Shown: positions 1 to 64,000 of the stretch, one piece after another
How positions within the stretch are numbered: the stretch's first letter is position 1
Layout of the letters: the number at the start of each line of letters is the position of its first letter
Assembly (NCBI GenBank): GCA_965219095.1
Contig: CBDCMT010000001.1
Location: 672,001 to 736,000 of the forward strand
From: Bdellovibrionales bacterium
GTDB lineage: Bacteria > Bdellovibrionota > Bdellovibrionia > Bdellovibrionales > UBA1609
DNA: 64,000 nucleotides
Direction: 5' to 3'
Translations under genes and position numbers: made by a program
The notes under the pieces: generated by a model
The model's input: the letters and a program-made list of their open reading frames with translations, nothing else
The model's database searches: none
Told to the model about the DNA's origin: nothing

Positions 1-430
1 TTAATATTTCATTGGAGTATTGGCCAAGAGATTTTTGCAAATCTATTTCCCTAGCTATTTTATCTAAAACAAGCAAAGGACCATAAACCTTGACCTTTTC
101 TATTTCAAGATCAGATGAACTCATTGAAATTACAGTTTCACCATTCTCTTCCTTCCCGATGTACCGAATATGCTTTTGGATAACTTTTCCATCAACCCTT
201 TTGTTCTCTACTTCTGCAAGATATGTCACCTTTCCTCTTTTTATTCTTCTGATAAAGCTCATATTTCTCCCTCCTATAGTGTAATATATTACACTACAAA
301 GGAAAATGCAAGGCAAGTTATTTTTTGTGATTTTATCTAAAAATCGAAAATTCCCCTATGAAAACTGAGATTTTTATGGAAAATGGGAAATTATAGCTTT
401 GTAGTGTACATTTTTGGTCACGAATTTAGG
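1..430 (-). mobile_element. IS1634-family element, 5' part (runs off window start); transposase N-terminus <1..262
   Basis: Near-identical to 7802..8232; ends in terminal IR gtagtgtacatttttggtcacgaatttagg. Confidence 0.9.
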
Positions 431-789
431 TAATTGACTTTCTATCTTTTGAAAAATAAATGTCTCCGTATACAAAAGACTTCCATCTTAAACAATCATT
501 TAGTATAGTCTTCAAAAGCATCTCTTCCCTCCTTTTTTTTTTTTTTTGAATAACATTTTAAGGCATCTGGGAAGTAGGTGCTTCTTTTTTAAAATTTTAA
601 TGTAACACAGCAAATAAAAGCAAATAAAATGAATGTTTTTGAGTTCAATCACCGGAGGTGATAGAGGCCAGTAAGGGCCTCAAAGAACTCAAAAATACAA
701 GATAGGATGTCTTACTCTTGCTTTGATTAATATGAGCCTTTTTGGGGGATTTCTAGCTACTTTTCACCCACAGATTCCCGGGAGGAGCC
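431..789 (-). mobile_element. ISL3 left-end remnant (transposase start and terminal IR), cut by the IS1634 copy
   Basis: Near-identical to 13740..14097, including cagattcccgggaggagcc. Confidence 0.9.
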
Positions 790-1197
790 TTTTTTTTAAG
801 AGGGGAAAAAGGTTGCAAAATGAATATGAGAGTAAAGAGAATATCGATCGAAAATACAAACTGCTTATGTATGATACAGAAAAATGGGTATCAAAAAAAT
901 ACAGAAGCCATGACTTACAAAGACTTTGTAAACGTTTGGTCAAATATCGAGATGAAATTTATACTTTCATTAAGTCTGGAGTAGACCCCACTAACAATTA
1001 TGGAGAGAGGGAAATTAGGCCTGCTGTACTTATGAGAAAAATTTCTTATTGCAATCGCTCAGAACAGGGAGCCCATAACCAAGAGGTTATGATGAGTGTC
1101 GCTCGAATGGCCAAAAAACAGAATCTATCCTTCGTTGACATGGCTACTGAATACCTCTCTAAACATTAAAATCACTAGAATTTAAGTGAACAGTTAC
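790..1197 (+). mobile_element. IS66-family transposase 3' remnant with right end
   Basis: DPTNNYGEREIRPAVLMRKISYCNRS motif; terminal gtgaacagttac; the N-terminus of ORF 723..1169 is ISL3 sequence. Confidence 0.8.
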
Positions 1198-1445
1198 CAA
1201 CACAGAGTGTTATGATAAGCTTGAGAGAAAAAGACCATCTGACGAACTTATAGCAGACGTGTAAAAAAAATTCATAATTATTGTTATTTTTACTATAATT
1301 TGAGAAAACTTGACCTTATAAATAATAAATGTTAATATTACATCAATAGGTTTTATTTATCATTTACGTGATTTGATTTTGACTGAGAAGAACCAGAGAA
1401 TTGGAGTTTTGGAGTTATAGGAATGAATGAAAACAAAGGAGACAA

Positions 1446-2228
1446 ATGCTTAGAGAGCCTAATTTAGAGCTTTTAAAACGATCGCAAGGATTAAAAAAAT
1501 CCCAGAGAACCTCTTCTTTTGCAGATAAGCTTTTAGATTTTGATTACATAACTCTTAAAGGGAAAAACACTCATCACCCTTATTATAATTCTATCTTTTC
1601 TTTTTGGTACACGATCTGGAGTTATGTGTATAAAAGACATGTAGGTCTTAAACATTATTATAGCGATGATTTTTTTATGGCAGACAAAATTCATACTATT
1701 TTATATAAAAAAATTCCTTTAGCCTGTATCTCATCTACAAAATTTGATATAAGAAAATCATCTTTCAGATGTACTAAATTCTTAAAAAATCATCTTACCA
1801 AAGAAGTTATTGAATATGCAGAACATCATAAATATTACGATGTATCAGTATTAAATTTTTTAGTTACAAGAAGAAATTTAAAAAGGAAATTCAATCTTCT
1901 ACAAACAGACATAGCCACAGCCATATCAGTTTTATCCATTAAAGATTTTGTTCATTCTGATTCTCAATTAGCCATCACTTGTACTCGTAACGATGTGAAA
2001 GTAAACAAAATTGCTCTTAATCTAGGGGGGTTTTTATTCAAAGAGACAAGTACTAACAACATCAAAAGTGATATCATTCTTTATAAGAAAAGTGATTTCA
2101 CATGCACAAATCTAAATCAATCCCTAAGGGATTTAATTGATTTTTTATGGAACAAGAAACATAAGCCGACACTAATACAAAATATGAAACAAAAAAAAGA
2201 AAGCAGATCTTATGAACATACATTATGA
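1446..2228 (+). CDS. Hypothetical protein, possible GNAT/acyltransferase-like fold
   Basis: 260 aa, aaagga RBS, overlaps the next gene; fold assignment is by eye only. Confidence 0.6.
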   Translation: MLREPNLELLKRSQGLKKSQRTSSFADKLLDFDYITLKGKNTHHPYYNSIFSFWYTIWSYVYKRHVGLKHYYSDDFFMADKIHTILYKKIPLACISSTKFDIRKSSFRCTKFLKNHLTKEVIEYAEHHKYYDVSVLNFLVTRRNLKRKFNLLQTDIATAISVLSIKDFVHSDSQLAITCTRNDVKVNKIALNLGGFLFKETSTNNIKSDIILYKKSDFTCTNLNQSLRDLIDFLWNKKHKPTLIQNMKQKKESRSYEHTL

Positions 2229-2838
2229 AAATCTTATAAGTAGAGTTGAAAAAGCTAAAACAATTATGCAAAAAACATTAGAAGGTCTCCCTTGGAAGCA
2301 GAATGAAGCTTATGCTGAATTTCTTGCTCAAACCTATTATTATGTGTCCTACACAACAAGACATATGGCATTAGCGGCAGGGCTTTGTCCCTTAGAAAAA
2401 AAGGATTTACATAATAAGCTCATCAAAGGGGCCTATGAGGAAATCAATCATGAAGATATGATTATAAATGATTTAGCAACATTAGGTTTTAATGCAAAAG
2501 ATTTTAAAGAACATACAGAGACAAAAAACTTTTATCATTCAACAAGAGAGTTAATTAAAAATAGAGGGTCAGAAGCTCTTTTAGCTTTTTCCATTCCTAT
2601 TGAAACTCTATCATCTGAAGGAGATTTTATTTATAACACAGTCACACAAGCCCATGGAAAAGAGGCTGCTACTTTCTTAGAAGAACATTGTATTTTAGAT
2701 AAAGAGCATGCTAAGGAAAATAGAGAGTTTGTAAAAACTCTTAAACCTGAACAAATAGACATTATAAAAGAAGTTTTACCTACAGCATGTCATAATTATT
2801 GTTCCATGATCGAAAAAATTACAAATCACTATCAATAA
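2212..2838 (+). CDS. Heme-oxygenase-like diiron oxidase / iron-containing redox enzyme (CADD/PqqC/TenA-like fold)
   Basis: EEINHE, central Glu and HCILDKEH metal-ligand motifs in a helical 208-aa protein. Confidence 0.8.
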   Translation: MNIHYENLISRVEKAKTIMQKTLEGLPWKQNEAYAEFLAQTYYYVSYTTRHMALAAGLCPLEKKDLHNKLIKGAYEEINHEDMIINDLATLGFNAKDFKEHTETKNFYHSTRELIKNRGSEALLAFSIPIETLSSEGDFIYNTVTQAHGKEAATFLEEHCILDKEHAKENREFVKTLKPEQIDIIKEVLPTACHNYCSMIEKITNHYQ

Positions 2839-2869
2839 AAATTGAGGTTCAAGTTGGACTGCGTTGAAA

Positions 2870-3000
2870 AAGTGGATATAACTTGATCTAAAACGCTTAT
2901 GTACAACAAAGCTCCTCTTTTAAATAAGTTGAAATGGAAATTTTTGAGTGGATTGAAGCTTACTACAACACGCAACACCTTCATTCTGCCTTGGCAAAAC
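2870..3000 (+). mobile_element. IS debris: IS903-like terminal repeat followed by an IS3 integrase C-terminal scrap
   Basis: aagtggatataacttgatctaaaacgcttatgtacaacaaagc is also found (reverse complement) near 10087 and 44786; FEWIEAYYNTQHLHSAL. Confidence 0.6.
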
Positions 3001-3102
3001 CTCTTTAGAATTTGAAAAATTCAGGAAATAAAGTATGGTACCTCTTAAAAAAATCAACTATTTCAACTCATACCACCACACAGTTCAAAGGGTTTCTTAA
3101 AT

Positions 3103-3320
3103 TTATTGAACAGGCCCACCACAAACATCAGGAGTCCAAATAGGATCAGCATACTGTCCAGAGGAATTTTTGTGAATGTTAAAACATACTCTTATGGTTT
3201 TATCACCCCATATGCGAACACTAACTCCATTAAGACAATAATGTACAGTACCACCGATCGGTCCTTCTATTTTACAGTTCGAATGAAACTCTAAAAAGTT
3301 ACGATTCCATAGACTTGCAC
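3103..3320 (-). pseudogene. 3' fragment of a Cys-containing hypothetical protein, truncated by a MITE end
   Basis: Open frame GASLWNRNFLEFHSNCKIEGP...DVCGGPVQ* abuts cctaagcggaagcactata. Confidence 0.45.
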
Positions 3321-3338
3321 CTAAGCGGAAGCACTATA

Positions 3339-3947
3339 TGCTATAGGAGTCGACGAGATACAATGGAAAAAGAACCATAAGTATCTCACCTTAGTCTATG
3401 AAATAAGCAAAGAAAGTATTCGTTTGCTATGGATAGGAGAGAAAAGAACAGAGGAGAGTTTCAACAAGTTTTTTGATTTACTAGGAGAGAAGTCAAAAGA
3501 TATACAGTTTGTGTGTTCTGATATGTGGAAGCCCTATTTAAAAGTAATAAAGGAAAGGGCAAGTCAAGCTTTGAATATATTAGATCGGTTTCATATCGTA
3601 GCAAGACTCAATAAGGCTTTAGACGAAGTGAGAGCTTCAGAACACAAAAAAATGAAAGAAGACGGGTATGAACCCCTTTTAACAAAAGCTAGATGGCCCT
3701 TGTTAAAAAATGCAGAAAATTTAAAATCTTATGAAAAAGTAAAATTAAGGCATTTAATACAGTACAATTTAAAAAGTATCCGCTGTTATTTTTTAAAAGA
3801 AGACTTCCGACAGTTATGGACCTATGTTTCACCAACTTGGGCTGGTAAATTTATAGACAGTTGGACGAAACGAGTCATGCTTTCAAAAATTGAACCTATG
3901 AAAAGAGAAGCAAAAACCATACGAAGACATAAGCTATTTATTCTTAA
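3339..3947 (+). pseudogene. ISL3 transposase internal fragment
   Basis: Close match to the central part of 33787..35034. Confidence 0.9.
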
Positions 3948-4025
3948 TTAGTCGAATGTGAAAAATGCACAAACAGCTAAAAACATTTGTTTTTAGCTGT
4001 TTGTGCATTTTTCACGTTCGACTAA
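3948..4025. repeat. 78-bp near-perfect palindrome (fold-back IS end)
   Basis: 38-bp arms with one mismatch; the end tagtcgaa(c/t)gtgaaaaat also occurs singly near 35308. Confidence 0.85.
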
Positions 4026-4289
4026 GTAGATTCAATCTCCACCCCAGAAGGCGAAGGATTCTATAGAAAATACCAAAAACATGGTAAAAATATACTTTTT
4101 CAACATATAGGAATACGCTTAAGATTCTCCAGTCATTCTCTAGAGATTCGATACTCTAAAAATTTAACAGAGTTTGATCAAAAAGCCAGGACGCTACGCA
4201 TTAAAAGAATGTCGAATTAATTTTTGGAAATGGTATTACCTTTAACGGCTCAGAGCAGTGCATAATATCTTTTTAATTTATCTTGATAA

Positions 4290-4617
4290 CCTAAATCCAC
4301 GCTAAAAATAATCACTACATTGCTCTAACATAAGATAAGTTCCATAAGTACAGAAATTTTCCAGTAAAAATCTGTACAAAGTTTATTTTTCTGATAAAAA
4401 GAAAAAAGGTAACTGCTCACTCTCGTAAGTTTTTATTTAAAGCCATCTCTATGGCTTTAAATAAAAACTTACGAGAGTGAGCAGTTACGAAAAAAGTTTA
4501 AATGTCTCGAATAGTTGCTCTAAGCAAAATTCAAAAAAATATCATAAAGGCTATTGACAAAAGGCTTCTCAAAGAAATGAAAACCAGTAGTGATCATTTT
4601 TAGCGTGGAATTTGGGT
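4290..4617 (+). mobile_element. Internally deleted IS1634-like mini-element
   Basis: IRs cctaaatccacgctaaaaataatcactac / gtagtgatcatttttagcgtggaatttggg; flanking ttgataa duplication; C-terminal scrap SRIVALSKIQKNII resembles the end of 6547..8064. Confidence 0.75.
4409..4488. mobile_element. 80-bp palindromic mini-IS66 (two right ends) with 8-bp target duplication
   Basis: 38-bp perfect arms match the IS66 right end (12549..12576 + 14106..14125); gaaaaaag on both sides. Confidence 0.9.
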
Positions 4618-4770
4618 TTGATAAGTTAGAGCATTTTTTTGCATTGAGTAAAAACCCCATTAATGTTCATAGGATAAAAAAATAAGTTATTTGAAACAGA
4701 AGGTTTGACTAGAAAAAAACTATATAGTAAGGAATTAAATCCTGCCTTCTTAAATAGAAAGGAGTAGTTT

Positions 4771-5955
4771 GTGCAAAATCAAATAAAAATTTTCTTTAGA
4801 TATCTTTCTTATATTTTCATCAGTTTTTGTCTTACTAATTGCAACCAAAAGGGTATAGAAAATTCTAATGCATACTCCTTAAAATACATTCAACTGATAG
4901 AGGGAGATATCCCCCTTTTTGATGAAAATGAGATTATAGATTTTACGGAATATAAAAATGTTATGATTTTTATTGATGATTTCATGGATAGTTTTATTCC
5001 TGGAAAAAATGACAATCACCCTTTGGAAAGAAAGGATCTTTTAATCCTTTTTTCCAAAGTCAAGTTTCAAAGAAAGGCTTATCAACTTATTTATCCTAAA
5101 CTTAATAATTGGCAAACTATTAAAAACCTTTCTTCATGGTGTCGTTATAGGAAAAATCATGTTACTAGAGGAAAAATAAAAAAAGGACTTAATTTTTGGT
5201 TGAAAAACAAAAAAGCAATATTAGAAAATATAGATAATGTAGATCCTTTTATTCTTCTTTCTACATTAGGAATTGAAACTATTTACGGAAGCTATACAGG
5301 AAATTTTCCTATCCTTTCAACGCTTATGACTCTTTCATTTACAAAAGGAAGAAGAAAAGATTTTTTTTCTTCTGAGCTTAAATCTTTTCTCACTTTACTT
5401 TACAAACAAAGAACTTTCTTCGTAAATTATGTAAGAGAATGGCACAAATTTCCAAAGGGATCTTATGCTAGTGCTATGGGACTTCCTCAATTTTTAGCTT
5501 CGAATTATTTAAAACTCGCTAAAGATGCTGATGGAGATGGAGCAATTGACTTATGGAAAAGTATTTCTGATATAGCAAAAAGCATGTCATATTATTATGA
5601 ACATCATGGCTGGAGGTTTAATGAACCTATAGGAATGAAAATCAAAGTTCCGCCTCATAAAAAAGAAGATCTTAACAAAATTATCGAAGAAAATGGCAGG
5701 TTTGAACCTTGGATCACCATCTCTCAACTAAGAACTTTAGGCATTTATTTACCTGAAGCACTGGATCCCAATGAAAAAGTCTCTCTTTTTTTATTTCAAT
5801 GTCCTGAAAATTTTGAAAATAATTTTTATTTTATAGGGTTTTTTAACTTCTATGTCATAACACGTTATAACCATAGCTCTTTTTACGCCATGGCTGTCTA
5901 TGAACTAAGCCAAAAGCTTTTTGAGGAAATTAAGTTACAATCCCTTATCCCTTAA
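4771..5955 (+). CDS. mltB: Lytic murein transglycosylase B
   Basis: LGIETIYG, GSYASAMGLPQF, DADGDGAIDLW and ITRYNHSSFYAMAV motifs; N-terminal lipoprotein-like signal. Confidence 0.92.
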   Translation: MQNQIKIFFRYLSYIFISFCLTNCNQKGIENSNAYSLKYIQLIEGDIPLFDENEIIDFTEYKNVMIFIDDFMDSFIPGKNDNHPLERKDLLILFSKVKFQRKAYQLIYPKLNNWQTIKNLSSWCRYRKNHVTRGKIKKGLNFWLKNKKAILENIDNVDPFILLSTLGIETIYGSYTGNFPILSTLMTLSFTKGRRKDFFSSELKSFLTLLYKQRTFFVNYVREWHKFPKGSYASAMGLPQFLASNYLKLAKDADGDGAIDLWKSISDIAKSMSYYYEHHGWRFNEPIGMKIKVPPHKKEDLNKIIEENGRFEPWITISQLRTLGIYLPEALDPNEKVSLFLFQCPENFENNFYFIGFFNFYVITRYNHSSFYAMAVYELSQKLFEEIKLQSLIP

Positions 5956-5969
5956 ACCCAAAAACTTTT

Positions 5970-6020
5970 GCCTCCTCAAAAGAATCTGTGGGTAAAAAGT
6001 AGCTAGAAATCCCCCAAAAA
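5970..6020. mobile_element. Chimeric ISL3 end (right-end IR joined to left-end sequence)
   Basis: gcctcctcaaaagaatctgtggg (right end) continues as taaaaagtagctagaaatccccc (left end). Confidence 0.7.
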
Positions 6021-6533
6021 AATTTTTATAATACCTGCTGTATCGAAACCATAAGGAGCCTCCTTGGAAATCACGACTCAAAAATTCAGTTACACAATTT
6101 AGCTCGTCCAGCTACTTTTTAGTCCCAAAACTTTTCGCTTACCCAAATACTTTGCTCAGTCTTCATAAATCTTTCATCATAAATAGAAATTTCTAAGGAC
6201 ATTTTAACACATGTATCTCTCGAAAGACCATATCCAAGTGCTCGAGAGTTAGGGGGAATTAACTCCTCTATACTGGTATAGCTTGTTTTAAATTGAAAGT
6301 ACTTAATTTCTGAGCCTCCTCTTAAAACATGCTTGTTCCCTCTGACATCTGTAAACACAAGTTTAATCTGTTCCTTTTCTTTTTGATTTTGAAGTAAATT
6401 AGTATCAAAGTAAATTAAATAATTACCTTCACCTTCGTAATGTAGTACAGTGGTTGGCATATAAATCGTAAATGTTTCAAGTTGAAGCTTTACTTTTGGA
6501 AAACCAATTCTTTCTAGTTCCGTAGCTAAATTT

Positions 6534-8232
6534 CCTGAGTTCGTGCTCAAAAATGTACACTACAGACGGACGTTTTTTTGACAAGACTTTTTCCAATAGA
6601 TCTTAGTATTTTTTCTTGAACTTTATTCAAAGCTACTGTTTTGATAAGTCTAGTTTTATTTTTTCGGTCATAAAGATAGACATTATACATGCTACCGAGT
6701 TCTTCAAGAGCTTCCTCTGGAGACATCTGCATCTTTTCAAGCTTCATTTTTAGAATTGAAAGTATCAGACAAGATAAATAGCATATAAAGACATGTGATT
6801 GAACTCTGTTGTAAAGCCAATGACGAATTGGTCTCAAATTTGTTATTCCCTTTAAGGTCCTAAAAAATTTTTCGATTACCTCTTTCTTATAGTACAAATT
6901 AACAATATCTTTTGCAGAGATCTTTTTTGTAGAAAATATACAAGAGTAACCATCAAACTCAGATTCTAAATTCAACCGATCTCTTCTTAATCTTCCTGTT
7001 GGAGTAAGGTATTTTTCCAAACCTGGTTTTATATTTTTATTTTTAGACAAAAGAATTTGTGCGTTTGCAATTTCGTCCAAACGAGATTCTCTTATATCTA
7101 AAGCTCTCCTTTGATTGTAACAAACAACTAAACGTCCTTTGATTTTTCCAACATTGTGATTAATGCTCTGAGCATACAAGGTACCACTTGATAACCTGAT
7201 GCGATGGGATACATCAACAATAGAGTCTAGCCTTATCATTTTTCTAATCAAATCCTTCTCTTTTTTTCTGAGAGCAATCCCACAAAGCGTATTCCAGCCC
7301 AATTCATTGATTTCATTGAGGTTTCTCTCTGAGAAAATGCCTCTGTCGTAAACAAACATTCCTCCACTTAGTCCATAGTTTGCAAATCCATCGGATAAAC
7401 TTAGTAGAGTCCTGCTATCGTGTATGTTTCCACTAAAAGTTTTATGAAACACTGGTATTCCTTCTTTTTGAGTTGTCACCAAACCAATTTGAATCAAAGG
7501 ATTTCCACGTTTCCCATCCTTACTCTTTCCTAATTTTCCAAGCTGACATTTGCTACCATAAAGGTATGTATTGGTAACATCGTACACCAACCCTTTTAGC
7601 TCAAGATTGTACCTTTTCTGAACACCTTGAAATATTTTCTTCTGTAAATTTTCTGGATCACTCTCTAAAGAATCTAGAGCAGAAAGCAAACGACTTTCGG
7701 TTAGATCCTCTAAATTTAGCAAAGTGTTTAAATCTGTTCTCTCATACCATTTTGGCATTTTTCTAAGGCTTTTGTAATCTAAACAGTGAGCATAGACCAT
7801 GCTTAATATTTCATTGGAGTATTGGCCAAGAGATTTTTGCAAATCTATTTCTCTAGCTATTTTATCTAAAACAAGCAAAGGACCATAAACCTTGACCTTT
7901 TTTATTTCAAGATCAGATGAACTCATTGAAATTACAGTTTCACCATTCTCTTCCTTCCCGATGTACCGAATATGCTTTTGGATAACTTTTCCATCGACCC
8001 TTTTGTTCTCTACTTCTGCAAGATATGTCACCTTTCCTCTTTTTATTCTTCTGATAAAGCTCATATTTCTCCCTCCTGTAGTGTAATATATTACACTATA
8101 AAGGAAAATGCAAGGCAAGTTATTTTTTGTGATTTTATCTAAAAATTGAAAATTCCCCTATGAAAACTGAGATTTTTATGGAAAATAGGAAATTATAGCT
8201 TTGTAGTGTACATTTTTGGTCACGAATTTAGG
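6534..8232 (-). mobile_element. Complete IS1634-family element
   Basis: 30-bp imperfect IRs (cctgagttcgtgctcaaaaatgtacactac); (t)aaattt target duplication. Confidence 0.93.
6547..8064 (-). CDS. IS1634-family DDE transposase
   Basis: YDVTNTY, VYDRG, IEKFFRTLKG-LRPIRHW motifs; start MSFIRR follows a ggagggag RBS. Confidence 0.92.
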   Translation of the reverse strand: MSFIRRIKRGKVTYLAEVENKRVDGKVIQKHIRYIGKEENGETVISMSSSDLEIKKVKVYGPLLVLDKIAREIDLQKSLGQYSNEILSMVYAHCLDYKSLRKMPKWYERTDLNTLLNLEDLTESRLLSALDSLESDPENLQKKIFQGVQKRYNLELKGLVYDVTNTYLYGSKCQLGKLGKSKDGKRGNPLIQIGLVTTQKEGIPVFHKTFSGNIHDSRTLLSLSDGFANYGLSGGMFVYDRGIFSERNLNEINELGWNTLCGIALRKKEKDLIRKMIRLDSIVDVSHRIRLSSGTLYAQSINHNVGKIKGRLVVCYNQRRALDIRESRLDEIANAQILLSKNKNIKPGLEKYLTPTGRLRRDRLNLESEFDGYSCIFSTKKISAKDIVNLYYKKEVIEKFFRTLKGITNLRPIRHWLYNRVQSHVFICYLSCLILSILKMKLEKMQMSPEEALEELGSMYNVYLYDRKNKTRLIKTVALNKVQEKILRSIGKSLVKKTSVCSVHF

Positions 8233-8500
8233 TAAATTTAGATTTCTTTCTGCAGGAAAAAAGGTTTCTCTGAAATGAATTGCCAATCGATCAGATCTAT
8301 CCTCAGCTGGTAAAACTCTAAGAGAGTTAGGACTTTTTTTTCCCACTTTAAAGTCAGGCAAAGGCTCCCTTGAAGCATACGCAAGTTGTGATATTATTAA
8401 AATACCTAAAAAATTATTGTTTTCATTTTATCCTCCTATTTTTCTTGATACTCTTTACTTGAAAAAACTATTCTTATCTATTAAAAATCCTCCTTTCACT

Positions 8501-8785
8501 TTAAAAAAACGACATTAGGTCTTTTTTTATGTTTTTTACCTTTTCTTCCAAAAGTTCAAGCTCTCTAAAAATTTTATTCTGATCCGGTTTTTTCCCTGTA
8601 ATAAGCTCAAATAGGCTAAGATTAAAGAGTGAAGCAATTTTTGGATACGGCTCCTCTCCTTGAATCGCTCTCCCATACTCCCACTCTCGATAGGTAGTTT
8701 CCGGAACTCCAAGTTTCTCAGCTGTACTTTTTACCGTCCAACCCTGACTTTGTCTTAAAGCTTTTAGTCTCTTATTAAAATTCAA
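8501..8785 (-). CDS. XRE-family HTH regulator
   Basis: LKALRQSQGWTVKSTAEKLGVPETTYREWEYG. Confidence 0.85.
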   Translation of the reverse strand: MNFNKRLKALRQSQGWTVKSTAEKLGVPETTYREWEYGRAIQGEEPYPKIASLFNLSLFELITGKKPDQNKIFRELELLEEKVKNIKKDLMSFF

Positions 8786-9049
8786 GTTTTTTCTCCTCTA
8801 GAATCTTTCTAGCACACTCTATTTGTTTTCTAAAATGATATAATTTCAATAAAATTGTACAATAAAATAGAATAATTAAATGAATCAACTGACTGTCCTT
8901 ATCTAAATTATGGTTTCATTCCATGATTTCGAGTCTAACAGCATGAACTGCGTCACAACTGCCACAATTAAAATGGTCGTTACACTTCCATTCTAGCAAA
9001 CTCTTTTCACAGGAGAATGTAGCTTCTTGACGAGAAATGGGACATCCTC

Positions 9050-9150
9050 TTCTTGACTTCTAAGACTTGCGTCATAAATACATGATCTTTTTCTTTAGGA
9101 ATTGCTACTAAACTTGGTGCTAAATTTAAGACTCTCATTACCTCTTTCAT
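9050..9150 (-). pseudogene. 5' stub of the gene divergent from the LysR gene, truncated at an IS256-like end
   Basis: aggag RBS plus MKEVMRVLNLAP...; stops at ggacatcctc, the terminal motif also seen at 40666. Confidence 0.5.
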
Positions 9151-9241
9151 AACAACTCCTTTTTTCTCTTTAAAAAAAGTTACATTACCAGGTGAAATAA
9201 ATATAATGATTAATTTAATTTATTATGATTAAGATATATTT

Positions 9242-10075
9242 ATGTCTTTAATGATGGACGATCTTCGTTATTTTAATGTTATTTCAAGCACTTTTAACAT
9301 GACAAGAGCTTCAGAAATTTTAGGCGTGAGTCAGCCTGCTTTGAGTTATGCCATTAAAAGACTTGAAAGAGAGCTTGGAGGAGAGCTTCTTATTCGTTTA
9401 AAAAATGGAGTTCAGCTAACACGACTTGGTGAAGAATTTTCTAAGCAGAGTAGAGTTGTTCTTTTTGAATGGGAGCAAGCTCAAAAGTTAGTAGTTTATC
9501 AAAAAAATGAAGTTTCTGGCAGGTATTCGATCGGTCTTCATTCGTCTGTTGCACTTTATACTTTAGAACACTTTTTGCCACAGCTCAATGATCAATACCC
9601 AGGTTTAGAAGTTTCTTTAAAACATGGCTTATCCAGAGAAATCACTGAACAAGTTATCAGTTGGAAGATTGACTTTGGTATTGTTGTTAATCCTAAAGCC
9701 CATTTAGATTTAGTTATTAAAGAGCTTTGTTATGACAAAGTTACATTATTTTCCAATCAAAAAACACACAATACTCTCATCTTTGACCCCAACCTTCAAC
9801 AGACACAAGCTATTCATAAAAAACTTAAAAAAAATTTCTTTTCCAGTAAAAAGAAGATGACTTCTGAAAATTTAGAAGTCATTGCCAAGTTAACATCTCT
9901 AGGAGTTGGTGTAGGAATTCTTCCAGAAAGAGTTGCAAAACAGTACAGAAACTTAAAGCCACTAAAAAATGCACCTGATTATCTTGATCGTATTTGCCTT
10001 ATTTATCGTAAGGAAAAACAAAAAAGCCTTGCAAGCAAAGTCATTATAACTGCCATTTCATCCATAAAAATTTAG
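9242..10075 (+). CDS. LysR-family transcriptional regulator
   Basis: NMTRASEILGVSQPALSYAIKRLE HTH plus substrate-binding domain. Confidence 0.95.
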   Translation: MSLMMDDLRYFNVISSTFNMTRASEILGVSQPALSYAIKRLERELGGELLIRLKNGVQLTRLGEEFSKQSRVVLFEWEQAQKLVVYQKNEVSGRYSIGLHSSVALYTLEHFLPQLNDQYPGLEVSLKHGLSREITEQVISWKIDFGIVVNPKAHLDLVIKELCYDKVTLFSNQKTHNTLIFDPNLQQTQAIHKKLKKNFFSSKKKMTSENLEVIAKLTSLGVGVGILPERVAKQYRNLKPLKNAPDYLDRICLIYRKEKQKSLASKVIITAISSIKI

Positions 10076-10086
10076 TTTAAAAAAAG

Positions 10087-10462
10087 GACTTTGCTGTACA
10101 CAAGCGTTTTAGATCAAGTTGTTTCCACTTGAGGTGACATCATTCCTATTGAGTTTGAAGTCTGATAACCCGAATTTTGACTTTTATACCATTTCCAAAA
10201 ATTAATTCGATATTTTTTAACTCATAGCGTCCTGGCTTTTTTATCAAACTCTGTTAAATTTTTAGAGTGTCTATCAAAAAGTATGTCAAGAAAAAACACT
10301 TCTCCATTTACAAAAAATATAAAAAATTTTTTTTGCATACGGTCACGAATATTCTAATCACCTAAGAAAAAACTTCCTGCATTTCCTTTCCATTTTTAAT
10401 GACTCTTCCTTTACACATTGTAAAACAAACATATTCCTATTATGCGTCTATCTGAACCTTTT
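10087..10462. mobile_element. Stack of IS ends (IS903-like, IS982-like, IS630) plus a 180-bp repeat shared with 33043 and 43155
   Basis: Direct sequence matches to other copies in the window. Confidence 0.7.
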
Positions 10463-11207
10463 GTAACTGCTCACCTACATTGTTCAGTTATCCCTAACTT
10501 TAGACCTATTTTAAGATAAAAGTCTTGCTCTTACAGATTTTCTTTTAAATACTTTTTTCAAATGACAATAAATAAGACCTCCATCAGAAATGAGATTAAA
10601 AATATAAGAAGTGACTTTGATAAGCTTGCAAAGAAAGGTTCTGTGCCTACTGAGATTTCTGTGATTGTTGAATCTCTCTTTAAGGTTGTGAACATTCTGA
10701 TTGTTGTGTTTTTAGAAAAACAGGTTCGAAAAAATTCCAGCAACAGCAGTCTTCCTCCTTCGCAAGATTTTAGTCGTCAAGGGAATCGTAATAAGAAAGC
10801 TAGTGGGAGTCAGAAAAAGGACTCTAGACTTGATAACAGTAAAGATACAAACAGTGAGGAGACTGTCTCTCCCTCAGAGTGTTCTCAGTGTGGGATGTGT
10901 TTAAAGACAGCAGAGGTAAAAAGCCTTGAAAAGCGTAAAAAGATTGATATTTTTTATGAAATTCAGACCCATACTGTAACTTCTGAAGTTAAGGATTGTC
11001 CCTCATGTGGAGCTAGAAATAAAGGTCAATTTCCTAAAGGTATGAGTGGTCCTCTTCAGTATGGTATAGGCATTAGAGCTTCCATCATCAATTTCATTAT
11101 AGTTCAGATGCTGTCTTTTCAACGTGTTGGGGAACATTACATGGGGCTTATAGGTCGAATGATTTCTCCTGCAGTTATGTTGAGATACATTGCTGAATTA
11201 GGAGAGT

Positions 11208-11806
11208 TGAACTTCCCCTGTTTCTGCGGACAGTCAATTTTCTCTTAAAGTCTCCATAAAATGGAGGTAAAAGAAAGAATGGAAAAAGTAAAACAGTACT
11301 CGGAAGAGTTTAAAAAGCAAGCCATTGAATTGGCAGAGGAAATAGGTGCAAAGGAAGCCTCAGAGAAGCTAGGACTGAGAAATTTCCAAGTGATAAGCTC
11401 TTGGAAGCGTTTTCTAAAGCCTGAAGTAGAAAGACAAGCTTCCCATGACTTGGCTTCGGCATTGGAGGAAATAAAGAGGTTAAAAAAGGAGCTGGTCTAT
11501 GAGAGGCGGAGTGTAGGTATATTGAAAGAGGCAGCGGCTTTTTTTTCAAAGGAAATCCTGAAATGAGATTTAAGGCTATGTTTTATGTAAAAGAGAAAGG
11601 GCATCCAGTGCTTCGCATTTGCGAATTATTAAGAGGATCTCGTTCTGGTTTTTATAGTTTTTTAAAAACCAGGGGAAAGCTTGAAAAGGATAAAAATCTG
11701 GAGAAAAACATAGAATCTATTTTTAAAAAAAAGCCTCCTCAAAAGAATTTAAACAAAGGAGGGCTTTAAGAACATAAAAACTGTCCACTTTTTTGGGGGA
11801 AGATCA
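11208..11806 (+). mobile_element. Internally deleted IS3-family element
   Basis: TG...CA ends with IRs; agt target duplication (empty site near 46360); intact orfA, truncated orfB. Confidence 0.9.
11261..11566 (+). CDS. IS3 OrfA (HTH transposase subunit)
   Basis: QYSEEFKKQAI...ILKEAAAFF. Confidence 0.88.
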   Translation: MEVKERMEKVKQYSEEFKKQAIELAEEIGAKEASEKLGLRNFQVISSWKRFLKPEVERQASHDLASALEEIKRLKKELVYERRSVGILKEAAAFFSKEILK

Positions 11807-12576
11807 AGTTTCTTAAAAGTTGGGAAGAGCAGATGAAAGAAAAGATACTTGAATCAGAGGTCATTCATGTTGATGAGACCTCTATGAGGGTTAAGGGTAA
11901 AAACTACTGGATTCATACTTATAGTTCAGGAGAATTAGTCTTGCAGTTTCTCCACCTTTCACGTGGAAGGGAAGCCATAAAAGATATTGGTCTCTTGGAT
12001 AGATATGCAGGAGTGCTTGTGCATGATTGTTGGAGTCCTTACTTTTGTTATGATAAGATAACTCATGCTTTGTGTGTGGCTCACCTTTTGAGAGAGCTTA
12101 AATTTATAGAAGAAAGCAATGGATTCAAATGGGCTACAAATCTCAAAAAACTTCTTAAAGAGACTGTGGAGTTAGTTCATAAAAAAGAGTCAAGAGTTCT
12201 GACTCAAAAAGAGTATGAAACTCTTCAGAGAAGGTATAGGAGTATTCTTACAAAAGGCTTAAAAGAGCTTCCAGAATTTCCTAAGAAAAATGGCAAGAAA
12301 GGACGAATAAAGCATACACAAGCTCAAAACCTTTGGCTGCGATTTAAAAAGTATGAAGCAGAAATACTGTGCTTTGCTAAAAGAAAGAACGTAGATCCTA
12401 CTAACAACAGAGCTGAAAGAAATCTAAGAATGACTAAGGTGAAAAAGAAAGTGTCAGGGTGTTTCAGAACAGAAGAAATGGCGAAATATTTTTGTCGCAT
12501 TACCAGCTATGTTAAAACAATGAGAAATAGAGGGTATTCTTCTTTAGAAGCCATCTCTATGGCTTTAAATAAAAAC

Positions 12577-14097
12577 GCCTCCTCAAAAGAATCTGTGGGT
12601 TCCCGGAGGTTCTGGCAGTTTTCCAAGGTTATGATATAAGGCGATTTTTATAGCTTTAGAGGTTCTAAAGCCGTAAGATTTTCTCATAGTGAGTTTTACT
12701 TTGTTGTTTAAACCCTCTACAATCCCTGAGGAGAAGGTTTTTTTAGCCTTGAAGTAATTAAGAATAAGTAGCTTATGTCTTCGTATGGTTTTTGCTTTTC
12801 TTTTCATAGGTTCAATTTTTGAAAGCATGACTCGTCTCGTCCAACTGTCTATAAATTTACCAGCCCAAGTTGGTGAAACATAGGTCCATAACTGTCGGAA
12901 GTCTTCTTTTAAAAGATAACAGCGGATACTTTTTAAATTGTACTGTATTAAATGCCTTAATTTTACTTTTTCATAAGATTTTAAATTTTCTGCATTTTTT
13001 AACAAGGGCCATCTAGCTTTTGTTAAAAGGGGTTCATACCCGTCTTCTTTCATTTTTTTGTGTTCTGAAGCTCTCACTTCGTCTAAAGCCTTATTGAGTC
13101 TTGCTACGATATGAAACCGATCTAATATGTGTAAAGCTCCACTTGCCCTCTCCTTTATGACTTTTAAATAAGGCTTCCACATATCAGAACACACAAACCG
13201 TATATCTTTTGACTTCTCTCCTAGTAAATCAAAGAATTTTCTAAAACTCTTTTCTGTTCTTTTTTCTCCTATCCACAACAAGCGTACACGGGTTTTGCTT
13301 ATTTCATAGACTAAGGTGAGATACTGATGGTTCTTTTTCCATTGTATTTCATCTACACCTATAGCTTGTATTCCCTTTAAAACCCTTTGTTTTAAACCAT
13401 ATTCTACGACCCATTCTACCGAAGCATAGACCTGATTCCAACTGACATGAAACTTACAAGAAACCTCTTTCCAAGACAGGTGACGACACCAGTCTGCTAA
13501 GTACTTCATGTAAAAGATCGTTAAACTCTTCTTACCATCGGCCCAAGGTAAATGTTCAACTTTTACCCCACAGCAAGGACAATTGACTCTTCTTACAGCA
13601 TAAACAAAGAACACCCTGTAACTTAAAATAGGAAGGGATTCAAAGTCCCGTGATGATTTACTGCTGTCATACACTGAACAGGGCTTCTTACAAACACTAC
13701 AAAAAGCTTGGCCATTTTTACGAGCCTTAATAGGAACATTAATTGACTTTCTATCTTTTGAAAAATAAATGTCTCCGTATACAAAAGACTTCCATCTTAA
13801 ACAATCATTTAGTATAGTCTTCAAAAGCATCTCTTCCCTCCTTTTTTTTTTTTTTTGAATAACATTTTAAGGCATCTGGGAAGTAGGTGCTTCTTTTTTA
13901 AAATTTTAATGTAACACAGCAAATAAAAGCAAATAAAATGAATGTTTTTGAGTTCAATCACCGGAGGTGACAGAGGCCAGTAAGGGCCTCAAAGAACTCA
14001 AAAATACAAGATAGAATGTCTTACTCTTACTTTGATTAATATGAGCTCTTTTGGGGGATTTCTACTACTTTTTACCCACAGATTCCCGGGAGGAGCC
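12577..14097 (-). mobile_element. Complete ISL3-family element
   Basis: Terminal IRs; 8-bp ataaaaac target duplication; 1521 bp. Confidence 0.95.
12583..13830 (-). CDS. ISL3 transposase
   Basis: Zinc finger, IGVDE, CSDMWKPY, DRFH, VEGLNNKVK. Confidence 0.95.
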   Translation of the reverse strand: MLLKTILNDCLRWKSFVYGDIYFSKDRKSINVPIKARKNGQAFCSVCKKPCSVYDSSKSSRDFESLPILSYRVFFVYAVRRVNCPCCGVKVEHLPWADGKKSLTIFYMKYLADWCRHLSWKEVSCKFHVSWNQVYASVEWVVEYGLKQRVLKGIQAIGVDEIQWKKNHQYLTLVYEISKTRVRLLWIGEKRTEKSFRKFFDLLGEKSKDIRFVCSDMWKPYLKVIKERASGALHILDRFHIVARLNKALDEVRASEHKKMKEDGYEPLLTKARWPLLKNAENLKSYEKVKLRHLIQYNLKSIRCYLLKEDFRQLWTYVSPTWAGKFIDSWTRRVMLSKIEPMKRKAKTIRRHKLLILNYFKAKKTFSSGIVEGLNNKVKLTMRKSYGFRTSKAIKIALYHNLGKLPEPPGTHRFF

Positions 14098-14340
14098 ATA
14101 AAAACTTACGAGAGTGAGCAGTTACGTATTTTCAATAAATTACAAGAGTGAGCTTCCCTATGTGTTCGCTTCAAAGATGAGTTAAATGGACTTGAGGATG
14201 TTGAGGAAGAGCTAGAGAGCGAAATACTTCTTAAAGGAGAGCTTCTTTGTTTAAAAGAAAAAGAAAGTGAGATGTAATGTTTTTAAAGATCTTGCTTTCA
14301 TGTTGTTGAAGAAATAAGAAAAACTCTTTAAAATGAACTT

Positions 14341-16029
14341 ATGGCTATGCAATCTTTAGAGGCTCTTTTGTTAAAGGGAGCAGGACTTAAGGGAAAAGAA
14401 CTCCATTCTCTTTATGAGCTTACAAATGCTAGAGGACAGAGTTTAAAAGAGCTTCTTTTAAATAAGCCCTTTGAAACTCCTGAAGAGGCCTTAGAGGAAG
14501 TTTGCAGGGCTTTGGATCTTCTCTTTTTAAAGGAAGTTCCTTTGAATGAGATTGCAGGTTATCTGCTAAAAAGTGTGTCTATTAATTATGCTAAAAAATA
14601 TGAAATCCTTCCCTTTAAAGAAGTTGAGGGTAAGATTCAAGTTCTAGTGAGTAACCCCCTTAACTACAAAGCCTTTCAAGAAATGAGAGTTTTTTTAGAT
14701 AAGGATTTAGAGATGATTGTTACCCCTAAGTCAAAACTTCATGATGCTATCAATTACATTTATGAAAAATCCACAAGCGATTTAGAAGGTTTAGATGAGA
14801 TTGAAAGTGAAGAGTATGACTTAGATGAACCGGTTATTGATCTTTTAGAAACAGGAGATGATGAAGCTCCTGTGATAAAACTTATTAACACACTTTTGTT
14901 TCGTGCTGTAAAAGAAATGGCTTCAGACATTCATATTGAACCTTATGAAAAGGATATGGTCATTCGCTTTCGTTTGGATGGAGTTTTATATGATGTTTAC
15001 TCTCCTCCTAAAAAATTACAAAATGCTATTGTGTCTAGAATTAAAGTGATGGCTAGTTTGAATATTGCAGAAAAAAGACTTCCTCAAGACGGTAGGATTT
15101 CTTTAAAGCTAGCAGGAAGGGATGTGGATGTGAGGGTGAACATTGTACCAACAGCTTTTGGAGAGCGTGTTGTAATGCGTCTTCAGGATCGTTCTAAAGT
15201 GATCTTACAGTTAGAGCAATTGGGTTTTTCTGAAAAAAGCTTAAGTACTTTAAATCAGCTCCTACAAAAGCCGTATGGAATTGTTCTAGTCACAGGACCT
15301 ACAGGAAGTGGTAAATCCACAACCCTTTACTCTTGTCTGAGCCGTATTAATACTATTGATAAAAACATCATTACTGTGGAACAGCCTGTGGAGCAGAGAA
15401 TTCGTGGTATAGGGCAAATTCAAGTCAATCACAAAATTGGACTTACTTTTTCTAATGCTCTAAGAGCTATTTTAAGACAAGATCCTAATGTGATTATGAT
15501 TGGTGAGATTCGTGATTTAGAAACTGCTGAAATTGCTATCAATGCTTCTTTGACAGGACACCTTGTGCTTTCCACCATTCATACAAATGATGCTGCAGGG
15601 GCTTTTCCTCGTTTAACGGATATGGGTTGTGAGCCTTTTTTGATTGCAACCTCTTTGCTTGCTGTCATGGCTCAACGACTTATTCGTGTCCTTTGTGATG
15701 AATGTAAGGAAATTTATAAACCCACAGAACAAGAAATTAAAAGTTTGGATCTGTCCATTAATGAAAAAACAAAAAGTTTTCAATTTTATCGCCCTGTAGG
15801 CTGTAATGAATGTCATAGTAAAGGTTATGTGGGGAGAACTCTTATCGAGGAGATTTTACTTCTTAACGATGAGATTAGAAGTTTAATTATGCAAAGACAA
15901 AATAGCGGAAATATTCGCCAAAAAGCCATTCAAGAGGGTATGGTTCCTATTCGTATTCATGGGATTCAGAAAATTGTTAATGGAGTGACCAGTGTTGAGG
16001 AAGTTTTAGCTAACACTCAGATGGATTAA
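14341..16029 (+). CDS. gspE: Type II secretion ATPase GspE
   Basis: ASDIHIEP, GPTGSGKST, LRQDPNVIMIGEIRD, Cys metal-binding motif. Confidence 0.96.
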   Translation: MAMQSLEALLLKGAGLKGKELHSLYELTNARGQSLKELLLNKPFETPEEALEEVCRALDLLFLKEVPLNEIAGYLLKSVSINYAKKYEILPFKEVEGKIQVLVSNPLNYKAFQEMRVFLDKDLEMIVTPKSKLHDAINYIYEKSTSDLEGLDEIESEEYDLDEPVIDLLETGDDEAPVIKLINTLLFRAVKEMASDIHIEPYEKDMVIRFRLDGVLYDVYSPPKKLQNAIVSRIKVMASLNIAEKRLPQDGRISLKLAGRDVDVRVNIVPTAFGERVVMRLQDRSKVILQLEQLGFSEKSLSTLNQLLQKPYGIVLVTGPTGSGKSTTLYSCLSRINTIDKNIITVEQPVEQRIRGIGQIQVNHKIGLTFSNALRAILRQDPNVIMIGEIRDLETAEIAINASLTGHLVLSTIHTNDAAGAFPRLTDMGCEPFLIATSLLAVMAQRLIRVLCDECKEIYKPTEQEIKSLDLSINEKTKSFQFYRPVGCNECHSKGYVGRTLIEEILLLNDEIRSLIMQRQNSGNIRQKAIQEGMVPIRIHGIQKIVNGVTSVEEVLANTQMD

Positions 16030-16032
16030 TTT

Positions 16033-17247
16033 ATGCCTGTTTATGCTTATAAAGGAGTGAATCATTTAGGTAGAACCAAACGTGGAACTTTACAAGCTGA
16101 AAACTTACGTGTGGCTCGTTTGAAGCTTAAAAAAGAAGGCATTTATGTTAGTGAGTTAAAGAACAAATCCCTAGCTAAGAATCAAAGGAACCTTAAATCT
16201 TCTCAAAACAGAAAAGTAAAAATTGAAGAACTCGCTTTAGCTACAAGACAACTCGCAAGCCTCCTTCATGCCAATATACCTTTAGTGGAAAGTTTAAACG
16301 CTCTTTCAGAGCAAGTTGAAAACCCTATCCTACAGGCTGTTTTCACAGACTGTAAAAATGCAGTTAACGAAGGAGAAAGTTTTTATAAAACTCTTTCAAA
16401 GTATCCTAAAATTTTCAATAAGACCTATATTTATATGTGTCAAGCCGGAGAAGCTTCAGGAACTTTGGATGTGATCTTGATACGTTTAGCAGAGTTTACA
16501 GAATCAGCTAACGAATTGAAACAACGTCTTCAAGCAGCTCTGACTTATCCTTTAATTATGATTATCATGACAATAGCTATTTTAATTCTTTTGTTTCTTT
16601 TTGTAATTCCTAAAATGCAACAAGTTTTTTCCGATGCCATTGAATTGGAACTACCGTCTATATCTATTGCCGTTTTTGCCATAAGTGGCTGGCTTGTGAA
16701 CTACTGGTATATTTTTGCAGGAGGAGTATTTTTTCTTACTTTTATGTTTTTTAACTGGAAAAACTCAGAAAAAGGAAGGCCACAATATGACACCTTGCTA
16801 TTAAAACTAGGTTTTGTAGGAAAGATGGTCCGTATGGTAGCGGTAGCTCGTTTTTCTCGTACTTTGGCAACTCTTTTAAAAGGAGGGGTCCCTATGCTTG
16901 TGTCCATGGACATTGTACGTAATGTTGTCAACAACGAAGTTTTAGCAAAAGCTATTGATGAAGCAAGAGAGAACATCAGTGAAGGAGAATCTATTGCCTT
17001 GCCTCTCAAAAAATCAGGACAGTTTCCTCCCATTGTGATTCATATGATCAGTATTGGAGAAAAAACAGGAGAACTAGAAGCTATGTTAGAAGAACTTAGT
17101 AAATCTTTTGAGTTTCAAGTAAAAAACTCTGTAGATCGTTTGACATCTCTTATTTCTCCTATTGTTCTTGTTTTTATGGCTATAGTTGTAGGTGTGATTG
17201 TATGGGCTGTGCTCATGCCTATTTTACAGCTCTCAGACCTTGGTTAA
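16033..17247 (+). CDS. gspF: Type II secretion inner-membrane platform protein GspF
   Basis: Two T2SSF domains (AGEASGTL, IGEKTGEL); follows gspE. Confidence 0.95.
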   Translation: MPVYAYKGVNHLGRTKRGTLQAENLRVARLKLKKEGIYVSELKNKSLAKNQRNLKSSQNRKVKIEELALATRQLASLLHANIPLVESLNALSEQVENPILQAVFTDCKNAVNEGESFYKTLSKYPKIFNKTYIYMCQAGEASGTLDVILIRLAEFTESANELKQRLQAALTYPLIMIIMTIAILILLFLFVIPKMQQVFSDAIELELPSISIAVFAISGWLVNYWYIFAGGVFFLTFMFFNWKNSEKGRPQYDTLLLKLGFVGKMVRMVAVARFSRTLATLLKGGVPMLVSMDIVRNVVNNEVLAKAIDEARENISEGESIALPLKKSGQFPPIVIHMISIGEKTGELEAMLEELSKSFEFQVKNSVDRLTSLISPIVLVFMAIVVGVIVWAVLMPILQLSDLG

Positions 17248-17288
17248 GTCATACTTGATCGTATTTCAAAAATCAATTTTTCTAGCTA

Positions 17289-17865
17289 GGGGGTGAAAGT
17301 CAATTTATTTAATATGGTAACCTTAGCCTAAGAAAGGGAGTGAAGGATAGCTAGAAGATATGAATTAACAACTTAAAACATGGAAGAAGATAGAGTTTTA
17401 CTTAGCGATCGAAAAAAGATAGTAGGAGTTAGAAGCAAAAAACAACCGACAATTTGTTAACTTAAGTCCTATGGATCTTGAGGATTGGAGCCTCTTGGAG
17501 GTCTCTTCCAGAACGTTATGAACACTCAAAGAACGTTTGCTTTCGTTTCACTCGTTGAGAGAAATCTGGAATTTTTAAAGAAGATTTTTTCTCATCTTAT
17601 AAAAGATTCTAAAAATGAATATCTCTCTATTGATAGCACTATAGTACGAGCTCATCAGCATTCTTCTGGTACAAAAAAGAAGCAAAAAAAAAGAATATTT
17701 TGGCTTTGGGGCACTCCAGAGAAAGTTTAAGTACAAAAATTTATTTTGTAAGTGATAGCTTAGAACGTCTTATGCGTTTGAGTTTAACAAGAGGAGAAGC
17801 CTAAGACATCACTCAAGCTTCTGATTTAATAAGAGGTTTGAAATATGGTTTTGTTATAGCCAAAG
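17289..17865 (+). pseudogene. Degenerate IS5-family (IS427-like) transposase
   Basis: RRYEL..., IDSTIVRAHQHSSG; several frameshifts and stops; end gggggtgaaagtcaatt matches 35585-35601. Confidence 0.75.
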
Positions 17866-17868
17866 AGT

Positions 17869-17912
17869 TGATCTTCCCCCAAAAAACTGTCCACTTTTTT
17901 GGGAGAAGATGA
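17869..17912. repeat. Fold-back IS3 right end (hairpin)
   Basis: tgatcttcccccaaaaaa-ctgtccac-ttttttgggagaagatga; compare 11776..11806. Confidence 0.75.
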
Positions 17913-18122
17913 AATTCAAGACAAAAGAGAAGGAGGAAGCATAGGAGCAAAGGGAATACAGGAACTTTTAGCAGATGAATTTGACTGTTCTCTTTCTGGG
18001 GTTTATGCTCTTTTAGACCGCCTTAATATTGTATGGATCAGTGGTCGTTCTCTTCATCCTAAAAGTTCACAAGAAGCTATGGAACAGTTTAAGAAACATT
18101 TTCCAGAAGAGGTGGAGAAAAT
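17908..18122 (+). pseudogene. IS630 transposase internal fragment
   Basis: Matches DEIQD...FPEEVEK of 60483..61547. Confidence 0.85.
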
Positions 18123-18539
18123 GTAACTCGGTTAATTGACGACATTCCCTAGATAAAAAGGAGATTTTTGAAGTGTGACCAGGATATTTTAAAAATCCTA
18201 GCACTTTGTCCAGTGAATTTTTTTATAAATTCCTTTTTGAAGGACTATGAAATAACTTGCTGGCTGTAACAGCTAATTACCAAGGTTTTTAACAAGAATC
18301 AAGATTAAGGACTTTTTTTCAAATCATGGCTAAAAGTCAAACAGACAAATTTAAATTTTAATGAAATAAATACAAAGAAAATATGCTAGAATCTCTTCAA
18401 TGAGGATCTTGGAGAAGTTCTTGGGGCTTAAGGGCAAAGGTCTTATTGGGGTTGAGATTTTTTTATTTCTTTGTTAAAATTTTTATGAAAAGAAGAGGAG
18501 AAAAGAGAGAAGAATTTGGGACACAAAGGAAAGGAGTTT

Positions 18540-18965
18540 ATGTTTTCACAAAAAAGAAATCAAAAAGGTATGACGCTTTTAGAAATTATGGTGGTTCTTA
18601 TTCTTATAGGCCTTGTAGCAGGAAGTTTGCTATTTCCTGTCATGGGAAGATTAGATAGAGGAAGATACAAAAGCACACAAAACCAAATACGTGAAGTAAT
18701 AAAATCTTTAGAAACCTTTTACTTAGATTGTGGCACTTACCCTTCAGAAGAAGAGGGTTTAGGGGCTTTAGTGGAACAAACACCTAACTGTTCTTCTTGG
18801 GGAGGGCCTTATTTGAAAAAGATTCCCAAAGACAGCTGGGGTGGAGAGCTTCTTTATGAATTCTCAGAAGAGACAGGAGAACCTATCATCATATCCTTAG
18901 GCCGTGACAAAAAAGCAGGAGGCACAAAGGCATGGGATAAGGACATTGTGTCCTCAGATCTTTAA
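18540..18965 (+). CDS. gspG: Type II secretion major pseudopilin GspG
   Basis: G|MTLLEIMVV prepilin site; YPSEEEGLGALV and GPYLKKIPKDSWG; aaggag RBS before ATG 18540. Confidence 0.95.
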   Translation: MFSQKRNQKGMTLLEIMVVLILIGLVAGSLLFPVMGRLDRGRYKSTQNQIREVIKSLETFYLDCGTYPSEEEGLGALVEQTPNCSSWGGPYLKKIPKDSWGGELLYEFSEETGEPIIISLGRDKKAGGTKAWDKDIVSSDL

Positions 18966-19578
18966 AAGATTTTTTATTTCTAAGGGACTTTCTCTCTTAG
19001 AGATCTTGGTCGTTTTACTATTAATGGGCCTTATAACAGGGACTATTCTTTCTCGTACAGCCTGGAAAAAAAATGAAGTAAAAGAATTTCATAAAGATTT
19101 CAGGAAATTGAGCCGTGAGATTTTTTTAAAAGCACGTCTTAAGAATACTTTGTATCGTATGGTGTTTAAAATTTCAGATTTTGAAGAAGAGGAGCCTCCT
19201 TCGGTTGTGGTTTATGCAGAGTCTCGTGCAGGCAAGGCGTTTGAAAAAGATGAGAATCAACTCCTTAAAAAACTGAACTTTCCAGAAGAGATTCATTACA
19301 AAAACCTTCTGTCAAAGTTAAAAGAAAATGAAGAAGAGTCTTTTGAAGAAACTTTAAATGAAGAGCTTAATGAAGAAGAAAAAAACCAAGTTCGCAAATT
19401 GAAGTTTTTTTATAGATACATTTATTTTTTGCCTCAAGGCTTTGTTTCTCCTGTAGCAATTCATGTGGAACAAAAAAAACAGCCTTGGACTTTTACTATA
19501 GAAGCTTTGACGGGTAAAGTGAAAATCTTAAAAGGCTATATAAGCTTAGAAGAGATAGAGAAAGCAAATCGCTTATGA
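18904..19578 (+). CDS. gspH: Minor pseudopilin GspH (true start probably near 18946)
   Basis: G|LSLLEILVV; gene order. Confidence 0.75.
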   Translation: MTKKQEAQRHGIRTLCPQIFKRFFISKGLSLLEILVVLLLMGLITGTILSRTAWKKNEVKEFHKDFRKLSREIFLKARLKNTLYRMVFKISDFEEEEPPSVVVYAESRAGKAFEKDENQLLKKLNFPEEIHYKNLLSKLKENEEESFEETLNEELNEEEKNQVRKLKFFYRYIYFLPQGFVSPVAIHVEQKKQPWTFTIEALTGKVKILKGYISLEEIEKANRL

Positions 19579-20075
19579 AAAAAGGTAAAGGTTTTTCTCT
19601 TGTAGAAGTTCTGGTAGCACTTTTATTAATTTCAGGGGCAGCTATTGTAACCACTAATATATGGTCGAGAAACTTTCTTTACATTAGGGGTTCAAAAATT
19701 TATGATACGGTAAGTTTTTTGTTAGATCAGAAAATTTCTGAATTGAAAATTGAATATAAAAACATTCAGGAAATTCCTGAGTTAGAGGAAGGGGATTTTG
19801 GAACAGAGTACTCCAACTATCGTTGGGAGATGGAAAGTCAAGCTTTTGATATGCCAGATCTTTCTTCTCTGCTCATTGAGCAGGCTGGAGCTGAAGGTGT
19901 TGATGAAAATGTTCTTTCCGTTGTGAATAATATTAGAGAACTGATTACAAATTCTGTGAAGGAAGTTAAAATCACAGTGTTTGCTAAGGACAAAAAAAGA
20001 GAAAGGTCTTTTTCTGTTGTAACCTATTTTACAAATAAAAATCCTAGTGTGGCTTTAGGGGGAGAAGAAAAATAA
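19575..20075 (+). CDS. gspI: Minor pseudopilin GspI
   Basis: G|FSLVEVLVAL; gene order. Confidence 0.8.
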   Translation: MKKGKGFSLVEVLVALLLISGAAIVTTNIWSRNFLYIRGSKIYDTVSFLLDQKISELKIEYKNIQEIPELEEGDFGTEYSNYRWEMESQAFDMPDLSSLLIEQAGAEGVDENVLSVVNNIRELITNSVKEVKITVFAKDKKRERSFSVVTYFTNKNPSVALGGEEK

Positions 20076-20803
20076 TGATTTTATCAAAAAAAGGATTTTC
20101 TCTTTTAGAAGTTATGATTTCTCTTTTGATTTTTAGTTTTATAAGTATTTTTATAGTACAAAATGTTCAAAATGCAGTAAGAGCAAGAAAGAATTTTAAG
20201 CCTAAAATGGAAAAAAGTTTCAGATTAAGAACTGTTTTTCTTTTAGTAAGAAAAGACATTAATCAAGCCTTTCATTTTAGAGATTTTTATATAACAAAAT
20301 ATAATGAAGCTCTTCGTGATTTTAGAAAAAAATATGATAAAAGAATTAAAAAAGGAGATATACAGTTTGCATTGAAGCCTAAAATAGTCAAACAAGAAAC
20401 TTACTTCAAAGGCTCCTCCAAGGAATTTTCCATGACATCATTTAACAGTCTCATTTATTTTTCAGAAAATACTTCCTATTCTGTTCATGTAAAGTACTCT
20501 TTAAAAAACTGTGAAAATAAGAAAGGAAAAACAAGCCAATGTTTGGTGAGAAAAGAATGGATTTTAGGAGAAGAAGAACCTTCTCAGGGCGTTTATGAAC
20601 ATGTACTTATAAGAGGTATACAGAGCTTGGAGTTTTTTTACTTGTCACAGGGAAGTGATAAGAAAACACCTGAATGGTCTAGTTTATTAGATGAGAGGCA
20701 TTTTCCTGCTGCTGTGGAAATTCTTTTTGAAACAGAACAGAAAGAAAAATTCAGATGGGTTATATCTCTACATTTTGTTAATAACAAAGAAGGTGAGAGC
20801 TAA
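20075..20803 (+). CDS. gspJ: Minor pseudopilin GspJ
   Basis: G|FSLLEVMISL; C-terminal FPAAVEI. Confidence 0.8.
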   Translation: MILSKKGFSLLEVMISLLIFSFISIFIVQNVQNAVRARKNFKPKMEKSFRLRTVFLLVRKDINQAFHFRDFYITKYNEALRDFRKKYDKRIKKGDIQFALKPKIVKQETYFKGSSKEFSMTSFNSLIYFSENTSYSVHVKYSLKNCENKKGKTSQCLVRKEWILGEEEPSQGVYEHVLIRGIQSLEFFYLSQGSDKKTPEWSSLLDERHFPAAVEILFETEQKEKFRWVISLHFVNNKEGES

Positions 20804-21966
20804 TGAGAGACAAAAGAGGAGCGGTTTTGTTTTTTTCTCTTGTGGGGATTTTACTCATGACGGTTTTAGCTGTGGAGTTTTCTAGAGATGCTGTTATTGA
20901 ATACCGTTCTTCAGCGAATGCAGTTCACAAACTGCAGGCTTATTATGCAGCAAAAGCCGGCGTAGATATTAGTCATTTAAGAATTAAGCTTTATTACAAC
21001 GCTTTAAATCAACTAGGAGATAGTTTAGGATCCCAGAAAGGAATTTTAGATCAGATCTGGCAGATTCCCTTTCAATGGCCTCCTGAATTTCCCGGAGAAG
21101 TGTCTAATACTGTAAAATCAAAAATTGAAGAAGCAAAAGAAAAATCATTTATGAAAAGCTCTTATATCACAGTTATTGAACGAGAAGAGCAGAAAATCAA
21201 CCTCCCTCTTCTTATCTTTCCTGTGGAAAAAATAAGACAAGTGACAAAAAATCAGATTCTGAACTTATTGAAAAACAAAAGAAGAAGCGATAGTGAATTC
21301 TCTGATACATACTCTGAAGAGGATTTAGAGAGCTTAGTGAACAACATTATAGATTGGATTGATGAAGATGATGTGAGTTTAAACGGAGGAAGTGAATCTT
21401 CTTATTACGAAGGCAGAGATTCTGATTTATGGCCTCCTCAAAGGCTTTTTTATAGTATGGGAGAATTGCAGTTGGTTTCAGGGATGAATGAAAAATTTTT
21501 TTTATTTCTAAAAGACAAACTCACTCTTTATGCTCCTGCAGCCATTCAAGTTAATTTTTTGTCACAAGAAGTGTTTCAAGCTCTTTTTGAGGACTCAACA
21601 GATGAGTTGTTTGAAGCTTTTCAGCTTGTCAAAGAAGAAAATGGTGATTTTAGCGATATAAAAAGCTTCTATGATTTTTTAGAAGATGAAGGCTATGACA
21701 CAAACTCTTTGAAAGAATTAAACATCCCTTTAATTTTCGATTCACCTTCAAGCTTTCGGATTTATAGTACGGGGTTTTCTCATGGAACAAGTCAAAGCAT
21801 TGAGGTTGTTACTCTGAGCCAAGATGCTTTAAGACAGCAGTTTTTTGATAATTTTGAAAGATTTTATGCTAAAAAAATTAACAGCAAAAAAGAAACAAAA
21901 TCAAAGAAGAAATCTAAGAGGTCTAAGAAAAAAACCTCGACCATAGTCTATTGGAAAGAAGACTAA
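20803..21966 (+). CDS. gspK: Minor pseudopilin GspK
   Basis: RG|AVL without Glu5; QAYYAAKAG, IIDWIDED, ELQLVSG. Confidence 0.88.
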   Translation: MRDKRGAVLFFSLVGILLMTVLAVEFSRDAVIEYRSSANAVHKLQAYYAAKAGVDISHLRIKLYYNALNQLGDSLGSQKGILDQIWQIPFQWPPEFPGEVSNTVKSKIEEAKEKSFMKSSYITVIEREEQKINLPLLIFPVEKIRQVTKNQILNLLKNKRRSDSEFSDTYSEEDLESLVNNIIDWIDEDDVSLNGGSESSYYEGRDSDLWPPQRLFYSMGELQLVSGMNEKFFLFLKDKLTLYAPAAIQVNFLSQEVFQALFEDSTDELFEAFQLVKEENGDFSDIKSFYDFLEDEGYDTNSLKELNIPLIFDSPSSFRIYSTGFSHGTSQSIEVVTLSQDALRQQFFDNFERFYAKKINSKKETKSKKKSKRSKKKTSTIVYWKED

Positions 21967-21999
21967 GACTCTTGTCTATTTTATACTACTTACAGAAAA

Positions 22000-23559
22000 A
22001 TGAAGAGTGTAGGAATTGACCTTGGATGTTTTAGTCTAAAGATAGCACAAATTTATGTGCGAGGCAGAAGCTTTAAAGTCAAACAGTTAAGTGAAGTAGA
22101 GTTAAGCTCTAAGGCAAGTGACTGGAATTTATCTGTTTTAGAAGTTTTACGAAAGTTGAATTTACCTAAGGACACAAAAGTAATTGTAGGCTTGAGTGAA
22201 GATAAAATTATACATCATAGGCTAAGTCTTCCTTTTAAAAAAAAGTTTGATATTTTAAAAACCCTTCCTTTTGAGTTAGAGGATGATCTACCTCTCCCTT
22301 CATCTCAATGCATTTTTGAAGCAAACCCTCTTTACGAAAATGATCAAAACCAAACTGAGGTGTTTACTTCCATTTGCTCAAAAGAATCAGTTAAAAATAT
22401 TTTATCCCTTTTTCACGAAGCAGGAATGGAACCTGATGTCGTGGCCTCTGAAGGTTTTTGTTTGAACCCTATCTTTCGTTCAGCACTTTCCATAAAACCC
22501 TGCTCCTCTCCTAATCACTTATCAGGTTTCTTGCACTTAGGACATAAGAAAAGCTTTTTATCTCTCTATGAGCAAAATTATCTTTTAGATATAAGGTACA
22601 TTCCTTGGGGTGGAGATCTTGTTTTAAAAGGTGTTATGAAGGGCTATAGAGTCTCCTATGACGAAGCTCTTGTTGGTGTTAAAGAAAAAAGCTTTGTAGC
22701 TTCTGAGGGTATGAAATTAAATGAAAGCCAGAAACATCATGCTCATATGATTCAAGAAGTTTTTGAAAAATTAATTAATCAGTTAAAATTCCAGATTTTG
22801 GAAATTGAAAATAAATATGAAAAGAAGATTGAACATCTCTTCTTATCAGGAGGGCCTTCTTGTACGAAGAATCTACCTAATTATTTTTCAAGGAGACTGA
22901 AATTAAAAGCCTATGAACTAAAAACAAGTAAAGTTTATGGAGAATCACCTCTTAGAGGCTGTGTTGCTTTAGGATTAGCTTTAGCGGCAACCCAAAAGAG
23001 TTCTCAAGATATAAACAATTTTAGAAAAGAAAAATTTGCAAAGAAAGGAATCTTCTGGAGTTCTTTATGGGAGAATTATAACAGTCTTATAAAGTCCACA
23101 GCTGTTTTTCTTCTTCTTTTCCTTGTGTTTTCTATGATAAGAGATGGGGTTTCACTTCACTCTCTTGAGAGAAGTGATGACATTATGAAACAACATGCAG
23201 CAAAAATAACAGGTTTTAAAGGTCGTTCTCTTTCAGAAAAAAATATCAATAAATATGTAAAGAAAAAAGAGAAAGAGAAGCGAAATCAAGACATTTTGAA
23301 AAAGTTTTTGCACTCTCCCTCTCCCTTGGAAATTTTTGATAAAATGTCATCATCTTGGTCTTTTGACAAAGAAGCAAAGTTTGAAATTTATGAATTAAAA
23401 ATTTTAAAGGGACGTGTTACTTTAAAAGGTTCTATAGCTTCTAAATATCTTTCTCAACTAGAAAGAAAGATAAAAGCCATTGCTTTAAAAGGAAAAATTT
23501 TAAAAAGACCTTTAAAGAATCAAGAAAGTTTCAGCTATGATTTTGGAGTGAGTTTATAA
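22000..23559 (+). CDS. gspL: GspL (PilM-like actin-fold domain plus TM segment)
   Basis: SVGIDLG, LPFELEDDLP, LSGG; TM near the C-terminal third; gene order. Confidence 0.8.
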   Translation: MKSVGIDLGCFSLKIAQIYVRGRSFKVKQLSEVELSSKASDWNLSVLEVLRKLNLPKDTKVIVGLSEDKIIHHRLSLPFKKKFDILKTLPFELEDDLPLPSSQCIFEANPLYENDQNQTEVFTSICSKESVKNILSLFHEAGMEPDVVASEGFCLNPIFRSALSIKPCSSPNHLSGFLHLGHKKSFLSLYEQNYLLDIRYIPWGGDLVLKGVMKGYRVSYDEALVGVKEKSFVASEGMKLNESQKHHAHMIQEVFEKLINQLKFQILEIENKYEKKIEHLFLSGGPSCTKNLPNYFSRRLKLKAYELKTSKVYGESPLRGCVALGLALAATQKSSQDINNFRKEKFAKKGIFWSSLWENYNSLIKSTAVFLLLFLVFSMIRDGVSLHSLERSDDIMKQHAAKITGFKGRSLSEKNINKYVKKKEKEKRNQDILKKFLHSPSPLEIFDKMSSSWSFDKEAKFEIYELKILKGRVTLKGSIASKYLSQLERKIKAIALKGKILKRPLKNQESFSYDFGVSL

Positions 23560-24249
23560 ATGTTGTATAATTTAAAAGAAAATCTTCTAAACTTTTTACA
23601 GCCTTTACAGGAAAAAATTCAAGATAGTGAATGGTTTCAAAAGCTCATTCAGATGTATAATGATCTCTCTGCGAGAAACCAAAAAATCACATTAGGACTC
23701 CTTTGTATATTGGTTGTTTTTATTCTATCCCTTCCTTCGATAAGTTTTTTTTCTTCATCTCGTAAAAACTTAGAAGCATTTTCTGAGAATTACCATTTGA
23801 TTCAAAAACTTTTTGAGCTTCAGTCTCTGGCAACTCTTTCATTCCGCCAATCTATGAGTTTTAGTTTTTTTAAAACGAAGGTTGAACGTGTTTTTAAAAG
23901 ATATTCTATCGCTGATGAACAAGTTATTTTTATAAACCTTGAACAAACATCTAGTCCATCTAAAAAAACAACACCTTCCCAATCTATGTTCGAAAAAGAA
24001 CTCATCTCCATTAGCCTTAAAACTTTGACTTTAAAGCAAGCGATTCAAGCGGCCTCAGATTTAGAAAAAATAGGACCTCTAGTGCGGTTAGATGGTATGG
24101 AAATAAAAAAAAGCAGAGAAGAACAAGGATATGTGGATGTGAAGTATAGGGTTGAATCCTATCAGATAAAAGAGAGCCCTAAGCTTCTTAAGAAAAAGGC
24201 TTCTAAAAGAAAGAAAAAAGAGGATTCTAAAAGAGGGGATTCTCGATGA
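23560..24249 (+). CDS. gspM: GspM-like protein
   Basis: LSARNQK followed by one TM helix; gene order. Confidence 0.65.
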   Translation: MLYNLKENLLNFLQPLQEKIQDSEWFQKLIQMYNDLSARNQKITLGLLCILVVFILSLPSISFFSSSRKNLEAFSENYHLIQKLFELQSLATLSFRQSMSFSFFKTKVERVFKRYSIADEQVIFINLEQTSSPSKKTTPSQSMFEKELISISLKTLTLKQAIQAASDLEKIGPLVRLDGMEIKKSREEQGYVDVKYRVESYQIKESPKLLKKKASKRKKKEDSKRGDSR

Positions 24250-25184
24250 GTCGTATAATAGCCTTTTTTATTGATCTTCTTAAGTATCACAAAATAAAAC
24301 TTATTTTCTTTTTTCTTAGTTTTTTTGTATCTTTAGTCTTATTGTTCCCTTACAGAGAGTTAGGTTTGTTTTTACAATCAAAGATTAATGAATCTATAAA
24401 GCCTAACTTTGTAAAAATAGGAAAGGTCGATGTTTCTTTTTTTCCTTATCTTTCTTTGAGCATGGAAAAAATAGATTTGAACATCTCTGGTCAGCCTCTT
24501 TTTTTAAAGTCTATTAACATCCATCCTCATATTTTATCTTTATTTCTTCTTAAACCTTCTTTGGATCTGGTTTTACGTGATTTATTTAAAGGAAACCAAA
24601 AAATAACTTTGAGATACCTCAATAAAGAAAACTATAAATTCCATGGATTGTTTCAACTAGAATTGTCAGAAATTTTAAGAGCTTTCAACAAACCGCAGTT
24701 TGTGACAGGAAGAATAAAGGGTGTGTTTAAAGGTGTTTTTCAACCTACAAGCTCCTCTTTTAAAGACAGTCATCTTATTGTTTCAACAAAGTCGGCTCAA
24801 GATATTACATTTATGGGTTCTCTTCTAGTCAATCATTGGTTTGCAGGAGTTAATCTTCCTTCCATATCTTTTTCTGATCTAGAAATACTTTTTTATATTA
24901 ATTCTCCTAAGATGATTTTAAAGGATTTAAAAATAGGAATTCCTAAAGACAATGTCTTCGTAAGAGCAAGAGGAGAATTTAAAGGAGATTTTCAATCATC
25001 TAAACTTAGCTACAAGAGTCAGTGGCTTCTAAAAGTAAAGCCTTCTTTTGCTTCCCAGTTGTTTTTTCTTACTTTTTTGGACAAATATAAAAAACGCTCC
25101 GCTAAAGAGCTTTCCTATCAGTTTGAGATTATAGGTGAAAATTTGAAAGCTCCTCCTCAGCTAAAACATTTATCTCGATTTTAA
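24246..25184 (+). CDS. gspN: GspN-like protein
   Basis: N-terminal TM with LFPY, beta-rich body; last gene of the operon. Confidence 0.65.
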   Translation: MSRIIAFFIDLLKYHKIKLIFFFLSFFVSLVLLFPYRELGLFLQSKINESIKPNFVKIGKVDVSFFPYLSLSMEKIDLNISGQPLFLKSINIHPHILSLFLLKPSLDLVLRDLFKGNQKITLRYLNKENYKFHGLFQLELSEILRAFNKPQFVTGRIKGVFKGVFQPTSSSFKDSHLIVSTKSAQDITFMGSLLVNHWFAGVNLPSISFSDLEILFYINSPKMILKDLKIGIPKDNVFVRARGEFKGDFQSSKLSYKSQWLLKVKPSFASQLFFLTFLDKYKKRSAKELSYQFEIIGENLKAPPQLKHLSRF

Positions 25185-25218
25185 AAAAAGCCCCAAGCAC
25201 CTAAAAAAGCACTGGGGC
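25183..25218 (-). terminator. Probable intrinsic terminator of ssb
   Basis: gcccca...tggggc stem followed by T7 on the minus strand, between convergent genes. Confidence 0.5.
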
Positions 25219-25249
25219 CAAAACGAAAGAAGAAAAATGAAAAAATAAA

Positions 25250-25666
25250 TTAAAAAGGAATGTCCTCTGTTTCAAAAGAAGGCTCTGAAGCAAACTCATG
25301 ATGAGGTGTGGCGTTTTGAGTTTGTTCTGCGTTATTATTACGAGAGCCTAAAAACTGTACATGATTTGCGACAATCTCAGTTGTATAACGCTTTTGTCCT
25401 TGAGCGTCTTCCCAAGAACGTGTTTGAAGTCTTCCTTCAAGAAAAACCTGACGTCCTTTTGATAGATACTGGCCACAAAGCTCAGCCGTTTTTCCCCAAA
25501 CGACAATGCGGTGCCACTCGGTTCTTTCCTGTTTTTGTCCGTTGCGGTCGTTCCAAGTTTCGCTGGTAGCTATATTGAAATTACATACTTTTTGTCCTGT
25601 AGATAATTCCTTAACTTCTGGATCAGCTCCCAGTCTTCCTATAATAATAGCTTTATTTACTGACAT
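25250..25666 (-). CDS. ssb: Single-stranded DNA-binding protein
   Basis: [24 protein letters not shown]-terminal DIPF. Confidence 0.98.
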
Positions 25667-25887
25667 ATTGCCTCCTTTGTTTCATTCGTTGTTAGTTTAA
25701 TACCTAAAAGATATTTTATGCAAGCCCTTTTGCTAGGTTTTCTTGTTTTTAATGTTAGTAAAGAGACCTTGATTTTCCTAAATTCGTACTTTTAAGAATG
25801 AAGCCCTTAAAAAGAGCAAGATAAAGGAGGGGGAGGCTTGAATAATACATTGCATAATTTTGTTATCAACTCTTCTGATTTTAGCTT

Positions 25888-26193
25888 ATGCTGTTAAATG
25901 TGAGACGTGTCTTAAAAGTCTTTTTGTGTCTTTATGCTTTAAGTGCTTGTAATCTTTATGAATCACAAGGGCAAAAAAATTTTGAAGAAAGGATAGAGGT
26001 GAAAGTAGAGGAAGAGTCTTTTTTTATCCAAAGCTTTGAGCCCTTATGCTTTGTTTTTTCTCAAAAACAGGCCTTTAGTCCTTTTATAGAAGATATTAAG
26101 ATACTTTTTAGTAAAAAACAGTTTTGTCTTGAATTTAATTCCATTTATAATAGTTATATAATGTGCGAAAAGCAAGGAAGGGATTTATTTTAA
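25888..26193 (+). CDS. Hypothetical lipoprotein
   Basis: LSAC lipobox. Confidence 0.55.
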   Translation: MLLNVRRVLKVFLCLYALSACNLYESQGQKNFEERIEVKVEEESFFIQSFEPLCFVFSQKQAFSPFIEDIKILFSKKQFCLEFNSIYNSYIMCEKQGRDLF

Positions 26194-27077
26194 AATTAAA
26201 AAATAGTTTTAAGTTTTTTCAATTCTTTTTTATCTTGTTTTGTTTTCTAAGTAGCTTTACTCAGGCTGCGTATATCATGAAAGTTAAAGATGATATAGTT
26301 CTTGTGAACATGGAGGGAGGAGATGCTAAAGTTGGAGAAATCTATTACATTGTGGATCTCAACGCACGCAAAAGAGGCCTTACAAAAATCCTTAAAGCTA
26401 AAAACAAGAAAGCCATTGGAAAGTTTGTTGGTGAAGCTAATCCAGGCTGGGATTTGTTTTTAAGAAAAGATATTTCTCATACATCACAACAAAAAGTTCA
26501 AGAGAAAAAAAATAAAAATATAGATGTAGGTTTAGATGAAAATCAAATTCTAAAAAAGCCTACCACCTATTCTAGATACCGTTTTGAATTAAAGAACTAT
26601 ATAGGAGGCTATGTTATAGGTTTTAAGGATAAATTAGAGGCAAGAAATGATAAATTAGAGGGGTATAATTTTGGAGTTAGTGGATTTTTCAACTATTCTT
26701 TCCACAAAAGTTTTTCTTTGCGTCCAGAAGTGGGCTATGTAAGATTTAATTTAGACTCTGAGAATGGTCACCAAATAAAAGCCCATTATGTGAAAGCAGG
26801 CTTAACAACCATGTTTATGTTTCCTGTCTCTTATTTTCGTTTTTGGGTGGGTGCGAACAGTTATGTGTATTTTCCTTTCAGCAAAGAATCCAATCTTATT
26901 GATGAAGAGTCTATTTCTACAACTATTGTTTATGGTTTTTCGGCAGGCTTTGAGTACGTAGATCCTAAGGGAAGATTTATCATTCCTGTAGCTATTGACG
27001 GCAGTCTTTTTCCCAGTTCTTCAAATATTGATTCTTCAAGAATTGGCTTGAAGATAGGTTTTGGACTTTACTTTTAG
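26163..27077 (+). CDS. Outer-membrane beta-barrel domain protein
   Basis: Signal peptide, amphipathic beta strands, C-terminal GFGLYF. Confidence 0.75.
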   Translation: MRKARKGFILKLKNSFKFFQFFFILFCFLSSFTQAAYIMKVKDDIVLVNMEGGDAKVGEIYYIVDLNARKRGLTKILKAKNKKAIGKFVGEANPGWDLFLRKDISHTSQQKVQEKKNKNIDVGLDENQILKKPTTYSRYRFELKNYIGGYVIGFKDKLEARNDKLEGYNFGVSGFFNYSFHKSFSLRPEVGYVRFNLDSENGHQIKAHYVKAGLTTMFMFPVSYFRFWVGANSYVYFPFSKESNLIDEESISTTIVYGFSAGFEYVDPKGRFIIPVAIDGSLFPSSSNIDSSRIGLKIGFGLYF

Positions 27078-29275
27078 GATCTTTTCACTCGAGTTACAGT
27101 TAAAACATGATCGAGTTTTTCTAAGTTCAACAAAGCTTCTGATAGATGTTCTGTATCTCGTACGAAAACATCAAAAACACAAATAGATTTCTCATCTTTT
27201 AGGGAGTGGGTTTTTACGTTTTGTATGTTCATACCAATATTAGAAAAAACTTCTGTCATATCTTTTAATAAACCTGTTTTGTTGAAACAAGTAACTCTTA
27301 TAGAGACGAGGCGGGTGATATGGGAAGTGGAAGCATTCCATTCTACATCAACTTGTCGTGCTTTATCAAATTCATAGCCTTTAGGGCAATTAGATGTATG
27401 AATGACAATTCCTCTTCCTCTTGTGATAAAACCTGAGATGGGATCTCCTGGTATAGGAAGACAACATTTTGCAAAGGTCACCATAATGTTATCTAAGCCA
27501 TCAATTTGTACAAGGGATGATTCCTTTTTCTTCTTTTTAGTAGCTGATTTGAAGATTTTTTCAAAAAAAGTCGGCTTAGGTTTTATTTCTTTAACTTTCA
27601 AATACTTAGCTAACTGTTCTGATAGATGTTGAGGGGTAATGTGTCCATAACCTATACGCATGTAAAGATCGTTGAGAGTTTTACAACCATACTGTTTAAA
27701 AAGGTCTTTATAATTGGAGCTTTTTTCCAAATCCTTTATATTAGAAAAAGGAATTTTATACTTTCTTAGACTTTTTTCTAGTATGTTTTTACCTAAAGAA
27801 AGAGCCATTTCCTTTTGTGTGCCTTTAATATGAGATCTTATTTTTGTTTTAGCTTTTCCTGTCACACAGAAGTTAAGCCAATCTTTTGAAGGCCTTTGAT
27901 TTTTAGACGTGATGATTTCAACCCGGTCCCCTGTTTTTAGTTTTTGTTTTATAGGCATCATTTTTCCATTCACTCTAGCCGCCATAATATGAAATCCTAA
28001 ATCTGTATGCACACTAAAAGCAAAATCAATAGGGGTTGCTCCTTCAGGTAGCTCTTTTACTTCTCCATTAGGAGTGAGAACAAAAATTTCTCCGTCAAAA
28101 AGGTCGTCCTTAAAGACCTCTAATAATTCGTCAGAATCATCAGTCTGCTGATAGGAAGTGATCATATCTCTTAACCAGTTATATTTTTCAATAGCTTTAT
28201 TATCAAATTGGATTTGGTTTTCTTTATAAGACCAATGAGCTGCAATTCCTTTTTCAGCAATGCTATGCATGGCTTTAGTTCTAATTTGTATTTCTATAGT
28301 CTCAGCATCAGGCCCTACTAAAGAAGTATGTAGACTTTGGTAATTGTTAGCTTTTGGCATGGCTATGAAATCTTTGAATCGGCCTGGGACGGGCTTCCAA
28401 AAGGAATGAATAAGACCTAATATCTCATAGCACTGTGGAACAGTATTGACAATAATTCGGAAAGCAATGAGATCATGAATTTGTTCGTAGTTTAGATTTT
28501 GATTTTTAATTTTTTTGTAAATAGAGTAAAAGTCCTTGGATCGACCTGTAATTTCAATGTTAAATTTGATGTACTTTTTTAAATTATTTTCTATTTGTTC
28601 AATCACTTTTTTAATATAGGCTTGTCTTTCTTTTTTCTTCTTAGCGATTTTTTGAGCTAGTTGGTAATATACATTAGGATGAGCGTAACGAAATCCTAAC
28701 TCTTCAAGTTCAACTTTTATGGAATGCATTCCTAAGCGTCCTGCTAGGGGAGCATAGATGTCTAAAGTATCCTGAGCAATACGCAGTTGTTTGTGATAGG
28801 GAGCAAAATTTAAAGTTCTCATGTTATGGAGACGATCAGCTAGTTTTACGATAATCGCACGAACATCTTTACCCATAGCCATAATCATTTTTCGGATGTT
28901 TTCTCCTTGTCTATGATGTAAGTTTTTGAAAGTAATTTTTGAAATCTTAGTAACCCCATCTACAAGGGAGGATATTGTTTCATCAAACTCATTTTTAATG
29001 GTTTCTAAGGACAATTCAGTATCTTCAACAGTATCATGAAGCAGGGCTGTGATGATACTTGCTGTATCCATCTTTAAATCAGCTAAAATAAAAGCTACTT
29101 CAACGGGATGGTGGATGTAATCCTCCCCACTATGTCGTTTTTGACCTTTATGGTATTTTTTTGCAAAACGAAATGCTTTCAAAGTTGAACTTTCATCAAA
29201 GCTGGGGTTATAGGCCTTTACTTGTTCGATAAGTCGATCAATAGGAAGTAAGTTTTGTTTTATATTTTGGCTCAT
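27074..29275 (-). CDS. relA: Bifunctional (p)ppGpp synthetase/hydrolase (RelA/SpoT homologue)
   Basis: HD domain (LLHDTVED), YQSLHT/EIQIRT synthetase, TGS and ACT domains. Confidence 0.96.
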   Translation of the reverse strand: MSQNIKQNLLPIDRLIEQVKAYNPSFDESSTLKAFRFAKKYHKGQKRHSGEDYIHHPVEVAFILADLKMDTASIITALLHDTVEDTELSLETIKNEFDETISSLVDGVTKISKITFKNLHHRQGENIRKMIMAMGKDVRAIIVKLADRLHNMRTLNFAPYHKQLRIAQDTLDIYAPLAGRLGMHSIKVELEELGFRYAHPNVYYQLAQKIAKKKKERQAYIKKVIEQIENNLKKYIKFNIEITGRSKDFYSIYKKIKNQNLNYEQIHDLIAFRIIVNTVPQCYEILGLIHSFWKPVPGRFKDFIAMPKANNYQSLHTSLVGPDAETIEIQIRTKAMHSIAEKGIAAHWSYKENQIQFDNKAIEKYNWLRDMITSYQQTDDSDELLEVFKDDLFDGEIFVLTPNGEVKELPEGATPIDFAFSVHTDLGFHIMAARVNGKMMPIKQKLKTGDRVEIITSKNQRPSKDWLNFCVTGKAKTKIRSHIKGTQKEMALSLGKNILEKSLRKYKIPFSNIKDLEKSSNYKDLFKQYGCKTLNDLYMRIGYGHITPQHLSEQLAKYLKVKEIKPKPTFFEKIFKSATKKKKKESSLVQIDGLDNIMVTFAKCCLPIPGDPISGFITRGRGIVIHTSNCPKGYEFDKARQVDVEWNASTSHITRLVSIRVTCFNKTGLLKDMTEVFSNIGMNIQNVKTHSLKDEKSICVFDVFVRDTEHLSEALLNLEKLDHVLTVTRVKRS

Positions 29276-29349
29276 TTTTTGTAAAATGACTTTAGCTTTT
29301 TTTAATTATAGCACAAAAATGAAGCGTTTAGCAAGAAAGCTTAAGAGAT

Positions 29350-29595
29350 TTACTTTTTAAGGGAGCTTTCAATCTCTTTTGATTGAGCTTCGTATTCGTT
29401 GACTTGAAATTTTACAAGACCTTCTGCTACTTCTCTCAATGCACTGACTACGTATTTATTTTTTTTCTTTTTAGACTTACTTCCTAAAATGGGAGCTCCC
29501 TTAAGGATTTGTTTTGCTCTTTTTGCAACAAGATGAACAAGAGCAAAACGATTGGAGCTTTCTTTTAAGCAGTCTTCCACAGTGACTCTAGCCAT
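29350..29595 (-). CDS. rpoZ: RNA polymerase omega subunit
   Basis: [10 protein letters not shown]...NRFALV...KRAKQ. Confidence 0.97.
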
Positions 29596-29631
29596 TTTTT
29601 TTCTCCTTTATTACTTTACCAGCTTTTTAAA

Positions 29632-30192
29632 TTACCCTTTAGAGAGTAAAGTTTCAATAATTTTTTTAAATTGAAGATAAGATTCTTCAATTTCCTGATT
29701 TAAGATTTGATAATGACAAAAGGGTGCAAATTCTAGTTCCTTTTTGGCTATTTCCACCCTCAGTTCAATATCTTTTAGATCTGAGCCTCTTTTTTCAAGT
29801 CTTTTTCGCATAGAGTCAAAAGAAGGGGCATGGACAAAAATCAAGTAAACGTGGGAAAAAATTGTTTGTAGGGTTTTAGCTCCCTGTACATCCACATCCA
29901 AAATAGGGACTTTGTTTTGATTCCAGATTCGCTCAAGCTCTTTACGAGAGACTCCATAAAGGTTTCCATGAACATAAGCCCATTCCACAAAAAACTTTTC
30001 CTCAATGAGTTGTTCAAAACGTTGTTTTGTTACAAAGTGATAGGGATGAACTTCAGTTTCTTCCTTTCTCATAGAGCGAGTGGTATGGGTGATGGCATCT
30101 TCTAAAAGAGGAAAGTCTTTCAAGCCCATTACTATTAATGTAGATTTTCCTGCCCCGCTAGGCCCAACGACAGTAATGATTTTTTGATCCAT
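29632..30192 (-). CDS. gmk: Guanylate kinase
   Basis: GPSGAGKST, HTTR, EWAYVHGNLYG, DVQGA. Confidence 0.97.
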   Translation of the reverse strand: MDQKIITVVGPSGAGKSTLIVMGLKDFPLLEDAITHTTRSMRKEETEVHPYHFVTKQRFEQLIEEKFFVEWAYVHGNLYGVSRKELERIWNQNKVPILDVDVQGAKTLQTIFSHVYLIFVHAPSFDSMRKRLEKRGSDLKDIELRVEIAKKELEFAPFCHYQILNQEIEESYLQFKKIIETLLSKG

Positions 30193-30213
30193 GTTGGCTT
30201 TTATTTTATCAGT

Positions 30214-31131
30214 TTATGAATTTGGAGGCAACTTTTTGTCTAAAAAATAGGAAGCTTTGTTGGGAGAATCAAACCAATGGATTTCTGGATCTTTTTTGAA
30301 CCAAGTTCTTTGTTTTTTTGAAAGTTTAAGGCTGTGTTGAAGTATAGCGTTTACTAGATCTTTTTCTAAAAACCGGCCTTCTAAAAAATCGACCATTTCT
30401 CTATAACCTACCCCTCTGAGAGGGGAGGTATTTGAAAAGTTTCCATGTTTTAAGATATTCTGTGTTTCCTCTTTAAGTCCTTTTTCAAGCATAATTTCGA
30501 TTCTTTTTTTTAGTTTTCTCTTATAAATTTCCCTTTTTGAAGCTAAAAGACCTATTTTTAAAATAGAGCCTTTAAGAAGTGAAAACTTTTCTTTTTTAAA
30601 GTCATTTTTAATTTTAGTGAGGGTTTTGTTTTCAATTTCCATGATAAGAAGAGCTCTTTGAATGCGATAACTATCTTGTGGGTGAATTTTTTGGCTGTAA
30701 AGGGGATCTTTTTGCTTTAACTCTCTATAAAGTGTAGGGAGTCCTTCGGAGAAAACTCTTTGCTTCATTTTTTCTCTTTGTGATAAAGTTGTTTTAGGAG
30801 CAGACCAAAGACCTTTTTCTAAGGCTTGTGCGAAAAAACCACTGCCACCTACAAAAAAAACAGTAGAGCTTTTTATAGTTTTAAGACATGATTTAACCTC
30901 TCTAAGATAGTCTCCTACAGTGAAATTTTGATCCACATCGACAAAATCGTACAAGTGGTGAGGGACTTTTTTGTAATGGTCCTTTTGAGGTTGGGCTGAT
31001 CCTATATGCATGTTCTTGAAGACTTGTACGCTATCGCAGTTAATAATTTCAGCTTTTCTTTTTTGAGCTTCTTTTAAAGCAAGCTCAGATTTACCCGTAG
31101 CCGTAGCCCCTAAAATGAAAATAAAATTCAT
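30214..31131 (-). CDS. miaA: tRNA dimethylallyltransferase
   Basis: GATATGKS, DSVQV, VGGSG, KKQRTWF. Confidence 0.96.
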   Translation of the reverse strand: MNFIFILGATATGKSELALKEAQKRKAEIINCDSVQVFKNMHIGSAQPQKDHYKKVPHHLYDFVDVDQNFTVGDYLREVKSCLKTIKSSTVFFVGGSGFFAQALEKGLWSAPKTTLSQREKMKQRVFSEGLPTLYRELKQKDPLYSQKIHPQDSYRIQRALLIMEIENKTLTKIKNDFKKEKFSLLKGSILKIGLLASKREIYKRKLKKRIEIMLEKGLKEETQNILKHGNFSNTSPLRGVGYREMVDFLEGRFLEKDLVNAILQHSLKLSKKQRTWFKKDPEIHWFDSPNKASYFLDKKLPPNS

Positions 31132-32957
31132 ACTTTTCTTTTAAACTCTTTTTCTAGTTGAGAGAAAGAGTGTTCTATGTAAACAGGACGCCCATGGGGG
31201 CAAAAACATGAGAGAGGATAGAGATCCATTTTCTGTAGAAGAGATTTCACTTCCTCAAAAGCAAGGGATTTTCCTGCACGAATGGCTGAATGACAAGCCA
31301 TAGTGGCCATAAGGTGTTCTATTTTTTTTTCAAGAGAAAAGCTATCCTCTTTTTCTAATATATCATGACCTATTTCCTCTAAGCACGTTAAAATAGCTTT
31401 TTCAGAAAGAAGACAGCAGGCAGCTTTTACGTTTAAAACCTCTAAGCCCTCTCTTTCAACAATAAGACCTAAGCTTTCTAACTTTTTTGAGATGCTCTCA
31501 ATGGCGTTGATAAAAGAACTATCTTTATGAAAAGAAAGGGGTATAAGAAAATTTTGTACCTCGAACTTTTTGTTTTTGTAGTTTTCTAAGAGAGTTTCGT
31601 AGAGAACTCTTTCATGAGCGGCATGTTGATCAATGAGAACTAAAGAATGGTCATTTTGTGTGATAATATAGGTGAGTTGAGCTTGTCCTAAGATCTGTAA
31701 ATGAGACCACTTTTGAAGAGATTTGGATTTTAAAGAAGATGTTTCTGAAAAATGAGGGGATGAGGAGGATGGTTTTTTTATAAAATTTTCTTGAACTTTC
31801 AGTGAAGAAAAGTTTGTTTGCGTGGGAATAGGAGTGTGAGTTGCGTAGTTTGTTACAGCTTCTTTGATATCTTGAGAATATGATGTGGCATGAAAAGGTT
31901 TTTGATAAGAAGATAAGGATTCAGGATTTTTTTCTTCAGTTTTTGGAGTTAATTCTTTTTGAAAGTTAAGAGATTCAAGCCAAGGTGTTTTTTCTAAAAT
32001 CTCTCTTGTAGTACGTCTTACTGCACGAAAAGTTTCTGAGGGGTTTTTTAATCTTACTTGTGATTTTGTAGGGTGAATGTTCACATCTATATCATGATCA
32101 GGAAGGGATATAAAAACACAAGCTGAAGGGTATTCTGAGTGCATGAGAAGACCCCTATGAGCATCTAAAAGAGCTGACATAAGAGCACGATCTTGAATCC
32201 ACCTTTTTTGTGCGAATAAGAAAATAGAGCGATTAGTGCTTGTTGTTTCGTTAGGGGCTGTAACAAACACTTCAGCAACCGTGGATCCCACTTGGATTTT
32301 GTTATGATAGATTTTTTTCACCTCTAAGATAGTTTCGATTCTTTTAGAGGGAGTATCCTCCTTAGGCCAATAGAACAAGAGCTTACCGTTTTGTTTTATT
32401 TTAAATTGCACTTCGGGATGAGAAAGAGCCATGGCTTTTAAAGCGTTCTTTATATGAAAAAGCTCTGTGTGATCAGACCTTAAAAACTTAAGGCGTGCGG
32501 GAACGTTTTGAAAAAGCTCCTCTACAATTAAAGTGGTTCCTTGGGTGTGGCTACTTATTTGGACTTTTGAAAGTTTTCCAAAATCAGAAACTATTTGGTA
32601 AGCTTCTTTGGAATCTTTGCTTTTAGATGTAATATGAACTTGGCTTACAGAGGAGATACTTGATAGAGCCTCACCACGAAATCCAAAACTATGAAGGTTC
32701 CAAAGATCATTTACGTTTTGGATTTTACTTGTTGTATGAAGAAGAAGACATTTTTGCAAATCAGCCTTTAAAATACCATGACCGTTATCTTTGATAAGAA
32801 GCTTTCTCCCTCCTTGTTGTAAATGAACTTCAATTTCTGTAGCATAGGCGTCTAAAGAGTTTTCCACCAACTCTTTGACCATATGGGAGGGTCTTTCAAC
32901 AACTTCTCCTGCAGCAATTTGACTTATAACGTCATGGGATAATGTCTCAATACGCAT
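31128..32957 (-). CDS. mutL: DNA mismatch repair endonuclease MutL
   Basis: IAAGEVVERP, GFRGEAL, DQHAAHER, CPHGRP. Confidence 0.98.
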   Translation of the reverse strand: MRIETLSHDVISQIAAGEVVERPSHMVKELVENSLDAYATEIEVHLQQGGRKLLIKDNGHGILKADLQKCLLLHTTSKIQNVNDLWNLHSFGFRGEALSSISSVSQVHITSKSKDSKEAYQIVSDFGKLSKVQISSHTQGTTLIVEELFQNVPARLKFLRSDHTELFHIKNALKAMALSHPEVQFKIKQNGKLLFYWPKEDTPSKRIETILEVKKIYHNKIQVGSTVAEVFVTAPNETTSTNRSIFLFAQKRWIQDRALMSALLDAHRGLLMHSEYPSACVFISLPDHDIDVNIHPTKSQVRLKNPSETFRAVRRTTREILEKTPWLESLNFQKELTPKTEEKNPESLSSYQKPFHATSYSQDIKEAVTNYATHTPIPTQTNFSSLKVQENFIKKPSSSSPHFSETSSLKSKSLQKWSHLQILGQAQLTYIITQNDHSLVLIDQHAAHERVLYETLLENYKNKKFEVQNFLIPLSFHKDSSFINAIESISKKLESLGLIVEREGLEVLNVKAACCLLSEKAILTCLEEIGHDILEKEDSFSLEKKIEHLMATMACHSAIRAGKSLAFEEVKSLLQKMDLYPLSCFCPHGRPVYIEHSFSQLEKEFKRKV

Positions 32958-33042
32958 AACCTTCTTTGTTTTTACTGAAAAAATCTTATTTTATCAAGTC
33001 GGTATAATACAAATTACAGAAATTAATTCGACGGTAAATCAT

Positions 33043-33304
33043 CTATCAAAAAGTATGTCAAGAAAAAACACTTCTCCATTTACAAAAAATATAAAAATTT
33101 TTTTGCATACGGTCACGAATATTCTAATCACCTAAGAAAAAACTTCCTGCACTTCCTTTCCATTTTTTAATGACTCTTCCTTTACATATTGTAAAACAAA
33201 CATATTCCTATTATGCGTCTATAGTGAATACGCTTAGATTTTCCGATCGATTCTCTAGAGAAAAAAACTGAAAACCTAAACGGAAGCACTATATCTGAAC
33301 CTTT
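33043..33304 (+). repeat. Dispersed IS-end repeat (also 10271..10462 and 43155..43335) containing a MITE
   Basis: ctatcaaaaagtatgtcaag...atgcgtctat is shared by three loci. Confidence 0.75.
33222..33291. mobile_element. 70-bp MITE with TA target duplication
   Basis: IRs tagtgaatacgcttag / ctaaacggaagcacta; empty site at 10442-10462. Confidence 0.88.
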
Positions 33305-33519
33305 TCGGTTTTAAATCATGAATTTATGCCAAAGATTTAAAACCTTAGATTATAGTAAATTTCAGGAATAGAGGATGTGCTATTCGTCGAAATGAATTTT
33401 TTATAAATATCATTTTTATTAAGCTATCTATCCTCACCTCATAAAGTCATTATTTGTATTGTTACTTACTATGCAAGAAACTTTAAACAGATGATTTTAT
33501 AAGATTGTTTTATTATTAT

Positions 33520-35040
33520 GGCTCCTCCCGGGAATCTGTGGGTGAAAAGTAGCTAGAAATCCCCCAAAAAGGCTCATATTAATCAAAGCAAGAGTAAGAC
33601 ATTCTATCTTGTATTTTTGAGTTCTTTGAGGCCCTTACTGGCCTCTATCACCTCCGGTGATTGAACTCAAAAACATTCATTTTATTTGCTTTTATTTGCT
33701 GTGTTACATTAAAATTTTAAAAAAGAAGCACCTACTTCCCAGATGCCTTAAAATGTTATTCAAAAAAAAAAAGAAGGAGGGAAGAGATGCTTTTGAAGAC
33801 TATACTAAATGATTGTTTAAGATGGAAGTCTTTTGTATACGGAGACATTTATTTTTCAAAAGATAGAAAGTCAATTAATGTTCCTATTAAGGCTCGTAAA
33901 AATGGCCAAGCTTTTTGTAGTGTTTGTAAGAAGCCCTGTTCAGTGTATGACAGAAGTAAATCATCACGGGACTTTGAATCCCTTCCTATTTTAAGTTACA
34001 GGGTGTTTTTTGTTTATTTTGTAAGAAGAGTTAATTGTCCTTGCTGTGGGGTAAAAGTTGAGTATTTACCTTGGGCCGATGGTAAGAAGAGTTTAACGAT
34101 CTTTTACATGAAGTATTTAGCAGACTGGTGTCGTCACCTGTCTTGGAAAGAGGTTTCTTGTAAGTTTCATGTCAGTTGGAATCAGGTCTATGCTTCGGTA
34201 GAATGGGTCGTAGAATATGGTTTAAAACAAAGGGTTTTAAAGGGAATACAAGCTATAGGTGTAGATGAAATACAATGGAAAAAGAACCATCAGTATCTCA
34301 CCTTAGTCTATGAAATAAGCAAAGAAAGTGTTCGTTTGCTATGGATAGGAGAAAAAAGAACAGAAAAGAGTTTTAGAAAATTCTTTGATTTACTAGGAGA
34401 GAAGTCAAAAGATATACGGTTTGTGTGTTCTGATATGTGGAAGCCTTATTTAAAAGTCATAAAGGAGAGGGCAAGTGGAGCTTTACACATATTAGATCGG
34501 TTTCATATCGTAGCAAGACTCAATAAGGCTTTAGACGAAGTGAGAGCTTCAGAACACAAAAAAATGAAAGAAGACGGGTATGAACCCCTTTTAACAAAAG
34601 CTAGATGGCCCTTGTTAAAAAATGCAGAAAATTTAAAATCTTATGAAAAAGTAAAATTAAGGCATTTAATACAGTACAATTTAAAAAGTATCCGCTGTTA
34701 TTTTTTAAAAGAAGACTTCCGACAGTTATGGACCTATGTTTCACCAACTTGGTCTGGTAAATTTATAGACAGTTGGACGAGACGAGTCATGCTTTCAAAA
34801 ATTGAACCTATGAAAAGAGAAGCAAAAACCATACGAAGACATAAGCTACTTATTCTTAATTACTTCAAGGCTAAAAAAACCTTCTCCTCAGGGATTGTAG
34901 AGGGTTTAAACAACAAAGTAAAACTCACTATGAGAAAATCTTACGGCTTTAGAACCTCTAAAGCTATAAAAATCGCCTTATATCATAACCTTGGAAAACT
35001 GCCAGAACCTCCGGGAACCCACAGATTCTTTTGAGGAGGC
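33520..35040 (+). mobile_element. Complete ISL3-family element
   Basis: IRs; attattat target duplication; 1521 bp. Confidence 0.95.
33787..35034 (+). CDS. ISL3 transposase
   Basis: Nearly identical to 12583..13830. Confidence 0.95.
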   Translation: MLLKTILNDCLRWKSFVYGDIYFSKDRKSINVPIKARKNGQAFCSVCKKPCSVYDRSKSSRDFESLPILSYRVFFVYFVRRVNCPCCGVKVEYLPWADGKKSLTIFYMKYLADWCRHLSWKEVSCKFHVSWNQVYASVEWVVEYGLKQRVLKGIQAIGVDEIQWKKNHQYLTLVYEISKESVRLLWIGEKRTEKSFRKFFDLLGEKSKDIRFVCSDMWKPYLKVIKERASGALHILDRFHIVARLNKALDEVRASEHKKMKEDGYEPLLTKARWPLLKNAENLKSYEKVKLRHLIQYNLKSIRCYFLKEDFRQLWTYVSPTWSGKFIDSWTRRVMLSKIEPMKREAKTIRRHKLLILNYFKAKKTFSSGIVEGLNNKVKLTMRKSYGFRTSKAIKIALYHNLGKLPEPPGTHRFF

Positions 35041-35307
35041 ATTATTATTTACATTTTTACGTTCTCCATAAGGTTTATATTTTTTTCCAGACTTGAAAAC
35101 ACCTAAAGTTAAAGCTGCAATTCTTCTAGTTAGTAGCGTTTCTAGAAGTGTGTGGTGGTAAATTTTTTTTGATCAACTCTTCATGAAAATCATTAAATTC
35201 ATTTTTATTTCCTATAACTGAAAGTGCAGCTATCTTAAAAACACTTTTCATTTGTGGGCAAAACCTAGACTTCTTAGTTCCATAAGACCTTCCACCACTC
35301 ATTTTAT
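35041..35307 (-). pseudogene. IS110-family transposase C-terminal remnant
   Basis: SGGRSYGTKKSRFCPQMKSVFKIAALSVI resembles the IS110 Tnp20 region. Confidence 0.55.
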
Positions 35308-35644
35308 GTAGTCGAACGTGAAAAATTGACAAAGGCCTAGAATTTTTATGCTGTATGATCTTTATCCCTGTTATTTTCTACTATAGAGGGTTAATATTTT
35401 TTCATAACTTAAACAAAACAGTAGTTTCCAAGAAGGCGTACAGGCCTTCTAAGCCATTTCAGTGAAAAAAACGAAAAAAGACGCAACCTCTAGTATTAAC
35501 TTTCTAAAATTTTGAGAAGTTCCTGATAAAAGACTATTAATATGTAATGGACGTTATATGATCTGACAGTTACCATATTAAATCAATTGACTCTCACCCC
35601 CTAGTAAGCTCAGAGGCTTAGTGCCAACAAAGCCGAATGATTTT

Positions 35645-36616
35645 TTAAATTTTTAAAGAATCAGTTTTTGCAGCTTTTAACTGTTCAGAGAGAAAATGTG
35701 CTTCCTTTCGGTCACAATACTTTTCACTAACAAGAAAAAGGGTATGGCGACCTTTGTTTTTTAACTCTCCTGAGGCAGGTTTTAGCTCTTGAAACTCTCC
35801 TTTATTTTTCTCAGCAATGTACTTTGGTAAAATAGCTATATAGTCATTAACCAAAGCCACTTGTCGAATTAAATCATAATTGTCTGCTATAAAAGAAGGG
35901 TTTAATTTTTTGCTATTTTTATTCTTAGAAAACTGATTTAAAAATTGAGACATATAAAGAGGTAGACCTTCTTCTTCTGCAGAAAGCATTGCTAGCTTTT
36001 TTTCCTCTAAAGCTTCTTCTAACGTTAAGGATATTCCAGAAGAAATAGAAGAAATATAAAAACCTAATTCTGTTTCAAACACAGCTTCGGTGTAAAAACC
36101 TTCAAGCAAAAAAGAATCAGCCGCTAAAAGAGCAGAGCAAATTTTACCTTGACGAAGAAATTTTAAAAGTTTGTCGTTTTTATCTGTATAAACTTTTACA
36201 TGTAAATGAGGAAAGAGATTCTTTAATCTTTCAAAGAAAAGGGGGAGAAAATAACAAGATAAGGCTTCATAAACTCCTAGTTCAATGTAATCAATGCGAA
36301 ACTTGCTTTGCATTTGGATGTTGAGTTGGTCAAAAGCAGAAAAAACCACTTCACACCTTTCAATAAGTTGTTGAGCCTCTTTAGAGGCAGAAACTAAACC
36401 GTTTTTATGACGTACGATCAAAGGTTGCTTAAATGTTTCTTCTAAAGATTTTAAATTTTGGGAAACAGCAGATGGAGTAATCTTTAAAGATTGGCTCGCT
36501 TTTCTAAGACTTCCTAACTCTAAAACTTTCTTTAAAACCCAGACCTTTTTGATATTCCCCATATCAATTTTCACATGTTTTGAAGGTGAAAGGTTATTTA
36601 ACGTATTTTTTTCCAC
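35645..36616 (-). CDS. LysR-family transcriptional regulator
   Basis: GSLRKASQSLKITPSAVSQNLKSLE. Confidence 0.92.
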   Translation of the reverse strand: MEKNTLNNLSPSKHVKIDMGNIKKVWVLKKVLELGSLRKASQSLKITPSAVSQNLKSLEETFKQPLIVRHKNGLVSASKEAQQLIERCEVVFSAFDQLNIQMQSKFRIDYIELGVYEALSCYFLPLFFERLKNLFPHLHVKVYTDKNDKLLKFLRQGKICSALLAADSFLLEGFYTEAVFETELGFYISSISSGISLTLEEALEEKKLAMLSAEEEGLPLYMSQFLNQFSKNKNSKKLNPSFIADNYDLIRQVALVNDYIAILPKYIAEKNKGEFQELKPASGELKNKGRHTLFLVSEKYCDRKEAHFLSEQLKAAKTDSLKI

Positions 36617-36692
36617 AAGCCTGTTTCCTTTTAAATTCTCTATAGATATATTCTTATTTTTCTATTTTTACAAATTTTATGTAAAACAAGCA

Positions 36693-37355
36693 TCATAGAC
36701 CCTCAAAAGCTTGATATAAGAAGAACAAACCTGCAAAAAATATAAGGACAGAGCTGATTTTGTGAATTTTTTTCATCCAGCCTCCCGATTTTGGAAGATT
36801 TTTTACACTCATCATTCCTAGTCCTACAACAAGGAAAATAAAGGTAGAGCCAAGGGCATAGAAGAACATATAAATGCTTCCGCTTAAAAGCTGAGTAGAG
36901 GTAGAAATCGTGACTAAAACAGCACCTAATACAGGAGTAGTGCAAGGAGAAGCTAAAAGAGCAGCTCCAGCACCTAAAGCTATAGGAAAAAACACAGTCC
37001 CACTTAATTTTTTAAATTCTATTTGGTTGGCTGTTTGTAAAAAGCCGGGAACAAAATTGAAAAGAGAAGCTATTCCAAAAGCAATCAAAATCAAACCCAT
37101 TGAACCCTGAACAAAAGGATTTTGAGAAGAGAACCCGAAAATTTCTCCTAAACTTACAGCAAGAATTCCCAAAAAAGTAAATGTTAAAACTTGTCCTGTA
37201 AAAAAAAGTATAACATTTATTTTTTTTCCACTTTCAGCTTGTGAGCCAAAATAACCTAAGCTAATAGGAATCATAGGGTACACACAAGGACTTAAAGAAG
37301 TTAAAAACCCAGCCCCTAACACGGTAAAAATTTTATACAAAAAAATCCCTTCCAT
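36693..37355 (-). CDS. CcdA/DsbD-beta transmembrane electron transporter
   Basis: SLSPCVYPMIP and ASPCTTPVLG; LPKSGGWM. Confidence 0.92.
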   Translation of the reverse strand: MEGIFLYKIFTVLGAGFLTSLSPCVYPMIPISLGYFGSQAESGKKINVILFFTGQVLTFTFLGILAVSLGEIFGFSSQNPFVQGSMGLILIAFGIASLFNFVPGFLQTANQIEFKKLSGTVFFPIALGAGAALLASPCTTPVLGAVLVTISTSTQLLSGSIYMFFYALGSTFIFLVVGLGMMSVKNLPKSGGWMKKIHKISSVLIFFAGLFFLYQAFEGL

Positions 37356-37831
37356 TATTGACCTCCCTTTGAAAAATATTTGAGGGCTGGTTCAAGATTT
37401 CCTGAACCTACTTGCAATACCTTTGCTACAAGACCATTTTTGGATTCAATGACAGCCCAGTGAGGAACAGAAAAAGCTTTCAAGGCTTTACCAATGACAT
37501 TGGACTTGTCTACATAAATAGGAAGTTCAATTTTATACTTTTTAATAAACCTTTGTGCCTTTTTAAACTTTTTGTCTTTATTAATGGAGAAAATGGGAAC
37601 ATTTTTTTGATGAAGATTCTTGAGAGTAGTTTTTAGTTTTTGCTTACAATCAGGACACCATTCTGCCCAAAAATAAATAAGAGCTTTTTTAGTGAGTTCC
37701 CATTTTTTAATTTGATTGTGATTCATAGCTAGCTTTAGATGAGAAAGATCAATTGTCTTTTCTTTTGAAAAAGCTATAGAAGAGATAAGAAAAATAAATA
37801 AAAAGGAAGAGAAAAATCTTTTCATTTCCAT
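37355..37831 (-). CDS. Secreted TlpA-like thioredoxin
   Basis: Signal peptide; FWAEWCPDC; cis-Pro SVP. Confidence 0.88.
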   Translation of the reverse strand: MEMKRFFSSFLFIFLISSIAFSKEKTIDLSHLKLAMNHNQIKKWELTKKALIYFWAEWCPDCKQKLKTTLKNLHQKNVPIFSINKDKKFKKAQRFIKKYKIELPIYVDKSNVIGKALKAFSVPHWAVIESKNGLVAKVLQVGSGNLEPALKYFSKGGQ

Positions 37832-38367
37832 TCTCCTGTAACACCTTCTAACTGATCTACCCCTAAAGCACCCGTATGTTGAAATACAATTTTTCCTTCT
37901 TTTTGAACAAGAAGAGCAGGGACAGTTGAAGAGCCGGGAAAGTATCTTTTAAATAAATTCTCGGAGTCTTTTTGTACTCCTACTTTCCACTGAACTTTAT
38001 GAGATTCTTTCCATTCTTTTGCATCTTCAAGAGCAAACTCCCCAGACAATCCAACTAAAAAAGTAACAATTTCTACATGATCGGGAAGCCTTCCTCTAAG
38101 GTCTTGTGTTATTTTTTCTGAAATTTCTTTAGCTTCAGCACTACAAGTTGTACAAGTATCTTGAGCGAAAATAAGAGCTAAAGTTTCTTTTTTTAAATCC
38201 TCATTTAAGTTAAAGTCCTGCTCAGTAGTAAGGGTAAGTTTTCCTGTGATTTTTTTTCCAATAGATGAAGGAGGCTCAACAGAGCTTCCAGTACTAAGCT
38301 GCGTTCCACAACCTGTGCTTAAAGCTGTTAGTAACAGCAGTAAAGTAATTTTTTTTAGATAATCCAT
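37822..38367 (-). CDS. Thioredoxin-like lipoprotein
   Basis: STGC lipobox; DTCTTC; TVP. Confidence 0.85.
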   Translation of the reverse strand: MDYLKKITLLLLLTALSTGCGTQLSTGSSVEPPSSIGKKITGKLTLTTEQDFNLNEDLKKETLALIFAQDTCTTCSAEAKEISEKITQDLRGRLPDHVEIVTFLVGLSGEFALEDAKEWKESHKVQWKVGVQKDSENLFKRYFPGSSTVPALLVQKEGKIVFQHTGALGVDQLEGVTGEWK

Positions 38368-39386
38368 TTAATACCTCCTTGAAAAGTATGGGATTGATAA
38401 TCTGTGTTTGTGTTTCTTAAAATATAAGAAACATTCAAAAGCCATCCAACTCCTTCATAGTTGAGTTTAAGACCATAGGAGTCTGTTCCAAGAGCTGTTA
38501 TGCCTCGGTTGTCCTCATAGTTTTCTTTTTCTCTCACAAAGCTATAAGAGGCCTCTAAAGAGAAGTCATATTGAAACTCCCAATAAAAGCTTCCTTCAAG
38601 CCATAAAACACTGAAACGACCGCGGTCATCCTTTAACTCAGTTGTAGCTTCATTTAAAAACCCTGTGTGAACACGAAATGTCAATTCATTAGAAAGGCCA
38701 ACTCCATTTCTTATTTCCACTCCATAGTGGTGAGGGCGATCCTTTTTACGTGTTCCAAAAAACAAAAGAGTGTTCACTTTCCATTTTGCATTGAGAACCT
38801 CACTCCAGTTTGCTTCATAGCGAAAAGAAGTAAGGTTTCTAGGTCTATTCTTTGTTTCCAAATTTTTCGTCGGATCAATATAGGTTGAAGCAGGCTGGTC
38901 TTTGGTGATAGAGGACAAACGAAAACCTAAACTTCTTTTTTTATTTAATAGACTTCGGTTATAGGCAAAAGAACCTGCTAAAAAAGAAAAAGGAGATGAG
39001 CCAAAGCTTCTTGCAACAAGAGCTGTGTAAGAGTTTTTTCCTTTTTGGTAGATTGCACTTAAGTTCATAGCATACTCTTTTTGGTCAAAGGTACGTGAAA
39101 GAGGAGTTTCTTTTCCATCTTCATCTCTTAGAAGAAAATTAGAATAGTCTTTTTTTGCTAAGTCGGCAGAAAAAGAAAGAGTCCAGTAGTTTTTCAAAGT
39201 AGGAAGTTGTAAGTTGAACCGGCTTAAATAACCTTTTGTTTTTTGTCTATTATTAGGCCGAAAAAAATCTATACTTCCTTTCTGATTTGTTAAAATGAAA
39301 TCAAATCCTGCAAGCCCCTCCGCAGCTCTTGCTGGCATAGAAAACAATGTGAGTAATGCAATAATCAGTGAGAGCAACTGGAGCAT
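38355..39386 (-). CDS. Outer-membrane beta-barrel protein, DUF3570-like
   Basis: Signal peptide, alternating beta strands, aromatic C-terminus; family inferred from context and by-eye similarity. Confidence 0.6.
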   Translation of the reverse strand: MLQLLSLIIALLTLFSMPARAAEGLAGFDFILTNQKGSIDFFRPNNRQKTKGYLSRFNLQLPTLKNYWTLSFSADLAKKDYSNFLLRDEDGKETPLSRTFDQKEYAMNLSAIYQKGKNSYTALVARSFGSSPFSFLAGSFAYNRSLLNKKRSLGFRLSSITKDQPASTYIDPTKNLETKNRPRNLTSFRYEANWSEVLNAKWKVNTLLFFGTRKKDRPHHYGVEIRNGVGLSNELTFRVHTGFLNEATTELKDDRGRFSVLWLEGSFYWEFQYDFSLEASYSFVREKENYEDNRGITALGTDSYGLKLNYEGVGWLLNVSYILRNTNTDYQSHTFQGGIKWII

Positions 39387-39631
39387 GAATTCCCTCCACT
39401 AGTTCCATCTAAAGGATTTCTCAAACCAAAAGCTAATGAAGTCTCCCCTATGAAGAGAGCTTGATTTAAATCCAAAGACTCTTGATTAAGAGGGCTTTCG
39501 GGTCTTAAATAAGACTCTTGGTTTGAAGGACTTGACTTAGAATTTTTATTTTCGTTAAGCTTTTTTTGCGAAAAGGAAGTTAAGCTAAAAAAAACAGTTC
39601 CTATTATTGCTACTAAAGTTATTTTTTTCAT
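39365..39631 (-). CDS. Small secreted protein with C-terminal GGNSCSSCSH (DUF4266-like)
   Basis: Signal peptide plus Gly/Ser-rich CxxC tail; overlaps the barrel gene. Confidence 0.65.
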   Translation of the reverse strand: MKKITLVAIIGTVFFSLTSFSQKKLNENKNSKSSPSNQESYLRPESPLNQESLDLNQALFIGETSLAFGLRNPLDGTSGGNSCSSCSH

Positions 39632-39698
39632 AAACCTTTCTTTCTTCTTAAAATTGTAGATTGTTTCACTCTATTCATCAAGGCAACCTAAACGTTCG

Positions 39699-40289
39699 CT
39701 AATTAGATAAAATTGACTCCATCCTTTCAAAATCACTTGTTCCCATAAAACCTATATGTTTGAAGAGAACAACATTTTTTCTGTTGTCTAAAATATAGAC
39801 CGTGGGAGTAGCAGAAACATAATAAGCTCTTGTTGCATCTCTTTGGCTATCTAAGAAAACAGTAGCTCCTAAAGAACTAAGCTCTTCTCTTTTAGTACGT
39901 GCGTACTGTATCAACTCATTTTGATTGTAATCAACTCCAATATAGTTAATTTGTACATTATTTAAAAGCTGAAAATGATCTGAAAAGTATTTAAGAAACT
40001 GGTTATGTAATATCGTACAAGCATTACAGTAAATAGAAAAAAACTTAAGGATCGTGTACTTTTGGCTCTCCATTAAAGGTTCTCTAATGCACCTTTCATT
40101 TGTCGCTCCCGAAGCTTCAATTCCTGTTAAAACAATACAAGGAGCATGATCGTTCTCATGTATTTGTAAGCTGACATGACTTGATGGCTCATTAGCTTGT
40201 ACATTATAAGCTTGAAAGCTGGCAGAAAAAGCTAATATAAGCAATACTAACATGTATGATAAGATGTTTTTTGTTTTTACTGTTTTCAT
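39699..40289 (-). CDS. Secreted thioredoxin-fold protein
   Basis: FFSIYCNAC, SATPT; signal peptide; aggagg RBS. Confidence 0.85.
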   Translation of the reverse strand: MKTVKTKNILSYMLVLLILAFSASFQAYNVQANEPSSHVSLQIHENDHAPCIVLTGIEASGATNERCIREPLMESQKYTILKFFSIYCNACTILHNQFLKYFSDHFQLLNNVQINYIGVDYNQNELIQYARTKREELSSLGATVFLDSQRDATRAYYVSATPTVYILDNRKNVVLFKHIGFMGTSDFERMESILSN

Positions 40290-40353
40290 AATACCTCCTC
40301 TTTGTTAATAACCAATATAATCACTAGTCAATTTTTGATCAAGAACAATTTAC

Positions 40354-40370
40354 CTTAACACAAAGTTAAG
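40354..40370. promoter_or_regulatory. Candidate LysR box cttaacacaaagttaag
   Basis: Dyad containing T-N11-A; conserved upstream of the paralogue (44325..44341). Confidence 0.55.
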
Positions 40371-40665
40371 AAAAGATTAAGTTTTTTTCCTTATAATTCT
40401 TAACTGTATGAGAGGAAAAAGCCTTATAGGAATGACCTGCTTTTTAAAAAGGAAAAAATACAAATAAACAGCGTTCAAACTTCAAACTAGGAATAGGGAA
40501 AAAGATACAAAGTTAAAAGAGCTTGTCATTGGTGTTTGATCTTCCCATCTTGATGCCAAGAAGCACAGAATACAAGTCTAATGAAACTAATGAAAAGGCT
40601 CAATTCTCAAAAAATTCTTGTAAACTTCTCTTCTAACAAACTTCTCTCTTATTTTAGCCTGAAAT

Positions 40666-40884
40666 GAGGATGTCCGTAATCCCGTTAGACTTTCAAAAGG
40701 GACTTTTTCATAATTAAGCTATCTCCATTTGTTTTTCAAGGGTTATTTTATTTATTTCTTCTATAAATAGAGGGATTTGTTTATATCCCCTGATAGTGCA
40801 AAATTTTTTCTCAACATGTAACAAGGAAGCTGCGACCCATAAGGAGATTTGTCGAGGATTTTTTTCCAATTCTTCACCCTTCCT
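40666..40884 (-). mobile_element. IS256-family 3' remnant
   Basis: RVKNWK...LWVAASLLHVEKKF.TIRGY; end ggacatcctc. Confidence 0.7.
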
Positions 40885-41145
40885 CCTGAGTTTGCCCTTT
40901 CAAATTTAGCTATTACCTTAAGTGCCTGAAATAACTAGGTTTATGCGTTGTACCAATTAAAAAGACATACTACATTTTTCTACATAGCAATAAGCCCCCA
41001 ATAAATATTCACAATTATGTTATTTCATAGGCTCTTTCAGGAAACTCCTTTCCAAAGAGCTTATAAATTTTCTTAGCCTTTGCAGATAACTTACGAGGAA
41101 GGCCATAAACTTTAGAGGGAACTTTTACTCTATTTCGAATAATAT
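40885..41145 (-). mobile_element. IS1634-like right end with a transposase C-terminal scrap
   Basis: cctgagtt terminus; VYGLPRKLSAKAKKIYKLFG...AYEIT*. Confidence 0.5.
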
Positions 41146-41147
41146 TA

Positions 41148-42097
41148 GGGCGTGTCCTCATTTGACTGGACCTTTACTTTGAAGTTTAAGCCAAATAAAC
41201 ATACATGCTATAGATAGCATAGCTTTGAAATTTCTAGCAAGCTTTTCAAATCGAGTAGCAATACCTCTAAAATGCTTAAGACGAGCAAAAAGGTTTTCTA
41301 TCTTATGTCGAGATTTATAGATATGACGATCAAAATCTTTATTTTTCTTTTTGTTTTCTATTTTTTCGTCTCGGTATCACAGGCTTTACCTTCTTATACC
41401 AATTACAGAAATTAATTCGACATTTTCATGTTCAAATTTAAAATTTTAAAATTGAACATGAAAATGTCGAATTAATTTCTGTAATTGGTATAAGTAGCCA
41501 GAAAATCATACCCTTGAATCTGTGTAACTAAATCTTTTTTCGACATGACTCTAAAAATTTAACAGAGTTTTATCAAAAAGCCAGGACGCAATGCGTTAAA
41601 AGAATGTCGAATTAATTTTTGGAAATGGTATTACTACGAGCCTTATCTCGTATCTCATCCGAGTCATAGGCCTTGTCAGCAATCAAATACTCACTATGAA
41701 ACTCATCATTAAATCACCTGCAACTTGACTGTCGTGTACTTCACCCCCAGTGATTTTAAAACAGAATGGATTTCCATGCACATCGGACCATAACCCTTTT
41801 TGTGCCCACCTATTAAAGCGATTATATGCTGTCTTCCAAGGACAGAACTGTTCAGGAATATTACGCCACGGACTGCCTGTGCGTAATTTCCATAAAATTG
41901 CTTCCATAACATTTCTATTGTTTGCTGAATGATAACAGCCTTTCTCTCTTATAATAGCTTCCAGATCCTTCCACATAGAATCTGTTAAAACTTTTCTTAA
42001 CATAACACCTCCCTTTGTTATGAGCTTTTTACAATCTTCATAGATATTCAACACGCCTAAGGGCTTGAAAAAGGTCTAGGAAAATGAGGACACGCCC
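41148..42097 (-). mobile_element. IS5-family (IS427-like) element, internally deleted and interrupted
   Basis: IRs gggcgtgtcctcattt; TA duplication; LWKLRTGSPWRNIP; RHKIENLFARLKHFRGIATR. Confidence 0.88.
41397..41630 (-). mobile_element. IS630-derived mini-element containing a 94-bp fold-back palindrome (41397..41490)
   Basis: Ends match 60224 and 61631; TTA duplication; removal restores the IS5 frame DKARSKKVKPVIP. Confidence 0.88.
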
Positions 42098-42135
42098 TAG
42101 AAAAGGAGGGATTTTACGTTATGAAAAAACTAATA

Positions 42136-43062
42136 ACCCGAGTTTCGACTTTTTTCAGGGCTAAAGGCTAGCTAATATAAACAAATACCTCAGACTTTTG
42201 TAAGATTTTCTTGAAAAAGCAACTTACAAGAAAAAACACCTTGAGAGTTGCAAAAAACATACAAGGAGGTCTAAGATGTTTAATTCTAATTCTAATTCTA
42301 ATTCTATCATATCAATTTATGTTCTTGTCGATGATTTTTTAACCCCTCTCATACAGCAGCATCCAGAACTGGTTCCCAAAAATAAAGGAGGTTTTTCTTG
42401 TGCTATGTCTCCCAGCAAAATTGTCACTCTTTATCTTACTTTTCCAAAGTTCTGGCTTTAGGAATTTTAAAGCCTTTTACCAGTTTGCAAAAGTCTATCT
42501 TAAATCTTATTTTCCTAAAATGTTGTCTTTCTACTTCAGGCTTTAGAAAACGCTTCCAAGAGCTTATCACTTGGAAATTTCTCAGTCCTAGCTTCTCTGA
42601 GGCTTCCTTTGCACCTATTTCCTCTGCTAATTCAATGGCTTGCTTTTTAAACTCTTCCGAGTACTGTTTTACTTTTTCCATTCTTTCTTTTACCTCCATT
42701 TTACGGAGACTTTAAGAGAAAATTGACTGTCCGCAGAAACAGGGGAAGTTCAGACCCTTTTCAAAAAGCTTTTAAAGAAGGGAGTTAAGCTTATTACAAA
42801 CGTTAAATTAAATATGGAGAACAAATTGATTCCCTTATTTGACAAGTTGATGTTGAAAAAACGTTCTGTTGTGGAAACAGTGATTGGAGTGTTAAAAGGA
42901 GAGTTTCATCTTGAGCATTCTCGCCATCGTAGCCCACAAAACTTTGTCATCAATCTTTTAGGTACTCTCATCTCCTATTGCTTAAAACCTAAAAAACCCT
43001 CCATTCAACTTAAAACTCAAAACAGGAGCTTCTGAACAATATATAAAAGTCGAAACTCGGGT
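42136..43062 (+). mobile_element. IS982-family element, disrupted by an IS3 left-end fragment (about 42525..42752)
   Basis: IRs acccgagtttcgactttt; taata duplication; IYVLVDDF and KRSVVETVIGVLK...EHSRHRS. Confidence 0.88.
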
Positions 43063-43335
43063 TAATACTAACATTTTTATTTTTGATGTCTTTAGGAGGA
43101 CTTTCTTATGGAGACGTCGCAAAAAAAGGCTGGTCATCCATATTTTCTTTTTCATAGACGCATAATAGGAATATGTTTGTTTTACAATGTGTAAAGGAAG
43201 AGTCATTAAAAATGGAAAGGAAATGCAGGAAGGTTTCTCTTAGGTGATTAGAATATTCGTGACCGTATGCAAAAAAAATTTTTTATATTTTTTGTAAATG
43301 GAGAAGTGTTTTTTCTTGACATACTTTTTGATAGA

Positions 43336-43580
43336 CATTTTTATGTTCAAATTTAAAATTTTAAAATTGATTTAAGGAAAAGCTCCAGTTAGGAGATTTT
43401 AAAAAAACTTCTTTTGAGGTGAGGTTGAATTTTCATAAGATATGTTTATTTCAAGTATATCTATTTGTTGTGCGAATCGATTGATGGGTTAAAATAAGTG
43501 AAAAAAAGTGAGGGTAAAATTTAAAATGAAAAAAATCAGTTACACAATTTAATTTATAGGTTCAAATTAATTTACAAGCT
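43336..43580 (-). mobile_element. IS630 3' non-coding remnant
   Basis: Matches 60248..60491. Confidence 0.75.
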
Positions 43581-43667
43581 CAAAATTAGAATTTTTATTT
43601 TCATTTCTTATTGTTATTGCAAGATTGTGGGCTGTCTCACTTTATTGCAAGACAACCTAGTTATTTG

Positions 43668-44264
43668 TTAGTTAGATAAAACTGATGTCATTTTTCGAAA
43701 GTCACATGCACTCATAGGCCCTTGATGCCTAAAGAGTACAACATTTCTTCTGTTGTCTAAAATGTAGACTGTGGGAGTAGAAGAAACATTGTAAGCCTTT
43801 TTTGCATCTCTTTGGCTATCTAAGAAAACAGTAGCCCCTAAAGAACTAAGCTCTCCGCTCTTATTATGTGCATACCGTATCAACTCACTTTGGCTACGAT
43901 CAATTCCAATGTAGTTAATTTGTGTATTGTTTAAAAGCTGAGAATGATCTGAAAAGTACTGAAGAAACTCCTTATGGAGTCTAGTACAATCAGTACAGTG
44001 AACAGAGAAAAACTTAAGAATGGTGTACTTTTGACTTTCCATTAAAGGCTCTCTAATGCACCTTTCGTTTGTCGCTCCCGAAGCTTCAATTCCTGTTAGA
44101 ACAACACAAGGAGCATGACCGCCCTCCTGTATTTGCAAATTAACTTGATCTAGTTGATGGCTCATCGCTTGTGCGTTATAAGCTTGAAAGCTGACAGAAA
44201 AAGCCACTACAAGCAACATTGACAAGTACGATAAAATGTTTTTTGTTTTTGTTTTTGTTTTCAT
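43668..44264 (-). CDS. Secreted thioredoxin-fold protein, paralogue of 39699..40289
   Basis: FFSVHCTDC, SSTPT; aggagg RBS before MKTKTK. Confidence 0.85.
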   Translation of the reverse strand: MKTKTKTKNILSYLSMLLVVAFSVSFQAYNAQAMSHQLDQVNLQIQEGGHAPCVVLTGIEASGATNERCIREPLMESQKYTILKFFSVHCTDCTRLHKEFLQYFSDHSQLLNNTQINYIGIDRSQSELIRYAHNKSGELSSLGATVFLDSQRDAKKAYNVSSTPTVYILDNRRNVVLFRHQGPMSACDFRKMTSVLSN

Positions 44265-44324
44265 ATATACCTCCTTGTTCTTCAACATACATAATGAATC
44301 TATTTTTGATCAAGAATAATTTGT

Positions 44325-44341
44325 CTTAACATAGAATTAAG
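44325..44341. promoter_or_regulatory. Candidate LysR box cttaacatagaattaag
   Basis: Equivalent position and sequence to 40354..40370. Confidence 0.5.
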
Positions 44342-44476
44342 AAAATCTAACTATAGCTATTCAGCACAGCAAAAGATGATTCGTTTTTCAAAAGAAAATA
44401 AAAAGCTTTTGATCCTGAGAACAAACAAGGAGGGTAAGAGAGGAGGGCTGTTATTGACATTTGCGTTATTTAAATT

Positions 44477-44785
44477 TCATAGCTTGATTGAATAGACCCT
44501 TAAGTTCTGTTCCTTAGAAAATAAGTCCCTTTCTTCAGAAAAAACGATTCTCACTTTTACAAGAGATGACCACTGTTCGGAAAATAAACTAACGGTAAGA
44601 TTTAAATACCCCATATAACTTTCATAATTTTTACAAGTTTCTTCTGTCTTTTTAGCTGTATTATCTACAGAACAAATTTTTTGTATTTCTGTTAAACTCT
44701 GTTCATAATTGTAAATCTCAAGATAAGAGCCATGCTGTTTTGTGATAACATTTACATTTTTCTTTTTTAATCTTGAATGCAAAAG
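44477..44785 (-). pseudogene. 3' fragment of a hypothetical gene truncated by an IS903-like end
   Basis: The ORF start lies inside the IS terminal repeat. Confidence 0.45.
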
Positions 44786-44985
44786 AGCGTTGTTGTACAC
44801 AAGTGTTTTAGATCAAGTTGTTTCCACTTGAAGTGACATCATTTCTATTAAGTTTGGAGTCTGATAGCTGAAGGGGTCTTCATGTGATTAAGAATCCTGC
44901 ATTTTATGAAGGCTTCATTAGCTTGATTCATAAAATTTCTTGAATTAAGTTTTGATTCCAGAAATTGTTTGATAGGAATCATTCA
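44786..44985 (-). mobile_element. IS5-family (IS903-like) 3' remnant
   Basis: SKLNSRNFMNQANEAFIKCRILNHM; terminal gcgttgttgtacacaag. Confidence 0.65.
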
Positions 44986-45246
44986 CAAAAACTTCTCTAT
45001 ATTTTTGTAATGGAGAAGGTCTTAGGAAAACGTACAATAAAATCAATAAAAACTTCTCCTTTAAAATCTAAGAAACATTCTCCTCGTAGAAATCAAGGGC
45101 TGTTAAAAAACAGACTTATTCTTAAAATACTTATTTAAAAAAATAAAGGAGGGAAGAGATATTTTTAAAGACTATCATAAATAACTGATTGCATTTCAAC
45201 AGCAAAGGCAGATCAGATTTTAAGTAATTATAACCACTTACAGAAA

Positions 45247-45622
45247 ATGAAAGAATCTATCCCTAAAGTTATTAGTTCAACTGATCATTTCGAATCTCAT
45301 TCTATAGAAGAATTCAAAAGAAAATTTAAACCAGGAACTCAAGTTTTTATCAAGTCTTTAAATCACATAGGGATTGTGCAAAGTATGGTCAATAAAAAAG
45401 GAGAACTTGAAGTTCTTTTCAGTCGTTAAGGTTTTCAGTACCTTTAGATGGAACTCAAAATGACACCCCCTCCTATGATAAAATAAGTTCTTTTCAAAAA
45501 AGGAACTTTGTAGAAAGTTCTGTTACTGCAAACAATGTGTTAGATGTGAGAGGCTTATCTGTAGAAAATGCTACTGAAATGTTAGAGAAAAAAATTGATG
45601 AAGCCCTTTTAAAAGAAATGGA
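45247..45622 (+). pseudogene. mutS2: MutS2 C-terminal remnant (KOW-like domain plus start of Smr domain)
   Basis: FKPGTQVFIKSLNHIGIV and, after a frameshift, LDVRGLSVENATEMLEKKIDEALL; cut by IS66. Confidence 0.7.
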
Positions 45623-46870
45623 GTAACTGCTCACCTACATTGTTCAGTTATCCCTAACTTTAGAGCTGTTTTAAGATAAAAGTCTTGCTCTTACAGATTT
45701 TCTTTTAAATACTTTTTTCAAATGACAATAAATAAGACCTCCATCAGAAATGAGATTGAAAATATAAGAAGTGACTTTGATAAGCTTGCAAAGAAAGGTT
45801 CTGTGCCTACTGAGATTTCTGTGATTGTTGAATCTCTCTTTAAGGTTGTGAACATTCTGATTGTTGTGCTTTTAGAAAAACAGGTTCGAAAAAATTCCAG
45901 CAACAGCGGTCTTCCTCCTTCGCAAGATTTTAATCGTCAAGGGAATCGTAATAAGAAGGCTAGGGAGAGTCAAAAAAAGGGCTCTAGGCTTATCAGTAAA
46001 GATACAAAACAGCGAGGAGACTGTCTTTTCCTCAGAGTGTTCTCAGTGTGGGATGTGTTTAAAGACAGCAGAGGTAAAAAGCCTTGAAAAGCGTAAAAAG
46101 ATTGATATTTTTTATGAAATTCAGACCCATACTGTAACTTCTGAAGTTAAGGATTGTCCCTCATGTGGAGCTAGAAATAAAGGTCAATTCCCTAAAGGTA
46201 TGAGTGGTCCTCTTCAGTATGGTGTAGGCATTAGAGCTTCCATCATCAATTTCATTATAGTTCAGATGCTGTCTTTTAGAGCGTGTTGGGGAACATTACA
46301 TGGGGCTTATAGGTCGAATGATTTCTCCTGCAGTTATGTTGAGATACATTGCTGAATTAGGAGAGTTTCTTAAAAGTTGGGAAGAGCAGATGAAAGAAAA
46401 GATACTTGAATCAGAGGTCATTCATGTTGATGAGACCTCTATGAGGGTTAAGGGTAAAAACTACTGGATTCATACTTATAGTTCAGGAGAATTAGTCTTG
46501 CAGTTTCTCCACCTTTCAGGTGGAAGGGAAGCCATAAAAGATATTGGTCTCTTGGATAGATATGGAGGAGTGCTTGTGCATGATTGTTGGAGTCCTTACT
46601 TTTGTTATGATAAGATAACTCATGCTTTGTGTGTGGCTCACCTTTTGAGAGAGCTTAAATTTATAGAAGAAAGCAATGGATTCAAATGGGCTACAAATCT
46701 CAAAAAACTTCTTAAAGAGACTGTGGAGTTAGTTCATAAAAAAGAGTCAAGAGTTCTGACTCAAAAAGAGTACGAAACTCTTCAGAGAAGGTATAGGAGT
46801 ATTCTTACAAAAGGCTTAAAAGAGCTTCCAGAATTTCCTAAGAAAAATGGCAAGAAAGGACGAATAAAAG
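45623..46870 (+). mobile_element. Second IS66 copy, frameshifted and 3'-truncated
   Basis: Same left IR and sequence as the 10463 copy; lacks the IS3 insertion. Confidence 0.9.
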
Positions 46871-46899
46871 TGTAATAGACGTTATATGATCTGACAGTT

Positions 46900-47258
46900 A
46901 CCCTTTATGCGATCATCAAACTTTGGAGGTTTTCCAGGACGAGGATCATCTTCAAGAGCTTTTTTCAGCCCAGAATTCTCATAGTTTTTTTGGATGTTGA
47001 AAACAGTTCTAGGAGTTATCTCTAAGTAATCTGCTGTCTCTATGGCAGTTAAATTTTTGTTCCTTAAGTTTAGAACATTGGCTCGATATATGGCTCTTGG
47101 ATTTTTAGACTTCTTTATAATTTTAAGAATTTCTCTCTTATCTTTTGGCTTTAATAAATTTAACATATGAGTATTAAAACATAATAAAAAAAAATTAAAT
47201 AAAATGACCTGGATTAAAGGCTTGAAAATTGTGAAAAAAATTACTGGTCAGAACACTA
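46900..47258 (-). mobile_element. IS630-like 5' remnant (HTH; ORF 46882..47166)
   Basis: RANVL...ETADYLEITPRTV...DDPRPGKPPKF; end tagtgttctgaccag. Confidence 0.75.
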
Positions 47259-48067
47259 GAAGTAAAAATCAGAGTGCCCAGGACATTTTAATTGAAGAGT
47301 TAGGCAACCTTAGTGAAAAGAAATCTCAGGTAGAAGAAGAGATCAAAAAGCTCAAAAGGGAAAAGTCTCAATTCAAAGACAACATCATTTCAGCAGAGAA
47401 TATCTTTTCAGCACTCAAGGTTGTAAATAAGACTCTGCCCAAAATCACTCCCAGACAGCAAAAAGAGCTTCTCTCAGAGATCATCAAGAAGGTTGTGGTC
47501 TATAAACATGGCTTAGGCGTGGAGTATTTTGGGGCCAAAAAGTCTAAAATAGGAAATTGGGTTCAAGCGGTCAAAAATCCGCACAGTGTTTGTGTTGGTC
47601 GAGAAACCAGTAAATTGTGCGAGTTTCCCTATCTGTTTGATTTTCTTAGTCTTTTTCCAATTCCATACAGAGCAGAAAACCATAATTTCAGCGAGCTTTA
47701 TAAAAAACATCAATTATCCCTAAAACAAATAGCGGAAAAAACAGGAGTTAGCAAAAGCACTGTTTTGAAAAAACTTAAGAAAGAAAATGTAAGCAGAAGA
47801 GCACAAGAAGATGCCCAGACAAACCCTAAGAATTACCGTTCTCCTAATCCACCTTTTGGTTTTAGAGTTATTGAAGGGAGACTAGTGCAAAATAGAGCAG
47901 AAATTCACATTTGCAGGAAAATTATCCACATGAAAAATGATGGCCTATCTTTTAGTGCTATCAGTACCCAGCTAACAAAAGAAGGCATTAAAAACAGGAA
48001 AAAAACAACCTACTGGTGTCACAAGCATTTAAAAAGAATTTATAATTACTGGAAAGATAAACTATAA
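47259..48067 (+). pseudogene. Large serine recombinase C-terminal remnant, in frame with an HTH and a Recombinase-like domain
   Basis: Coiled coil and QQKELLSEIIKKVVV; LSLKQIAEKTGVSKSTV; PPFGFRVIEGRLV...GLSFSAISTQLTKEGIKNRK...W; 5' end replaced by IS sequence. Confidence 0.7.
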
Positions 48068-48089
48068 TCAAAAACAAGGGGGTAAGACT

Positions 48090-48272
48090 ATGTTTTCTAT
48101 ATTTTCCATTCCAAAAATCGTAGGAGCTATTGTAAGCTTCTTTCTGATTTGTTCTTTAGTGGGGAAACCTGAAATTCCTATGAAGATGATTTTGAAGCTT
48201 CAAGCGGAGACTTTTAAAGTTATTGATCAGGATTGGGGGAATCCTGCTGTGTTTAATACTATAGATCATTAA
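48090..48272 (+). CDS. Small hypothetical membrane protein
   Basis: aaggggg RBS; hydrophobic N-terminus. Confidence 0.55.
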   Translation: MFSIFSIPKIVGAIVSFFLICSLVGKPEIPMKMILKLQAETFKVIDQDWGNPAVFNTIDH

Positions 48273-48284
48273 ATCTTCTCTCAA

Positions 48285-48683
48285 CTACTGTCTAGTGATT
48301 TTTTTAAAAATTTTTTGCCACCATGATATTCTTTTTATCTTTCTCTGTATGTCCGTTTCTTTTTCATGTCTATCTCTAAGCCTACCTATATATATTTCTT
48401 CTTCGGACCATTTTTTGCACCATTTAGTTTTACTCTCCAATATCATATAATGACTTTTACAAGGAAGTCTCCAGTTTCCTATTGATGGTAGTACACTTAT
48501 AGTATCTCCATCATATTCAACTCTCCACTCACTTCGACCTAATGGAAGGCTTACTTCAGACCCACAACCGCATGCACACATATGTTCAATGAGTCTATGT
48601 TTTGTAGATATATACAAATCTCCTTCATTCATTTTTTCAGGCATATTTTCTATCCATATAGTTCGCCAAATAGTAGTTTTCAT
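48285..48683 (-). CDS. DUF6527-family protein of Bub-type ubiquitin-like operons
   Basis: HMCACGCG...PSIGNWRLPCKSHY. Confidence 0.85.
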   Translation of the reverse strand: MKTTIWRTIWIENMPEKMNEGDLYISTKHRLIEHMCACGCGSEVSLPLGRSEWRVEYDGDTISVLPSIGNWRLPCKSHYMILESKTKWCKKWSEEEIYIGRLRDRHEKETDIQRKIKRISWWQKIFKKITRQ

Positions 48684-48745
48684 TTTTTTCTCAATCAGTA
48701 TTAATTAATGTTTTATCTAATGCTTTTCCTTACAAATTGCTTTAA

Positions 48746-49963
48746 CTATTTACCCATCAGTATTGTTCCTGAAGGCGTGGCATAATTTAGTAAGTTGTGG
48801 TCGCTATCTCTATCACTTCTATAAATTCCTTTTTTTATCTTCCACTCTATAATGGCCAATGCTGCCCCTAACATATTTAGTTCCGCTGTTTGAATATTGC
48901 TTCTATAAATATCAATGATTGGTTGTTGATTATTTTGTACAATATTCGTTGAATTTCTTGAATTATTCACTTGATATTCTTTCTCTATTTTTACCATACC
49001 TACAAGTTGACTATCATTCTCTCCTTCCTTTTCAACTCCGATGCCAACACTCAAATGAAACACTCCTAATTCATTACATTTTCTTTGAATTTCTCTTCGG
49101 CTATTTAGATTATCTACGGCAATAAATACTGTGTTATAGTTTTTTAAAGTATCTAAATTTTTGTTATCAATTTTATTCTTGTGTGTGTGTAAACCCTTTG
49201 CTCTAATGTTTTTATAAGACTTCTCATGCCAATCGACCTTTGCCATGCCAAACTCGTTCTTATGTACGGCCCCTGCTAGTCTAAATGCACTATCAGTTTC
49301 TATAGTGTCATGATCATATAAATGTAACTCTTTGATATTTGTTTTTACAAGTACATCAACTAAATAAGACCCTGTACCTCCTACTCCTATAACTGCTACT
49401 ATTTCATCAGAAATTTTATCTTCTATTCCTTTTGTACCATTACGGTATTGGCTAGAATTAATATATACAAATCTTTCATCTGAATTATCTTTATTTACTT
49501 CTCCATTTTTTGATCGCTCTAAAACTCCTGGAGTTTTACTTTCAGCATGAAAGCTAACTTCCTTTATATATGTTGTTATCTGCTCATAATAATCGTTATA
49601 CGCTCTTTTCTGTCCATCTTGTTTTATCATTCTTGACCACTGCATATATACGACAATATCCTCTCCAAGGTTATGTCCATTGGTCCATTCTGCACAGCAA
49701 AGATCGTCTTTCATACTTTTTCCTTCAGAGTTATAGGGTATTTCTCCAGTCCACCATACAGTATGTTCTGTTGGTTGCTGTGTTTCCTGCCTTTGAGAGT
49801 CAATATTTAGACTGGTTACTATATCAGCATACTTAATTTCGTTTTGAGATAAATAAGGAACATTCTTTATAATTAAATAGCCACCTCTTATTTCTATATT
49901 ATACTTTTCACTTATTAACTTAGAGAGATCTTTACTATGATTTATCAGTGAGTATGACATCAA
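48746..49963 (-). CDS. DUF6791-like N-terminal domain fused to a ThiF/E1 adenylation domain
   Basis: IKNVPY, YNDYYEQITTY; VAVIGVGGTGS, LYDHD, FIAVD, YRSNIQTAELN. Confidence 0.88.
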   Translation of the reverse strand: MMSYSLINHSKDLSKLISEKYNIEIRGGYLIIKNVPYLSQNEIKYADIVTSLNIDSQRQETQQPTEHTVWWTGEIPYNSEGKSMKDDLCCAEWTNGHNLGEDIVVYMQWSRMIKQDGQKRAYNDYYEQITTYIKEVSFHAESKTPGVLERSKNGEVNKDNSDERFVYINSSQYRNGTKGIEDKISDEIVAVIGVGGTGSYLVDVLVKTNIKELHLYDHDTIETDSAFRLAGAVHKNEFGMAKVDWHEKSYKNIRAKGLHTHKNKIDNKNLDTLKNYNTVFIAVDNLNSRREIQRKCNELGVFHLSVGIGVEKEGENDSQLVGMVKIEKEYQVNNSRNSTNIVQNNQQPIIDIYRSNIQTAELNMLGAALAIIEWKIKKGIYRSDRDSDHNLLNYATPSGTILMGK

Positions 49964-50180
49964 ATTTCATTTCATTCACAATTGGTGTTGTTTCTCCTTC
50001 CTTAAGAATTCCTTCCGGTCTATCTTTTGGCCCATCTTTCCATCTAACATCATATTCATAATCTGGCCCTTGTTTCCCATCAGGATAAGCACGATTTACT
50101 ACTTCAGCAAAACTTATTTTGTCATCTGATATTTTATATTCTCTACCCCTAATATAAATTAAAATTCCTGCTTCACTCAT
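49935..50180 (-). CDS. Ubiquitin-like (Multi_ubiq-type beta-grasp) protein
   Basis: IYIRGREY...ISFAEVV...EGIL...MKFDVILTDKS; ggagg RBS before MSEAG; overlaps the E1 gene. Confidence 0.85.
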   Translation of the reverse strand: MSEAGILIYIRGREYKISDDKISFAEVVNRAYPDGKQGPDYEYDVRWKDGPKDRPEGILKEGETTPIVNEMKFDVILTDKS

Positions 50181-50215
50181 TTTGACCTCCATTAAATTTA
50201 TAAATATTTATTAAA

Positions 50216-50742
50216 TTAATTTCCACCCTCTCCACCAACAACATTGCTTCTTCCATCTGACACTAGTTTAAAAGGCCTAAAAAAGTCAAGCAAGCTATTT
50301 TGTTCATAAACCTCTAAGATATCGCTTTCTGTAAGATTGAGATGAGTATATTTCTTGCCAAGCTCACTTAATAAAAAATCCACATTAAAAAAATCTTCAT
50401 TTTCTCTAACAAGCCTTGTTATTTCAGCTCTTAGATGAAATATCATAAGCTCACTATCACCCTCAAAGCCATAATCCTCAGAACCATCAGAAAGGGAATA
50501 AATTCCATAGTCACTCTTATCTTTCTCGTCCTTACTTTTAGGAGGGTTTGTGCCACCTTCTCCTCCAAGGATAATAGGCCCCTCACAAGGATTTCTTTAT
50601 CAATTGAAGGAAAACAATTACTTTCTACTTCTGAACCTTCATAGATTTTAATTTCTGCACTTTCATTTAGCTCATTATTTACAAAGCCCAAAGCAACTTG
50701 AGTGAAGATAAGAGTTAATGTTGCAAATAGTATTTTTTTCAT
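50216..50742 (-). pseudogene. Secreted protein (about 175 aa) with two GGEGG motifs; single-base frameshift near 50597
   Basis: One added A joins ...CFPSIDK to RNPCEGPIILGGEGGTNPP...SELMIFHLRAE...NVVGGEGGN; signal peptide; aaggag RBS. Confidence 0.75.
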
Positions 50743-50834
50743 TTTAATTCTCCTTTGTTATTTTTTGGTTGTGATAAAGTATCTGCTGTTATTGTGACAA
50801 ATGTTGGCTCTCCATCTAAATCCTCTTCCTTATA
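50739..50834 (-). pseudogene. C-terminal remnant of a paralogue of regulator 52677..53525
   Basis: YKEEDLDGEPTFVTITADTLSQPKNNKGELK* aligns with YSEEDENGEHSFFILGSDTLTQPEISTGEEQ*; ATGA overlap with the next gene. Confidence 0.8.
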
Positions 50835-50835
50835 A

Positions 50836-51498
50836 CCTGAAATCTGTTAATTTTGGTACTAGGTTTTTATTCGGCCCTCGTAATGCTTCGCATTAGTCGG
50901 AGGGGATTTTACAACTTAAAGCTGTGTGGGATTTCTTGAGTCACATTAAAAGCTTTATAAAGGCTCTTTTGCTTACCGGATAACTCTCCTAATCTTGTTT
51001 GTCCTGTGGCCAATTTATAGAACTTTAATTTGTCTAAAATTTTATAGACCTCTGTTTTTGAAAATTTCTTGTACAGATTCTTTTCTTTCATCACATTGTT
51101 TATGTGAGAGATTAAAATTAAAGCTATAAAGTTAATAAATAAACTTCCTCTCATGGTTTGTAGCGAATGAGTCCTCGCTCGCTTTTCATTTATATCATGC
51201 TTGAAAGACAAAAAAATCTTTTCAATGCTATCTTTGTTTCTATACAACTCTAAGATCTCATCTTTTGAAAGCTTTTGATCGCAATCGGTAAGTAAAATCA
51301 ACACACCCATTTTTCGCATCTGCTTTTTAATATAATCCAAATCTCTCGAAATAAAAAAACCCCCCTTTTTCTTGACAACTGTAAAGCGCTTCTTGGCACT
51401 CTTTAAGGTTTCTGCTATGCACTCATCGCACTCTTTCTTTGTCCTAAATTTCTTCTTAGAAAATCTTCGCTCAAAACAATCCAACTTCTCTATCTTAG
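50836..51498 (-). mobile_element. IS1634-family 3' remnant (ORF 50909..51484)
   Basis: GVLILLTD, LYRNKDSIEKIF, RGSLFINFIALIL; cctga terminus. Confidence 0.8.
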
Positions 51499-51528
51499 GA
51501 AACTGAAAACCTAAACGGAAGCACTATA

Positions 51529-51599
51529 TAATGAATACGCTTAGATTTTCCGGTCGATTCTCTAGAGAAAAAACCCTGAAAACCTAAACGGAAGCACTA
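51529..51599. mobile_element. 71-bp MITE (TA duplication), preceded by a partial copy ending at 51526
   Basis: Near-identical to 33222..33291. Confidence 0.85.
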
Positions 51600-51646
51600 T
51601 ATACCATGAATCACCCTGAATCCTAACACCTAAGGATAATAAAGTG

Positions 51647-51730
51647 TTCAGAGCTGAAAGGGATTCTCTTCAATTTTGTTCAATTCTGAAAGCTTTTTTT
51701 ATAGACTAAAATAAGGTTTTTCACGCTGAA
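51647..51730. promoter_or_regulatory. Candidate operator array TTCA-N(3-4)-TGAA x3
   Basis: ttcagagctgaa 51647, ttcaattctgaa 51679, ttcacgctgaa 51720. Confidence 0.55.
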
Positions 51731-51775
51731 AGAGATTTCTGTTTATTTTCTTCTATCATGACAACCCTTATTAAA

Positions 51776-52354
51776 TCATTTTTTTCTAAACTTAATATGA
51801 GGTTTTAGAATAAATTTTAGCTGTTCGATGTCTTGTTCAATCTTTTTTTTATGCCCATTAGAGCCATAGATATTTTTTAAATTGTTAGCGACCACTTCTG
51901 CCCCACGGGTATCAACATAACTTTCTGACCATGTCTCTTTAATTTCTATTATTTCATTATATTCTATCAAAGCTTTCTTAATAGTGTTTTCTATGTCTCT
52001 TAGGAGTTCAAATGCTTGATCTTCTAAAAAAATTTGAACACTTTTAATGCTAGAAGAAAGAGATTCCAAATCTTTTTTATAGAAATCCATTTTTCTAATT
52101 ACTTTTTTCCTCATCCTTTCATATTCTTTTAAACCCTCATCTTCCTGATTCGTACTTTCAAGGGGAGGGAAGAATGAATTATAAACTTCTTTGATTCTTA
52201 ATGCACAATAAAGAGCCTCAGAGGCAACTTCTGCATTCTTCTTTAATAAGGCTTCTTTTTTCCAGTTATTAAATGAATAATATCCAAGCCAGACTAAACC
52301 TAAGCCTCCTATTCCTGAAAAAAGCAAACCTATTGCAGAAAGAAAATCACACAT
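51776..52354 (-). CDS. Hypothetical protein with N-terminal TM helix and helical body
   Basis: 192-aa ORF directly downstream of 52378..52680. Confidence 0.7.
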   Translation of the reverse strand: MCDFLSAIGLLFSGIGGLGLVWLGYYSFNNWKKEALLKKNAEVASEALYCALRIKEVYNSFFPPLESTNQEDEGLKEYERMRKKVIRKMDFYKKDLESLSSSIKSVQIFLEDQAFELLRDIENTIKKALIEYNEIIEIKETWSESYVDTRGAEVVANNLKNIYGSNGHKKKIEQDIEQLKFILKPHIKFRKK

Positions 52355-52377
52355 TTGAATATTTGTGAATATAATAT

Positions 52378-52680
52378 TTAGTTTCCACCAACAGTCCCCA
52401 TATCAACTCTCATACTAGAAACCTGAAACTCGTTTCCTAATGAGAATTTAGAAAGGTTTTGTTCTTCTAATGCAATTTCCTCAACCAAAATAGGGTTATA
52501 CCCTAAATCAAGGAGTCTTTCTTTGTTTTCCTCAACACTTAAATCCTTATTATTTTCAACTTCAAAGCTAATTTCTAAAGCTTCATAAAAAAGGTCAGAT
52601 ATTTCTTCAAATTCAAAAGAGGTGTATCCAAAAGACTGAAAGCTAAATAACAAAATTAAATAAAAAATCATATTCTTCAT
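52378..52680 (-). CDS. Small secreted acidic protein ending MGTVGGN
   Basis: Signal peptide (SFG|Y), acidic body, ATGA overlap with the regulator, ggag RBS. Confidence 0.8.
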   Translation of the reverse strand: MKNMIFYLILLFSFQSFGYTSFEFEEISDLFYEALEISFEVENNKDLSVEENKERLLDLGYNPILVEEIALEEQNLSKFSLGNEFQVSSMRVDMGTVGGN

Positions 52681-53525
52681 TGTTCTTCTCCTGTAGATAT
52701 TTCTGGTTGAGTAAGGGTATCTGAGCCTAAAATGAAAAAAGAGTGTTCTCCATTTTCATCTTCCTCAGAATAGAGTTTTGTTAGTTCATCAATGGCATTT
52801 TTCATAATTTCTTTCTGCCTCCTTCTTTTTTCAGAGCTTAACTTCCCACAAAGAGTTTTAAATTGATTAAGTCCTTTATCTACTTCTGTGGGTTTTAAAT
52901 AGTAAGCTAAGTCACTTATCATTTTCTTTGTAATGGTATTGTCAATATACTGATTTTGATGTTGCCCTGTAATCCTTCCAGTTTCATCTTTTACTAAAAT
53001 CTTATCTTTTAACATTTTATCTAAAACCTCTAAAGCAAAAGAGTCTAAAGTGTTGGCAATTTCACTTTTTGTAGTTCCACCCTTATTATAAGCTAAAACA
53101 GTAATAATTCGCCCTTCTCTTGTCTGCAAATAGCTTTCCTTAATGGGACTGATTATGGCTTCAAAGTTTACAGTCTCAAGCCCTTCAAAGGATTTTCTTA
53201 AAAATTTCCCCAGCTGTCCTTTTGTGTTTTGAAGAATGTCTTTGATTGTATTTCCGCGATAAACGCCAAAAACAATTTTTCTAACAACCTCTGCTGAAAT
53301 CTTCTTCTTTGTCACCCCGGTTAATAGGTAGTGAATAGTTGTAGAGCTTAGGCTATTTCTAGCACAAAAGCCATTAGCTGAAATGTTAGGATTCTTATCT
53401 AAATAGCTTTGTAAGACTTCTTTTAGTTCAGAGATCATTTCTGAGTAAATAATATCTTTTTTATCTCTCGTAGAGGCATAAGGGAGGCGTTTTTCTACTT
53501 TTCCAAAATTTGTATTCTCAATCAT
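52677..53525 (-). CDS. HTH regulator (XRE-like HTH, winged helix, C-terminal domain; TIGR02147/DUF4423-like)
   Basis: NPNISANGFCARNSLSSTTIHYLLTG; GTTKSEIANTL...LDKMLKDKIL; aagga RBS before MIEN; family by recognition only. Confidence 0.65.
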   Translation of the reverse strand: MIENTNFGKVEKRLPYASTRDKKDIIYSEMISELKEVLQSYLDKNPNISANGFCARNSLSSTTIHYLLTGVTKKKISAEVVRKIVFGVYRGNTIKDILQNTKGQLGKFLRKSFEGLETVNFEAIISPIKESYLQTREGRIITVLAYNKGGTTKSEIANTLDSFALEVLDKMLKDKILVKDETGRITGQHQNQYIDNTITKKMISDLAYYLKPTEVDKGLNQFKTLCGKLSSEKRRRQKEIMKNAIDELTKLYSEEDENGEHSFFILGSDTLTQPEISTGEEQ

Positions 53526-53591
53526 AAAAGTTCCTTTTGAGATTTGATATAACACTAGAAAAAAGAAATCAAGCCTCTTGAAAGAATATTG

Positions 53592-53654
53592 TTCCAACTA
53601 GAAAACTTTTTACTTACTTTTTTCCATTTGGAAAGTGTGTTATTCCACATGGAA
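53592..53654. promoter_or_regulatory. Candidate operator array TTCCA-NN-TGGAA x3 between divergent genes
   Basis: ttccaactagaa 53592, tttccatttggaaa 53621, ttccacatggaa 53643. Confidence 0.65.
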
Positions 53655-53817
53655 AGGTTTTTTTAAAAACTATGCATCATTTTTTCTAAGTGGGAAACTA
53701 TTTAGAATCATTAAGTTTTTTCTCTTGATTTTTTCCTTTGAAGAAGCTTAAAACATTCAAACTATAGAAAAACAAAGACTAGATCTCTTCTTCATTTATC
53801 AATCAAAAGGAGAAAAT

Positions 53818-54321
53818 ATGAATAAAAAAGAACTAGAAGTCTTAAGAAGAAAGTCTAAAAAATGGTCACCACAAGAATGGGAAAGCTATCTTAAAGCCAT
53901 AGAGGTAGAGCGTTCTGAGAGTTTGATTTCCCCTAAGAAGCATGAAAAATTACAGAAGAAGGATAACCTCTTTCTCTGGAGTGATGATGTCTCTGAAGAG
54001 AAGTCTGACGAATTTAAAGTGCTTGCAAAAAAAGCTTTAAACCAGCTTACATTTAAGCAAAGAACTGTTATTAAAATGATCTTTTGGGACGGACTCTCTG
54101 AAAAGGAGATTTCAAAAAAATTATGCCTCTCCACTTCTTCCGTGAGAGACCGAAAAGCTCAAGGATTACAAAAGGTTAGAGCCTATTTTAAGGGCTTCAT
54201 ACCGACCGTGTCCCCCTATATAGGGGCTAAAAAAACTTCGAACGCCCTCAAACCCATTTCTCAAGCCAGTTTATCTCATGCTATTTTTGCGTCTAAAAAG
54301 GGGAGACATCATGTTGCTTGA
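53818..54321 (+). CDS. Sigma-70 region-4 HTH protein
   Basis: ALNQLTFKQRTVIKMIFWDGLSEKEISKKL; aaggag RBS. Confidence 0.8.
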   Translation: MNKKELEVLRRKSKKWSPQEWESYLKAIEVERSESLISPKKHEKLQKKDNLFLWSDDVSEEKSDEFKVLAKKALNQLTFKQRTVIKMIFWDGLSEKEISKKLCLSTSSVRDRKAQGLQKVRAYFKGFIPTVSPYIGAKKTSNALKPISQASLSHAIFASKKGRHHVA

Positions 54322-54532
54322 AGAAAAACTCCACAAAGCTTTATGGAACCTAAACCCAGAGGAAAAAGTTATTATCCATTGTCGATTCTGGGAGCACATG
54401 AGTATTTTAGAAATTTCACATTTTCTAGGTTACTCATGGGATGAAACCTATCAACTACTCAATGAAACTCTAAAAGAGCTAAGAGAAGAGCTTGCAGATT
54501 ATCAAGATTATTCACTAAAGAACGCTTCGTAG
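54311..54532 (+). CDS. Second sigma-70 region-4-like HTH protein
   Basis: ALWNLNPEEKVIIHCRFWEHMSILEISHFLG; ggggag RBS. Confidence 0.75.
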   Translation: MLLEEKLHKALWNLNPEEKVIIHCRFWEHMSILEISHFLGYSWDETYQLLNETLKELREELADYQDYSLKNAS

Positions 54533-54552
54533 AAAAACAAAAGGAGGAGTTT

Positions 54553-54996
54553 ATGAATTCAAATATATTAAAAATAGAACCTAAATTTTCAGAAAAGCCA
54601 GAGGCAAAAACTTTTGAAATCTTTAAAGGAGAAAGAGATAACTATGGGAAAGTCAGAAGAAAGCGAACACTTGGCCAAGCTAGAATTTTTGAAGGAGCAA
54701 AGACTTACCATGTGTTTATCAAAACTCTTTTAAGGGCAAAATTTTATCTTTTACCTGAAAACAGGAATCCTCAAAAATATGAGTATGTCATTTTAACAAG
54801 AGAGCCAAGTCAGACTCCTGATAAAAAGTACTACTGGAATAGTGTGGGAGAAGGAAAGATTCTCATGGGACAAAATCAAGGTCTTATGAAGCTTGAATGG
54901 GATTTTTTTGGAAGTGACGATATTTATATGAAACTCGATCCTATGGAAGAAAAAGCACCAGAGAGTATTGACTTAAAGGGGGCTAGTAATGAATAA
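54553..54996 (+). CDS. Hypothetical protein of the conjugation operon
   Basis: aggagg RBS; overlaps the pilin gene. Confidence 0.7.
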   Translation: MNSNILKIEPKFSEKPEAKTFEIFKGERDNYGKVRRKRTLGQARIFEGAKTYHVFIKTLLRAKFYLLPENRNPQKYEYVILTREPSQTPDKKYYWNSVGEGKILMGQNQGLMKLEWDFFGSDDIYMKLDPMEEKAPESIDLKGASNE

Positions 54997-55288
54997 GGCT
55001 TATCGGTTTAAAAAAATTGTAGGCTTTCTATGTCTTACAGGAGCTTTTTATTTGCTCCTGCAAGAGCCAGTATTTGCAAGCCTTGAGAGTTCACTGGTCA
55101 GCATCAAATCAAGGCTTACAGGGGTCATCTTGCCCCTTGTTTCTGTGATTGGGCTTGTAGTAGCAACCTTTAGCTTTATTACAGGAAATCCTAATGCAAA
55201 ACAACATATTATCTATGCTCTCGTGGGGTCGGCGATTGGGTTTGGAGCTCAGTCAATCATTGATTTTATAAGTTTTACTATTTACTAA
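54989..55288 (+). CDS. TrbC/VirB2-type conjugative pilin
   Basis: Signal ending VFA followed by two hydrophobic helices; upstream of virB3/B4. Confidence 0.75.
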   Translation: MNKAYRFKKIVGFLCLTGAFYLLLQEPVFASLESSLVSIKSRLTGVILPLVSVIGLVVATFSFITGNPNAKQHIIYALVGSAIGFGAQSIIDFISFTIY

Positions 55289-56131
55289 ATCTTTCAAAAA
55301 TAAATTATATATATTTAGACCAATGCCTACTTCAATACTGACAAGGCTTACCCAAGTCCTACTTTCTATTTCAGGCATGAAACTCTGAAAAATAGTAATA
55401 ATCAATATAAAAATCAAGAAAAAATAAACCTGAGGTTTAATCAGCTTTAATTCTTTTAAAGAATTGTGCCATAAATGCAAAAACAAAGAACTGGATGAGA
55501 TTAAAATAAATACGAAAAGTATCCACAAAAGTTTTTCTATAAACTGAAATAAGCTCATCTTATTTTCCCTTTCTATCTTTCCACCCATTCTATTTTCAAC
55601 CGTGTTCTTATTTTTATTAAGTTTTCCTAGATTTTCCATTACATTCTTCTTTGACTCTCCTTGTGATCTTACAATAGCCATTACTTTCGGAGAAATAGAA
55701 TGGCTATTGTACTGATATGAAAAATCAGAAGGTAATTGATAGAAAACGGTAATGTCTTTATTGATTTCCTTTGAATTTTCTCTTATTAAAAGGTGAGAAG
55801 ATTTTTTATAGTTAAAGATTTCATTAAATATTTTCAAAGATTTTTTATCTTTTGGCACAAGATAAGCATAATTGTATTCTCCAGAAAAACTAATTTCTTC
55901 TTTTTTCAAAAGAGATCTAAAATTTTTATTTTTCTTATGAAGATCAAAGCCCATAAAATTTTCTTCTACAAAATCCATAATTGGCTGTTTAACAGATTCA
56001 CTTTTTATAAAATATTCAGTTTGCAATACAAAAGGTAAAATTATTAGTAATAACCCTATGATGTTACTAATCTGAATATTATTTGATTTTATTTTCTTTG
56101 CTTTCACATTTGTAGGTATATCGTAAATCAT
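55253..56131 (-). CDS. Hypothetical multi-pass membrane protein (antisense cargo)
   Basis: 292-aa ORF; one N-terminal and about three C-terminal TM helices; very AT-rich. Confidence 0.65.
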   Translation of the reverse strand: MIYDIPTNVKAKKIKSNNIQISNIIGLLLIILPFVLQTEYFIKSESVKQPIMDFVEENFMGFDLHKKNKNFRSLLKKEEISFSGEYNYAYLVPKDKKSLKIFNEIFNYKKSSHLLIRENSKEINKDITVFYQLPSDFSYQYNSHSISPKVMAIVRSQGESKKNVMENLGKLNKNKNTVENRMGGKIERENKMSLFQFIEKLLWILFVFILISSSSLFLHLWHNSLKELKLIKPQVYFFLIFILIITIFQSFMPEIESRTWVSLVSIEVGIGLNIYNLFLKDLVNSKTYKIND

Positions 56132-56180
56132 AAGAAAAACAAGCTATTTTTATTTAATTATTTTAGATATAGGAGGAAAG

Positions 56181-56528
56181 ATGAGCTTACTCACATCAAA
56201 AACCCCTCGACAACTTGAGGGAAAACTAAAACTACTAGGCTTTGAACTTATAGACTTACTTTTAATTTTTCTATACCTCTCAATCAGCAACCTATTATTC
56301 GGACAAACCACGCTTAAATTTCCAATTGTTTATATAGGCTCAATAACCCTTGCCATAACTCTCTACTTTACAAAAAAAGGCAAACCAGAAAACTATCTCC
56401 AAGATAAACTCCAAAGCCTTACTAACCCAAGTACATACTCCGCCAATCTTCCTGACACCAAATACAAACCTTATTTTAAAAGGGAGAGTTATGAACAAAA
56501 ACCCAACACCTCTAAAGAACTTCTCTGA
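56181..56528 (+). CDS. VirB3/TraL-like membrane protein
   Basis: Two TM helices, KGKPENYL; overlaps virB4; aggagg RBS. Confidence 0.65.
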   Translation: MSLLTSKTPRQLEGKLKLLGFELIDLLLIFLYLSISNLLFGQTTLKFPIVYIGSITLAITLYFTKKGKPENYLQDKLQSLTNPSTYSANLPDTKYKPYFKRESYEQKPNTSKELL

Positions 56529-58944
56529 ATTTACTACCGAACACTCTCTCGCCGAACAACTTCCCTTTTGGGATTTCTTTGATAACTCCGTTGCTTTATC
56601 TGACGGCACTCTTGTTCAAGGACTAAAGCTAGAAGGCTTAGCAATTGAATCTAAAACTCATGAAAAAATAAACTCTCTTACTCTAGCTTTGCGTTCTTTT
56701 TTAAACGGACTTATTGACAATACAGAAATTAGCTTCTTCATAAAAAGCCACTCTGATCACAGCACAATCTTAGAAACTCACGAAAAACTAAAATCACACA
56801 ATAAAAACATCAATGAAATATCAAAAGACAGGCTAAATCTTTTAAAAAAGGAATGTCTTAATGAAAACCTTTTAAGAAAAGACATTTACGTCTTTATCTA
56901 CAACAGACCAGAAAATATAGCTAACAAAAAATCACTCTTTGACTTTTTCAAAACTCGCAAATCTTTCCAAAGCATTACACAAAAAAAACACGAACGAAGA
57001 TTAAAAAACACTCAAACTCTCACCACTTCTATTGCCGACACACTTTCTACTTCTGGAATAAAAAGCAAAACCTTAAGTAAAAAAGAAATTAAAAACCTTA
57101 TTTATGAATTTTTAAACCCAGAGAGGTCAAAGCACCAACCAACCCCTAAAGAAAATACCTCCCACAAAGAGCAAGTCTTTAAACCAAAAGAGTTAGAAAT
57201 TATTCCTGAACTTTCTTGCACCTCTCCTCGTGAAGAGCTTATATTTTCTGATTTTGTTACTGGACACAAAGACCTTTTCTATGATGAACACTACCACAGA
57301 ATTTTAACTCTAAAAACTCTACCTGAATACACTCAAAGCTCACTCATTGAAAGGCTTATAAATTTTCCTATGGCATTTTTTCTATTCATTCATATTAAAG
57401 TGCCCAATCAATCAAAAGAGCTATCCTTACTACAAATGAAAAGACGAATGGCACATTCTATGAGTTTATCTCGAAACGAAAGAGTTAGTGATATTGAAAG
57501 TGAATCTCAGGCCGACTCTATAGAGGAATTAATCAGAGACGTCATAGAAACTGGGCAGAAGATTTTCTTTTTTCAAATGGCAATTAAATTGCAGGATAAA
57601 AGTCCAGATAACTTAGAAGCAAAATCAAAATCCATAATGAATGTTTTTCGCCAGCTAAATGGAGCCGAAGGATTTGAGGAGACTTTGGCAAGCTTTAAAG
57701 TTTTTAAAACCCTTATTCCTTTTGGCAATTTAACTATGGCAAGGCCTAAAAAAATAAAAGCAAATAACCTTGCTGATTTTTTACCAGTTTATCAAAGCTA
57801 CACAGGAGTAGATCAAAAACCAATTTGTCTCTTTAGAAACAGAGAAAAAGCCCTTGTTAAATATGATCCATTTCATTCTAAACTTTCTAACTACAATTCT
57901 TTGGTTACAGGCTCCAGTGGATCGGGGAAGAGCTTTTTAAACAATCTTATTTTGCTTCAATCTATCAAGGAAAACTCCATGAATTTTATTATTGATATTG
58001 GCGGAAGCTACAGAAAAATTTGCAAACTAATAGGAGGTCAGTATGTTGATGTTGCCCCATCATCTAATAACTCAGAAGAAAATCCCAATTCACTCTCGTT
58101 TAATCCGTTTGCATTACAAGGAAACGCAAAGGCTCCAAATTCAGGAAAGATTAAATTCTTATTGGCACTTATGGAGAACTTATTAACGGATGTTGAGGGA
58201 GAGAAACTTCCCAAATTAGAACGTGCTTTATTAGAGGAAAAAATTGATGAACTTTATAAGTTCAATAAAACTCCAAGACTCTCGGACTTTAAAAATCTAC
58301 TTAAAAATTCAAATGATAAAAAACTTCAAAACTTTGCTAAAATGCTCTATCCTTGGACAAGTTCAACTCCTTACGGAAAACTTCTAGACACTCAAGGAAA
58401 CTTTAAAACTGAAAATGATTTTGTAGTTTTTGATCTTAAAGGATTATCAAATTACCCAGACCTTCAAAGTGTTATGATTTTAATTATCACTGATTTTATT
58501 TTACAAAGAGTAGAATCCAACGACACTAAAACAACTTTAAAAAAGAAACGCATTTTAATGGATGAGTGTTGGGAGCTACTTAAGGGAAAGGCTAGTTCAA
58601 ATTTTATGGAGTATTGTGTGCGAACTCTTAGAAAAACTGGATCTGGCATAACATTCATCACTCAAGGGATAGAGGAAATTGCAAATCATGAAATAGGCTC
58701 TGCAATCTTAAACAACACTGCCACGAAATTTATCCTCCAACAAAAAGGAGACCTAAAACCTGTTGAGAAGATATTAAAGCTTAATGAGAGGGAACTCTCC
58801 CTTGTAGCAAGCCTTCAAAGTAAAAAAAGAGAGTTTTCAGAGGCTTTTATGATTCAGGGAGAAGAAAAAACTGTCATAAAGCTCTATCCCTCGCAAAAAG
58901 AGTATTGGATAGCCACCAGTGATGCTGAAGATAAATTAAAATAA
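56491..58944 (+). CDS. virB4: VirB4/TraC-type conjugation ATPase
   Basis: GSSGSGKSF, IIDIGGSY, DECW, RTLRKTG, ITQ. Confidence 0.9.
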   Translation: MNKNPTPLKNFSEFTTEHSLAEQLPFWDFFDNSVALSDGTLVQGLKLEGLAIESKTHEKINSLTLALRSFLNGLIDNTEISFFIKSHSDHSTILETHEKLKSHNKNINEISKDRLNLLKKECLNENLLRKDIYVFIYNRPENIANKKSLFDFFKTRKSFQSITQKKHERRLKNTQTLTTSIADTLSTSGIKSKTLSKKEIKNLIYEFLNPERSKHQPTPKENTSHKEQVFKPKELEIIPELSCTSPREELIFSDFVTGHKDLFYDEHYHRILTLKTLPEYTQSSLIERLINFPMAFFLFIHIKVPNQSKELSLLQMKRRMAHSMSLSRNERVSDIESESQADSIEELIRDVIETGQKIFFFQMAIKLQDKSPDNLEAKSKSIMNVFRQLNGAEGFEETLASFKVFKTLIPFGNLTMARPKKIKANNLADFLPVYQSYTGVDQKPICLFRNREKALVKYDPFHSKLSNYNSLVTGSSGSGKSFLNNLILLQSIKENSMNFIIDIGGSYRKICKLIGGQYVDVAPSSNNSEENPNSLSFNPFALQGNAKAPNSGKIKFLLALMENLLTDVEGEKLPKLERALLEEKIDELYKFNKTPRLSDFKNLLKNSNDKKLQNFAKMLYPWTSSTPYGKLLDTQGNFKTENDFVVFDLKGLSNYPDLQSVMILIITDFILQRVESNDTKTTLKKKRILMDECWELLKGKASSNFMEYCVRTLRKTGSGITFITQGIEEIANHEIGSAILNNTATKFILQQKGDLKPVEKILKLNERELSLVASLQSKKREFSEAFMIQGEEKTVIKLYPSQKEYWIATSDAEDKLK

Positions 58945-58988
58945 ATGTAGAACCGAATGCTTGATTTTAAACTTCAAGATTTTAAAAT

Positions 58989-59612
58989 TTAATCATTATC
59001 ACAAATACTTGAAGAGTACTTTTCTTGTACCTCCTGATTTTTAGGGAAAACAACCAAAATAGCATTGCCTTTGCTTTTCTTAATCTGAACAGTAATATTT
59101 TGTCCTTCTTTATCTTTTAATATTAAAGAATCCCCTCTTTTCAAATGATTATAAGAGCTTGGCACTCTTAAGATTGCTTTGTTACCTTTACTTTTCAATG
59201 CAGAAAACATCTCACATTTATCATTTAAAGGTTGATCGTAAATAATAGCTTTTATAATTGCTTTACCCATACCCCAACTACTAAAACCAATTCCTTCAGT
59301 ATCGACATTTTCAATAATCAAAGCGTCTGCACCACATTTGCAAGCATGAGGTTTTGCTTGGCTGATAGCTTCATTGACATTTCTACCGTGGAATACAGTC
59401 GTTCCTGTTCTTGAGTCTATTAGACATGCTACTTTATATTTTTTTTTAATTTCTTTAGCACTTGAATAAACATCTAAATTACAAGTAGGGGGCTTTTCAG
59501 TGGTATTAATACCTGAAATTCTTGTAGTACCAACACTAGCACAAGCATTAAGAAAGATTAAAGGTAGAATGATCAAAAATTTCATGCTTTTCATGCTTTT
59601 CATGCTTTTCAT
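58989..59612 (-). CDS. Hypothetical lipoprotein
   Basis: LNAC lipobox; ACKCGADALII resembles YbjQ/RcsF-like domains; start within MKS repeats. Confidence 0.7.
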   Translation of the reverse strand: MKSMKSMKSMKFLIILPLIFLNACASVGTTRISGINTTEKPPTCNLDVYSSAKEIKKKYKVACLIDSRTGTTVFHGRNVNEAISQAKPHACKCGADALIIENVDTEGIGFSSWGMGKAIIKAIIYDQPLNDKCEMFSALKSKGNKAILRVPSSYNHLKRGDSLILKDKEGQNITVQIKKSKGNAILVVFPKNQEVQEKYSSSICDND

Positions 59613-59616
59613 GCTT
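59581..59616. repeat. 9-bp tandem repeat ttcatgctt x4
   Basis: Read directly; encodes MKS repeats. Confidence 0.9.
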
Positions 59617-60223
59617 ACGTTAAGATTAGCATTTTATAGCCCAATCTTAATTGGCAAAAGGTCTAGTTTTCTATGGATAAATATAAAAATTTTTCTCTTT
59701 AGAATATGATAGTCGAAATCAAAAACGGTCATTAGGAGCTAGACTTGATGGGACTGGTGTGTCTCTAGAATAGGACGCATCTCCATAGCTGGTGAAGGGG
59801 AAAATCAAGAGAAATTCATAAAATTAAAACTAAAAGCTAGCCTTACGGTGTAATAGTTCTATTTAAGTTCTCAAATTATTTTGTCGATAAATAAAATATG
59901 TGAAACCGAAGCAAATGAGGAACAGCTTCTAATGAATAAATTTCTTTTATACAATATCTTTCTTTTAAGCCTTTTTCTCTTTAGTTGTAACGATTCTAAA
60001 AAGCCATCAGTTACAACTCCTCCATCTAGTTCAAATTGCAAAACGGGTTACCATTTAGAAAATAATAAATGTGTTCCTAATACTAGAAATTGTGTTCCTA
60101 ACGGAGAAGGCTCTCAAACTTGGGAAAACGATGCTTGGGGAGCTTGCACATTTTCAAGTTGCAACACAAATTATCATGAAGAAGGTGGTTTCTGTGTTTC
60201 TAACACAAGAAGTTGTGACATTA

Positions 60224-61631
60224 TACCAATTACAGAAATTAATTCGACATTTTTATGTTCAAATTTAAAATTTTAAAATTGACTTAAGGAAAAGTTTCAA
60301 TTAGGAGGCTTTAAAAAAGTTTTTTTTGAAGGGAGGTTGAGTTTTCATAAGATATGTTTATTTTATGTATATCTATTGTTGTGTGAATCGATTGATGGGT
60401 TAAAATAAGTGTAAAAAAGTGAGGTTAAGATGTAAAATGAAAAAAATCAGTTACGCAATTTAATTTATAGGTTCAAATTAATTTACAAGCTTGATTCATC
60501 TTGTTGTTTTGCCCAAGATCGAGTGCATAATTTTTTAATCCTGCCCTCCTGATCGCAAAAAGTATTCCAGGCCTCACAACAAGTATTCAGTATATGGTCA
60601 TAGTTTTTAAAACATGCATTCGATAATTTGATCCTTCGTAATTGTTGCCAGACTTGTTCCATGGGATTTAATTCTGGACTATAAGGAGGTAAAGGCATCA
60701 GGGATAAATTCTTAGGAACTATCAAAGTCTCTGTGGTATGCCAACTGGCTCTGTCCATTAAAACAATTCCATGATAGTTTTCTTGAATATTTTTAGATAT
60801 CTCATCTAAGTGAATTTGCATCATCCCTGAATTACATTCCGGTAAAATCCAAGCACAGCCTTTATCTTTATCCGGACAAACTGCTCCAAAAATATAAGTG
60901 GATAAAAATTGTCTTTGTCTCACAACTCTAGGTCGTGTGCCTTTTCTTGCCCAAATCCTGCTTAAAGAACCTTGCTGGCCTATTCTGCATTCATCCTGCC
61001 ACCAAATCTCTATTTTATGAGTCTGAATCTTTTCCTTTATTTTCTCCACCTCTTCTGGAAAATGTTCCTTAAACTGTTCCATAGCTTCTTGTGAAGTTTT
61101 AGGATGAAGAGAACGACCACTGATCCATACAATATTAAGACGGTCTAAAAGAGCATAAACCCCAGAAAGAGAATAGCAACAGTCAAATTCATCTGCTAAA
61201 AGTTCCTGTATTCCCTTTGCTCCTATGCTTCCTCCTTCTCTTGTGTCTTGAATTTCATCTAACTTGATTTTGAAGTTCTCTTCTTCTGTCACTGGCAAAC
61301 GGGGTTTACGTCCTCTGCCTTTTCGATCTATCAATCCCTCGTAATCAAAGTCTACAAAAGACTGTAACCAGGATTTGATACTGTGACGGTGATACAAAAC
61401 CATACCTGCTGTTTCTTGAATCGATTTTCCTTTTTGCATATGGTGCAAAGCTTGAAGTTTTATCTTGATGTTGGCACTTCTTTCCACTTTGTAAGTAGCT
61501 AGAAAATCATACCCTTGAATCTGTGTAACTAAATCTTTTTTCGACATGACTCTAAAAATGTAGCAGAGTTTGATTAAAAAGCCAGGACGCTATGCGTTAA
61601 AAGAATGTCGAATTAATTTTTGGAAATGGTA
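60224..61631 (-). mobile_element. Complete IS630-family element
   Basis: IRs taccaattacagaaattaattcgacat / atgtcgaattaatttttggaaatggta; TTA on both sides. Confidence 0.93.
60483..61547 (-). CDS. IS630 transposase
   Basis: QDECRIG, MDRASWH, LPPYSPELNPMEQVW. Confidence 0.95.
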   Translation of the reverse strand: MSKKDLVTQIQGYDFLATYKVERSANIKIKLQALHHMQKGKSIQETAGMVLYHRHSIKSWLQSFVDFDYEGLIDRKGRGRKPRLPVTEEENFKIKLDEIQDTREGGSIGAKGIQELLADEFDCCYSLSGVYALLDRLNIVWISGRSLHPKTSQEAMEQFKEHFPEEVEKIKEKIQTHKIEIWWQDECRIGQQGSLSRIWARKGTRPRVVRQRQFLSTYIFGAVCPDKDKGCAWILPECNSGMMQIHLDEISKNIQENYHGIVLMDRASWHTTETLIVPKNLSLMPLPPYSPELNPMEQVWQQLRRIKLSNACFKNYDHILNTCCEAWNTFCDQEGRIKKLCTRSWAKQQDESSL

Positions 61632-62064
61632 TTAGTAATGGTGAAGGATCTCAAACTTGGGCAAACGGTTCTTGGGGTAATTGTGTGCTTTCAAGATGTC
61701 ATTCAGGTTACCAAGAACACACAGGTGCTTGCATTTTAAGTTGTTCTGATGATCAACATATTGAAAATGAAGAATGTGTTCTTAATACTCGTAATTGCAG
61801 TATTCTTAACGGTCATGGGACTCAAACTTGGAGCAGTAATTCTTGGGGTACTTGTACTTTTTCAAGCTGTAATTCAGGTTACTATGAAGAAGGTGGTTCC
61901 TGTATTTTGGACACAGGAACTACCCGTCACATCTGCTTTGCGTTTAACTCAGATAGGACGGAAATTACTGATTACTTTGGTTTGGATAATAATGGCAATG
62001 TATGTCCCAGAGATGTTATTATACCTGTAGGGATTTTTGCTATTGGGAGAAGTGCTTTTGCAAA

Positions 62065-64000
62065 TAATCAGTTAACTTCTGTAACAATTCCAGATAATGT
62101 GACATCTATTTGGAGAATTGGAGAAGATGCTTTTGCAAATAATCAGTTAGCATCTGTAACAATTCCAGATAGTGTGACATCTATTGGATACAGTGCTTTT
62201 GAAAATAATCAGTTAACTTCTGTCACAATTCCAGGTAATGCGAGTTTTATTGGAAGCAGTGTTTTTGCAAATAATCCTTTAACATCAGTTACGATTTCAC
62301 ATGGTTCTACATCTATTCGGAACAGTTTTTTTGCTGGCAATAATTTAACTTCTGTAACAATTCCAGATAGTGTGACATCTATTGGGAGAAGTGCTTTTGC
62401 AAATAATCAGTTAGCCTCTGTAACAATTCCAGATAGTGTAACAAGTCTTTCAGGGTTTTCTTACAATAATTTAGCCTCTGTAACAATTCCAGATAGTGTG
62501 ACATCTATTGGGCACAGTGCTTTTGCAAATAATCAGTTAGCCTCTGTAACAATTCCAGATAATGTGACAGAGATTGAGCACAGTGCTTTTGCAAATAATC
62601 AGTTAACTTCTGTAACAATTCCAGATAGTGTTACATATATTGGGAATGGTGCTTTTGCAAATAATCAGTTAGCCTCTGTAACAATTCCAGGTAATGCGAG
62701 CTTTATTGGGCGCAGTGTTTTTGCAAATAATCCTTTAACATCAGTTACGATTTCACATGGTTCTACATATATTAGGAGCAGTGCTTTTGCAAATAATCAG
62801 TTAACTTCTGTAACAATTCCAGATAGTGTTACATCTATTTGGCCCAGTGCTTTTGCAAATAATCAGTTAGCCTCTGTAACAATTCCAGATAGTGTTACAT
62901 ATATTGGGAATGGTGCTTTTGCAAATAATCAGTTAATTTCTGTAACAATTCCAGATAGTGTGACATCTATTGGAGAAAGGGCTTTTGCAGATAATCAGTT
63001 AGCCTCTGTAACAATTCCAGATAGTATTACGTCTATTGAATACAGGGCTTTTGCAAATAATCAGTTAGCCTCTGTAACAATTCCAGATAGTGTTACATAT
63101 ATTAGGAGCAGTGCTTTTGCAAATAATCAGTTAGCCTCTGTAACAATTCCAGATAGTGTTACATCTATTGGGCCCAGTGCTTTTGCAAATAATCAGTTAG
63201 CCTCTGTAACAATTCCAGATAATGTGACAGAGATTGGGCACAGTGCTTTTGCAAATAATCAGTTAGCCTCTGTAACAATTCCAGATAGTGTGACATCTAT
63301 TGGGAATGGTGCTTTTGAAAATAATCAGTTAGCCTCTGTAACAATTCCAGATAGTGTTACATATATTGGGAATGGTGCTTTTGCAAATAATCAGTTAATT
63401 TCTGTAACAATTCCAGATAATGTGACAGAGATTGGAGAAAGGGCTTTTGCAGATAATCAGTTAGCCTCTGTAACAATTCCAGATAGTATTACGTCTATTG
63501 AATACAGGGCTTTTGCAAATAATCAGTTAGCCTCTGTAACAATTCCAGATAGTGTTACATCTATTTGGCCCAGTGCTTTTGCAAATAATCAGTTAGCCTC
63601 TGTAACAATTCCAGATAGTGTTACATCTATTTGGCCCAGTGCTTTTGCAAATAATCAGTTAGCCTCTGTAACAATTCCAGATAGTGTTACATCTATTGGG
63701 AATGGTGCTTTTGAAAATAATCAGTTAGCCTCTGTAACAATTCCAGATAATGTGACATCTATTAGAGACAATGCTTTTGCAAATAATCAGTTAGCCTCTG
63801 TAACAATTCCAGATAGTGTTACATCTATTGGGAATGGTGCTTTTGAAAATAATCAGTTAGCCTCTGTAACAATTCCAGATAGTGTGACATCCATTGGGAG
63901 CAGTGCTTTTGCAAATAATCAGTTAACTTCTGTAACAATTCCAGATAGTGTTACATCTATTGGGAATGGTGCTTTTGAAAATAATCAGTTAGCCTCTGTA
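62065..64000 (+). repeat. 66-bp coding tandem repeat (22-aa BspA/LRR_5 unit), about 29 units visible
   Basis: Consensus [22 protein letters not shown]. Confidence 0.95.

Follow-up and report, generated by a model that had tools for sequence, protein, structure and literature searches.

The gene pair described here, a regulator translationally coupled to a small exported protein that ends in Gly-Gly and one further residue, is best read, from comparison of the sequences, as the switch operon of a family of ICEs in Bacteriovoracia-like predatory bacteria. We put the probability that it is a real and conserved switch module of this ICE family at about 0.85. The window, a stretch of 64,000 nucleotides, carries two such modules, one of them a relic. 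In the preferred reading, the regulator would bind palindromes and so set its own expression, that of sigma-like activators, and hence that of the transfer genes. The exported protein would be the working partner of the regulator, not random cargo, and a Gly-(Glu)-Gly motif would be its active part.

Anatomy of module 1

The module next to the transfer genes comprises the following features.

52677..53525, minus strand: regulator 1, 282 aa, by profile alignment a remote member of the DUF4423 superfamily
52686..52691, minus strand: Shine-Dalgarno-like hexamer GGAGAA within the last codons of regulator 1, 5 nt upstream of the partner 1 ATG
52378..52680, minus strand: partner 1, 100 aa, with a predicted signal-peptide-like N-terminus, acidic helical middle, and flexible tail
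51776..52354, minus strand: variable cargo gene 3′ of partner 1, 192 aa, with one N-terminal hydrophobic helix and a subthreshold Pfam match

Regulator 1 starts at an in-frame ATG at 53525, inside an open reading frame that spans 52677..53597, and its homologues have the same start. At 52677-52680, its TGA and the ATG of partner 1 overlap as ATGA; in related regulators, the last codons before the overlap encode G-x-L-Q or G-E-E-Q. Partner 1 opens with MKN and a hydrophobic stretch (signal peptides were called by eye and with a crude script rule). Its mature part contains 24% Asp plus Glu and has a pI of 4.1, and its C-terminus is MGTVGGN. The sequence of module 1 confirms the original prediction, which had described an ATGA overlap and a 100-aa acidic exported product with this end. 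Partner 1 belongs to no Pfam or NCBIfam family. In its AF2 model (pLDDT, 66.3), the tail (residues 79 to 100) scores below 50, and these last roughly 20 residues are predicted to be flexible.

Module 2 is a relic with an intact copy elsewhere

Module 2 was cut by an IS1634 fragment and further broken by a single missing base.

50739..50834, minus strand: regulator 2 relic, the last 31 codons and stop, the remainder being replaced by the IS fragment
50216..50742, minus strand: partner 2 pseudogene in two frames, ATGA-coupled to the relic, with an internal ILGGEGGT and the end VVGGEGGN
50836..51604: IS1634-family fragment (50836-51488) and short genome-wide repeat (51483-51604)
51647..51691: two TTCAN4TGAAA palindromes, 32 nt apart, mirroring the pair of the intact copy
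48285..50192, minus strand: cargo behind module 2, a ubiquitination-like operon encoding a Multi_ubiq-like 85-aa protein, a DUF6791+ThiF E1-like protein, and one DUF6527 protein (Pfam)

The 31 residues encoded on the minus strand at 50742-50834 align with residues 252 to 280 of regulator 1 (14 of 29 identical; E = 4e-8) and match the profile of the family (E = 3.9e-9). An intact copy at G000:C2:364871-366237, which is 84.1% identical to window positions 50192-50835 over 661 nt, encodes a regulator of 276 aa and, coupled to it by ATGA, an exported protein of 179 aa. With this copy as the reference, the break in partner 2 is one base lost from an A-run at approximately 50594/50595. The alignment and the intact copy together confirm the earlier claim that the C-terminus of a regulator, absent from the open reading frame list, overlaps a frameshifted secreted gene. 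The IS1634 fragment is present in many copies in the genome that are 98 to 99% identical.

Cargo genes lie downstream of both modules, as proposed (a transmembrane protein behind module 1 and the ubiquitin-like operon behind module 2, where the Multi_ubiq match of the 85-aa protein is below the gathering score). The further suggestion that the modules control defense genes is unsupported, as each related locus has other genes there.

Superfamily assignment of the regulator

The model of regulator 1 (AF2 pLDDT, 88.9) consists of an XRE-type HTH (residues ∼22 to 110), a winged helix with a β-hairpin (∼122 to 210), one long helix, and an extended, conserved C-terminal tail. Searches of Pfam (E up to 0.01) and NCBIfam (E up to 1) returned no match, including none to PF14394 or TIGR02147, and 30 relatives likewise lacked matches to these two models. 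However, when 90 sequences of the family were aligned by hhalign with 17 PF14394-carrying open reading frames, the probability was 98.4% (E = 1e-14) over 221 colinear columns. Judged by this alignment, the regulator is a remote branch of the DUF4423/TIGR02147 superfamily that is homologous over its whole length. It also resembles DUF4423 proteins in its size (∼250 to 300 aa), its N-terminal HTH, and its coupled downstream exported protein, and look-alikes in the ESM Atlas include DUF4423 clusters at 0.92, which we take as a lead only. The initial guess of TIGR02147/DUF4423 therefore holds at the superfamily level, although the Pfam and NCBIfam models themselves do not match. DUF4423 is present in 52 of 61 genomes of the same bacterial class, where it is greatly expanded: G000 has 12 matches, and single genomes searched have up to 32. 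The literature searched gives no function for TIGR02147 (“Fsuc_second”)/DUF4423, and the family was found there only as a table entry in one paper.

We also considered the RRNPP regulators (Rap, NprR, PlcR, PrgX, and AimR) and rejected this assignment: the model contains no TPR array, and the residues that follow the HTH form the winged helix, long helix, and tail, colinear with DUF4423. This upholds the original description of the regulator as non-RRNPP. Matches to AimR are weak (E = 0.007) and confined, in two distant relatives, to the N-terminal part that holds the HTH. No known peptide-binding fold was recognized in the regulator model or among its fold matches, which do include structures of C proteins.

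The regulator-partner pair is conserved

Eleven modules were found in five genomes or contigs: two in the window, one each on C1 and C2 of G000, one in G039, four in G597, one in G440, and one on a metagenome contig. Downstream DNA is visible for 10 of them, and in all 10 the regulator is followed by a gene with a signal peptide and a G-G-X end, with the ATGA overlap in 8. The anticipated small secreted protein is thus consistently the next gene, and its Gly-rich tail is the only part conserved between partners. In the ICE clade, these are 80 to 179 aa long and their bodies can barely be aligned, leaving the penultimate Gly-Gly as the sole invariant. Co-variation between tail and regulator, which had also been predicted, is weak: regulators that are 35 to 74% identical share a GGEGG core.

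We considered whether the small open reading frames might not be genes at all or might have acquired their Gly tails by chance, as no homologues of the partners were found outside the modules. However, the open reading frame, signal peptide, coupling, and end are all retained (10/10) across regulators with as little as ∼15% identity, and the sole broken copy lies in a module already wrecked by an IS. Furthermore, tail codons differ synonymously among loci, which suggests selection for the peptide sequence rather than the DNA sequence. These conservation data bring the nongene explanation close to refutation.

In G000, only 5 of 7,239 open reading frames (at least 50 aa) end in GG[NR], and three of these are module proteins; GGEGG occurs in three open reading frames, two of which are module proteins. 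The rarity of both sequences and their concentration in module proteins argue against a general sorting tag. Tails of co-resident modules differ, with GTVGGN, GGEGGN, and GGDGAGGG in G000 and GGGEGGR and GGTEGGG in G597. The longer ICE partners have two to four cysteines and conserved internal blocks and are therefore probably folded proteins, not mere propeptides.

The surrounding mobile element and candidate operators

Module 1 is divergent from a conjugation operon, as had been claimed and as the T4SS genes identified with Pfam confirm.

53592..53698: palindromic array of four TTTCC(N4-6)GGAAA-type boxes (53592-53605, 53621-53634, 53643-53656, and 53682-53698) between the two divergent operons, proposed as operators for regulator 1
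53818..54321 and 54278..54532, plus strand: two sigma-70 region-4-like genes that open the T4SS operon (Pfam)
after the sigma-like genes and before the pilin, plus strand: 147-aa gene of the T4SS operon
54989..55288, plus strand: TrbC/VirB2 pilin (Pfam)
56181..56528, plus strand: 115-aa membrane protein of the T4SS operon
56491..58944, plus strand: VirB4/TraC (Pfam)

The pilin and VirB4/TraC supply the conjugative T4SS genes expected of an ICE. The same layout, with the regulator facing away from the sigma-region-4-like pair and T4SS genes across palindrome arrays, was observed at 9 of 10 loci examined. In the window, the T4SS genes found stop after VirB4; the next open reading frames have no Pfam family and are followed by an IS transposase (60483..61547) and a leucine-rich-repeat gene (from 61685). 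The only recombinase sequence in the window is at 47204..48067; it encodes 287 aa from the C-terminal part of a serine recombinase, and IS-type repeats precede it. In G000, the sister element additionally encodes VirB8-like, TrbI/VirB10-like, and coupling proteins, a 606-aa serine recombinase (Pfam), and a 436-aa open reading frame that by eye resembles the window piece. Both elements in the window region appear decayed, given their IS insertions, the truncation of the recombinase, and the T4SS gene run that stops short.

The sequence TTCCN4GGAA occurs three times in the whole 64 kb (1.6 expected), and two of these sites are in the module 1 array, 21 nt apart. For module 2, the intergenic region of the intact copy has two TTCAN4TGAAA boxes 31 nt apart (four matches counting both strands, against 0.26 expected), and the similar pair at 51647..51691 is probably a surviving piece of the module's own switch region. 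The earlier claim that each module has its own palindrome array therefore holds for module 1, with its four boxes, and in part for module 2: the 28-nt direct repeats at 51503-51603 are part of the genome-wide repeat at 51483-51604, whereas the TTCAN4TGAAA pair recurs in the intact copy. From locus to locus, the box sequence changes along with the putative recognition helix of the regulator, which is consistent with the regulator being the palindrome binder. In G597, two elements have sigma-like genes with N-termini that are similar by eye, regulators that are 56% identical, and different boxes.

Among the nearest known parallels are the divergent repressor-activator switch regions of temperate phages and ICEs and the controller (C) proteins of restriction-modification systems. 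The module resembles these in placing an XRE-type HTH protein by spaced palindromes between divergent operons and in the variation of the box with the recognition helix. It differs from them in the second winged-helix domain and conserved tail of the regulator, in the sigma-region-4-like genes on the activator side, and in the exported protein that is cotranslated with the regulator.

Coupling and motif in the wider superfamily

Coupling to exported proteins extends beyond the ICE clade. A coupled exported protein was present at 9 of 17 DUF4423 loci in relatives and at 12 of 16 regulator loci in G000, compared with 163 of 1,710 background open reading frames. Where the regulator is a bona fide DUF4423 protein, the exported products of the coupled genes are large and varied (lipoprotein-like; 300 to 480 aa). 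No Pfam family was assigned to 21 of 22 partners, the exception being an FGE-sulfatase-domain protein. Phage repressor operons carry exclusion genes, and the module might similarly be a cassette of regulator and target that operates without feedback. The DUF4423-like protein would then be the ICE repressor, the exported protein would be coexpressed in the resting state to act, e.g., in the envelope, in exclusion, or at the surface, and the Gly end would serve as a linker or for docking. The coupling of superfamily regulators to exported proteins of almost any kind fits such a cassette as well as it fits signaling, and a tail common to diverged regulators is easier to reconcile with a conserved external target than with a private signal. 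The cassette leaves unexplained why otherwise unrelated partners of one regulator clade share a rare short motif, why nothing but this motif is conserved in the ICE partners, and why a cytoplasmic regulator is so strictly coupled, over 4 nt, to an exported protein. On balance, we consider it a serious possibility, if a doubtful one.

Any coupled open reading frame is found at 38 of 45 related regulators, and in 24 of the 45 the coupled neighbor contains [GAS]GE.{0,2}G[GASN], a motif present in 10 of 5,217 background open reading frames of G000; the motif was defined post hoc, after the data had been seen, and the related genomes are not independent. In the ICE clade it forms the extreme C-terminus; upstream-encoded partners of another clade carry it close to their C-terminus, and a third clade has it right after the signal peptide and once more ∼35 residues further on. 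Sister-clade partners with an N-terminal or internal motif can reach 270 to 300 aa. These clade-specific positions indicate that the motif tracks the regulator through changes in gene order and protein scaffold.

The mature N-terminus, the C-terminus, or both, where the motif lies, are also the usual places of processing, anchoring, or sorting signals. The motif could serve a dedicated host or ICE enzyme, such as a Gly-Gly-cleaving peptidase or a transpeptidase, with the partner acting in the periplasm as an accessory to the T4SS or pilus, and the module does adjoin pilin and T4SS genes. However, the motif is confined to regulator partners, both in G000 and among chromosomal non-ICE paralogues that have no T4SS nearby, and no candidate enzyme is conserved beside the modules. 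We regard this explanation as improbable.

A possible signaling role of the exported partner

RRNPP systems, with TPR-type receptors, include RapI-PhrI of ICEBs1, Rap/Phr of plasmid pLS20, PlcR-PapR, and AimR-AimP of phages. Phr and arbitrium peptides are diversified. To our knowledge, peptide control of conjugation or lysogeny comes only from Firmicutes and their phages, with receptors of the TPR type. For pLS20, see PMC3814332. Like these systems, the module consists of a regulator gene followed, often with an overlap, by the gene of a small Sec-exported preprotein (adjacent in all 10 modules, with signal peptides called by the crude rule and by eye) whose conserved part is C-terminal, and the pair is on a mobile element adjoining the genes that it would control. 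Unlike them, it has a regulator without TPRs that instead combines an XRE-type HTH with the winged helix of the DUF4423 superfamily, a diderm Bdellovibrionota host, longer partners (80 to 179 aa), and a Gly-rich tail that has barely diversified. The likeness is one of gene anatomy, and processing, uptake, and binding of the partner are hypothetical. Relative to TIGR02147/DUF4423 proteins, the length, colinear architecture, and usual translational coupling to a downstream exported protein are shared. The ICE branch differs in being missed by the Pfam and NCBIfam models, in its location at a transfer switch, and in small partners with a C-terminal G-G-X in place of N-terminal Gly runs or large domains.

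In the switch operon that we favor, the partner or a motif-bearing fragment of it, once outside the cytoplasm, would report back on the switch, either after uptake or via a host factor, and ICE-bearing cells would thereby sense themselves or their neighbors. We hold this feedback to be possible at somewhat less than even odds. Conservation of the pair, the tie between motif and regulator clade, the differing co-resident tails, and the predicted flexibility of the tail speak for signaling, and an uptake route is conceivable, as G000 encodes four OppA-type (SBP_bac_5) binding proteins. Against it stand the missing peptide-binding fold, the limited diversification of the tails, the absence of the motif Glu from partner 1, the probably folded longer partners, the decayed look of both window elements, and the large, diverse partners of bona fide DUF4423 regulators, which suit a regulator-and-target cassette.

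A narrower version, and a subset of the preferred reading, is a Gram-negative analogue of Rap-Phr, PlcR-PapR, or AimR-AimP, in which a C-terminal peptide would be cut, reimported, and bound directly and specifically by the C-terminal domain of the regulator, cognate pairs being insulated from each other. The shared anatomy (a regulator, a coupled small exported preprotein with a conserved C-terminus, and a mobile element beside its transfer switch), the differences between co-resident tails, and the OppA-type proteins are all compatible with this version. However, the regulator has no TPR or other known peptide-binding domain, the motif of sister clades is N-terminal or internal in partners of up to 270 to 300 aa, and the core motif is nearly unchanged at 35 to 74% regulator identity, so that insulation would depend on flanking residues. 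We therefore consider it unlikely.

Regulator and Gly-ended exported protein may form a new kind of signaling pair. It is conceivable, if speculative, that DUF4423-like regulators and coupled exported proteins with a short Gly-Glu-Gly motif at one free end make up an unrecognized class of peptide- or protein-based self and neighbor sensing in diderm predators, one lineage of which was captured by ICEs for the timing of transfer. If true, this would extend peptide-type control of conjugation beyond the Gram-positive RRNPP world for the first time, with the same gene anatomy as the Firmicutes systems and an unrelated regulator fold, in ICEs carried by diderm predators. Should the exported protein be merely a target, the data would still define the switch region of an undescribed Bdellovibrionota ICE family. 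The candidate operators, whose boxes co-vary with the recognition helix, the motif that follows the regulator, and the variants co-resident in one genome offer comparative handles.

Two modules in the window

Re-reading of the window bore out every sequence statement of the original prediction, which had described two modules, each pairing a regulator gene with a gene for a secreted, Gly-tailed protein. In module 1, the regulator ORF spans 52677..53597 on the minus strand, and an in-frame ATG at 53525 agrees with the start of its homologues, giving a protein of 282 aa. The regulator's stop and the start of a 100-aa ORF (52378..52680) overlap as ATGA, and a GGAGAA hexamer lies within the final codons of the regulator, 5 nt 5′ of this overlap. 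The partner encoded by the 100-aa ORF starts with a signal-peptide-like segment, has an acidic mature part (pI 4.1; Asp plus Glu, 24%), and ends in MGTVGGN.

Module 2 is a relic. Only 31 residues of its regulator are left (50742-50834), aligning with the C terminus of regulator 1 (14/29 identical; E = 4e-8), and the partner gene behind them is split over two frames. The same genome holds an intact copy on its second contig (G000:C2:364871-366237), with a regulator of 276 aa whose final residues are those of the window relic and an ATGA-coupled, exported partner of 179 aa that has internal and terminal GGEGG motifs as in the window. Window positions 50192-50835 are 84.1% identical to this copy over 661 nt, and the frameshift in partner 2 is one base lost from an A-run at ∼50594/50595. 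Beyond the relic, the following features were recognized.

50836-51488, IS1634-family fragment, replacing the remainder of regulator 2
51483-51604, short genome-wide repeat, adjoining the IS1634 fragment
51647-51691, two TTCAN4TGAAA palindromes, 32 nt apart

The palindromes have counterparts 31 nt apart in the intergenic region of the intact copy and are probably the remainder of module 2's switch region, the intergenic stretch between the regulator and the divergent genes. The 28-nt direct repeats near module 2 are explained by the genome-wide repeat at 51483-51604, of which they are part. Repeats abound in this genome. The one at 51483-51604 (∼50 to 120 nt) and a 69-nt unit at 46800-46868, within a repeat-rich tract (46800-47260), are each found dozens of times, nearly identical, on both contigs, and more than 10 copies of the IS1634 fragment occur at 98 to 99% identity.

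Conservation of the regulator-partner pair

Close relatives of regulator 1 are rare. A word-index search of 5.8 billion proteins returned only the query itself and one metagenome protein at 64% identity, and when 1.84 billion representatives were searched exhaustively with a profile, 7 matched at E ≤1e-30 and 152 at E ≤0.001. The word-index search with the 179-aa partner yielded nothing beyond itself and the window's fragment. Scanning genomes and contigs, and searching the genome of the window with a profile, we gathered 11 modules of the integrative conjugative element (ICE) type, of which two lie in the window, one each on contigs C2 and C1 of the same genome, four in a metagenome-assembled genome labelled Bacteriovoracaceae (G597), one each in the related genomes G039 and G440, and one on a metagenome contig. 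As one G597 module stops at a contig edge, downstream DNA was readable for 10. All 10 have a gene for a signal-peptide protein (80 to 179 aa) directly downstream on the same strand, the C terminus of this partner is Gly-Gly-X (X = N, G, T, or R) in every case, and the two genes overlap as ATGA in 8 of the 10. A DNA-binding protein and an exported protein translated together with it form a conserved operon here.

The partner bodies are barely alignable, and their sole invariant is the penultimate Gly-Gly. The tail codons differ between loci at synonymous sites, so that the peptide is the conserved entity; judged from these codons, the short terminal motif of the partner is under protein-level selection. 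The same pattern of varying codons and constant residues rules out a DNA-level cause of the tail, such as an operator half-site or another element in the Gly codons. In the window's genome, 5 of 7,239 ORFs end in GG[NR], three of them module proteins, and because these ends are so confined, we rejected a general C-terminal sorting tag for this genome. The only other GGEGG ORF there besides the module proteins is a recombinase-like fragment. Searches of the partners found no family for 21/22 in Pfam and 22/22 in NCBIfam. The AF2 model of partner 1 (nine sequences), of moderate confidence (pLDDT, 66.3), has three helices and a tail of ∼20 residues at pLDDT <50.

Some loci are damaged or divergent. 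On the metagenome contig (L039, 5935-6756), the regulator is broken into two ORFs of 71 and 200 aa next to an intact partner gene, and a TGA interrupts one of the G597 regulators. A third ICE-like element of the window's genome (L061, G000:C1:126000-145000) carries a far more divergent regulator (∼15% identity), ATGA-coupled to an exported protein of 111 aa that ends in GGDGAGGG; its palindromes are of another type, and an IS interrupts the sigma-like, pilin, and (split) VirB4 genes.

Identity and fold of the regulator

Pfam and NCBIfam models did not match regulator 1 or 30 relatives, except that 10 of these relatives matched HTH_3 weakly. The earlier guess of a TIGR02147/DUF4423 protein nevertheless held up in a profile-profile comparison against 17 ORFs carrying PF14394 (probability, 98.4%; E = 1e-14; 221 colinear columns), a match that places the regulator family as a remote branch of DUF4423/TIGR02147. 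The DUF4423 family is very strongly expanded in this group, with matches in 52 of 61 related genomes and 12 in the window's own.

The AF2 model of the regulator (90 sequences) is confident (pLDDT, 88.9). By model comparison, residues 22 to 110 resemble XRE-type HTH domains (Z, ∼7) and residues 122 to 210 resemble ArsR/MarR-like winged helices. The top single structural match is an uncharacterized protein (4g6q; Z, 9.9; rmsd, 5.9; 142 aligned), and Foldseek of the whole regulator against PDB gave zero matches at E ≤0.001.

A literature search on DUF4423/TIGR02147/PF14394 found no function described; within the library searched, a single paper names the family, in a table. The module itself was not described in the literature retrieved on ICEs in Bdellovibrio/Bacteriovorax, coupled HTH/signal-peptide genes in Bdellovibrionota, or Gram-negative peptide pheromones. 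The module is a divergent, ICE-borne member of the function-unassigned DUF4423 superfamily. Its likeness to Rap-Phr, PlcR-PapR, and AimR-AimP lies in gene anatomy, whereas the TPR receptor that defines those systems is replaced here by another fold, which sets the module outside their family. It opens a large, dark protein family, and the control of conjugation in diderm predators, to experimental testing.

Switch region and palindromes

At 9 of 10 loci examined, two sigma-70 region-4-like genes are oriented divergently from the regulator and are followed in order by a conserved gene of ∼147 aa, a TrbC/VirB2 pilin gene, and further type IV secretion system (T4SS) genes; the G440 locus lacks the sigma-like pair and T4SS layout within the stretch of DNA examined. 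The operon thus stands opposite the sigma-like and T4SS genes of the ICE, with palindromes in between, as spaced palindrome arrays are present in every intergenic switch region. In the window, the array is as follows.

53592-53698, TTTCC(N4-6)GGAAA-type boxes of the window switch region

The whole window has three TTCCN4GGAA sites (expected, 1.6 in 64 kb), of which two fall within this array, and among 59 loci compared, the N6 form of the box occurs at homologous loci only, always in the switch region. A scan of 51600-53900 for sigma-70 promoters and terminators found no more sites than in shuffled sequences and zero in the switch region.

Across loci, the box sequence and the regulator's putative recognition helix change in concert. 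In two G597 elements, the regulators are 56% identical and the boxes differ with them, while the N termini of the sigma-like genes stay similar (by eye), which points to the regulator as the binder of the palindromes. Three G597 loci (L062, L072, and L073) have operator-like boxes of the TTTACAG..TGTAGAA type upstream in place of TTTCC..GGAAA. Their regulators carry Trp at a putative recognition-helix position that is Asn in most relatives compared, and their sigma-like N termini are, by eye, close to those of the coresident element.

Coupled partners in the wider family

Coupling to an exported protein is a trait of the DUF4423 family. In the window's genome, 12 of 16 regulator loci (3 of the 12 being near-identical copies) have a tightly linked downstream signal-peptide ORF, against a background of 163/1,710 long ORFs. 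By a crude rule, with a background of ∼8% on either side, coupling was seen for 9/17 DUF4423 regulator ORFs in relatives (both flanks present, from 20 loci) and for 15/27 more distant relatives of regulator 1 (4 downstream and 11 upstream). Many partners have a Gly run at a free end, located directly behind the signal peptide in the small chromosomal partners that the window's genome encodes and at the C terminus in the ICE clade. The small chromosomal set comprises acidic exported proteins of 104 to 130 aa.

G000 C1:283287-283601, small acidic exported protein
G000 C1:429335-429727, small acidic exported protein (three copies)
G000 C2:1033107-1033469, small acidic exported protein
G000 C2:1811160-1811504, small acidic exported protein

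These follow short or split DUF4423-like regulators, and their mature start is always a Gly run (GGGSG, GGSG, GGGS, or GGGGGE).

The motif [GAS]GE.{0,2}G[GASN] is present in the coupled neighbor of 24/45 nearer-relative regulators versus 10/5,217 ORFs of the window's genome, a contrast to be taken as indicative, as the motif was defined after data inspection and the related genomes are nonindependent. A sister regulator clade (L064 and L066 to L071; f22 genomes), found in 35/100 genomes of one family, is ATGA-coupled to exported proteins of 119 to 140 aa in which GE[VLF]TGAG stands right behind the signal peptide and is usually repeated ∼35 residues on. In another clade (L010 to L013, L017, L019, L022, L023, L025, L026, and L028), the partner gene lies upstream and overlaps the regulator start; these partners are 200 to 306 aa long, with several cysteines and SGEYSGG- or GGEFSGG-type motifs near the C terminus.

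The regulator would bind the palindromes and thereby set the switch, and the motif of the exported partner may be its functional part, feeding back on the regulator. We put the probability of such signaling at roughly 0.4. It is favored because an otherwise rare motif stays with the regulator even where gene order and scaffold change, and because the best precedents for tying a cytoplasmic regulator so strictly to an exported protein are signal-receptor pairs. A plain regulator-and-target cassette, in which the partner exerts no feedback, is only slightly less likely, and the persistence of the motif fits a mere target poorly. Against signaling, the regulator has no known peptide-binding fold, the tails show little diversification, and partners in the wider family vary greatly, many of them being large. 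Also against it, the longer ICE partners have cysteines and probably fold. For the signaling reading, release, uptake, and binding of the partner are entirely hypothetical steps.

ICE-like elements and their cargo

The elements carrying the modules are ICE-like, given their T4SS genes and the further genes of a sister element. On contig C2, this sister element additionally has VirB8-like, TrbI-like, and coupling-protein genes, a serine recombinase (Pfam confirmed), and a second recombinase-like ORF of 436 aa, judged by eye only. The two copies in the window are decayed. Cargo had been described downstream of the modules; its presence was confirmed, and no tie was found between the module and control of the cargo. 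Each locus has different genes behind the partner, among them one for a membrane protein (module 1), those of a ubiquitination-like operon (module 2), and one for an ATPase-like protein. The ubiquitination-like operon consists of three genes.

48285-50192, minus strand, three-gene ubiquitination-like operon
within 48285-50192, minus strand, Multi_ubiq-like protein, 85 aa (Pfam, below cutoff)
within 48285-50192, minus strand, DUF6791+ThiF E1-like protein (Pfam)
within 48285-50192, minus strand, DUF6527 protein (Pfam)

DUF6527 is mentioned in two preprints from 2024 that deal with bacterial "Bub" operons (10.1101/2024.11.21.623953 and 10.1101/2024.11.21.623966). That the Gly-Gly-Asn end of the partner makes it a ubiquitin-like or adenylated substrate of the nearby E1-like enzyme was dropped by reasoning, as the partners have signal peptides; moreover, of six loci whose flanking ORFs were read, just two, the module 2 relic and the L039 module, have an E1-like gene nearby. 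The gene at 61685-64000 on the plus strand, which continues past the window end, encodes a leucine-rich-repeat protein of BspA type and very large size (LRR_5, 752 bits) and is preceded by an IS (DDE_3) at the point where the T4SS operon breaks off.
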